A stretch of 32,000 nucleotides of DNA from Candidatus Electrothrix sp. GW3-4. GTDB lineage: Bacteria; Desulfobacterota; Desulfobulbia; Desulfobulbales; Desulfobulbaceae. Within the stretch, counting starts at the first letter, position 1. Each line of letters begins with the position of its first letter. The notes beneath the pieces were generated by a model. That model had not been told where the DNA came from, ran no database searches, and saw only the letters and a list, made by a program, of their open reading frames with translations. Positions 1 through 32,000 of the stretch are shown in pieces. The position numbers and the translations under genes are program-made. Location of the stretch: NCBI RefSeq assembly GCF_037902255.1, contig NZ_CP147990.1:3480001-3512000 (forward strand), given 5' to 3'.

Positions 1-1752
1 GGCCATCAACCGATGCAGAGCCCTGATCAACGATTCTGGATCGCCTTTAACGGAGAAATATATAACTACATAGAGCTTCGCAACCGTCTGGAACAGCAGG
101 GGGAAAGGTTTCGGGGATCATCGGACACCGAAGTACTGCTCAGGCTGCTTGCCTGTGAAGGAACAGATGGCTTGACACGGCTGAACGGCATGTTTGCCCT
201 GGCTGTTGTGGACACAAAGAAACGAACCTTTCTCCTGACACGCGACCGATTGGGCCAAAAACCCCTGTACTACGCTTTCGGACCAGAGCAACTCCGCTTC
301 GCCTCGGAGTTAAAGTGTTTGTTGTCCTGGCCCGATGCCCCACGTCAAATAGATCCACAAGCCCTGGCTCAATATTTAACACTTGGCTACCTCCCTAATG
401 AAAGCTGTATTTTTCAAGGGCATTACAAGCTCCCACCCGGTCATTTCCTGACCGGTTCCCTGGATACCCCAAAACAAGTCACCCCCTCTCCGTACTGGCA
501 ACTGGAGGTGAACAAGGAACGTGGTGAAAATAATTTCAGCAGAAATGACCAGGAAGAACTGATCGACCTGTTCTCCAATGCCGTACAGATTCGGCTCCGA
601 AGTGATGTTCCGGTCGGAATTTTTTTGTCTGGCGGTGTCGATAGTGGACTCGTGGCCGCTCTGGCCGCTAAAGCAAATGTTCCGGTACCTCCTCTGGCAC
701 TGACAGTGGGTTTTGCCGAGAAGAGTTATGATGAAACCGCCCAGGCTCAAGCTACTGCAGACCATGTTGGTCTAGAGCACAAAATTATTATCCAACGCTC
801 AGGGAGTTTGCGGGATATTGATCGGTTGGCCTGGTTTTATGACGAACCTTTTGGTGACGCATCTGCTCTGCCTACGATGAACCTGTGTGAAGCCGCTTCA
901 GACTATGCAACGGTTTTTCTAGCTGGTGATGGAGGTGATGAGGCCTTTGGCGGTTATCGACGTTACGTTGAAGCGCAGCGCTACATCCAGCTGGCGGGTC
1001 TTCCGTCTCTGGCAAGAGGGGGGATGCGCCTACTCGCCACCCTTCTTCCCTTTACCTCTCCCCTAGGCTATCGTTTGTTGAAGAGTAGTCTGCCAGATAA
1101 TGGTTTTGCCGCTGTTTTTGACGGGGAGGGGCTGGCCGAAGACCCTGTACTGAAAATGGTCTTCCACCCAGAGTTCAAAGAGAACACGGCTAGTGCCAGC
1201 ACACCGGTCCAACAACGCTGGCTCCTCAGCAAAGGTCAGAATCTCCTTACTCGTCAACAGGCATTGGATTATGCGTTATACTTACCAGATGACATCTTGG
1301 TGAAAGTTGACCGGGCTTCCATGGCCCATTCCATTGAAGTGCGCTCTCCTTTTCTTGATTACCGCTTGGTTGAATGGGCGGCACGCCTGCCGCGAGCAAC
1401 GTTGATGAACACAACAATGGGGAAACTCCCCTTAAGGACCGCAGGTAAAGCCCTGCTTCCTCCGACCATTCAACAGGGAGAGAAACGCGGTTTCGGCATC
1501 CCGCTGGATGATTGGTTTCGGGAGCCGAGTGGACACGATTTTGTCCGGAACCGACTTCTCTCTGTCAGGGCCAAAGAAAGAGGATTATGGGATGTACCGG
1601 GCGTAGAGAAGGTCCTTGATGCGCACCAGACAAGACAAGGGCGAAATTTTGGCGAAATACTGTGGCGTCTGCTCATCCTGGATGCCTGGGCACGTCATTA
1701 CCTTGATGATACCACATTTCTCCAGGGCCCCCCTGAGCGTGTGGGTCTATGA
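1..1752 (+). CDS. Asparagine synthetase (glutamine-hydrolysing) family amidotransferase, 5'-truncated by the window edge
   Basis: The frame is open to base 1 (GHQP before the first Met). AsnB-type N-terminal region (FNGEIYNY, SDTEVLL), PP-loop FLSGGVDSG, and a long synthetase domain. It heads a co-directional polysaccharide gene set. Confidence 0.9.
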   Translation, partial: GHQPMQSPDQRFWIAFNGEIYNYIELRNRLEQQGERFRGSSDTEVLLRLLACEGTDGLTRLNGMFALAVVDTKKRTFLLTRDRLGQKPLYYAFGPEQLRFASELKCLLSWPDAPRQIDPQALAQYLTLGYLPNESCIFQGHYKLPPGHFLTGSLDTPKQVTPSPYWQLEVNKERGENNFSRNDQEELIDLFSNAVQIRLRSDVPVGIFLSGGVDSGLVAALAAKANVPVPPLALTVGFAEKSYDETAQAQATADHVGLEHKIIIQRSGSLRDIDRLAWFYDEPFGDASALPTMNLCEAASDYATVFLAGDGGDEAFGGYRRYVEAQRYIQLAGLPSLARGGMRLLATLLPFTSPLGYRLLKSSLPDNGFAAVFDGEGLAEDPVLKMVFHPEFKENTASASTPVQQRWLLSKGQNLLTRQQALDYALYLPDDILVKVDRASMAHSIEVRSPFLDYRLVEWAARLPRATLMNTTMGKLPLRTAGKALLPPTIQQGEKRGFGIPLDDWFREPSGHDFVRNRLLSVRAKERGLWDVPGVEKVLDAHQTRQGRNFGEILWRLLILDAWARHYLDDTTFLQGPPERVGL

Positions 1753-1884
1753 GAGAAGGGATCTCAACGAAACCTTGTATGTCTTCTGCTGCACCGGGAA
1801 GAAAATATCCCCTCTCTCAAGAGCAGCTCCTTGACGCATTCCATTAATCAATAAGCAGGCAACAGCGGTCGCAAAATACTGTCT

Positions 1885-2910
1885 ATGAATCCAGTAAGCT
1901 CAAAAGGCCTGCAATTTCTTTTCCATACAGGGGCGTTGGATCTTATCCATGCATTATGGCCTCCCAGAGTGACTGTCCTCGCCTATCACCGGGTAACCGA
2001 TCCCCATACGCCAGGCTTTGATAGCTTCAAAGCAAACGTAAGTGCCACGCCAGAAGCCTTTGCAGAACAAATGGATTATGTTCGCAAACGCTTTAGTGTT
2101 ATTTCACTGGAAAATCTCCTGGACAGCCTGCGGGGAAGGCATAAGCTGCCAGCGAATCCCCTGCTGATTACCTTTGACGATGGTTATCGAGATAATCTCG
2201 AGAACGCTTTCCCTCTTTTACAACAACGGCACATGCCAGCGGTAATATTTCTCACCACAGACCATATTGGTCAGGCCACCCCTTTTTATTGGGATCTGAT
2301 TGCGTACTGCTTCTCCCACACATTGAAAAAAGAGGTAGAGCTCCCCCTGTTCGGCAAAAAACAATGGGATGACGAACAGAGCCGAATAGAAGTTATGGGG
2401 AGCTGGCTCGACATATTAAAAACACAGGCCAATGATAAAAAGAAGTGGGCAATGCAACAACTGCCCAGCTTGCTTGACGTTGCTGTGCCGGAAAATCATT
2501 TTTCCGGTAACCACTTGAACTGGGATCAGGTACGAACTCTTGTCGCGTCCGGTATAGAGATGGGAGCACATACGCAAAGCCATCCCATTTTATCCCGTAT
2601 TCCTCAAGACCAGGTACAACAAGAAATCTTCGGTTCAAAAGAACGCATTGAGCAGGAAACGGGCAGACCGGTAAAGGCGTTTGCGTATCCCAACGGCCTT
2701 CCAGCCGACTTTAATCCGACCACCCAGACCATCCTGAAGAATGCAGGTTTTGAAGCGGCTTTCACCTTGCTGCCTGGACCGACCCGCTGGGCTGCAGTAC
2801 AGAAACACCCCTTGGCGATCCCACGTGTTTCCATTCACCATAAAGACACACTTCCACGTTTTGCGGCTAAGTTGATGGGTATTTCAAAATTATCAAGAGG
2901 ATGCATTTAA
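1885..2910 (+). CDS. Polysaccharide deacetylase (NodB/CE4 family)
   Basis: CE4 motif 1 ITFDDGYRDN and a His motif HTQSHP. 341 aa, 132 nt downstream of the amidotransferase on the same strand. Confidence 0.9.
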   Translation: MNPVSSKGLQFLFHTGALDLIHALWPPRVTVLAYHRVTDPHTPGFDSFKANVSATPEAFAEQMDYVRKRFSVISLENLLDSLRGRHKLPANPLLITFDDGYRDNLENAFPLLQQRHMPAVIFLTTDHIGQATPFYWDLIAYCFSHTLKKEVELPLFGKKQWDDEQSRIEVMGSWLDILKTQANDKKKWAMQQLPSLLDVAVPENHFSGNHLNWDQVRTLVASGIEMGAHTQSHPILSRIPQDQVQQEIFGSKERIEQETGRPVKAFAYPNGLPADFNPTTQTILKNAGFEAAFTLLPGPTRWAAVQKHPLAIPRVSIHHKDTLPRFAAKLMGISKLSRGCI

Positions 2911-2972
2911 AATTTCCCACTGATTTCGGGCTCTCTGAGAAGGCCTAACCTTATTGATGAGCAAAAAAAATA

Positions 2973-4094
2973 ATGGCGCATTTAAAGGGAAAAATCCGTC
3001 CCATACTGATTATTGATCTGGCGAAACACTTTGGTGGAGTCGAGGTGCGTGTGCTTTCCATGGCCAAAGAACTTCAGGGACAGCAGCCCTATGCAGTGGC
3101 GACCTTGAAAGACTCTCCCCTGCATCGTAAGCTCGAAGCCGCCAGCCTGACCTGTCTGCCGGTTCCCTTTGCACGCAGCGACCCACGTCTTTTGTTTTTT
3201 TTTCGCAAGGTTCTTCGCCAACAAGGCTTTGGCGTCATTGACGCACACAATGTCCAATCCCAGTTTTGGGGGCACCTAGCTGCCTGCCTGACGGGTGGAA
3301 TTACCAAGGTCACGACCGTACACAGTGCCTATCGAATTGAGCACAACAGGTCGTTAAAGGGGTTGTTTTATGAACAAATTTTACGAATGAACTCCTGGCT
3401 CGGTGCAAGGTTCATTGCGGTGACCGGTGCTGTACATGATTACCTACACGATGCCGGGATCCCCCTCAAACGGATAAGCCTTGTTCAAAACAGTATCCGG
3501 CTGCCATCCCAACCCAACCGAACGAACAGGGATGCCCTCAGGAAATCTTTAGGATGGCCAGAAAAATCCTATATTATCATAGTAGTTGCTCGACTTGAGC
3601 CGGTCAAGGGACATACCTTTTTGCTTGAGGCGTTAGGCAGGCTGGTCGATAGGCAGCCGTTGTTGCGCTGCCTGATTGTAGGAGAGGGGCGTAGCCGCGC
3701 CGAACTTGTCAGTCAGGTTGAGCAGATAAAACTCCAAAAAATAGTCCATTTCACCGGGTTCCGCGACGATATCCCTGCGTTGCTGGGAGCCAGCGATCTC
3801 TTTTGCCTCCCCTCTCTCTCCGAAGGCTTACCTTATGCTTTATTGGAAAGCGTTGCCCACAACGTTCCTCTCCTGGTGACCCAGGTCGGCGGCATGGCAG
3901 AACTGTTACAACACGGAAGGACCGCATTCTTAGTGCCGCCTTCAGACCCGGATGCATTGGCTGAAGGAATACAGTGGTGCCTTGATCATCCAGAGGAAAC
4001 ATCCGCTATGAGCCAAAAGGCTCATGAATGGCTCAGACAAACATTTAATCCCCAAAAAATGATTGATCAAACCTTGACCATCTACCAAAGTTGA
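2973..4094 (+). CDS. Glycosyltransferase family 4 (GT-B, group 1)
   Basis: 373 aa with the EX7E motif EGLPYALLES and typical GT4 length and layout. The stop codon TGA (4092-4094) is formed across the junction with the IS element. Confidence 0.9.
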   Translation: MAHLKGKIRPILIIDLAKHFGGVEVRVLSMAKELQGQQPYAVATLKDSPLHRKLEAASLTCLPVPFARSDPRLLFFFRKVLRQQGFGVIDAHNVQSQFWGHLAACLTGGITKVTTVHSAYRIEHNRSLKGLFYEQILRMNSWLGARFIAVTGAVHDYLHDAGIPLKRISLVQNSIRLPSQPNRTNRDALRKSLGWPEKSYIIIVVARLEPVKGHTFLLEALGRLVDRQPLLRCLIVGEGRSRAELVSQVEQIKLQKIVHFTGFRDDIPALLGASDLFCLPSLSEGLPYALLESVAHNVPLLVTQVGGMAELLQHGRTAFLVPPSDPDALAEGIQWCLDHPEETSAMSQKAHEWLRQTFNPQKMIDQTLTIYQS

Positions 4095-5985
4095 TGGATT
4101 CGCAAAAAGTTGTTTTTGCATAATCAACTGAAATTATTTAAATATAATTGATTTTCTTCTTGCTACAGACTAGCTGTTATGATATACACTATGTCAACAT
4201 TACAGATATATACGCAAGAGAGCTATGCTAAACGTCAAAGATCACAAAACCATCAACATGTTCGACCCGTTTGATTATCTCGGGCCAAAACGTCGAAAAA
4301 TGCTGGACGAGTCATGGGCCGGGATTTTTCGGGATCATGTCCGTCATATTCTTCCGGTTGATCTCCTTACCCGGTATTTCAGTACGGGCATGGGGCGACC
4401 AACCAATGAACTCGTTGCCATGATGGGGGCAATGTTGTTGCAGCATATGCATGATCTGACAGACGAAGAAACAGCCGAGCAGTTTGCCTTTAACATACAA
4501 TGGCATTATGCCCTTGATATCACAAGCAACTCAGATAAAGCAGCCTATGTCTGTCCAAGAAGTATCTGGACCATGCGCTCTATCATGACGGAATATGGAC
4601 TGTATGACGATATCTTCAAGGCTGTAGGCGACGAGCTTATGAAAACGTTCGATGCTGATCCTTCTCTGCAACGTATAGATTCTGTTCATATATTTTCCAA
4701 CATGAAGCACCTCGGTCGTGTCGGGATCTTCACTGGCACCATCAAAAAATTCCTGACCAATCTCAAACGGCAGCACAAAAACGAGTTCAAAGCCCTTGAC
4801 CCGGATTTGCGAGATCGCTACCTGAAAAAAGAAGAGGCAAATGCCTTCTCTATGGTCAAACCATCCGAATCGACCAAAACCCTGCAAATGGTTGCTGACG
4901 ATCTTTTCTTTTTTATCAACAAGTTCGCCTCTCATCACAGCATCCCGTCTATGGACTCGTATCAGCTCATGACGCGTATTCTGAAAGAACAATGCATCAC
5001 AGAGCAGGGCGGAAATACTGATGAACTGCGTGTTACTCTGAAGCCGAATAAGGATATCCCCTCCGACTCCCTTCAGAATCCCTCTGATCCCGATGCCGGA
5101 TACAGCGGTCATAAAGGCAAGGGATATCAGGTGCAAATCGCAGAAACATACAGCACAGAGGAAGATGCTGAAATTCTTTCCCTGATTACCTATGTTGATG
5201 TGCAGGCTGCCCATGAAAGTGATGCCGATGCCCTGATACCGTATCTTGAGGCCGCAGAACAACGTGGCGTAAAACCGGAAGAAATATCAGCTGATACGCT
5301 CTACGGAAGCGATGACAATCACGAGGCGGCAAAACAAAAAGGCGTTGATCTGATCGCCCCCACGCTGGATCGCCAAAAAGGTCTCTTCTGCACTCTGACC
5401 GATTTTGAGTTTTCTGAAAACGGTTTTGTCATCTCGTGTCCTGAACAATGCCGACCTGTCAAAAAATCCAGGAAAAAAGACAGGTTCACCATAGCCTTTT
5501 CATCGGAAAGGTGTGATGCCTGCCCAAGAGTCAACCATTGCCCTGTCAAACCCGGCAAAAAAGACCTCAGCTATCTCCGATACAATGAAAAAAATGTCCG
5601 CCTCGCGCAAAGAAGGGCATACGAACGAACCGATGAATTCAAAGAAAAGTATCGGTTCCGGGCCGGGGTCGAGGCGACCATGTCGCAGCTTGATCGCCGC
5701 ACGGGGATCAAGCATCTTCGGGTGCGGGGAATGAAAGCGGTTCGTTTCGCAGCGACCATGAAAGCAACAGCACTCAATATTATACGGGCAGCTGCGTACA
5801 AAAAACGGAGAAATAAGGGAAAAAATCCCTCTTCACCCTCCTTCGGAGGCTTGATTGGCCTGATTTTGATTGTCAAAGAGCATTTTCACAATTTTTTGGA
5901 CAAAATCAAAATCGCCAAAGTCACATCACCAACTTTTTGAAATTTTAGACCCAATTTGCTGACTGACTTTTTGCTGGACCATCAA
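4091..5985 (+). mobile_element. DDE insertion sequence, IS1182/IS5-superfamily-like; boundaries +/- 3 nt
   Basis: A single 571-aa transposase ORF flanked by imperfect terminal inverted repeats: 4091-4110 TTGATGGATTCGCAAAAAGT versus the reverse complement of 5966-5985, TTGATGGTCCAGCAAAAAGT (16/20). Alternative reading: the element is 4093-5982 with a 7-bp direct repeat CAAAGTT at 4086-4092 and 5983-5989 as the target-site duplication. Confidence 0.8.
4225..5940 (+). CDS. IS transposase (DDE, DUF772-type N-terminus, C-terminal Cys cluster)
   Basis: N-terminal ...GRPTNELVAMMGAMLLQHMHDLTDEETAEQFAFNIQWHYAL resembles the InsH-N/DUF772 region. Candidate DDE residues lie in IDSVHIF, SADTLYGSD and RAGVEATMSQL. 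There is a CDACPRVNHC zinc-finger-like motif and a C-terminal KHLRVRGMKAV... tail typical of IS5/IS1182-type enzymes. Confidence 0.9.
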   Translation: MLNVKDHKTINMFDPFDYLGPKRRKMLDESWAGIFRDHVRHILPVDLLTRYFSTGMGRPTNELVAMMGAMLLQHMHDLTDEETAEQFAFNIQWHYALDITSNSDKAAYVCPRSIWTMRSIMTEYGLYDDIFKAVGDELMKTFDADPSLQRIDSVHIFSNMKHLGRVGIFTGTIKKFLTNLKRQHKNEFKALDPDLRDRYLKKEEANAFSMVKPSESTKTLQMVADDLFFFINKFASHHSIPSMDSYQLMTRILKEQCITEQGGNTDELRVTLKPNKDIPSDSLQNPSDPDAGYSGHKGKGYQVQIAETYSTEEDAEILSLITYVDVQAAHESDADALIPYLEAAEQRGVKPEEISADTLYGSDDNHEAAKQKGVDLIAPTLDRQKGLFCTLTDFEFSENGFVISCPEQCRPVKKSRKKDRFTIAFSSERCDACPRVNHCPVKPGKKDLSYLRYNEKNVRLAQRRAYERTDEFKEKYRFRAGVEATMSQLDRRTGIKHLRVRGMKAVRFAATMKATALNIIRAAAYKKRRNKGKNPSSPSFGGLIGLILIVKEHFHNFLDKIKIAKVTSPTF

Positions 5986-5994
5986 AGTTAAGTC

Positions 5995-6025
5995 CCCCAC
6001 ACAGGGGCTTGCTCCTTGAGCAAGC
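5995..6025. terminator. Tandem GC hairpins in the original convergent spacer (possible bidirectional terminator, no U-tract)
   Basis: CCCC-acaca-GGGG (5995-6007) is followed directly by GCTTGCT-ccttg-AGCAAGC (6007-6025). The hairpins lie between the glycosyltransferase (+) and the hydrolase (-) once the IS and the intron are mentally removed. Confidence 0.3.
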
Positions 6026-6042
6026 AGGCCGAGATTATCGGC

Positions 6043-8087
6043 ATCGGGTCAGAGGGAGCCGAAGCTCCCGTCTGCCCACAGAACCGTGCGTACGGGTCCG
6101 TACACGGCTCCTCATGTTATACTCTTATCCATCGATGAAGAGGTAACCAGTGCGAATGCTTTTGATCTGACCGTATCTCTTGTCCCTTTTCCTGGATGAA
6201 CCAAGCAACAGGGTATGCTTTTTCTAACGCAAAAGTATGAGATAAGGCCCATCGACCATTATTCGAAAATGCCGCGTTTGCTGCACTCTTTCGGCTCACC
6301 CCTCTTTTCTTCAGCTTCTTGAACAGATGGCGACGCCTTTTCTGTTGATCCACCAGACGCGCACGGAGTCTTCTCCGTATATGCGCTTCGATTTTGCTGA
6401 GTTGAGATGGATATTCCGTCATCCGATAATACCCGGCCCAACCGACATACCAACGGTTTATCCGCTTAATCGTTTTCTCCAGCGGCAGATACGTGCCTCG
6501 CGGTGTCAACTCTTTGACTTTCTGCATGGCCGTTTTCATCGATTTCGCTGAAATAGCCAGCGTTCCTTCAATGATAGTCATTCCGAGAAATTTTACCTCG
6601 CTGGAATGAGCGACCCTGCTCTTATCACGGTTGATCTTCAGCTTGAGTTTCTTTTCAATAAATTTACTGATACTGCTCATGACACGCTCTGCCGCTTTGG
6701 GCGAGCGAACATAGATATTGCAATCATCAGCAAAGCGGCAAAACTCAAGCCCCCGCCGTTCAAGCTCCTTGTCCAGTTCATCAAGCACTACATTGCTCAA
6801 CAGCGGACTCAGAGGGCTTCCCTGGGGAGTGCCTTTCTCACTGAGCATTACATCACCGTCCTTCATTATCCCGCTCCGCAGAATCATGCCGATTAAACGG
6901 AGTACCCGTTTATCATCCACATGCCCTGAAAGAAGATAAATCAAACGATCATGGTTCACTCGGTCGAAAAATTTCGACAAGTCGATGTCCACCACATACT
7001 CTTTCCCGCTCTTCACAATCCGCTGGCCGGATTCCACCGCCTGACGTTGACTACGTCCGGGACGAAAACCAAAGCTGTGATCGGAAAATACCGGATCAAG
7101 TATGGGCTCCAAAAGCTGTTTGATCGTCGCATGAACAACCCTGTCTTTTACGCAGGGTACCCCAAGCAAACGAACACCTGCACCTTTGCCCGGCTTGGGT
7201 ATTTCAACCCGTTGCACCGGACTCGGTTTATACCTCCAGCCTGCAAGTTCTTCCGCAAGCTGTTCTATCTCTTCTTTCAGGCTGCTGCCGAATTCTTCGA
7301 CCGTTACCCCGTCTACTCCGGGAGAGCCGCCGTTCTTCTTCACTGCCTTGAAACCTGCACGCAAAAATCGCACGTCGCAGAGTTTCTCAAAGAGACTTCT
7401 TTCATCAACAAACAGTTCCCTTTGTCTCATTTCACCTTCCATTTTGCGCTGTTATTTCATCACTCCGCACAGTCTCTGTTGTCATCGGAAGTATACGTAT
7501 CCGCTTCAAAGACAGTTCCTACGGCTGAGCTCATAACAACATCTATTCTGAGAGTCCGGTTCTGATAACATGTTCCGCCCTTCGGCTCCGGCATTGCTGC
7601 CACTTTCCGATAGTTTTACCCTCAGATACGTCACCGCATCCTCATCGGCTATCGATTTTACGCCTACTATGGCTTCATCTGAAAACCCTCTGTCCATAAC
7701 AGAAACATTGCTGCTCCGCTTAGGGCACGGCTGTCGCAGTTACAACCGGCCCGGCATACAGACGGCTCTTCACCGGGTAAGATCACGAGCTTTCATTGCC
7801 CACCCACCTCCTCTACTCTACGGAATACGGAAAGGATATCGGGCTTCGGCAGTCGAGGTTGCCTCGCCCTTTCCGTAAAGCCTGCCAGAGGTTCGCACCG
7901 AGCTTGGGTGACAAATTTGATTCAGGCTTCCTTCAGATCCGTCATTGGCTCACAGTTACCGGGATATCCCTCCTCGGGCAGCTCCTGTGAGTTTCTTCAG
8001 GCACCCTTACCTTCGTCTACATATTCCCTCCTTTCAGGGGTTATGGCTGGACTTGCACCAGCTAGTTCGTGACCATGCCGGTCACAC
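6043..8087 (-). mobile_element. Group II intron, copy 1 (2,045 bp)
   Basis: On the minus strand the 5' end reads GUGUGACCGGCAUGG (plus-strand CACAC at 8083-8087). Domain V is at 6081-6110 (GAGCCGUGUACGGACCCGUACGCACGGUUC) with the AGC triad and a 2-nt bulge. Domain VI is at 6043-6077 with a UUCG loop and a bulged A at 6049, 7 nt from the 3' end. The intron ends ...CCCGAU. The RT/maturase ORF lies in domain IV. Confidence 0.95.
6117..7442 (-). CDS. Group II intron reverse transcriptase/maturase (no endonuclease domain)
   Basis: RT motifs RVEIPKPGKGAGVRLLGVPCVKDRVV, FGFRPGRSQ, VVDIDLSKFFDRVNH, QGSPLSPLLSNV and FADD (FCRFADDCNIYV). The maturase/X region is RINRWYVGWAGYY. At 441 aa there is no HNH/En domain after X. 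The ORF stops 6 nt before domain V. Confidence 0.97.
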   Translation of the reverse strand: MEGEMRQRELFVDERSLFEKLCDVRFLRAGFKAVKKNGGSPGVDGVTVEEFGSSLKEEIEQLAEELAGWRYKPSPVQRVEIPKPGKGAGVRLLGVPCVKDRVVHATIKQLLEPILDPVFSDHSFGFRPGRSQRQAVESGQRIVKSGKEYVVDIDLSKFFDRVNHDRLIYLLSGHVDDKRVLRLIGMILRSGIMKDGDVMLSEKGTPQGSPLSPLLSNVVLDELDKELERRGLEFCRFADDCNIYVRSPKAAERVMSSISKFIEKKLKLKINRDKSRVAHSSEVKFLGMTIIEGTLAISAKSMKTAMQKVKELTPRGTYLPLEKTIKRINRWYVGWAGYYRMTEYPSQLSKIEAHIRRRLRARLVDQQKRRRHLFKKLKKRGVSRKSAANAAFSNNGRWALSHTFALEKAYPVAWFIQEKGQEIRSDQKHSHWLPLHRWIRV

Positions 8088-8116
8088 CTCAACAAGGGGG
8101 ATTCTTCACAAGATGC

Positions 8117-9136
8117 TCATAACAACAAGCTCAACACCGGAATCAGCCAGCTACGCCCTCTGCCTTCCTGGTTCAGAAGGATAGTATTCAAGATGCTCCA
8201 GAGCGCCGTTGTCTTGGGTATGCAGTCCTGCCGATAATACCACCAAAAATAACCACCGACATAATAATCACCCTTGATATTCAACGAGTAATAGCGCTGC
8301 ATATACTCAGCCTTTTTGTCTGCCTGCTCTGTACCGACCTCGCCAAAGCCAAGCTTTGCCTTGGGAAAAATGACATGCAGGGCATCAAAGACCTCTTGCC
8401 ATTCCTCCTGACTATGCACGACATTCTCGCAATCATCCTCGTAATAACTGAAAAAGACATAGTCGAGTCCATTTCGCATCGTTGGTGAGATATTCGCCTC
8501 TACCCAGGTAAACATTTCGTGTTCCGGTTTATCGTAGAAGCAAGATTTATTATAATAAAGATTCAGGGCAGTGCTAAGACCACGGTCATGAACTGCAGCA
8601 TAAGCACCCTCTATCTTGGCCACTACCTCGGTGGTATTACCGAGCCATTCGCCGTTGACCTCATTGCCGATCTCCCAGATATCCACAATGTCTGCAAAGC
8701 GGTCCAGGTATTCGTTGGTTCGTTCAATATATTCAGCCACCGAGTAATACGTTACAAATTTACTATCTAGAATCTCCCCCATGACAAAGGCCGCTGAGGC
8801 AATATTCTCCAATGGTTGCTGATAGTCAGAGGGATCCCAGCACTCCACACAGGCGGCTACACATTTATCCACGGGATACATACACTCATCAAAGACAACA
8901 CGCACGGTGGGCTTGACGGCATGGCTAGCCAAGGCATCCCCTATGGCATCCTTTTCCGCCTCGTTGTCGAACCAAGGATCATCAATGGTGACGCCGAAGA
9001 TATTTCCCGATTGAGCCAAGGCCCTTTGTGCTGAACAACAGAGACTGAGTAAAAAGATGCTCAATACAAAGGCAGCAAGTACATGCTGTCGAAGACAAGG
9101 CACCTTGATAAAACTAGAATACATTGTGGTATCCAT
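8117..9136 (-). CDS. Secreted glycoside hydrolase-like protein (clan GH-A TIM-barrel type, family unassigned)
   Basis: N-terminal signal-like segment (VLAAFVLSIFLLSLCCSAQRALAQS). Candidate acid/base motif DIWEIGNEVNGEW and candidate nucleophile KLGFGEVG, spaced as in GH5/GH53-type enzymes. Strong SD GGAGG 8 nt before the ATG. Confidence 0.6.
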   Translation of the reverse strand: MDTTMYSSFIKVPCLRQHVLAAFVLSIFLLSLCCSAQRALAQSGNIFGVTIDDPWFDNEAEKDAIGDALASHAVKPTVRVVFDECMYPVDKCVAACVECWDPSDYQQPLENIASAAFVMGEILDSKFVTYYSVAEYIERTNEYLDRFADIVDIWEIGNEVNGEWLGNTTEVVAKIEGAYAAVHDRGLSTALNLYYNKSCFYDKPEHEMFTWVEANISPTMRNGLDYVFFSYYEDDCENVVHSQEEWQEVFDALHVIFPKAKLGFGEVGTEQADKKAEYMQRYYSLNIKGDYYVGGYFWWYYRQDCIPKTTALWSILNTILLNQEGRGRSWLIPVLSLLL

Positions 9137-9530
9137 TGAACAGTCCTCCGTATATCGTTTTGTAAAGAAAAGATAATAAACATGATAACCAGAGGAATCC
9201 CGAGATAGGAGGACGCCTCCTCTTAGGATTATATCACATGATAATTATTACTGGTAAGGTGAATAAAAAAACGAAGACCTCCTGCTCACTCTTGGAGTTT
9301 CCTGTCCTCTTTGGCCTGGAGAATGGAAAAGAGAGCAGATACAGGGGGAAACGCGACATAAGGCGATACCAGACAGAACAAAACGATTCTGAATGCCCGG
9401 TATTGATGAGAGATTGAACAGATGGATGTAATTCCCTGTGCTGGATAAGGAAAGACGGTACGGCGCTGAGCAAAATAGCTCAGTGATTAGAAAAAAGGAC
9501 AGAAGAGGGCTCCTTACTGGTTGCTCCCTG

Positions 9531-11575
9531 ATCGGGTCAGAGGGAGCCGAAGCTCCCGTCTGCCCACAGAACCGTGCGTACGGGTCCGTACACGGCTCCT
9601 CATGTTATACTCTTATCCATCGATGAAGAGGTAACCAGTGCGAATGCTTTTGATCTGACCGTATCTCTTGTCCCTTTTCCTGGATGAACCAAGCAACAGG
9701 GTATGCTTTTTCTAACGCAAAAGTATGAGATAAGGCCCATCGACCATTATTCGAAAATGCCGCGTTTGCTGCACTCTTTCGGCTCACCCCTCTTTTCTTC
9801 AGCTTCTTGAACAGATGGCGACGCCTTTTCTGTTGATCCACCAGACGCGCACGGAGTCTTCTCCGTATATGCGCTTCGATTTTGCTGAGTTGAGATGGAT
9901 ATTCCGTCATCCGATAATACCCGGCCCAACCGACATACCAACGGTTTATCCGCTTAATCGTTTTCTCCAGCGGCAGATACGTGCCTCGCGGTGTCAACTC
10001 TTTGACTTTCTGCATGGCCGTTTTCATCGATTTCGCTGAAATAGCCAGCGTTCCTTCAATGATAGTCATTCCGAGAAATTTTACCTCGCTGGAATGAGCG
10101 ACCCTGCTCTTATCACGGTTGATCTTCAGCTTGAGTTTCTTTTCAATAAATTTACTGATACTGCTCATGACACGCTCTGCCGCTTTGGGCGAGCGAACAT
10201 AGATATTGCAATCATCAGCAAAGCGGCAAAACTCAAGCCCCCGCCGTTCAAGCTCCTTGTCCAGTTCATCAAGCACTACATTGCTCAACAGCGGACTCAG
10301 AGGGCTTCCCTGGGGAGTGCCTTTCTCACTGAGCATTACATCACCGTCCTTCATTATCCCGCTCCGCAGAATCATGCCGATTAAACGGAGTACCCGTTTA
10401 TCATCCACATGCCCTGAAAGAAGATAAATCAAACGATCATGGTTCACTCGGTCGAAAAATTTCGACAAGTCGATGTCCACCACATACTCTTTCCCGCTCT
10501 TCACAATCCGCTGGCCGGATTCCACCGCCTGACGTTGACTACGTCCGGGACGAAAACCAAAGCTGTGATCGGAAAATACCGGATCAAGTATGGGCTCCAA
10601 AAGCTGTTTGATCGTCGCATGAACAACCCTGTCTTTTACGCAGGGTACCCCAAGCAAACGAACACCTGCACCTTTGCCCGGCTTGGGTATTTCAACCCGT
10701 TGCACCGGACTCGGTTTATACCTCCAGCCTGCAAGTTCTTCCGCAAGCTGTTCTATCTCTTCTTTCAGGCTGCTGCCGAATTCTTCGACCGTTACCCCGT
10801 CTACTCCGGGAGAGCCGCCGTTCTTCTTCACTGCCTTGAAACCTGCACGCAAAAATCGCACGTCGCAGAGTTTCTCAAAGAGACTTCTTTCATCAACAAA
10901 CAGTTCCCTTTGTCTCATTTCACCTTCCATTTTGCGCTGTTATTTCATCACTCCGCACAGTCTCTGTTGTCATCGGAAGTATACGTATCCGCTTCAAAGA
11001 CAGTTCCTACGGCTGAGCTCATAACAACATCTATTCTGAGAGTCCGGTTCTGATAACATGTTCCGCCCTTCGGCTCCGGCATTGCTGCCACTTTCCGATA
11101 GTTTTACCCTCAGATACGTCACCGCATCCTCATCGGCTATCGATTTTACGCCTACTATGGCTTCATCTGAAAACCCTCTGTCCATAACAGAAACATTGCT
11201 GCTCCGCTTAGGGCACGGCTGTCGCAGTTACAACCGGCCCGGCATACAGACGGCTCTTCACCGGGTAAGATCACGAGCTTTCATTGCCCACCCACCTCCT
11301 CTACTCTACGGAATACGGAAAGGATATCGGGCTTCGGCAGTCGAGGTTGCCTCGCCCTTTCCGTAAAGCCTGCCAGAGGTTCGCACCGAGCTTGGGTGAC
11401 AAATTTGATTCAGGCTTCCTTCAGATCCGTCATTGGCTCACAGTTACCGGGATATCCCTCCTCGGGCAGCTCCTGTGAGTTTCTTCAGGCACCCTTACCT
11501 TCGTCTACATATTCCCTCCTTTCAGGGGTTATGGCTGGACTTGCACCAGCTAGTTCGTGACCATGCCGGTCACAC
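9531..11575 (-). mobile_element. Group II intron, copy 2 (2,045 bp, reads identical to copy 1)
   Basis: Same sequence as 6043-8087 shifted by exactly 3,488 bp. All six-frame ORFs in the track are duplicated with identical protein strings. The flanks diverge immediately outside both ends. Confidence 0.95.
9605..10930 (-). CDS. Group II intron reverse transcriptase/maturase (copy 2)
   Basis: The 441-aa protein is identical to the ORF at 6117-7442. Confidence 0.97.
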   Translation of the reverse strand: MEGEMRQRELFVDERSLFEKLCDVRFLRAGFKAVKKNGGSPGVDGVTVEEFGSSLKEEIEQLAEELAGWRYKPSPVQRVEIPKPGKGAGVRLLGVPCVKDRVVHATIKQLLEPILDPVFSDHSFGFRPGRSQRQAVESGQRIVKSGKEYVVDIDLSKFFDRVNHDRLIYLLSGHVDDKRVLRLIGMILRSGIMKDGDVMLSEKGTPQGSPLSPLLSNVVLDELDKELERRGLEFCRFADDCNIYVRSPKAAERVMSSISKFIEKKLKLKINRDKSRVAHSSEVKFLGMTIIEGTLAISAKSMKTAMQKVKELTPRGTYLPLEKTIKRINRWYVGWAGYYRMTEYPSQLSKIEAHIRRRLRARLVDQQKRRRHLFKKLKKRGVSRKSAANAAFSNNGRWALSHTFALEKAYPVAWFIQEKGQEIRSDQKHSHWLPLHRWIRV

Positions 11576-12004
11576 CTCCTCGGTCATTTTGCCCTGCTTC
11601 GCACTCATTTTTCTCTGCTCGGCATGATATCCCCCATCTCTTTTGTCCTTTCCCTCCCCTTCTCTCTGATTCTTCATTGTTTCAGGAGAGATTTTCTGCA
11701 CGGTAAAGAGGATTGGTTAGTCGGCACAGCCGGACCTCTTCCTGTTCCCCCTGGTTTTCAGGAGAAAGCGGGGCGGATAAAAAACGACAAGCCCCGAATA
11801 CATCGACAACATTTTTCATCCATCTTATGGTTTTCGCTTGCCTATGCAATCTTTTCAATGTTTGCTATCCATAGGACGGAATAAAGCCTAAAACTCACCC
11901 CTCGTCTCATCGCGATCAGCAAGAAGGCAAAGATTATTTCTGCGCCATGATGCGCAAGCTCATGCATGTCGCTTTCAGATGAATTGAAATCAAGGAGAAG
12001 AAAA

Positions 12005-12535
12005 ATGAGAAAGACAATCAAGGTACTGGCTGGAGCGTTTCTGGTGGCATCATTCCTGATGGCGGGCGAGCAGTCCCTTGCAAAGCAAAACACTGTTGCC
12101 CCACAAGCCATGACCGCAGCCCACAATCAATGGAGAGCCAAATTAGGCATCCCTTCTCTTAGATGGTCCGATCAACTTGCCCATGCTGCCCAAAAATGGG
12201 CTGACCAGCTGGCAAGAACCTCCTGTAGACCCATGCAGAGCAGATCCGGCTACGGAGAGAATCTTTACTGGGCCAGCCCAATAATCTCCTCGAACGGGAC
12301 CAGAAGACTGCAAAACCTCTCGGAGCAGGATGTCGTAGCGATCTGGACCGAGGAGGCCCACAGCTATAACTATGCCAACAACAGCTGTCGAGGCAGATGC
12401 GGCAACTACACCCAGATTATCTGGAAGGATACGCAGGAAGTCGGATGCGGTATGGCGGTCTGCAGGGATAAGGCCCAAATCTGGGTGTGCAATTATTCTC
12501 CTCCCGGTAATGTTATCGGTCGAAAACCATATTAA
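12005..12535 (+). CDS. Secreted CAP/SCP/PR-1-like domain protein
   Basis: The start is moved to the ATG at 12005 (SD AAGGAG 7 nt upstream, then the signal peptide MRKTIKVLAGAFLVASFLMAG). CAP motifs GENLYW, NYTQIIWKDTQEVGCG and CNYSPPGN. Confidence 0.85.
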   Translation: MRKTIKVLAGAFLVASFLMAGEQSLAKQNTVAPQAMTAAHNQWRAKLGIPSLRWSDQLAHAAQKWADQLARTSCRPMQSRSGYGENLYWASPIISSNGTRRLQNLSEQDVVAIWTEEAHSYNYANNSCRGRCGNYTQIIWKDTQEVGCGMAVCRDKAQIWVCNYSPPGNVIGRKPY

Positions 12536-12578
12536 GGTATCAGAGCAACGGGCATCTCTTCCCGTAACCAATAGGAAT

Positions 12579-12914
12579 TTACTCAGCAAACAGAGCTTCA
12601 GCAGGGCTGATTTTACCTGAAAAGGATTTTCTCGCCCTTGCTGATCCAGACAAGGCCTTCACGCAAACATTCACGCAAAGGAAGCAGGCTGTGCAATCTC
12701 CACAAGCCTCCCCTTCTCTCCTTACCCTGTCAGAAACATCAAAAACCTTATCGGGCAAAACCCATGTTTTCCCCTCATAACCGGAATACGTTGACAACGT
12801 TTTTTCCACCATGTTATCGTTGCTGTTCTTCTCAATTAATCGATAATCCGGCCAGCAATACATGACGTCGCCACGCCGGTCAATCCTGAAAACACCCCCT
12901 TGATCCGCAAGCAA
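12579..12914 (-). CDS. Hypothetical Cys-rich protein (start uncertain; possibly not coding)
   Basis: 111-codon ORF containing CGDCTACFLCVNVC (C-x2-C-x2-C-x2-C-x3-C). None of the candidate starts (TTG 12914, ATG 12863, ATG 12812) has a convincing SD. The first lies only 12 nt from the divergent purL start. Confidence 0.3.
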   Translation of the reverse strand: MLADQGGVFRIDRRGDVMYCWPDYRLIEKNSNDNMVEKTLSTYSGYEGKTWVLPDKVFDVSDRVRREGEACGDCTACFLCVNVCVKALSGSARARKSFSGKISPAEALFAE

Positions 12915-12925
12915 AGGATAGAACT

Positions 12926-15900
12926 ATGACCATCACCCGCTTATACCGTCGCATCGACGCAACCCGCGCCTATTGCTTTCATATAGAATCCTCCCGCGCC
13001 CTGACTGACCAGGAACTGCAGCAGCTGCGCCTGTTGCTGGCAGACGGCTTCCTGGCTGACACAATTTCTCAAGCCCCGATCCTGGAAGGGGATCGAGTCG
13101 TCGAGGTCGGGCCGCGGCTCAACTTTGCCACGGCCTGGTCATCCAACATGGTCTCCATCTGCCGGGCCACCGGGCTGAACTGCGTCAGTAGGATAGAGCG
13201 CTCCCGCCGTTACCTGGTCCCTGAGGACCAGGACATACAGGCCTTCATCGCAGACCATCACGACCGGATGACCGAATGCCCCTACCCAGAGCCCCTGACT
13301 AGCTTTGAGACTGGCGTGGAGCCGGAACCTGTCTACGAAGTAGATCTCATGGGCAAGGGACCGGATGCCCTGCTCGACCTGCCCGGCATCTCTATGGACG
13401 ATTGGGATCGTAATTTTTATTACGATTATTTCGTCAACAAGCATCAGCGCAACCCCACCATTGTCGAGATCATGGATCTCAACAACGCCAACTCCGAGCA
13501 CTCCCGGCACGGTTATTTCGGTGGCAAGCAGATTGTAGACGGTGAGGAGCAGGAAGGTACCCTGTTCCAGGTGGTCAAAGAGCCCCTGAGTGCCCATCCC
13601 AAGGGCTCATTAGTGGCCTTTAAGGATAACTCCAGTGTCGTGGCTGGGCATGAAATCACCACCCTCCTGCCCAAGGAGCCAGGCCAGCCTTCGCCCCTGA
13701 AGGCGACCGAGGCCGTGTACCATCCCCTGCTCACCGCTGAGACCCATAACTTCCCCACCGGCGTGGCCCCTTTTCCTGGGGCAGAGACCGGCACAGGTGG
13801 TCGTATTCGCGACGTGCAGGGCACAGGCAAGGGCGGCTTTGTCATAGCAGGTACCGCAGGCTATTGCGTGGCCAACCTGCATATCCCCGGTTACGAGCTG
13901 CCCTGGGAAGAGCAGTACGCCTGCCCCTCTAATCTGGCCTCAGCCCTGACCATCGAGATTGAGGCCAGCAATGGTGCCTCTGATTACGGCAATAAATTCG
14001 GCGAGCCCCTGATCCAGGGTTTTACCCGCTCCTTTGACCTGCGTCTGGACAACGGTGAGCGCTGGGGCTTCCTCAAGCCCATCATGTTTACCGGCGGTCT
14101 CGGCCAGATTGACGACCGGCATATAGAAAAGGAAAAAGAAGAAAAGGGTATGCTCATCGTCCAGGTGGGTGGCCCGGCCTACCGGGTCGGTTTCGGTGGT
14201 GGGGCAGCCTCGTCCATGCTCCAGGGCGAGAACGCCGAAGAACTGGATTTCAACGCGGTCCAACGCGGTGATGCTGAGATGGAGCAGAAGATGAACCGGG
14301 TCATCCGGGCCTGTAATGAGATGGGCGATAAGACCCTGATCGAGGTCATCCATGACCAGGGTGCTGGCGGACCAGCCAATGTCCTCAAGGAGCTGGTGGA
14401 GCATTCCGGGGGACGCATCGAAATCCGCAAGATGCGGGTGGGCGATCCCACCATGTCCGTGTTGGAGATCTACGTAGCCGAGTACCAGGAGCGGAACGGC
14501 TTCCTGATCAGCCCGGAGAATATCGAACAATTCCTGGCCATCTGCGACCGGGAAAAGGTGGGCTGCGAGGTCCTGGGAGAGGTTACCGGCGACCTGCGCT
14601 TTGTCGTTCATGATGAGCAGGATGACACCACTCCAGTAGATGTTGAGCTGAATGAGGTCCTGGGAGACATCCCGCAGAAGACCTTTGAGGATCAGCGTAT
14701 TCCCGTTGGAGAAAACACAAACTTCGTCCCGACAGGGGATGTCCGTGACCATCTGCGTAACGTTCTCCATCTGGTCTCGGTAGGCTCCAAGCGTTTCCTC
14801 ACCAACAAGGTGGACCGGGCTGTCACCGGGCTGATCGCCCAACAACAATGCTGCGGTCCTCTTCAGCTCACGGTTGCCGATGTGGCTGTGGTGGCCCAAT
14901 CGCATTTCGGGCTCACTGGCGGAGCTACTGCCATCGGTGAGCAGCCCATCAAGATGCTGGTTGATCCGGCGGCCGGGGCGAGGATGGCCGTAGGTGAGGC
15001 CTGGACCAACCTGGTCTGGGCCAGGATTGATGACCCGGATCAGGTGAAATGCTCAGCCAACTGGATGTGGGCTCCCAAACTTAAGGGCGAGGGTGCAGCT
15101 CTGAACGACGCGGCTCGGGCCATGCGTGATGCCATGATCGCCACTGGTATGGCCGTGGACGGCGGCAAGGACTCGCTCTCAATGGCCACCGTGGTCGGAG
15201 AAGAAACCGTGAAATCCCCCCGCGAACTGGTTATCTCGGCCTATGCAGCCATGAGCGATATCCGCAAGGTCATCACCCCGGATATCAAAGAGCCGGGCTC
15301 GATCCTGCTGCTCATCGAGCTGGCTCCGGGTAAGACGCGGCTGGGCGGTTCCGCTCTGGCCCAGACCCTGGGCAGCCTGGGCAATGAGAGCCCGGACATG
15401 GATGATCCGGCCCTGCTCAGGCGGGCCTTTGCTGCCATCCAGCAGCTCATTGATCAGGGGCTGATCCTGGCTGGTCATGACCGTTCTGACGGCGGCCTGA
15501 TCACCACCCTGTTGGAAATGGCCTTTTCCGGTAACTGTGGACTGAAGCTTGCTCTAGAAGGCGAAGCGGAAGCCCTGCCAGCCCTGTTCAACGAGGAACT
15601 GGGTCTGGTGCTGGAGTGCCGTCAGGATGAGCTCTATCAGGTGCAGGAAATCCTCGCTGCGGCCGAGGTGGGGAGCACGCTGCTGGGCAACAGCAGTACG
15701 GACAAACAGATCCGCATCCGATACAACGACCAGTCCGTCCTGAGTGAGGACATGCGCGTTCTGCGGCAGGAATGGGAGGAGACCAGTTATCAGCTGGAAC
15801 GCCTCCAGATGAACCCGACCTGTGCTGATGAAGAAAAGGCCAATATCTTTGACCGCAAGGCCCCGGCCTACAGCCTGCCCTTCCGCCTGGAGCCTGCGTC

Positions 15901-16717
15901 CCAGGCCCTGCTGGCCGCCACCAATAAGCCCAAGGTGGCCATCCTCCGTGATGAGGGATCCAACTCGGACCGGGAGATGAGCTCTGCCTTCTACGCGGCG
16001 GGCTTTGAGCCCTGGGACATCACCATGACCGACCTGCTGGCCGGGCGCATCGACCTGGACGGCTTTCGGGGCATTGCTGCGGTGGGTGGCTTTTCTTACG
16101 CCGACGTACCCGAGTCCGCTAAAGGCTGGGCAGCGACCATCCTCTTTAATGATCGGCTCAAGGAGATGTTCAACGCCTTCTACAACCGACCGGACACCTT
16201 CACCCTGGGGATCTGCAATGGCTGCCAGCTCTTCGGCCTGCTGGGCTGGGTACCCTGGCAGGGCCTGAGCGCCGAGACCCAACCGCGTTTTATCCACAAC
16301 AGCTCGGGGCGCTTCGAGTCCCGCTGGACCACGGTACGGGTGCAGGACAGCCCGGCTATCATGCTCCAGGGAATGTCCGAGTTGGTCTTTGGTATCCATG
16401 TGGATCACGGCGAGGGCAAGCTGCACTTCCCGGATGCGACGGTGCGGGCAGAAGTGATCGGGCAAAATTTGGTCCCGCTGGTCTACACCGATGACAACGG
16501 TGCTGCCACGGAGCAGTATCCTTTCAACCCCAACGGCTCGTCGGACGGCTTTGCCGGGCTCTGCTCCCCGGACGGTCGCCATCTGGCTATGATGCCCCAT
16601 CCGGAACGGGCCTTCCTGCCCTGGCAATGCCATTGGCTGCCGCAGGAGATGCAGGGGCTAGAGGTATCACCCTGGTTACAGATGTTCCGCAATGCCTATG
16701 CGTGGTGTGTGGGATAG
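12926..16717 (+). CDS. purL: Phosphoribosylformylglycinamidine (FGAM) synthase, single-chain large form
   Basis: 1,263 aa with AIR-synthase-like repeats and a C-terminal glutamine amidotransferase domain. The catalytic Cys is in LGICNGCQLF and the His/Glu pair in MMPHPER. Confidence 0.98.
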   Translation: MTITRLYRRIDATRAYCFHIESSRALTDQELQQLRLLLADGFLADTISQAPILEGDRVVEVGPRLNFATAWSSNMVSICRATGLNCVSRIERSRRYLVPEDQDIQAFIADHHDRMTECPYPEPLTSFETGVEPEPVYEVDLMGKGPDALLDLPGISMDDWDRNFYYDYFVNKHQRNPTIVEIMDLNNANSEHSRHGYFGGKQIVDGEEQEGTLFQVVKEPLSAHPKGSLVAFKDNSSVVAGHEITTLLPKEPGQPSPLKATEAVYHPLLTAETHNFPTGVAPFPGAETGTGGRIRDVQGTGKGGFVIAGTAGYCVANLHIPGYELPWEEQYACPSNLASALTIEIEASNGASDYGNKFGEPLIQGFTRSFDLRLDNGERWGFLKPIMFTGGLGQIDDRHIEKEKEEKGMLIVQVGGPAYRVGFGGGAASSMLQGENAEELDFNAVQRGDAEMEQKMNRVIRACNEMGDKTLIEVIHDQGAGGPANVLKELVEHSGGRIEIRKMRVGDPTMSVLEIYVAEYQERNGFLISPENIEQFLAICDREKVGCEVLGEVTGDLRFVVHDEQDDTTPVDVELNEVLGDIPQKTFEDQRIPVGENTNFVPTGDVRDHLRNVLHLVSVGSKRFLTNKVDRAVTGLIAQQQCCGPLQLTVADVAVVAQSHFGLTGGATAIGEQPIKMLVDPAAGARMAVGEAWTNLVWARIDDPDQVKCSANWMWAPKLKGEGAALNDAARAMRDAMIATGMAVDGGKDSLSMATVVGEETVKSPRELVISAYAAMSDIRKVITPDIKEPGSILLLIELAPGKTRLGGSALAQTLGSLGNESPDMDDPALLRRAFAAIQQLIDQGLILAGHDRSDGGLITTLLEMAFSGNCGLKLALEGEAEALPALFNEELGLVLECRQDELYQVQEILAAAEVGSTLLGNSSTDKQIRIRYNDQSVLSEDMRVLRQEWEETSYQLERLQMNPTCADEEKANIFDRKAPAYSLPFRLEPASQALLAATNKPKVAILRDEGSNSDREMSSAFYAAGFEPWDITMTDLLAGRIDLDGFRGIAAVGGFSYADVPESAKGWAATILFNDRLKEMFNAFYNRPDTFTLGICNGCQLFGLLGWVPWQGLSAETQPRFIHNSSGRFESRWTTVRVQDSPAIMLQGMSELVFGIHVDHGEGKLHFPDATVRAEVIGQNLVPLVYTDDNGAATEQYPFNPNGSSDGFAGLCSPDGRHLAMMPHPERAFLPWQCHWLPQEMQGLEVSPWLQMFRNAYAWCVG

Positions 16718-16736
16718 TAGGAAAGGAAGGGACGAA

Positions 16737-16766
16737 GGCTGGGAGCTGACTCCCAGCCTTTGTTTT
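16737..16766 (+). terminator. Rho-independent terminator of purL
   Basis: GGCTGGGAG-ctga-CTCCCAGCC followed by TTTGTTTT, 20 nt after the purL stop codon. Confidence 0.8.
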
Positions 16767-17344
16767 CACTCAACATAGTTACATAGACCTAATTAACTGT
16801 AACAAAATCAAAAAATTTCAGAAACGAGTTGTCCGCTTTCGTTTTACTTACTTAAATCTACCTGGCTTCCCATTCCGCCACAAAAAGGAGGAAAAACCTT
16901 CTTGCATCGTAATACCTATCACGATAACATTCGCATTGAGTATCCTTTTTCCTGCCTGATAAGCATCCCACCGTGTAACAAACTCCTTGACAAGGACGCA
17001 GTATGGACCTACTTTCCAAGATAATAGTTTTCTATCTTATTTGTACATTACGACCCTCTGTATCAAAGCATGCTATGCTAAGAGCCCCCAACAGTGGTCC
17101 CGTGAGTGCGAACTGCCATCTGAGTGTTCAGGTCATCCAGAATCTGACAGAAGAGCGGTTGCTCTTTTCGCGGTCAGCCTACAATGGAGCCGGTGCTGCA
17201 GGCCAGCTGATGTGCTAGGTGTTGAAGACAAGCTGACAACTGAGCGAAGAAAAGGAGGTCTTAGCTGAACGGCCCCTGTTCTGTTCCTCACTGCCCGTTT
17301 TCGCTGCGGGCTGCCTGCCGCCGACATTTCCCTTCGGTGCCTGA

Positions 17345-18487
17345 ATGAATGAATTTTGCAATGTGGTTTTTGTCGTGACAGAAGCCTATTCCTGTCCTCT
17401 CTATAAGGTGGGAGAAGAATTCACTGTCCGTAACTTCACCCTGTCCGCGAACCGGGACAAACAGACCTGTCTGCTCCTGATACAGGAATTCATGAAAGTT
17501 CTTGCAACGCCTGAATTCCTTTTAGAGCCCCGGCGCAGAGCGCCTATCAACCCAGTCCCCCCCCTGCAACAGAAAATGCAACGGTTTAGATTTGAATGCG
17601 GCGGCTGTTCCGGGTTAATCCGCTTTGAACGCAAGAAACCGCCCAAAACGCATGCCGTCACTGTGCAGGGGCGGCTGATCGAAGCAAAAAATAGAGAAAC
17701 AGAGAGACAGGCGTCCGAGACGCTACAGAAGAAGCTTTATTCCTTTCTGCGCGGAATAAAGCTCTTTGATCAGCTTGATGTCGACACACTACATTATCTG
17801 ACCCTTCTCATGCAGCTGCGCCGATACGATGCAAATAAAATACTTATTGAGGAGGGAATGCCAGGGACTCATCTGTATATTCTTCTCGCAGGACAGGCGG
17901 CTGTTATAAACAAGAATGGTGAAATCTTCGCCAGATTGAAGCGGGGGGAAATGTTCGGAGAAACGAGCCTGCTTACCGGTAAACCCGCTTATCCTTCCGT
18001 CTGTTCACTGACACCGGTGCAACTTATCGTGCTCAACTCCATAAATTTCAGACAGACTCTTTCAACATATCCAAATCTCAATAGTTTTTTCTGGAACATA
18101 ATAATAACCCGCGCCAAGGCTAACCTCGTCCGCTCCAGCCAGATCAATTCTGGTATGAGCGGCGAATTGGCCTGTATCAGTCTGGTGGACCTCTTTCAAC
18201 TGATCAACACCGGCAGGAAATCCGGCAAGCTTGATCTGAAGTTACAGAATGATCAGGCCTGTGTTCTGTTTAATGATGAAGGCGAAATCGTCCATGCCGT
18301 CTGTGGTCAATTGCGAGACAAGGAGGCACTGTTTGCCCTACTGTCCCAGGAAAATGGCACCTTCACTTATACGGTGGGGAACCTGCCAGAACTATACAGG
18401 AAAAAACAGCAATTGGGCGAATTCATGACATTACTGATGGAAGGACTCCAGCATGTGGATGAGAGCAGGAGCACGGGTGCGCTTTGA
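17345..18487 (+). CDS. Cyclic-nucleotide-binding domain protein with C-terminal DUF4388 (PATAN-like) domain and a Cys-containing N-terminal domain
   Basis: CNB fold from about aa 140-250 (LFDQLD...LIEEGMPGTHLYILLAGQAAV...FGETSLLTGKP). The C-terminus GELACISLVDLFQLINTGRKSGKLDL...GEIVHA matches the DUF4388 signature. The N-terminal 130 aa carry CPLYKVGEEF and CGGC. Confidence 0.85.
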   Translation: MNEFCNVVFVVTEAYSCPLYKVGEEFTVRNFTLSANRDKQTCLLLIQEFMKVLATPEFLLEPRRRAPINPVPPLQQKMQRFRFECGGCSGLIRFERKKPPKTHAVTVQGRLIEAKNRETERQASETLQKKLYSFLRGIKLFDQLDVDTLHYLTLLMQLRRYDANKILIEEGMPGTHLYILLAGQAAVINKNGEIFARLKRGEMFGETSLLTGKPAYPSVCSLTPVQLIVLNSINFRQTLSTYPNLNSFFWNIIITRAKANLVRSSQINSGMSGELACISLVDLFQLINTGRKSGKLDLKLQNDQACVLFNDEGEIVHAVCGQLRDKEALFALLSQENGTFTYTVGNLPELYRKKQQLGEFMTLLMEGLQHVDESRSTGAL

Positions 18488-18583
18488 TCACCACTGGGCC
18501 GGAGACCTCCTTTGCCGTGCTGTGTTTACCCGATAGGCGCCAATTGGCTAAGACGCCTCAGGCCAAACAGGAAGTCTGGCGTG

Positions 18584-18608
18584 AAAAAACCGCCCCACAA
18601 GGGGGCGG
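18584..18608 (-). terminator. Rho-independent terminator (minus strand) of the 56-codon gene
   Basis: The minus strand reads CCGCCCCC-uugu-GGGGCGG followed by UUUUUU. It lies 24 nt after the TAG at 18633-18635. Confidence 0.8.
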
Positions 18609-18632
18609 TTGGAGGAAGAAATCGGTGGGCTC

Positions 18633-18803
18633 CTACCACCGCTCAGTGCCGACAAGCAGACTCACATCCATGCATTTCGCCTTCTCCTCATCGGTCAAAT
18701 GCCCTTTATCATTAACATCTTTAAGATAGCAGGCATATTCTTTACCATCTTTATCGGAGATCCAAACCATCGATTCGTAGCCACCTGTGTGTATTTCATT
18801 CAT
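18633..18803 (-). CDS. Small hypothetical protein, 56 aa (below the ORF-track length cut-off)
   Basis: Hand translation: MNEIHTGGYESMVWISDKDGKEYACYLKDVNDKGHLTDEEKAKCMDVSLLVGTERW. SD GGAGG (18810-18814) lies 6 nt before the ATG. A strong terminator sits immediately downstream, and no competing long ORF is present. Confidence 0.65.
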   Translation of the reverse strand: MNEIHTGGYESMVWISDKDGKEYACYLKDVNDKGHLTDEEKAKCMDVSLLVGTERW

Positions 18804-19271
18804 AGCCAGCCTCCGTCATGTATTATTAAGTAGGAAAGATAACTATCCTCATCTTTATATTAGCTCAAATCTGAAAAAGAACAAAGCAATTTTTAAAAAA
18901 AACATTCTCTACAATTTCGGATAAACAACAAGATCATTATCCCCCTCATCCAGACCGTGAAACGAACAGGCAAATCGTTCTTGCAGTTCCCCTTAAAATG
19001 GGCAATGAGGCTTCTGAAAAGGAATCTACGTCGAAAAATGCTAGCGAAAAGTTCTCTGTCTAGATAAAAAACGCAGGAGCCATCCATGTCTCATTCCTCA
19101 GCAAGAAAGGACTGTTGATAACCTTTCTCTTCTACCACAGCGAAGAAAAATTCCACAGAATAAGCACGATTGCCCTTGATAAAAAAAGCGGAACCTGCTA
19201 GAGCAGGGAAGAATTTATCTTGCGAACAACACAAGTACATTTTATCCAATCTGCTTAAAGAGGAAAAAATC

Positions 19272-20483
19272 ATGTCTCAGGAAATAATCACTCTCGCTGA
19301 TCGTGTATTACAGGTACCGCCCTCCCCTACCTTAGCGATCAATGCCAAGGCCAAGGCACTGAAAGCGGCAGGTGAGGATATTCTGAATTTCAGCGTTGGT
19401 GAACCGGATTTCGACACCCCGAAGCATGTGTGCGAGGCCGGTAAAAAGGCCATCGATGACGGGCATACCCGCTATACAGCGGTCCCTGGCATCCCGGAGC
19501 TACGGGAGGCTATCTGCATGCGTTTTAAGGCGGATCATGGCTGGGAGTATAGCCCGGAAGAGATCCAGGTCTGCTGTGGGGGCAAGCACGGTCTGTACAA
19601 TATCTTTCAGGCCATGCTCAACCCCGGTGATGAGGTGCTGATCCCGGCTCCCTACTGGGTCTCCTACCCGCCCATGGTCCAGCTGGCTGGCGGCATACCG
19701 GTCATTGTTCCTCTGGACGAATCTATGGATTTTGATCTGAACCCGGACACCCTGGCTGCCAAGGCAACTGACAAGACCCGTGCCATTTTTCTCAACAGCC
19801 CCTCTAATCCCACAGGTTCTGTCTTTTCCACCACCGCCCTTGAAGCCGTCGCCAAGATGGCTTTAGAACGAGGCTGGCTGATTATTACCGATGATATCTA
19901 TGAGACCGTCACCTATGTAGACGGCAAACTGCCCCATATCCTGGACGTGGAGCCTGCCCTGAAGGAGCAGACCGTTGTCCTGAATGGGGTTTCCAAGTCC
20001 TTTGCCATGACCGGTTGGCGAATCGGCTACTCTGCTGGCCCGGCCCATCTGATCAAGGCCATGAACAAGATACAGAGCCAGTCGACCTCCAACCCGGCTG
20101 CACCGTCCCAGTATGCTGCCTTGGCAGCCTTGACCGGCCCCCAGGATTTTCCCGAGGTGATGAAAAAGGCTTTCCTGCCCCGCCGTGATTTTTTTGTCAG
20201 CGACCTGGAATCCATTGAAGGCGTTACCTGCGTGAATCCCAGCGGGGCCTTTTATGTGTTCCCAAATTTTTCTGCCTATTACGGTAAATCTTTTAATGGA
20301 AAAGAGCTGAAAGACTCTGCTGATATGTCAGCCTACTTTCTGGATGAAGCCAAGGTTGCTTCTGTGCCGGGCATTGCCTTTGGTTCTGATGACTTTGTGC
20401 GCTTCTCCTTTGCTACTTCTATGGAGGTTATTAAGGAAGGAATGGGACGGATTAAGACGGCTCTGGCTGAGCTTGAGGGCTGA
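19272..20483 (+). CDS. Class I/II pyridoxal-phosphate-dependent aminotransferase (aspartate aminotransferase-like)
   Basis: The start is moved to the ATG at 19272 (MSQEIITLADRV...). The PLP-lysine motif is NGVSKSFAMTGWRIGY. N-terminal FSVGEPDFDTP. About 403 aa. Confidence 0.93.
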   Translation: MSQEIITLADRVLQVPPSPTLAINAKAKALKAAGEDILNFSVGEPDFDTPKHVCEAGKKAIDDGHTRYTAVPGIPELREAICMRFKADHGWEYSPEEIQVCCGGKHGLYNIFQAMLNPGDEVLIPAPYWVSYPPMVQLAGGIPVIVPLDESMDFDLNPDTLAAKATDKTRAIFLNSPSNPTGSVFSTTALEAVAKMALERGWLIITDDIYETVTYVDGKLPHILDVEPALKEQTVVLNGVSKSFAMTGWRIGYSAGPAHLIKAMNKIQSQSTSNPAAPSQYAALAALTGPQDFPEVMKKAFLPRRDFFVSDLESIEGVTCVNPSGAFYVFPNFSAYYGKSFNGKELKDSADMSAYFLDEAKVASVPGIAFGSDDFVRFSFATSMEVIKEGMGRIKTALAELEG

Positions 20484-20493
20484 GCTTACAACA

Positions 20494-20512
20494 GGGCGAC
20501 CGCCGGTCGCCC
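20494..20512 (+). other. GC-rich hairpin 11 nt after the aminotransferase stop (terminator-like, no U-tract)
   Basis: GGGCGACC-gcc-GGTCGCCC, followed by CTACCC. Confidence 0.4.
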
Positions 20513-20648
20513 CTACCCAAGTATCATCCACCCTCCGTCCCGAACGTCTGCTCCAGCTTGTTGAGCAAGGCATCATCACGGGGCAGAGTGATATTGTCTT
20601 GACGGGCAAGGTGCTGGCTTTGCTTCCTTTATGCTGAATCGTTCTCAC

Positions 20649-20885
20649 CTTGTCAATCATGACAAAACATAAGATTTTTACCATCCTGCGATAGAAAAGC
20701 ATGGTTCTTCCCTGGTGCAGGACGATGCTGAACCTGTTTTACGGCGTCCTGCACCTCCTCTGAATCATTCAAAGGGAGGAAATCATGACGGTGCGCTATA
20801 ATTTTGCCATCATTCGGTAGTGTTTTGTCATGATTCGACACAAATTGATCATCATTCACAAGGGGACGGTCATTCTTCGATAGTG
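20649..20885. repeat. Repeat-dense non-coding module: 15-bp perfect inverted repeat pair, four tandem 21-bp units and further copies of a TTTTGYCATSATT motif
   Basis: AATCATGACAAAACA (20655-20669) is the exact reverse complement of TGTTTTGTCATGATT (20821-20835). Tandem units start at 20802, 20823, 20844 and 20865, and all share CAT..(A/C)TTC. Related copies are at 20676-20687, 20763-20774 and 20781-20793. Confidence 0.7.
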
Positions 20886-21035
20886 CAGAGCCGTTCAGCA
20901 CAGGGGGATGATGGTTCGTATCTTGTGACGGAAGATAATTCCCTGGAGGATAGCCCTTCGCCCCCTGTGACGCAGGATAATCCCCTTGGGGAGAATGCCT
21001 CGGATGCAGGGGAGGAAGGGGCGGAGAAGGGAAAG

Positions 21036-21347
21036 CTAGCTACGGAATTTGCGCATCTTCTTCACCAGCTCGTTGTCCTTGCCCAGCAGACCGGAAATCA
21101 GGTCGGCAACGTCGGAGGCATCCTTGTAAGCATCGGTAAGAGTCTCGTTGGCCTGGGTCGTGGCTTCCTGCGCCTTGGCAGCCGCTTCCTGCTGGGTGAT
21201 TTCCGCGCTGTCCGCATCCTGCTTTTTCACCTTGAGGCTGTCCAGCCGATCAGCCGGGTTGAAGCCCTTGTCTTGCAGGGTATCCTGCTCTTCTTGGACA
21301 AGCGAGATCATCTGCGCGATAAAATCGCGTTTTTCTGCTTCAGTCAT
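21036..21347 (-). CDS. Hypothetical 103-aa helical protein (Ala/Glu/Gln/Lys/Asp-rich), no family recognised
   Basis: Excellent SD AAGGAGA 6 nt before the ATG. Starts 35 nt after the stop of the 561-aa gene on the same strand. Confidence 0.75.
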   Translation of the reverse strand: MTEAEKRDFIAQMISLVQEEQDTLQDKGFNPADRLDSLKVKKQDADSAEITQQEAAAKAQEATTQANETLTDAYKDASDVADLISGLLGKDNELVKKMRKFRS

Positions 21348-21382
21348 TGTGCTCTCCTTGGTTTGAGGTTTTGGGTTGCGTT

Positions 21383-23068
21383 CTACGATGTTATATGTTT
21401 GAAGAGCAAGCCGGTTGGTGAGGCCCTCCGAGCTTTTTCCTTCACCGCAATCTCAGAAAACTTTGTTTTGATGTCTTTGAAGTTTGGTACTCCACCCGTC
21501 ATACCGAGGAGTGCTGAAGCCGCGCCAAGTTCTGGACTTCCGGTAAAGGCGGCAGTGACAGCTAATGTGCCGGTCGCAACAAAACTGCCGATATCGATCC
21601 CGTAAAGTTTCAGCTTTTTGCGTTTTGCCTCAAGCAATTTTTGTTGATGCTCACGGAATGCCTTGTCAATATTCTCTACTACTTGATCAGCGGTACGGAA
21701 ATAGTTGTTTGGGTTAACCTTGACAAGTTCACTGACACCGTGCCCTAAAATCTCTCGGATTTCTTCAGCATGTCCATGTTGACGAACCTCCAGAACAGTT
21801 TTCGGCGGAACGTTTCCAAGCCACGCCAAGTTGTTTTCACTTTCAGTAACAAGGGCGCGGGCGATATGCATACTTTGCTCGCGTCGTTCATCTATTGAAT
21901 GTGGGGCTGCGTTATATTCCAGCAGCCATGTGTAATAGAGCCAGGAGATCTCTGTATTGATCAACGGGGTTCCACCGAGGAGCAATGCATTATCCTGAGT
22001 GGCGAGTGCCTGAAGTGTTCGATCAGCACATGCATTTAATACATGGTGCCCAGCAATTCTAGAATCTAAGTCCGGTCTCACAATAGGGTACTCGGATATT
22101 AGACCATGTAATTGCGCATGTGGATTCCGATTCCATCCAGCAGAGAATAGGAATTTGTCAGCACCTTTGATCTCACGCAAAACTTGCTCAACTGTAGTCA
22201 GGCTGTTGCAAAAGTCTTTGAAATACTCAATTGAGTCAAAATCACGTCCAAAGAGGTATTGAGCATGTTTCAACATTGCAGGTTCGGAACGTTTTCCTAT
22301 ATGCTGAATGCAAGTTCTCTCTATCTCATTGGTATTCGCTAGCACTAAGGCGATCGGGGGATTTATGTCAGCTATTGCCAGCTCCCGATAGGACATGGCT
22401 GTAAGAACATGCTCCACAACCATCTCAGTGAACTCTTGGGCTGGCATAGCCTTCAGTAGAGGAGCTGTGCGCATGACTGGACATGGCAAAATAATGGTAT
22501 CGATGTACAGCCCTGCGGTGGAGACTACATTTTCCCGATATGAGGGAAACAAGTCACCTGCAAAGGTCGCCTTGAGTTGCCGCCCATCTTGGAGATGATA
22601 TGCGCCTGCATCGCTGACAGATTGCCAAAACTCCTTTAACTGCTCGGCAATTTCAGGAATGACAGATACGATTTGCTTTACAAATTTTGAATCCTGAGCC
22701 ATCCCCATTGCAACTTGTTCTGGCGTTGCTCCCGCTTTGCTCATCTGTTCATAGAGCCATCCAAGCTGATCGAAGAGAAAAGAGAAATAGGTGTCTTGAA
22801 TCTGCGCCAGACTTACAGCTTCTTTTGCCTTTTCTCTTTGTTTCATACCCCAAATAGCCAATGTCGCACTCCGTATACGTCCGTCAACCGAGTTCGGATC
22901 AACTAAGCCATCCGGGCGAAGGCGCACTGCGGACCAGCTTCGCATGAAATCGTCGGCGAGGTGCGGTGCAAGATGCATTTCTCCACCCTCAATCTTTTCT
23001 TTAAGCAGAAAAACTCTATCAGTGAGGTCTTGAATTTCTTCTTCTGTGTATGTTTTTGAAGACATCAC
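21383..23068 (-). CDS. Hypothetical 561-aa protein, no family recognised; C-terminal Gly/Ala/Thr-rich hydrophobic hairpin
   Basis: Long uninterrupted ORF with AGGA upstream of GTG 23068 / ATG 23065. No P-loop, HExxH, DxD or nuclease motif was seen. The C-terminus reads YGIDIGSFVATGTLAVTAAFTGSPELGAASALLGMTGGVPNF. Confidence 0.9.
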   Translation of the reverse strand: MMSSKTYTEEEIQDLTDRVFLLKEKIEGGEMHLAPHLADDFMRSWSAVRLRPDGLVDPNSVDGRIRSATLAIWGMKQREKAKEAVSLAQIQDTYFSFLFDQLGWLYEQMSKAGATPEQVAMGMAQDSKFVKQIVSVIPEIAEQLKEFWQSVSDAGAYHLQDGRQLKATFAGDLFPSYRENVVSTAGLYIDTIILPCPVMRTAPLLKAMPAQEFTEMVVEHVLTAMSYRELAIADINPPIALVLANTNEIERTCIQHIGKRSEPAMLKHAQYLFGRDFDSIEYFKDFCNSLTTVEQVLREIKGADKFLFSAGWNRNPHAQLHGLISEYPIVRPDLDSRIAGHHVLNACADRTLQALATQDNALLLGGTPLINTEISWLYYTWLLEYNAAPHSIDERREQSMHIARALVTESENNLAWLGNVPPKTVLEVRQHGHAEEIREILGHGVSELVKVNPNNYFRTADQVVENIDKAFREHQQKLLEAKRKKLKLYGIDIGSFVATGTLAVTAAFTGSPELGAASALLGMTGGVPNFKDIKTKFSEIAVKEKARRASPTGLLFKHITS

Positions 23069-23364
23069 TGTTCATCCTGAGAGTTGATATGTTTGATCTG
23101 GAGCTGCTGTGTTCGGGAAGGCATGGCGTTCTCCTGATTGAGGAAATATTTGCCGGAAGAAGAGAAGTATCCTGAAAAGATACCCAATAATCAGCATCGG
23201 TTCAATATACTTCTCAATCTTTTCGAGCTGGAAAAACGGCATGCTTCATATACCCAAAAAAAAGACACTTCGCGTACTCCTCATCTTGCCTTCCCTCTCT
23301 CCTCATATCATGCTATACCATAGGGCATGCTAGCAACCTACCAACCAAAACGTTGACACACCCA

Positions 23365-23829
23365 ATGGATCTCTTAGCAGAATTCTCCCAACTTGTTCAT
23401 GAACTCAACAAAGAACAGATAGACTATGCCCTTTGCGGTGGTCTGGCTATGGCAGTCTATACATTTCCTCGGGCAACGCTTGATATTGATATCCTGATTG
23501 AGCCGGAGAGCCTGGAACAAACCAAAAAGATCGCCGAACGGCTTGGATTCGACTTTGATGCTGGCTTGATGCGTTTGAGCGGAGATGCAATACAAATCTA
23601 CCGACTGACGAAAACAGCACCGGATAAGGGCGACACCTTGATGCTGGATATGCTGCTGGTGACTCTGGAAATGACAACCGTCTGGGAAAGCAGGCAAAGG
23701 GTTTCCTGGGAAGGAGGAAAGCTACCAGTGGTTTCTCCAAGGGGGCTTATCGAATTAAAATCAAAACGACTGAGCGGTCAGGATCAGGATGATATCACGA
23801 ATCTGCGGAGCTTATTAGATGAAGACTGA
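23365..23829 (+). CDS. Minimal nucleotidyltransferase-fold protein (pol-beta superfamily)
   Basis: YALCGGLAMAVY...LDIDILI fits the hG[GS]-x(9-13)-DhD NTase signature. The C-terminal LIELKSKRLSGQDQDDITNL resembles the KxxxGRxKDxxD tail common in small NTases. The start is either the ATG at 23365 or the track's TTG at 23353. No clear SD. Confidence 0.75.
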   Translation: MDLLAEFSQLVHELNKEQIDYALCGGLAMAVYTFPRATLDIDILIEPESLEQTKKIAERLGFDFDAGLMRLSGDAIQIYRLTKTAPDKGDTLMLDMLLVTLEMTTVWESRQRVSWEGGKLPVVSPRGLIELKSKRLSGQDQDDITNLRSLLDED

Positions 23830-24007
23830 CATGAGCCCGGAGGCAGTTACTGCACGGCTAAAAAAAACAAGCGAGCTGAGAAGCTTATGCATCTCATTAG
23901 GTGGCGACAGATTAAAAAAAGAGCTACTGAAAAAGGCTACTGTGCGAGCAAAGCAGGTAGAACAACAGTCTCAGCATGACAGGATAGCCCACCTAACACA
24001 GGACTGA
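23819..24007 (+). CDS. Small hypothetical protein (62 aa, or 58 aa from the ATG at 23831), overlapping/abutting the NTase stop
   Basis: The ATG at 23819 overlaps the NTase 3' end by 11 nt. The alternative ATG at 23831 lies 1 nt after the TGA. The protein is basic and helical (MSPEAVTARLKKTSELRSLCISLGG...). Confidence 0.5.
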   Translation: MKTDMSPEAVTARLKKTSELRSLCISLGGDRLKKELLKKATVRAKQVEQQSQHDRIAHLTQD

Positions 24008-24156
24008 CGTTAAACAAAACCGCTCCACATCCACCAACCCTCTATCTGTCGTCTTCAACTCCAGAATAACCGGCAAGGCCATAAAAGAAAGCTGCATGAT
24101 ATAAAGAGAGGTCCGCTCTCCTTGAAGGAGTAGAGATTGAAATAAAATGACTATTT

Positions 24157-25326
24157 TCACTCAGACCGCAAAGCCGTAATAGGATCCAGCTTGGCCGCCT
24201 TATGAGCAGGGTAAAAACCGAAGAAAATGCCGACCAGTGATGAAACGCCTACCCCCAGCCAAATGCCCATCTTAGGCATAAAAAAGGTCCATTCATTGAC
24301 GGAGCAGACAATATAACAGGCCAGAATCCCTAACCCTGCCCCTAAAACGCCCCCGATCAGAGAAAGAAGAACGGCCTCGGTTAAAAATTGACGACGAATA
24401 TCGCGCTGCCTTGCCCCGATGGCACGGAGAATACCAATTTCCCGACGTCGATCAATCACGGAGGTGAGCATGACATTCATAATGCCGACTCCACCGACTA
24501 AGAGAGAAATTATACTGATAATACCGAGCAATAAGGTCTGCATAGATGCCTGCTCTCTAATTTCCTCAATCCTTTGTTCATTCGCTCGCACGTGAACTTT
24601 CATGTCTGCCTGCGGTTTGCTCTGCTTGAAATATTCTTCAATTTCCTTGGTTGCAACCCGAAAATCTACATTTGGTCGCATTCTGGCGAGTACATAATTC
24701 ACATGCTTCACACCCAAATGACGGGTTGCGGTAGAGATAGGCATAATAATCGACCGATTAGCAGACCAATCATGGGTTGTTCTCTCCAGCGTGCCAATTA
24801 TCGTATACGGTCTGTTATTTAACCTCATCACACTTCCGACGTATTTATCACTCCCCCCCTTAAACTCCTCTTCATCCAACGCTGCTGCACCAATAACCAC
24901 ATAGGACTTGTCCTTGTCCAGCGACGAGATAAACCTTCCTGCTTTGATATGCAACCTACTCATAGCCTTGTGCGAGGAAATGGTCCCTATAATACCAACC
25001 ATTCCCTGTTGACCGCGAAAATGGTACTCAAGATAACCGGTAATAACCGGTAGCACTTCTGCAAGGGTCTGACTCCGCTCAAGCAAAGAGGACGCATCTT
25101 CCAGCGTGACCCCTTCATAATTTTTCTCGGAATAGACCCAAATCTTCAAAATATCAGGACCTGCCTCAGAAACCTTACGAAGCATCTCCTCACCCCAGAT
25201 AATGCCGATGGAAACCAGGGCAATCACAGCACCAATAGCAATGCTGATACCGATTAAGGCCAACAGGGTTCGCTGTTTCGCGGTATACAGGCTGCGGACC
25301 GCTTCTCGCACATAGGTCAACAACAT
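24157..25326 (-). CDS. ABC transporter permease, MacB/FtsX (LolC/DevC-like) family
   Basis: The start is moved to the ATG at 25326, 2 nt after the ATPase stop (MLLTYVREAVRSLY...). An N-terminal TM helix, a large periplasmic domain, then 3 TM helices. The C-terminus YPAHKAAKLDPITALRSE is typical of FtsX-type permeases. Confidence 0.93.
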   Translation of the reverse strand: MLLTYVREAVRSLYTAKQRTLLALIGISIAIGAVIALVSIGIIWGEEMLRKVSEAGPDILKIWVYSEKNYEGVTLEDASSLLERSQTLAEVLPVITGYLEYHFRGQQGMVGIIGTISSHKAMSRLHIKAGRFISSLDKDKSYVVIGAAALDEEEFKGGSDKYVGSVMRLNNRPYTIIGTLERTTHDWSANRSIIMPISTATRHLGVKHVNYVLARMRPNVDFRVATKEIEEYFKQSKPQADMKVHVRANEQRIEEIREQASMQTLLLGIISIISLLVGGVGIMNVMLTSVIDRRREIGILRAIGARQRDIRRQFLTEAVLLSLIGGVLGAGLGILACYIVCSVNEWTFFMPKMGIWLGVGVSSLVGIFFGFYPAHKAAKLDPITALRSE

Positions 25327-25328
25327 GG

Positions 25329-25991
25329 CTACCGCAACACCCCATCTTCTATAACCACATGGCGGGAACATTGCCGGGCAATCTTCTCATCATGGGTGAT
25401 GATAATAATGGTCATGCCCTCTTCCTGATTGAGGCGTATGAACAGGTCCATGATCTCTTTACTCACATGGGAATCCAGGGCACCGGTGGGTTCATCGGCA
25501 AGGACGATTGCCGGGTTACCGATTAAGGCACGGGCAATGGCAACACGCTGCTGCTGACCACCGGACAACTCATCAGGACGATGGGTGGCACGATCAGCCA
25601 ACCCCATTTTCTCTAGCATCGCCAAAGAACGGCGATGTATTTCCTTGGGCGGCACCTTGCTGTAGCGGAGCGGACAGCCAATATTTTCAAGAGCTGTCAG
25701 GCGTTGCAGGAGATAGAACGACTGGAAGACAAAGCCTATTTTCTGATTTCGCATCGCAGCGAGTTCATCATCACTGCAATGCTGCACCTCCTTATTATCC
25801 AGCCAGTATCGCCCGCGTGTCGGTTTATCCAGCAGCCCCATAATGCTCATCAAGGTAGATTTGCCGCTTCCCGAAGAACCGGTAACTGCCAGCAGGTCCC
25901 TCTGCTGAACATCAAGATTAATCCCCTTGAGGACAGGCATCATCTCCTGACCGACCTGATAGGACTTGTACAGATCACGTATTTTCAGCAT
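25329..25991 (-). CDS. ABC transporter ATP-binding protein (MacB/LolD/DevA-like)
   Basis: Walker A GSSGSGKST, signature LSGGQQQRVAIARAL, Walker B VLADEPTGALD, H-loop IIITHD. Confidence 0.97.
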   Translation of the reverse strand: MLKIRDLYKSYQVGQEMMPVLKGINLDVQQRDLLAVTGSSGSGKSTLMSIMGLLDKPTRGRYWLDNKEVQHCSDDELAAMRNQKIGFVFQSFYLLQRLTALENIGCPLRYSKVPPKEIHRRSLAMLEKMGLADRATHRPDELSGGQQQRVAIARALIGNPAIVLADEPTGALDSHVSKEIMDLFIRLNQEEGMTIIIITHDEKIARQCSRHVVIEDGVLR

Positions 25992-26044
25992 AATGTTTCA
26001 TGGCTGCATTCGACAAAAATTTCTTAATGTAAAGAGATACCGCA

Positions 26045-26066
26045 AGGGTACGGCATGCCGTACCCT
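26045..26066. repeat. 22-bp perfect palindrome between the adaptor and ATPase genes
   Basis: AGGGTACGGCA|TGCCGTACCCT. It overlaps the adaptor stop codon (26065-26067) by 2 nt. Confidence 0.9.
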
Positions 26067-27495
26067 ACAACGGAGGCAGCAGGGGCTCCCGCATAATCTT
26101 GTCGCCAACCTCAAGCCCTTCAAGGATCTCCACGGTATTGGCCTCAGTCACCCCGATTTTCACCGGAACCTTCTTCGACTTGCCGCTTTCTTCAACAACC
26201 TTCCTTACCCATCCCTGTTTTTTCTCATCAACCGTAACAAAGGCAAAGGGGATAATAATGGTGTCCGGTTTCTCTGAAAGAAGTACTTCCATGTCTGCTG
26301 ACATCCCCAGGAGCAGGCGTTTTTTCTGTTCTTCGCTTGGCGAGTCCACGGAAATACGCGCGGAAAAAGATGAGGCCTTTCCCTTCTCCTGTTTATCCGC
26401 CTGAAAGGAAATATACTGGACCGTCCCCTTCAGGATTAGATCATCCTGAAAGGCATCTCCTGTTATAGTGACCTCCTGCCCCAGCTGGAGCTTCAGGATA
26501 TCATTTTCATCCACTTGCGCTCGGATATTGAACCCGCTCAAATCGGCAATGGTGAACAGTACCTGGTCCTGCTCCACAAAGCTCCCAGGCTGAATCTCAA
26601 CCGATTCTTCATTCTTGCGGCTGACAGGCAAGAGAATAACCCCATCCATAGGGCTGATCAGATGCGCCTTTGCCATACGTTCCTCAAGAACCTTCATTGC
26701 CAGAAAGGCATTTTCTTTTTTGAGCTCTACCAGATGCACCTTTTCTTCACTGCCCTTCTCCAGGGTATAAGCGAGTTTTTTCTTTGTGAATGCAATATCA
26801 CTCTGCAGCTCCTGATAACGCTCCTCAAGCTCATCCACCTCTGAGCTTGATACAATCCCCTTCTGGAGCAAACGTCGCGTTTGTTCTAATTTGGTTCGAG
26901 TAGTTTTCAGTTCGTCTTGTTTTCTCGCCAACTCATGCCGTACTGTAACAACCTCTAGACCTTCTTCCCAATTCCTCAAGGATTTCAAAGTATCTTCCGC
27001 CTCCAGATACTCCGCCTGCGCTTTCCGATACTTAGTCTCTTCATTACTGGTATCAAGAGTCAGCAGCAAGGTATCTTTTGTGACAAAATCTCCGTACTGG
27101 AACCTTTTCTCCAACACCTTCCCTTCCAAAGGGGCAACTACTTCAATTTGCCCGAGAGGCTCAATCTTCCCCGTAAGCGAAAGGGTATTGCGCAAGGTCT
27201 GTCGCTTAACCGTCACAACCGCATCTTTGGGATTATCTCCTTTCTGGGCCTTCTCTGAACCGCCAGGAAGCAAAGAGGATAACTCTCCGCGCCAGAAATA
27301 ACCACCGATCCCGACTCCCACGATAATCAGGAACAGAAAGAACAGCCTATAGCGCCGCCTGACCCGCTTGAGCTGCTGCTGCAAGACAACATGCTCATCT
27401 TCTAGCTGATAATAATTCGCCTGCAACTGATGATATTTCTCCTCAAGATCAGCTTCATCAGCTTCCTTTCCCAAAGACTTCTGTGCGTCACTCAC
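26065..27495 (-). CDS. HlyD/MacA/DevB-family periplasmic adaptor (membrane fusion protein)
   Basis: N-terminal cytoplasmic coiled segment, one TM helix (LFFLFLIIVGVGIGGYF), a long coiled-coil hairpin, and beta-barrel/lipoyl-like regions. The GTG start overlaps the TolC stop (GTGA). Confidence 0.9.
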   Translation of the reverse strand: MSDAQKSLGKEADEADLEEKYHQLQANYYQLEDEHVVLQQQLKRVRRRYRLFFLFLIIVGVGIGGYFWRGELSSLLPGGSEKAQKGDNPKDAVVTVKRQTLRNTLSLTGKIEPLGQIEVVAPLEGKVLEKRFQYGDFVTKDTLLLTLDTSNEETKYRKAQAEYLEAEDTLKSLRNWEEGLEVVTVRHELARKQDELKTTRTKLEQTRRLLQKGIVSSSEVDELEERYQELQSDIAFTKKKLAYTLEKGSEEKVHLVELKKENAFLAMKVLEERMAKAHLISPMDGVILLPVSRKNEESVEIQPGSFVEQDQVLFTIADLSGFNIRAQVDENDILKLQLGQEVTITGDAFQDDLILKGTVQYISFQADKQEKGKASSFSARISVDSPSEEQKKRLLLGMSADMEVLLSEKPDTIIIPFAFVTVDEKKQGWVRKVVEESGKSKKVPVKIGVTEANTVEILEGLEVGDKIMREPLLPPL

Positions 27496-28991
27496 GGCAA
27501 TTCCACCTTAGGTGCATTTGCAGGATCAATCCCCCAATGCTCCAATGTTGTGCCCAAATACCTATCCAACGCGGTCAAGGTATTAAGATAGTCAATTTTC
27601 GCCTTATTCTCACTGTGTTCCGATGCAATCAAGCTGTTCTGATAGGAAACGACCTGAAAGTTATCCGACTTATCGTTTTTAAACTTTTCCAACTCCACAT
27701 CAAGCTGTTTTTGCGCTAAGTCCCGAGCCTTTTGAGAGAGTTCAACCTGCTTCCATTTCATGCCAATATCCCGATACATATCCTGGACGGAGATCCCTAC
27801 ATTCTCTCTCAGCTCTTTTAAGTCTATCTCTGCTTTTCGACAGCCCACTTTAGCAGAGAGAAGGTCACGTTTTGTCGATTCATCGCCAAAGGGAATCTCC
27901 AGTTTCATGGCAACGAGATAATCACCAGCACCGTCACTCTCCCCTTCTGAAGCATCTCCAGTATATGCACTGGAATCAGTCATGTTATACTGAGCCTCCA
28001 GGTCTAATTGCCAACGTTGTTCATTCTCTGCTAATAACAGATTGGTTTGAGCCACCTTCAAGATGACCAGGGCCTTCTGGTATTCCAGATTATTTTTCAA
28101 AGCAATATCCAACAGGGTTTCCTCTTTCATCTGAACCGGTTCAACTTCGATTGACTCCGTAGGCTCTATAGAAATATGTCGATCAATATCAAGCAGCTTG
28201 AGCAAATTCAATTTTTTCGTTTCAACATCATTCTGGCTTACCATAAAGCTAAGCTCCTGACTCGCTACATTTGCTTCCGTCTCAATGAGTTCTACCTTGG
28301 CCTTGCGCCCCTCCTCGATTAAGATCCTGTTTCTCTCCAACAGATCTTTGGATCGTTCAAGAGATAAACGGTTAATCTCCAGTCCCCGCTGAGCCAGAAG
28401 AAAGCTCCGATAGGCAGAGACGACCTGGGTAATCGTGTCTATTAACGTTTCTTGTAAGCGCAGCAGATTGGTTCGTTCCTCATATTCCGCCAGGACCTGG
28501 GAGGCCCTGTTCACCTGGATACCCCCTCCCTTCAGAAGGGGTTGGGAGAAAGAGAGAATGACATCATTGCCAAGGCCATCAAACCATTGATCATCCTGTG
28601 ATGTATGGACTGGCTGGGTCCAGGTTAGGCTAAACTCTCCGCCGGTCGGCACCTTCAAACGGGCCTCACCACCAACTTCTGTCCGGTGTAAAGCCTCCCC
28701 GGTTGTCCTTTCCTGCGCAGCTGAAGAAAAAAGAGCAAAGTCCGGCAAAAACTCATCTTGGGCGATTTTCAAATCAAACCGCTCCAGGAGACGATCAAGA
28801 TAGGCGCTTTCCACAGTACGATTATGACGTAAGGCTAAGGTGACCGCCTCTGCCAAGGTCATGGGTTGTCGTGTTTGCTGGGAAGACTCCGCAGCTGCCC
28901 TTCCACAAAGAAGAGTAAAGGACAGTACAAGAAAGACGAAGGGCACCAGAACTCGCTTATTTTCCTGACATAATTTCGAGATATAAGACAT
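27492..28991 (-). CDS. TolC-family outer-membrane efflux protein
   Basis: The start is moved to the ATG at 28991 (MSYISKLCQENKRVLVPFVFLVLSFTLLCGRAAAESS, a signal peptide). Two OEP-type repeats with long helical segments. Confidence 0.9.
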   Translation of the reverse strand: MSYISKLCQENKRVLVPFVFLVLSFTLLCGRAAAESSQQTRQPMTLAEAVTLALRHNRTVESAYLDRLLERFDLKIAQDEFLPDFALFSSAAQERTTGEALHRTEVGGEARLKVPTGGEFSLTWTQPVHTSQDDQWFDGLGNDVILSFSQPLLKGGGIQVNRASQVLAEYEERTNLLRLQETLIDTITQVVSAYRSFLLAQRGLEINRLSLERSKDLLERNRILIEEGRKAKVELIETEANVASQELSFMVSQNDVETKKLNLLKLLDIDRHISIEPTESIEVEPVQMKEETLLDIALKNNLEYQKALVILKVAQTNLLLAENEQRWQLDLEAQYNMTDSSAYTGDASEGESDGAGDYLVAMKLEIPFGDESTKRDLLSAKVGCRKAEIDLKELRENVGISVQDMYRDIGMKWKQVELSQKARDLAQKQLDVELEKFKNDKSDNFQVVSYQNSLIASEHSENKAKIDYLNTLTALDRYLGTTLEHWGIDPANAPKVELP

Positions 28992-29165
28992 AACGAAGCC
29001 CCCTGCCCAAAAGTTACAGGGCATCAGGATATTTTTTGATATACACCGTTGGCGTATTGACCTGCGGACTTCGCGACAAAACGATCTGAAGGCAGCGAGC
29101 ATCCACAGGCGAGGAAGGACGATAAAAGAACAGGTAGAAAAACGCTACCTAATGTTGCTTGAGAA

Positions 29166-30506
29166 CTACCAGCGTGTCTCCTCAATATTCAGGTGACGGT
29201 TACAGCATCTGGTGTAATAGCGGGCAACCTGGTCTTGTTTGCATTTGACGGTACACTCATCAAACAGGTATTTTGCCTCAGCGAATCGTCCTGAGTGATA
29301 CAGGTTCACCGCCTTTACAAAGATATGGAGGGATGCCAACTTGGCCTCTTTGACCTCTGGAGGATCGTTATCAAAAACTTCATATACGGTGACTGTTTTT
29401 GACTTTCCCTTTGCCTTGAATTGATCGATACGGCGCAGCGCAAAATCACCAGGCTTTTCCAGGGAGTTATAGGTCTCCTCACCGATCAGCAACGAAGTCC
29501 GGTAAATCTTATTCACCCCTTCGATACGCGCGGCAACGTTCACGGAATCACTGACAACGGTCCCCTCCATACGCATGGGACTCCCCACAGTGCCCAGCAT
29601 CAGGGTACCGGTGTTAACGCCGATGCTAATGTCTATTGGCTTGTAGCCAGCCTTCCCTCTCCCAATATTATACGAGACCAGCTGCCGCAACATACCGACT
29701 GCGGCTCTGACCGCATCATCGGTCTTGCCATCGAACAAGGCCATAACGGCATCGCCGATATACTTATCAATAAACCCGTTATTCCGGGTAATGATCGGCT
29801 CCATGATGCTCAGGTAGGAGTTCATGAACCTGAAATTCTCTGTGGGGGTTATACTTTCTGAGAGTCGGGTAAAATCGACAATATCGGAAAACAGGACGGT
29901 CATGGAGCGTTCCACATGGTCGCCCAGCTCGATATCGGTAATGCTGGGTTTTTCCAGATATTCAAGAAAACGCTGGGGAACAAAACGACGATAGGCGGTA
30001 TTGAGCTCTTCAAGGTAGCGGGCGTTCTCCTCTTCCCGATATTTTTCCTGCGTAATATCAAGAAAGGACACGATATAGTCAGTCACCTCTCCCAGGCTAT
30101 CTTTCACTGTGCTGACATGCAGTCTGCTCACATAGATGGCGCCGCTTTTACTGACGTCCTTCAATTCTCCTCGCCAATGCTCCTGCTCTTGCAGACTATC
30201 AAGGACCTGCTGGGCAAAGGCCTCATCTTCCAGCCAGGAAAGCTTCCTGCCCACCACCTCATCGGGCTGGTAACCGGTTATCCGGGTAAAGGCACGATTC
30301 ACCCGCAGGACGCGGAAGGCAGCGTCCGTGATAATGGTTCCCTCAACGCTACTGGCAAAGACCTCAGCTGTAAGCCGCAGCTCTTGCCGAATCTTGTCCA
30401 GCTCATCCTGTAAGCGAAGCACCTTACGGTCAAGACGATGGACCTGCTCACGATAATCATCGCATTCAGGGCTGAGTTTTTTGATTTTCTTCCTGATATC
30501 AGACAA
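29166..30506 (-). CDS. PAS-domain class III adenylate/guanylate cyclase
   Basis: N-terminal coiled coil and a PAS domain (GTIITDAAFRVLRVNRAFTRITGYQPDEVVGRKL). Cyclase core MTVLFSDIVDFTRL ... KYIGDAVMALF ... GTVVSDSVNVAARIE. TTG start with GGAG 9 nt upstream. Confidence 0.92.
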   Translation of the reverse strand: MSDIRKKIKKLSPECDDYREQVHRLDRKVLRLQDELDKIRQELRLTAEVFASSVEGTIITDAAFRVLRVNRAFTRITGYQPDEVVGRKLSWLEDEAFAQQVLDSLQEQEHWRGELKDVSKSGAIYVSRLHVSTVKDSLGEVTDYIVSFLDITQEKYREEENARYLEELNTAYRRFVPQRFLEYLEKPSITDIELGDHVERSMTVLFSDIVDFTRLSESITPTENFRFMNSYLSIMEPIITRNNGFIDKYIGDAVMALFDGKTDDAVRAAVGMLRQLVSYNIGRGKAGYKPIDISIGVNTGTLMLGTVGSPMRMEGTVVSDSVNVAARIEGVNKIYRTSLLIGEETYNSLEKPGDFALRRIDQFKAKGKSKTVTVYEVFDNDPPEVKEAKLASLHIFVKAVNLYHSGRFAEAKYLFDECTVKCKQDQVARYYTRCCNRHLNIEETRW

Positions 30507-30706
30507 AATGAGCAGCTCCGTCCCAACGGGCGGTGGTCAATATGATAGGCAACAGTCAGCGCGGGCTATCAGCCCCCCGGCACCTCGCAATACATTTTCT
30601 TCCATAACAGCAGCAACCAAGGGACTAATTATCTTATTCTAGCATATCATTTCATGACTTCGCCAGTTTAAAGCGCGTTGGGGTTCGTCCCTGTTTTTTA
30701 GCAATG

Positions 30707-30972
30707 AAAGGCCCAGCACAGAGGTCTTCCGCAGAATTGCCCTGCTGGGCTTATCGTGGCTGAGGGATGGTTGAAAACCCCGGCAATTCGTGCTGAAATC
30801 GAATTAGATGAATGGGTGGTGATGCCCAATCATTTTCACGGGATTGCGGTGAGTAGGGATATGGGAGCGACAAATCGGCATGGTGCGAAAAAGCAAAATA
30901 CGGGGTTCACCGTCGGGCCGATGACCGACCGGGCGAACGATGTTCCTGGCGATTTAACGGGCGACCGCCGTA
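30707..30972 (+). pseudogene. Fragment of a REP-associated tyrosine transposase (RAYT / IS200-like Y1 family)
   Basis: ...PAGLIVAEGWLKTPAIRAEIELDEWVVMPNHFHGI carries the HUH motif (HFH) and its usual preceding context. The N-terminal ~50 aa and the C-terminal catalytic-Tyr region are absent. The rest of the track ORF (30756-31040) has no RAYT-like sequence. The exact frame around the C-run near 30777-30781 should be rechecked. Confidence 0.55.
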
Positions 30973-31152
30973 CTCAAACAACATCTGGTTCAGGGGTACA
31001 CCTTGCATCAAAAACGGCTGGCGGAAAAGGGTGCTGCTGAGATCAGGCAGGTGCTGGACTTATTGAGCAACACCTTGGAAAACCACGATCTGGTCAGCGA
31101 TGACGGCAGGATACCTGAGCTGACAGAAGTACGGGAGGCGGGCGCTCCCTGA
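30973..31152 (+). pseudogene. Internal fragment of a RhuM-like (virulence RhuM family) gene
   Basis: Hand translation LKQHLVQGYTLHQKRLAEKGAAEIRQVLDLLSNTLENHDLVSDDGRIPELTEVREAGAP*. It resembles, from memory, the L..L..GY.LN.KRL...G..E......L..TL..H.LVTDEG segment of RhuM-family proteins. There is no start codon and no N-terminal domain. Confidence 0.4.
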
Positions 31153-31252
31153 TGATCAAGCCTTGGTCGCCTCCAGCGCACCGGAGCAAAAAGACCTGCT
31201 TATCCGCTTGGCGGTTAATCTGATAAGCGTCTGAAACCGCCCTGCGGACAGC

Positions 31253-32000
31253 CTACTGCGTTCGCAAAGCCTCCAACACCGCCCGGGTCGGTTCCCCGTC
31301 AGAAGCCATCCCCGCCGTGCGCTGAAAGGCCTTAATCCCCTTACGGGTTCCTGCTCCGAGATCACCATCAATGGCCCCATCATAGAAGCCCTTTGCCTGC
31401 AATAACTCCTGCAACTGGAATTTTTCCTCGGCAAAAAGGGCATTAGCTGGCCTGGGCCAAAGCTGCACCATCCCGTCCTTGCCAGCCAACCGGTCAGCAA
31501 GCAGGCTCACGGCCAAGGCATAAAAATCCGAATTATTATAGCGCTTGATGATAAAGAAATTGCGTTGGCAAAGAAAACCAGGACCTTGATCACCAGCCAG
31601 CATCTTTAACTCCGCCCGGATCCCGGGTTCAGGGAAACGCCTGCCGTCAGGACGGCTAAATCCGAGCTGCTGCCACTGGCCCAGGGTCTTGGTCTGGCCC
31701 TGATAACGGGCCCCGTCCTTGGGCACCCGCACTTCATAGCCCCAGGCCTTGCCGGTTTGCCAGCCGTTTTTATGGAGGAGATTTGCTGCGGTGGCCAGGG
31801 CATCGGGCACCGAGTTCCAGATATCCCGCCGCCCGTCCTTATCCATGTCCACTCCATAGGCCTGATAACTGGTAGGGATGAACTGGGTATGGCCCATAGC
31901 CCCGGCCCAGGAGCCATAGAGCTGAGATAACCCTACATCACCATCCCGGACGATCTGGAGGGCCGCTATCAGCTGTTGCTCGGCAAAGCCACGACGATTT
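31253..32000 (-). CDS. Lytic murein transglycosylase (MltB-like) with C-terminal peptidoglycan-binding domain, 5'-truncated by the window edge
   Basis: The frame is open to the window end (...LYGSWAGAMGHTQFIPTSY, an MltB-type motif). C-terminal PG_binding_1-like repeat GFYDGAIDGDLGAGTRKGIKAFQ. Confidence 0.9.
   Translation of the reverse strand, partial: NRRGFAEQQLIAALQIVRDGDVGLSQLYGSWAGAMGHTQFIPTSYQAYGVDMDKDGRRDIWNSVPDALATAANLLHKNGWQTGKAWGYEVRVPKDGARYQGQTKTLGQWQQLGFSRPDGRRFPEPGIRAELKMLAGDQGPGFLCQRNFFIIKRYNNSDFYALAVSLLADRLAGKDGMVQLWPRPANALFAEEKFQLQELLQAKGFYDGAIDGDLGAGTRKGIKAFQRTAGMASDGEPTRAVLEALRTQ

Follow-up and report, generated by a model that had tools for sequence, protein, structure and literature searches.

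What occupies the stretch of about 3.7 kb (20484-24156) that separates an aminotransferase gene from a MacB/FtsX permease gene in Candidatus Electrothrix sp. GW3-4? The stretch lies within the 32,000 nt of DNA analysed here (the window), and the original prediction regarded it as a single undescribed system of defence or addiction type. On balance we favour a different reading: the block is a mosaic accessory slot built of three modules, and its 560-aa protein is a solo anti-phage defence factor.

Gene content and composition of the block

All the open reading frames previously listed for the block were recovered in their places, and the profile search identified its borders as an aminotransferase and a MacB/FtsX permease, bearing out the predicted aminotransferase and efflux flanks. 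No Pfam or NCBIfam model scored any of the four block proteins above its curated cut-off, and no PADLOC model matched one of them at E < 0.001, so their description as unassignable stands, including that of the large protein, which fits no curated family.

The block had also been described as more AT-rich than the flanking genes. This was not borne out: its GC content is 0.479, against 0.505 for the window, and is within the range of the neighbouring genes (0.47-0.54); the earlier argument had leaned on purL, which is itself an outlier (0.60). Only the 560-aa gene stands out, having the lowest GC3 (0.437) among the full-length genes compared and a slightly negative fit to the host codon usage.

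Insertion and cassette exchange

Homology to E. aestuarii ends at position 20479 and restarts at 23364. As the aminotransferase and the nucleotidyltransferase-like (NTase) gene are separated by just 75 nt in E. aestuarii, the stretch 20480-23363 is a 2.9-kb insertion, which agrees with the predicted horizontal acquisition of accessory DNA by a variable slot. The block is not fixed in position and content in all relatives and gave no housekeeping match; therefore, the accessory part of the original prediction holds, as does its view of the content as defence- or addiction-type. The slot of the window copy contains HetE-N/NACHT in E. aestuarii.

The flanks of the insertion derive from another variable island of Electrothrix. 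Rat3 DNA shares 91.7% identity with positions 20632-21378 and 93% with positions 23117-23235, and between its two matching stretches lie five other genes; E. scaldis has the same arrangement. The left edge is formed by a REP-like palindromic element (20484..20531, core GGGCGACCGCCGGTCGCCC at 20494-20512) located directly past the aminotransferase stop codon. The window has one copy of it, a 12-kb stretch of E. scaldis (L034) has four and Rat3 (L029) has two.

At the other end, the region 23109..23235 (minus strand) is common to relatives with 84-93% identity (blastn). It matches the upstream region and the start of a 146-aa gene in Rat3 and E. scaldis and precedes different cargo in relatives, this gene and others. 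It marks the 5' junction of a cassette swap. Since no convincing match to the sigma-70 consensus was found in this region, we infer its putative promoter function from its position. It runs into a remnant leader ORF of 19 codons (23065..23124, minus strand; MPSRTQQLQIKHINSQDEQ, then a stop), whose first five codons (MPSRT) are the start of the 146-aa gene filling the slot in E. scaldis and whose TGA stop codon shares nucleotides with the start ATG of the 560-aa gene (TGATG). On its 3' side, the cassette ends precisely with the large gene's stop codon.

In the mosaic reading, the NTase gene and the basic ORF overlapping it were already resident beside the aminotransferase as a conserved toxin-antitoxin-like cassette when the stretch 20480-23363 was transplanted from a variable island that lies between PAS/guanylate-cyclase and SLT genes in other Electrothrix. 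Within this segment, the horizontally acquired 560-aa gene displaced the resident cargo precisely between the putative promoter with the first five codons on one side and the 103-aa gene on the other. Its transcription may now start from the captured promoter, and its translation may be coupled to that of the 19-codon leader remnant.

The right border differs as well. Relative to E. aestuarii, the junction to the MacB permease (24008..24156) lacks a 1.9-kb segment with RtcB and a 150-aa gene (L027, 10563-12503), which has no counterpart in the GW3-4 window.

The 103-aa gene and its downstream region

The 103-aa gene (21036..21347, minus strand) codes for an acidic, helical small protein of a small family largely confined to cable bacteria, with 51 homologues, mostly from Electrothrix and Electronema; both GW3-4 and E. 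scaldis have two paralogues. Together with the region downstream of it, the gene is present in Rat3 (91.7% nucleotide identity) and E. scaldis, in both cases without the large gene, and it was absent beside all the other members of the large family examined. Its partnership with the large gene is therefore not conserved, and the operon proposed for the two genes comes down to an adjacency found in this lineage only.

In GW3-4 the two genes could nevertheless have become a new lineage-specific pair, for example, one in which the 103-aa protein modulates or neutralises the large one. They are co-oriented with a 35-nt gap, the cassette junction coincides with the large gene's stop codon, and the arrangement is kept in a metagenomic close relative of the same species (L002). 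However, the 103-aa protein is still 96% identical in amino acid sequence to the Rat3 orthologue, whose gene has another neighbour on its upstream side, its paralogues occur in other contexts, and the Electronema homologue of the large gene has no 103-aa neighbour. We consider such a pair improbable.

The region downstream of the 103-aa gene (20560..21035, minus strand) was predicted to be a repeat-dense non-coding module. Repeats do exist there, but their density was overstated: apart from the single REP-like palindrome, there are just a few. Two copies of a 36-nt direct repeat are spaced 42 nt start to start and are 75% identical (a degenerate 21/42-nt repeat that TRF did not call), a perfect 15-nt inverted repeat is located at 20655-20669 and 20821-20835, and an 11-nt hairpin at 20714-20755. 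The repeat copy number differs among four Electrothrix genomes. The region also contains a doubtful 82-aa ORF (20653..20901); one frame is open in all four Electrothrix genomes, has no canonical start and diverges near-neutrally at the amino acid level. The RNA fold predicted for 20640-20850 (minus strand) has an energy of -70.7 kcal/mol (z = -4.8) with a single compensatory pair, and an Rfam search of the region gave no match.

The NTase pair

The NTase ORF spans 23353..23829 on the plus strand, but the start found in homologues is at 23365, which gives a 154-aa protein (23365..23829); nearly all of its 878 homologues have this length. The product resembles NTP_transf_5, AbiEii and DUF6036, all under the Pfam gathering scores (29.7 bits against the cut-off of 31.2 for NTP_transf_5, 21.1 against 22.5 for AbiEii). 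It also weakly matches PDB entry 8an4, an AbiEii/AbiGii toxin family protein (E = 0.17), and has no match in PADLOC.

The NTase gene overlaps a basic 62-aa ORF (23819..24007, plus strand) by 11 nt, an overlap checked in the window, E. aestuarii and a distant marine genome. An overlapping ORF of 57-68 aa follows the NTase gene in four genomes, including these two and Rat3, with 25 invariant residues within its first 36 positions. In E. aestuarii the pair occupies the same site after the aminotransferase, while in the marine genome it sits in a toxin-antitoxin array between BrnT, PIN, HigB and PemK modules. The two genes appear to be a conserved toxin-antitoxin-like cassette moving as a unit.

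The pair shares with AbiEii, MenT-type toxins and MNT-HEPN a minimal Pol-beta-type fold with the G-G...D-x-D signature and the organisation into an overlapping two-gene cassette located among toxin-antitoxin modules. Its partner sets it apart: the gene downstream encodes a basic peptide in which a core of about 37 aa is conserved, and this is neither an upstream AbiEi-type antitoxin nor a HEPN protein. As AbiEii stays below threshold and there is no AbiEi antitoxin, we rejected identity with the AbiE-type (type IV) system.

E. aestuarii, Rat3 and the marine genome each have the NTase pair unaccompanied by the 560-aa and 103-aa genes. This bears on the central claim of the original prediction, namely that the large protein, the 103-aa protein, the NTase, the 62-aa ORF and the repeats constitute one multi-gene defence or addiction system. 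The genes are indeed adjacent and all unassigned, and co-transcription of the 561-aa gene with the 103-aa gene is probable in GW3-4, as they lie on the same strand 35 nt apart. Co-occurrence nevertheless fails: no partner gene accompanies any other large-family member examined, Rat3 and E. scaldis have the 103-aa gene but not the large one beside it, and each module is found without the others. This largely refutes the one-system explanation, which we regard as very unlikely; the block contains at least three modules that are independent of one another and differ in their histories.

The 560-aa protein and its family

The large gene (21383..23068, minus strand) was listed as coding for 561 aa. 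Its true start is likely the ATG at 23065, giving 560 aa in agreement with the NCBI record. Pfam, NCBIfam and PDB sequence searches with this protein returned no match. The predicted structure (pLDDT 91.3), which has no counterpart in the PDB by fold comparison, consists of an N-terminal helical domain resembling Avs1c (about 15-77), a helical bundle and an alpha/beta core (about 195-451) with Rossmann-like strand-loop motifs. The C-terminal part comprises a long helix (456-509), a second helix (512-524) and a conserved SPTGLLF.H motif; a hydrophobic helical hairpin covers about 493-524.

The protein belongs to a family of at least 521 clusters at 50% identity, in which all the named members seen are called "hypothetical". 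None of 77 members contains a Pfam domain, DUF5677 included, and PADLOC, Pfam and NCBIfam have no model for the family. Our literature search retrieved no report on the family and none linking any of its members to phage resistance. Full-length homologues with 52-58% identity come from Burkholderia, Ralstonia, Aeromonas, Pseudomonas, Xanthomonas and Cupriavidus; Electronema has a copy with 75% identity at a different site. Together with the low GC3 of the gene and its patchy occurrence, this spread over distant hosts speaks for horizontal transfer.

Could this be a conserved housekeeping or metabolic enzyme that merely escaped annotation? The Rossmann-like motifs suggest an enzyme, and conservation is very strong: across 38 proteins drawn from several classes, the column identity averages 65%. 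The distribution contradicts this explanation, which is almost certainly wrong: the family gene is carried by 17 of 5426 complete E. coli genomes and was found at 17 loci in 185,579 species representatives (a count limited by the search patterns), and its genomic context differs from lineage to lineage. E. aestuarii, Rat3 and E. scaldis, as far as can be inferred from the homology-search matches, among which they gave no close homologue, lack the gene too.

Outside this lineage the gene stands alone. In every other genome examined (about 20 homologues) it has no 103-aa, NTase or 62-aa neighbours, and no neighbour family is common to more than three of about 20 family loci. Among the homologue loci then compared, tblastn with the 103-aa, NTase, 62-aa and 82-aa products hit GW3-4 contigs only.

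Genomic contexts of the family

In the P2-like prophages of the 17 E. coli genomes, the family gene is the sole occupant of the locus between DinI/gpA and the portal gene gpQ and is convergent with the latter. The P2 gpA-gpQ locus is a defence hotspot known for old and tin (PMC9122126; PMC13586616). Enterobacterial family members thus fill, as the only gene, the same locus as the cargo described there, i.e., old, tin and a DUF4238 gene (Rousset et al., 2022, PMC9122126). Unlike this cargo, the 560-aa family is absent from PADLOC models, and its Electrothrix copy is chromosomal and lies outside a prophage. In IMG/VR, eight of 14 viral contigs have a diverged member, with 31-72% identity to the protein from E. 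coli, in the corresponding place beside a P2-type portal gene.

Other copies adjoin an OLD-TOPRIM/UvrD pair, a PLD-helicase, PhD/PIN, Mrr, integrases and IS elements. At 16 further loci the neighbours include ThsA/ThsB, mad2/3, AriA/AbiLi, a type IIG RM enzyme, DpdE/F, Old, two types of retron RT and ZorD. The defence-system models matched by family neighbours are Thoeris, retron, Old, Dpd, RM, PARIS-like and Gabija-like. By raw counts, the family is recurrently located in a validated hotspot or beside known defence genes. The GW3-4 and Electronema copies have no recognisable phage or integrase context in their surroundings, and the contextual evidence of the window copy itself is limited to its variable slot.

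The same contexts would also suit mobile-element cargo that is not host immunity, for example, a membrane protein encoded by a phage or island and serving superinfection exclusion at entry, an anti-defence factor or a means of element maintenance (addiction). Prophages, plasmids and islands bounded by integrases all carry the family, its C-terminal hydrophobic hairpin fits such a role, and non-defence morons also occur in hotspots. On the other hand, defence genes dominate the P2 gpA-gpQ locus, and in the analogous P4 satellite hotspot six of eight previously untested cargo genes that were assayed proved defensive (PMC13586616). Superinfection exclusion is itself still a form of defence, and the family is remotely homologous to components of two validated defence systems. 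We consider non-immunity cargo unlikely, although a good deal less so than the other alternatives above, and the 560-aa protein is probably a single-gene anti-phage defence protein.

Similarity to Aditi and AVAST

The Aditi anti-phage system, which Millman and colleagues reportedly described in 2022, is said to consist of DitA and DitB. At E <= 0.01, the PADLOC model of DitB (PDLC03827) picks up 28 of 77 members of the family, the best of them at 1.1e-10, and the match covers model positions of about 95-343 of 361, so that the family core (about residues 195-451) corresponds to some 250 of them. The window protein itself does not match this model at E <= 1. These matches point to remote homology of the family and not to Aditi membership. 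DitA is a DUF5677 protein (DefensePredictor supplement), whereas the 560-aa gene is accompanied by neither DitA nor any other conserved neighbour; its neighbours in the window (the 103-aa and NTase proteins) have no Pfam match to DUF5677. Compared with DitB, the 560-aa protein is about 200 residues longer and has in addition the Avs1c-like N-terminal domain, the C-terminal helix and the hydrophobic hairpin. Both are found in defence contexts, and both are without an assigned domain family or mechanism; therefore, homology to DitB transfers no mechanism.

AVAST type 1 has a small third protein, Avs1c (PDLC02160, NF041811), which matches 29 of 77 members (best 5.3e-7) and the window protein at E = 0.018 only. 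The N-terminal hairpin of the family covers nearly the full 86-position model, but the family has this domain as a fusion with a large protein. No STAND/NACHT gene (Avs1a/b) is found in the block or conserved near the homologues, so the 560-aa gene has the Avs1c-like domain alone and does not belong to AVAST type 1.

Possible mode of action

In our reading, the 560-aa protein acts alone, without a partner gene. Its Avs1c-like domain and DitB-related core may sense infection or catalyse a reaction, and the long C-terminal helix with the glycine-rich hydrophobic hairpin may anchor in or insert into the membrane, so that the infected cell stops (abortive infection). We put forward this membrane-effector mechanism more tentatively than the defence role. 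The most hydrophobic 19-residue window falls within the last 90 residues in 74% of family members, but its Kyte-Doolittle hydrophobicity is borderline (1.39 in the 560-aa protein, family median 1.65), so this segment could equally be a helix for oligomerisation and not a hairpin in the membrane.

It is possible, if somewhat doubtful, that the whole family represents a widespread single-protein antiviral system with a fold outside the PDB, combining a stand-alone DitB relative with a swappable Avs1c-like sensor or adaptor and a membrane-active hairpin. If so, the mechanism of the family would also explain Aditi and the role of Avs1c. In some family members (P0199, P0225), the Avs1c-like domain is replaced by an unrelated N-terminal domain of about 200 aa.

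Layout and composition of the block

The original prediction had read window positions 20484-24156 as one undescribed defence or addiction system, and all of its ORFs were found where it had placed them. On the minus strand these are the 561-aa ORF (21383..23068) and the 103-aa ORF (21036..21347), on the plus strand the NTase ORF (23353..23829) and the 62-aa ORF (23819..24007), the last two overlapping by 11 nt. A hypothetical protein of the cable bacterium Candidatus Electrothrix sp. GW3-4 in NCBI is 100% identical to the 561-aa product; this record and the sequence point to ATG at 23065 as the probable start, giving 560 aa, and an exact look-up of the 561-aa ORF with a GTG start returned no record. 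The NTase start used in homologues corresponds to 23365, giving 154 aa. Pfam confirmed the flanks as well: a class I/II aminotransferase on one side and a MacB/FtsX permease on the other. In Pfam and NCBIfam all proteins of the block stay below the curated cut-offs, and in PADLOC and PHROGs none has a match with E < 0.001. The 561-, 103- and 62-aa proteins have no significant match in any of the four, and the sole family-level signal in the block is a sub-threshold match of the NTase to NTP_transf_5, AbiEii and DUF6036.

The block had also been described as more AT-rich than purL and the flanking genes. This does not hold as worded: GC content is 0.479 in the block, 0.505 in the window and 0.47-0.54 in the neighbouring genes, and the compositional outlier is purL (GC 0.60, GC3 0.73). 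Only the large gene stands out in the block, its GC3 of 0.437 being the lowest among the full-length genes compared and its host synonymous codon fit slightly negative. purL itself (12926-16717) lies far above all other genes of the window (0.45-0.56) and, despite its outlying GC, is syntenic with E. aestuarii purL and 86% identical to it. The window also carries two group II intron copies (6043-7955 and 9531-11443, 3488 nt apart), each with a 441-aa ORF; their Rfam matches (Intron_gpII and group-II-D1D4-3, minus strand) are identical and have equal scores.

Mosaic origin of the block

In E. aestuarii the gene order is purL, cNMP-binding gene, aminotransferase, NTase, 58-aa ORF, RtcB, 150-aa gene and MacB. 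Nucleotide homology to this genome ends at window position 20479 and restarts at 23364, and these two points are only 75 nt apart in E. aestuarii. Therefore, the NTase pair belongs to the resident DNA, the 2.9 kb of window 20480-23363 were inserted, and RtcB and the 150-aa gene are missing on the far side of the block. The latter two occupy positions 10732-12456 of the E. aestuarii locus (L027), between the NTase pair and MacB, and are absent from GW3-4 (window 23927-24156). The position of RtcB, an RNA ligase, next to the NTase module may have a functional meaning.

Judging by nucleotide identity, the flanks of the insertion derive from elsewhere in Electrothrix genomes. Window 20632-21378, with the 103-aa gene and the "repeat module" on it, shares 91.7% identity with one stretch of the Electrothrix Rat3 genome, and window 23117-23235 shares 93% with a second. 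Between these two stretches Rat3 carries five other genes (146 aa, 356 aa, 89 aa, TumE and cytochrome b-like). E. scaldis has the same frame with a different cargo (146, 282 and 197 aa), and in E. aestuarii the corresponding position after the PAS/guanylate-cyclase gene is occupied by a HetE-N gene (146 aa) and, after it, a NACHT/FGE-sulfatase gene.

At the 3' end of the large gene, homology breaks off 4 nt short of its stop codon. Upstream of the gene lies a 19-codon remnant leader ORF (MPSRTQQLQIKHINSQDEQ and stop; window 23065-23124, minus strand), which retains the first five codons (MPSRT) of the 146-aa gene resident in the E. scaldis slot; its stop codon overlaps the start of the 560-aa gene (TGATG), marking the cassette junction. 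The tight junctions and the remnant leader indicate that the large gene arrived as a cassette, placed behind a captured leader and putative promoter. A promoter and terminator scan gave counts that did not exceed those from shuffled sequence. The locus is a clean case of cargo swap behind a fixed putative promoter in a variable slot, a process which to our knowledge has not been described in cable bacteria.

A second variable island of Electrothrix extends from the PAS/guanylate-cyclase gene to the SLT_2 gene (L027 19311-20465; Rat3 locus L029, 1362-9773; E. scaldis locus L034, 3570-7882; window 30593-31232). It contains TumE, PIN, HicAB, RhuM/Fic and AAA_14 in Rat3, HetE-N and the NACHT/FGE-sulfatase gene in E. 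aestuarii, and only remnants in GW3-4.

Overall, the block is a patchwork of accessory modules. The original observation is thus confirmed in part and its interpretation supported in part: the accessory character and the defence or addiction type of the content stand, the single system does not.

NTase pair

Homologues of the 154-aa NTase number 878, and almost all share its length. An overlapping ORF of 57-68 aa follows it in E. aestuarii, Rat3 and a distant marine genome, and the first 36 residues of this small product are almost invariant. In the marine genome the pair is located within a row of BrnT, PIN, HigB and PemK modules. Our reading is that the two genes form a toxin-antitoxin-like cassette whose subtype is not yet described; the AbiE membership test places them outside that system.

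Repeat module and the 103-aa protein

The "repeat module" consists of a REP-like palindrome, a degenerate 21/42-nt repeat and a strongly folding stretch. The palindrome GGGCGACCGCCGGTCGCCC (window 20494-20512) is dispersed in intergenic positions of several Electrothrix genomes (L034 5224, 5634, 5871 and 6809; L029 about 3700-3789 and 5427-5469). It resembles REP-type elements, in keeping with the RAYT remnant that the original prediction mentions elsewhere in the window.

The 21/42-nt repeat lies downstream of the 103-aa gene (window 20560-21035, minus strand; L029 5008-5490; L034 6306-6840; another Electrothrix locus, L035, 415-930). Its copy number differs between genomes, and in the window it is below the TRF threshold. 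One frame is open across four genomes and would encode a P/G/Q-rich "SPQGDYPASQGAKGY" repeat. It has no canonical start codon and its divergence is close to neutral; a repeat protein missed in annotation, a product of read-through and DNA without coding function are all conceivable. Window 20640-20850 (minus strand) folds at -70.7 kcal/mol (z = -4.8 versus shuffled sequence). Two hairpins are kept in Rat3 and E. scaldis, with just one compensatory pair seen, and Rfam found no RNA family in the block, this stretch included. A 15-nt inverted repeat was rejected as a MITE: it has no further copies, and in relatives just one arm is conserved.

The 103-aa protein is a real small-protein family with its own history: its 51 homologues come mostly from cable bacteria, and GW3-4 and E. 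scaldis carry two paralogues each. An exact look-up of the second GW3-4 paralogue returned no record.

A widespread family without a conserved partner

Within the block, only the 560-aa family deserves further work. Its close homologues, each about 560 aa long and 52-58% identical, number more than 400 and come from Burkholderia, Ralstonia, Aeromonas, Pseudomonas, Xanthomonas, Cupriavidus and others. An exhaustive search gave at least 521 clusters at 50% identity with E < 1e-3, 173 of them with E < 1e-30, ranging over Proteobacteria, Desulfobulbia, a Gastranaerophilales MAG, plasmids and P2-like prophages. Every source-given name seen in the family is "hypothetical protein", Pfam gave no match of note for 77 diverse members, and a literature search on DitB, Avs1c and WP_148119620 found no description of it.

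The family is patchily distributed: it occurs in 17 of 5426 complete E. coli genomes, in 5 of 72,556 plasmids and, within the limits of the search patterns, at 17 loci among 185,579 species representatives. No close homologues from E. aestuarii, Rat3 or E. scaldis are among the matches; their proteomes are in the database, suggesting absence. The 560-aa protein travels by horizontal transfer.

It does so as a solo gene without a conserved partner. By tblastn against all loci fetched for homologues of the large protein, the 103-, 62- and 82-aa products and the NTase are present only in GW3-4 contigs. All-against-all clustering found no neighbour family common to more than three loci, and the homologue of Electronema sp. 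PJ (75% identity) sits among unrelated genes. Since the partners are absent near the other homologues examined, the supposed operon of the 561- and 103-aa genes is a lineage-specific juxtaposition, and adjacency in one genome was a false pointer to a four-gene system.

Genomic context of the 560-aa family

In E. coli, the homologue (WP_148119620.1; L033 7090-8763) is the sole gene between the DinI-like gene/replication gene A and the portal gene Q of P2-like prophages. This cos-proximal hotspot holds old and tin in P2 and various validated defence genes (PMC9122126). According to a 2026 survey, the locus holds nothing but genes of unknown function in 19% of P2 elements, and most of the unknown-function loci tested from the analogous P4-satellite hotspot were defensive (PMC13586616). 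In IMG/VR, the gene directly adjoins a P2-type portal gene in 8 of the 14 contigs with family members. These portal-adjoining members share merely 31-72% identity with the E. coli protein, and the association with the P2 portal is either old or has arisen repeatedly. A viral-contig member (L047) adjoins a gene, at 8064-9227, matching the PADLOC candidate system PDC-S15 (E = 6e-97).

Elsewhere, the Xanthomonas copy adjoins an OLD-TOPRIM/UvrD pair, a PLD-helicase and PhD/PIN, the Burkholderia copy two integrases, and a metagenomic-island copy an integrase, a resolvase, Mrr and an ADP-ribosylglycohydrolase. Among 123 neighbour ORFs of 16 further loci, PADLOC recognised ThsA/ThsB, mad2/3, AriA/AbiLi, a type IIG RM enzyme, DpdE/F, Old, two retron RT types and ZorD, and Pfam three integrases and TrwB; this enrichment is qualitative. 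The 560-aa protein sits in defence hotspots and is a new variant among the single-gene defence candidates found there. A native E. coli homologue standing alone in a well-studied prophage hotspot makes the family directly testable.

Remote homology, predicted structure and proposed function

In PADLOC, the window protein has nothing significant (Avs1c at E = 0.018). Across the family, DitB of the Aditi system is matched by 28 of 77 members (best E = 1.1e-10; about residues 195-451, aligned to positions 95-343 of the 361-position model) and Avs1c by 29 of 77 over the N-terminal ~60 residues (best E = 5.3e-7). These profile matches suggest that the family is distantly tied to Aditi and AVAST type 1. 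Unlike in Aditi, DitA (DUF5677) is neither fused nor adjacent to the 560-aa protein; Aditi itself has no known mechanism and no domain assignment. The remote links offer a handle on two validated systems without known mechanisms.

Profile searches of PDB sequences with two alignments gave no match. AlphaFold models were built from 38 close homologues (pLDDT 75) and from 91 diverse sequences (pLDDT 91.3, pTM 0.87); Foldseek found no match with E < 0.1 in PDB for either model or in BFVD for the first. Its best lead, cyclodipeptide synthases (prob 0.28, TM 0.42), was treated as noise.

The second model begins with an N-terminal helical hairpin and a bundle of long helices, followed by a four-stranded alpha/beta core (166-170, 191-194, 240-242, 367-370), in or beside whose strands G171, F174, P175, G186, Y188, D190, T191, P197, P238, P368, S375 and W376 are near-invariant. 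W148, D172, R350, R429 and R438 are near-invariant as well. A 54-residue helix with a hydrophobic end (456-509) comes next; helix 512-524, also hydrophobic, and an amphipathic helix follow it, and the protein closes with the conserved SPTGLLF.H tail. In 74% of members, hydrophobicity over a 19-residue window peaks within the last 90 residues (Kyte-Doolittle family median 1.65; 1.39 in this protein).

Context and remote homology together suggest that the 560-aa protein is probably an anti-phage defence protein. If so, a family of at least 500 clusters would be a defence system missed by current annotation tools. A mechanism can be sketched only tentatively, and we consider it rather doubtful: the N-terminal domain and the DitB-like core would sense infection, or act catalytically through the conserved loops at the strand ends, and the C-terminal helix and hairpin would engage the membrane, so that the infected cell is stopped. 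The same features fit equally well an enzymatic effector that is simply anchored in the membrane, or an oligomerising coiled coil.

Some members have an unrelated ~200-aa domain in place of the Avs1c-like one. Domain swapping of this kind is typical of sensor modules in immune proteins. Eight members of 700-750 aa (P0199, P0225, P0222, P0232, P0238, P0249, P0257 and P0266) have an N-terminal extension of about 200-230 aa, and Pfam found no match in the extensions of 700-840-aa members. The extension of P0157 looks like a mis-called start. The extensions of P0199 and P0225 form one common domain, which in P0199 replaces the Avs1c-like N-terminus, and the extension of P0228 carries an XRE-like HTH.

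Follow-up and report, generated by a model that had tools for sequence, protein, structure and literature searches.

A widespread single-gene family with a DitB-like core and a conserved C-terminal hairpin, represented in a cable bacterium, is a candidate for phage defence

The window analysed here is the whole 32,000-nucleotide stretch of Candidatus Electrothrix sp. GW3-4 (contig NZ_CP147990.1, positions 3,480,001 to 3,512,000), and the genes and segments considered all lie on its minus strand:

21036..21347, minus strand: gene for a 103-aa protein, adjacent to the large gene and belonging to a separate family (ORF list)
21383..23065, minus strand: coding sequence of the 560-aa protein, with the stop codon at 21383-21385 (ORF list, homologue alignments)
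21491..21598, minus strand: hydrophobic helical hairpin rich in Gly, Ala, Ser and Thr, aa 490-525 (translation, comparison of 86 members, structure model)
21929..22651, minus strand: remotely DitB-like core, approximately aa 139-379 (hhalign, PADLOC DitB model, conservation)
22838..23020, minus strand: Avs1C-like N-terminal segment of weak similarity, approximately aa 16-76 (PADLOC, NCBIfam)
23065..23124, minus strand: 19-codon leader ORF, MPSRTQQLQIKHINSQDEQ followed by a stop, behind AGGAGA (sequence)
23075..23235, minus strand: conserved leader/promoter region of a variable gene array (blastn to loci L033 and L009)

A sequence-only reading of the window had described ORFs of 561 aa, 103 aa and 56 codons, and all three are present in the sequence. 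The largest, read directly from the sequence, occupies 21383..23068 on the minus strand and opens with a GTG immediately followed by an ATG. Comparison with homologues places the true start at this ATG (23065), which gives a protein of 560 aa and makes the GTG at 23068 an alternative start. The database copy (P0001) is likewise 560 aa long and 100% identical. The label of orphan that this ORF had been given is wrong: at least 400 homologues of approximately 555-561 aa share 52-90% identity with the protein, and the family comprises 688 clusters at 50% identity, with all members annotated as "hypothetical". Family alignments reveal strong conservation over the full length, and the dN/dS values of 0.15-0.19, calculated against L033 and L006, show that the gene is under purifying selection. 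The closest relative, that of locus L033, is 90% identical, and the homology between the two loci spans 23080-21374, which defines the limits of the cassette.

Scans of the 560-aa protein against Pfam, NCBIfam, PHROG and PADLOC returned nothing significant, and a sequence search of the PDB gave no match for either the protein alone or the family profile, in agreement with the earlier failure to recognise any catalytic motif. No recurrent weak family emerged from a Pfam scan of 86 diverse members, and the searched family accessions are not mentioned in the literature. The family of the 560-aa gene is widespread and without a name, and its members occur as single genes. Some members carry other domains in place of the family N-terminus; swapping of N-termini is a common pattern in immune sensors. 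The N-terminal extensions of long members have no Pfam match, and the PADLOC matches in these members are limited to the shared DitB-like and Avs1C-like parts and one marginal HTH in P0272. An extension domain of ~190 aa, also found as small stand-alone proteins, yielded no functional clue.

Immediately upstream, AGGAGA, a 5-nt spacer and an ATG at 23124 open the 19-codon leader in a frame other than that of the 56-codon ORF. The TGA of the leader overlaps the ATG of the large gene (TGATG), an arrangement that suggests translational coupling of the large gene to the leader. L033 and E. scaldis L009 both retain the Shine-Dalgarno sequence, the ATG and the first five leader codons (MPSRT) without change; in L009, this MPSRT start opens another first gene, 146 aa in length. 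By blastn, 23075..23235 corresponds to positions 554-722 of L033, and 23109-23205 to positions 3487-3585 of L009. Through the leader, the 560-aa gene appears to rely on a promoter, Shine-Dalgarno sequence and start codon that are resident at the locus. The 56-codon ORF (23072..23242, minus strand) does end 3 nt before the GTG of the large ORF, as had been noted, but it contains an in-frame TAG in the 90%-identical L033 and was rejected as a gene. The 560-aa gene itself resides in a shuffled variable array of the Electrothrix genome, the other cassettes of which carry Fic, cytochrome b and toxin-antitoxin genes and no classical defence systems. We also considered an integron attC-like site for the repeat at 20486-20571; the core, a simple palindrome rich in GC, occurs once in the window, and the repeat was taken as REP-like.

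At the level of the family profile, similarity to a known defence protein was detected. Aditi, which consists of DitA and DitB, is a validated anti-phage system (Millman et al. 2022, bioRxiv 10.1101/2022.05.11.491447). An hhalign comparison of the family alignment (A2) with two DitB sequences gave a probability of 88.9% and an E-value of 2.4e-6 over 221 columns, pairing residues 139-379 of the window protein with DitB 36-269. The PADLOC DitB model matches 33 of the 86 family members, with the best E-value of 1.1e-10, and in the E. coli homologue it covers aa 195-451 at 5.3e-10. At E<=1, this model has no match in the window protein alone; the link to DitB runs through the family profile. These profile comparisons show what we interpret as remote homology of the family, in its core only, to DitB. 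The most conserved motifs of the core are EFW, LKAxFGGDxFP, GLYxDTIxLP(C/D)P, PPIxxxxP and GTPLIxAxTSW; FW, the strand-loop containing (D/C)P, I-x-I-L-P and the helix-strand G-x-x-x-Q-x-x-D...P-x-I are common to DitB and the 560-aa family, and neither has a recognisable domain.

The differences from Aditi are nevertheless substantial. DitB, at 361-372 aa, lacks both the N-terminal region of ~135 aa and the C-terminal region of ~180 aa, comprising the stalk helix and the hydrophobic hairpin, that are present in the 560-aa family. Aditi requires the adjacent ditA, whereas the 560-aa gene has no conserved neighbour. A tblastn search of 57 loci with two DitA queries detected no significant DitA-like ORF, and hhalign of A2 against DitA gave a probability of 0.2%, that is, no DitA similarity inside the family either. 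Whereas the Aditi loci in the tables of that source include both Firmicutes and Proteobacteria, the 560-aa family is mainly found in Proteobacteria and Desulfobulbales. The homology supplies no mechanism for the 560-aa family because that of DitB itself is not established; a literature search on the mechanisms of Aditi, DitB and Avs1C found nothing relevant.

The N-terminus of the family resembles the profile of Avs1C, the third protein of AVAST type 1 (NF041811; PADLOC PDLC02160). For the window protein this similarity is weak, with an E-value of 0.018 for the PADLOC Avs1c profile and 13.4 bits for NCBIfam NF041811, below the cut-off of 70. Across the family, the Avs1c profile matches 40 of the 86 members at E<=1, with the best E-value of 5.3e-7 (residues ~16-76). 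Avs1C differs in being a stand-alone protein of ~63-86 aa whose gene accompanies those of Avs1A and Avs1B, neighbours that the 560-aa gene does not have; a STAND NTPase is not among the recurring neighbours of the family. LeoBC likeness of the C-terminal region, seen in 4 of the 86 members at E ~1e-3, was rejected as probably compositional.

The sequence-only reading had proposed structure modelling followed by a Foldseek search. The first structure model, built from 32 close sequences, had a pLDDT of 72, and a likeness to cyclodipeptide synthases obtained with it (E ~0.5) was lost with a better model. This second model is confident (pLDDT 92, pTM 0.87), and Foldseek found no match for it at E<=0.001 in the PDB or BFVD. 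The model predicts four β-strands in the core (165-169, 190-193, 239-241 and 366-369) and C-terminal helices at 455-508, 511-523 and 529-547.

The hydrophobic tail rich in small residues that had been noted from the sequence is real. The segments GSFVATGTLAVTAAFTG and LGAASALLGMTGG are present in the 560-aa protein, with a basic stretch after them; the hairpin has basic flanks and is followed by an amphipathic basic helix and a conserved SPxGLLF motif. All 86 diverse members, with identities as low as 21%, retain this architecture, which is therefore not a chance feature. The earlier description of the tail as glycine-zipper-like holds as regards a conserved hairpin rich in small residues, but neither the window protein nor any of the 86 members matches the Pfam Gly-zipper at E<=1. 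The best 19-residue Kyte-Doolittle window of the tail scores 1.39 in the window protein (family median 1.63), the simple sum on the Hessa scale has a family median of +4.8 and is <=2 in only 4 of the 86 members, and the first hydrophobic segment holds an acidic residue in many members. Judged by such simple hydrophobicity scales, the hairpin is only marginally hydrophobic and would not qualify as a classical transmembrane segment; alternatively, it could be buried or form an oligomerisation surface. Some abortive-infection effectors carry C-terminal transmembrane helices, and pore-forming colicins hold a buried Ala/Gly-rich helical hairpin. The 560-aa protein is analogous to these in having a globular body followed by a hydrophobic hairpin of ~35 residues that is rich in small residues and has basic flanks, and differs from them in its marginal hydrophobicity and in that no sequence or fold similarity was found.

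On balance, we consider that the family most likely provides single-protein defence against phages or mobile elements and is itself carried by mobile elements, and we regard the 560-aa gene as a good candidate for a new phage-defence protein. Comparative evidence supports the earlier idea that the protein acts in phage defence or genetic conflict: placement in the P2 hotspot and neighbours typical of defence islands, both described below, and the remote homology to DitB. The defence function is inferred, as are the roles that we assign to the body (sensing) and the tail (action on the membrane). In this model, the globular body, either soluble or peripheral and composed of the Avs1C-like N-terminal module, a helical domain and the DitB-like α/β core with its conserved Lys/Asp/Thr/Arg/Ser pocket, would act as the sensor and recognise a phage-derived cue. 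The hairpin would cap a stalk helix of 54 residues and, being only marginally hydrophobic, is probably not inserted into the membrane constitutively. Upon activation, it would enter or assemble in the inner membrane, causing membrane collapse and, as a consequence, abortive infection.

The same features have been weighed against a rather unlikely alternative, in which the protein would be a constitutively membrane-anchored "moron" of prophages and islands that protects without killing the cell, either as a superinfection-exclusion or injection-blocking protein or as a DitB-like enzyme with the hairpin as its anchor or oligomerisation element. The gene being cargo of a prophage hotspot fits this model, as does the positive charge flanking the hairpin on either side (median net charge of +3 upstream and +2 downstream), which is compatible with an in-in topology. 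Although 48 of the 86 members reach a Kyte-Doolittle value of >=1.6, hydrophobicity remains marginal on the Hessa-type scale; the hairpin is modelled with a pLDDT of 76-80, below the ~95 of the body, and the protein has no signal or anchor feature elsewhere. As to an enzymatic role, the conserved residues K165, D189, T190, R349, T373, S374, R428 and R437 lie near the ends of the predicted core β-strands, as in nucleotide-binding α/β domains, yet the searches revealed neither a known enzyme fold nor a known enzyme motif.

Returning to single-protein defence, we compared the genomic settings of the homologues. The family is represented at only 17 loci among 185,579 species-representative genomes, in beta-, gamma- and alphaproteobacteria and cable bacteria; there are also plasmid copies and one decayed pseudogene (L028). 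All-against-all clustering of flanking ORFs from 24 loci identified no conserved neighbour gene, and the ORFs of 81-91 aa upstream of the homologues in L001 and L002, considered as a conserved family, did not cluster. The comparison thus shows the 560-aa gene to be a single-gene cassette.

The E. coli homologue (WP_148119620.1), 41% identical to the window protein, is present in 17 of 5426 E. coli genomes. At the three chromosomal loci inspected among these 17 carriers (L032, from a P2-like prophage of strain E371, in which the gene and its upstream region span 8671-10699, L054 and L055), it lies between a gpA/DinI-like gene and the portal gene gpQ, as the sole cargo in two of them and beside a SIR2 and ATPase pair in the third. 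The homologue is similarly placed, between DinI-like and capsid genes, on two small P2-like replicons from a single strain. Among 14 viral loci of IMG/VR with a homologue (34-43% identity), at least 9 have it directly beside a P2-type portal, and these portals are only 50-87% identical to each other. The P2 gpA–gpQ locus is an experimentally studied anti-phage hotspot, as described in PMC9122126 (Rousset et al. 2022). The homologues share their position beside gpQ with old, tin and other cargo of this locus. The location holds for the E. coli and IMG/VR homologues; the window copy differs in being chromosomal in a cable bacterium, outside a P2 prophage. Among the systems described in the section consulted of PMC9122126, the 560-aa family is not recognisable.

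Defence genes recur at other loci too. The Xanthomonas homologues neighbour OLD-TOPRIM and UvrD (Gabija-like) genes, a PLD-helicase and Phd/PIN pairs; another homologue lies next to an Mrr endonuclease, and one is found in an integrase-bounded island between mutS and recA. We further surveyed the 80 nearest neighbours from 15 additional loci, which include a type IIG restriction-modification enzyme (E 0), ThsA of Thoeris (1e-201), Old (1e-194), retron-type RTs (1e-175) and AriA/PtuA/LmuB-like ATPases, as well as integrases, TrwB/TrwC and a transposase. Toxin-antitoxin pairs are also found among homologue neighbours, and many neighbours at other loci are housekeeping genes. Mining of the neighbourhoods of homologues, a follow-up put forward in the sequence-only reading, gave P2 hotspot and defence-island settings, with no conserved neighbour over the 24 loci clustered.

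These settings also bear on the possibility, which we judge unlikely, that the gene is an accessory of mobile elements outside phage defence, whether an addiction or maintenance factor, a toxin of inter-bacterial competition, or a hitch-hiking gene with a stress or physiological function. The P2 gpA–gpQ hotspot does hold some non-defence cargo, such as partition systems and the cytolethal distending toxin (PMC9122126). At several loci, all neighbours are housekeeping genes or lack annotation, and the array cassettes of the window are likewise not classical defence genes. However, P2-like phages that have diverged from one another carry the family at the P2 hotspot, its neighbourhoods are enriched in bona fide defence genes, and its core appears homologous to DitB, a validated defence protein. 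Neither a secretion signal nor an immunity-gene partner is present.

The 103-aa gene bears on a third explanation, derived from the earlier claim of an operon with a 103-aa partner: a two-gene system resembling abortive infection or toxin-antitoxin modules, in which the 103-aa protein would serve the 561-aa effector as antitoxin, regulator or chaperone. The local arrangement had been described correctly, with both genes on the same strand, a gap of 35 nt, and a strong Shine-Dalgarno sequence (AAGGAGA, 5-nt spacer to the start) before the 103-aa ORF. No terminator-like site was found between the genes on the minus strand, so that co-transcription is possible in the Electrothrix genome. The 51 homologues of the 103-aa protein are mostly from Electrothrix and Electronema, with others in Marinilabiliaceae and Mangrovibacterium, a phyletic range unlike that of the 560-aa family. 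Local tblastn over 57 loci found the large protein in 49 and a 103-aa homologue in 9, with both present in the window only (1 of 49 and 1 of 9, respectively). In the 90%-identical L033, the large gene runs directly into a repeat element, without the 103-aa gene; conversely, 103-aa orthologues of 90-92% identity sit after a 197-aa gene, and a 72% homologue is located among unrelated toxin-antitoxin genes. Homology with L034 begins at 21381, directly after the stop codon of the large gene, which assigns the 35-nt spacer and the Shine-Dalgarno site to the 103-aa cassette. The two-gene model is therefore largely refuted by co-occurrence and is, in our estimate, highly improbable: the 103-aa gene belongs to an unrelated, independent family of cable bacteria and Bacteroidota, possibly co-transcribed with the large gene but not a conserved partner of it. 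Tight spacing of two genes and a good Shine-Dalgarno site do not amount to partnership.

More specifically than the general assignment to single-protein defence, we tentatively suggest that the family may constitute a new immune family that combines a DitB-like core fold without a solved relative, an Avs1C-like module and a latent pore-forming hairpin, and that owes its distribution over Proteobacteria and into cable bacteria to P2-like phages, plasmids and islands. The array of the cable bacterium shows how different genes are set behind a promoter, a Shine-Dalgarno site and a start codon that stay fixed. If the 560-aa family proves to be a defence system, bacterial immunity gains a compact module of one gene, of which a tractable E. 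coli representative already resides in a validated prophage hotspot. The family also provides a link to Aditi, which is among the few defence systems without recognisable domains or a mechanism; should the immune-family reading be true, its study would give the first mechanistic handle on Aditi. With a confident AlphaFold model that has no match in the PDB or BFVD, the family may offer a new fold and possibly also a novel principle of effector action.

The big gene is a member of a widespread protein family, and the layout described by the sequence-only reading (three ORFs, a 35-nt gap and AAGGAGA before the 103-aa ORF) is as it had reported:

21383..23068, minus strand: ORF of the big gene, beginning GTG-ATG
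23065, minus strand: actual start ATG of the big gene, giving a 560-aa protein
21036..21347, minus strand: 103-aa ORF, 35 nt downstream of the big gene and preceded by AAGGAGA
23072..23242, minus strand: 56-codon ORF
23124..23065, minus strand: 19-codon leader ORF, opened by TCAATCAGGAGA-N5-ATG, its TGA overlapping the ATG of the 560-aa gene

The start at 23065 was adopted because all homologues begin at this ATG; the database also holds a 560-aa entry identical to the window protein. The supposed orphan status of the gene does not hold. In a word-indexed search, full-length homologues with 52-90% identity numbered at least 400; their hosts are Ca. Electronema, Burkholderia, Ralstonia, Aeromonas, Pseudomonas, Xanthomonas, Cupriavidus and others, every one is annotated 'hypothetical' and none has a Pfam domain. 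An exhaustive profile search yielded 688 clusters (50% identity), of which 245 lie below an E-value of 1e-30. Only 17 loci, one a decayed pseudogene, were found in 185,579 species-representative genomes, and no name for the family was found in the family libraries or literature searched. Conservation spans the entire protein in alignments of 32 and 86 sequences (A1 and A2, the latter with identity down to 21%). The polar residues R65, Q90, H157, K165, D189, T190, R349, T373, S374, R428, R437 and N465 are invariant or nearly so, and the motifs EFW, LKAxFGGDxFP, GLYxDTIxLP(C/D)P, PPIxxxxP and GTPLI(D/N)AxTSW are kept. The dN/dS ratio against two cable-bacterium relatives is 0.15-0.19, and the big gene is therefore under purifying selection.

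The family also includes variants of other lengths. The Pseudomonas capeferrum member (locus L028, 10013-11158) is a decaying copy, truncated to aa 124-466 and split by a frameshift. Among the longer members (700-840 aa; P0246, P0282, P0284, P0287, P0291, P0295, P0299 and P0307; P0272; P0210), the first 40-75 residues are replaced by an N-terminal domain of about 200 aa and unassigned type, which also occurs on its own in proteins of 173-197 aa. The extension of P0272 is a different one, of about 300 aa and with an HTH-like stretch. These sequences point to modular swapping of N-terminal domains.

The big gene is solitary. The neighbourhoods of eight homologues were entirely unlike each other, and neighbourhood mining, as the earlier reading had proposed, found no conserved neighbour by all-against-all clustering of flanking ORFs from 24 loci, the sole recurrent item being an unrelated Phd/PIN pair at four of them. 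An operon with the 103-aa gene as partner had been put forward, and no terminator-like hairpin was found on the minus strand between the two genes. However, the 57 loci compared (49 with a homologue of the big protein, nine with a homologue of the 103-aa protein) include both families in the window alone, and the two-gene operon was rejected on this ground. The match to the 103-aa cassette of a relative (L034) starts at window position 21381, directly past the big-gene stop codon, and at L033, the locus of the 90%-identical relative, the big gene is followed immediately by a repeat (window counterpart 20493-20569) with no intervening 103-aa gene.

The 103-aa gene represents a separate family and is not a partner of the big gene. 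Its 51 homologues come chiefly from Electrothrix and Electronema, and also from Marinilabiliaceae and Mangrovibacterium; a single cable-bacterium genome has several paralogues. An orthologue (90-92%) comes after a 197-aa gene in E. scaldis and three metagenomic contigs; this 197-aa gene, directly before the 103-aa gene in four loci, is conserved and lacks a Pfam domain. The homologue in Electronema sp. JC is surrounded by toxin-antitoxin genes, and that of Mangrovibacterium lies in yet another context. The Ala/Glu/Gln/Lys-rich 103-aa protein defines its own small family in the window and at loci L009 (E. scaldis), L034-L036 and L053.

The genomic context of the 560-aa family points to defence. 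By tblastn, a 41%-identical homologue was located on small E. coli replicons that are P2-like phage genomes, and megablast against 5426 complete E. coli genomes detected the gene in 17. Strains E371 and ECCNB20-2 carry it as the single cargo of the slot from gpA/DinI-like to the portal gene gpQ, and in UR21/11-869 it shares this slot with a SIR2 and ATPase pair. Rousset et al. (PMC9122126) describe precisely the gpA–gpQ interval as a P2 hotspot of anti-phage systems, some cargo being non-defence. Among 14 IMG/VR loci with homologues (27-43% identity), at least nine have the homologue adjoining a P2-type portal; these portals share just 50-87% identity with that of E. coli, so the link is seen repeatedly among divergent P2-like phages. 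Neighbours in Xanthomonas include OLD-TOPRIM and UvrD (a Gabija-like architecture), a PLD-helicase and Phd/PIN. A homologue elsewhere has an Mrr endonuclease and a resolvase as neighbours. The Aeromonas homologue lies in an integrase island flanked by mutS and recA, and a Photobacterium plasmid homologue is near an IS256 element and a gene for a DUF4238 protein. The 80 nearest neighbours at 15 further loci include a type IIG restriction-modification enzyme, ThsA, Old, retron-type RTs and AriA/PtuA/LmuB-like ATPases, together with integrases, TrwB/TrwC, a transposase and housekeeping genes.

Homology points the same way. When the 86 members were scanned one by one with PADLOC, DitB was matched in 33 (best 1.1e-10) and Avs1c, the small AVAST type 1 protein, in 40 (best 5.3e-7); identity with Avs1C was rejected. 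For the E. coli member the DitB match reaches 5.3e-10 (aa 195-451). Compared by hhalign with DitB sequences from the supplement of Millman et al., the family profile aligned with a probability of 88.9% (E 2.4e-6, 221 columns). Aditi is a validated two-gene system without recognisable domains (Millman et al.). It consists of DitA and DitB, whereas the big gene is DitB-like and without DitA: the family has no similarity to DitA, and no DitA-like ORF was found near its loci. Because DitA is absent, the big gene is not an Aditi system.

The AlphaFold2 model built with a diverse alignment (pLDDT 92.1, pTM 0.87) comprises a helical N-terminal domain to about aa 160, an alpha/beta core of four strands (165-169, 190-193, 239-241, 366-369) with large helical insertions, and a C-terminal part. 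The Foldseek search that the sequence-only reading had suggested returned nothing at E<=0.001 in PDB or BFVD (best in PDB 0.45, TM <=0.2). A conserved Gly-rich loop follows strand 1 and conserved polar residues lie near the predicted strand ends; conservation and model together suggest a possible ligand-binding pocket in the core, perhaps for a nucleotide.

A 54-residue helix (455-508) starts the C-terminal part and continues into the first hydrophobic segment; after it come a second, short helix (511-523), an amphipathic basic one (529-547) and the terminal SPxGLLF. The translation contains both Gly/Ala/Thr-rich segments and the basic tail, and the hairpin, previously likened to a glycine-zipper membrane hairpin, is conserved: all 86 members share the order basic residues, 17-20 hydrophobic residues, G/S-x-P turn, 12-16 hydrophobic residues, P-K-x-K-D, amphipathic helix and SPxGLLF, with median net charges of +3 and +2 on the flanks. 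Its hydrophobicity is marginal. The Kyte-Doolittle maximum is 1.39 in the window and 1.63 at the median, reaching the usual threshold of 1.6 in 48 of 86 members; summing plainly on the Hessa scale gives an unfavourable median of +4.8, and in many members the first segment contains an acidic residue. These values describe a hairpin that is conserved but only marginally hydrophobic, unlike a constitutive transmembrane anchor; a buried or latent membrane-active element would fit better, for which colicin-type hairpins may be an analogue.

Upstream, TCAATCAGGAGA-N5-ATG CCT TCC CGA ACA is invariant in the window, L033 and E. scaldis. The 56-codon ORF was rejected as a gene, its frame being interrupted by an in-frame TAG in L033. 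The leader ORF has 46 codons in L033, and the E. scaldis copy of the signal (Shine-Dalgarno site, ATG and MPSRT codons) opens a different gene, of 146 aa; a single resident expression signal has thus acquired different downstream genes. In the window, the TGA/ATG overlap suggests that the leader and the big gene may be translationally coupled.

The surroundings contain the following features:

20494-20512: GC-rich palindrome GGGCGACCGCCGGTCGCCC, inside 20486-20571, directly past the aminotransferase stop codon
23353-23829, plus strand: nucleotidyltransferase-like ORF, 158 aa, with sub-threshold matches to NTP_transf_5, AbiEii and DUF6036
23819-24007, plus strand: 62-aa ORF, overlapping the 158-aa ORF by 11 nt
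24157-30506, minus strand: efflux operon (MacB/FtsX permease, ABC ATPase, HlyD-family adaptor, outer-membrane factor), then a PAS-adenylate/guanylate cyclase gene
30743-30970: fragment of the 197-aa gene, array remnant
30959-31124: fragment of the Fic gene, array remnant
6043-7955 and 9531-11443, minus strand: two group II intron copies with equal Rfam scores (RF00029 and RF02001)
6117-7442 and 9605-10930: a 441-aa ORF in each intron copy

The gene order in E. scaldis is PAS-cyclase (minus), leader, the 146-, 282-, 197-, 103-aa and Fic genes (plus) and SLT_2 (minus), and this leader is followed immediately by the big gene in L033, beside the PAS-cyclase gene. In the window, the stretch from the PAS-cyclase gene to SLT_2 retains only pieces of the 197-aa and Fic genes (30743-31124), and the leader–560–103 block is inverted, about 7 kb away, between the aminotransferase and nucleotidyltransferase genes. 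The region is a shuffled variable array of cable bacteria, spanning 20486-31250 in the window, with relatives at L009, L033, L034 and L035; there, the genes behind the one conserved leader beside the PAS-cyclase gene are the 146-, 282-, 197- and 103-aa genes, cytochrome b, Fic/RhuM and PIN toxin-antitoxin pairs. A REP-like hairpin of the GGGCGACCGCCGGTCGCCC kind, sometimes extended 5' by about 60 conserved nt, recurs between cassettes at these four loci and at L036, and may be a recombination-joint marker or a terminator. The 158-aa and 62-aa ORFs, divergent from the big gene, may form a toxin-antitoxin-like or defence-associated pair. The interval 24157-30506 is syntenic with E. scaldis and ordinary in appearance. 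The intron copies lie 3488 nt apart, and their ORFs presumably encode the intron reverse transcriptase.

The sequence-only observation is thus confirmed in part and its interpretation partly supported: genomic context and homology speak for a defence role, but the two-gene operon with the 103-aa gene does not stand. The big gene is not Aditi, Avs1C or one half of such an operon. With moderate confidence, the best explanation is that its product is a candidate anti-phage protein, DitB-like and solitary; that the C-terminal hairpin may be its effector is much less certain.
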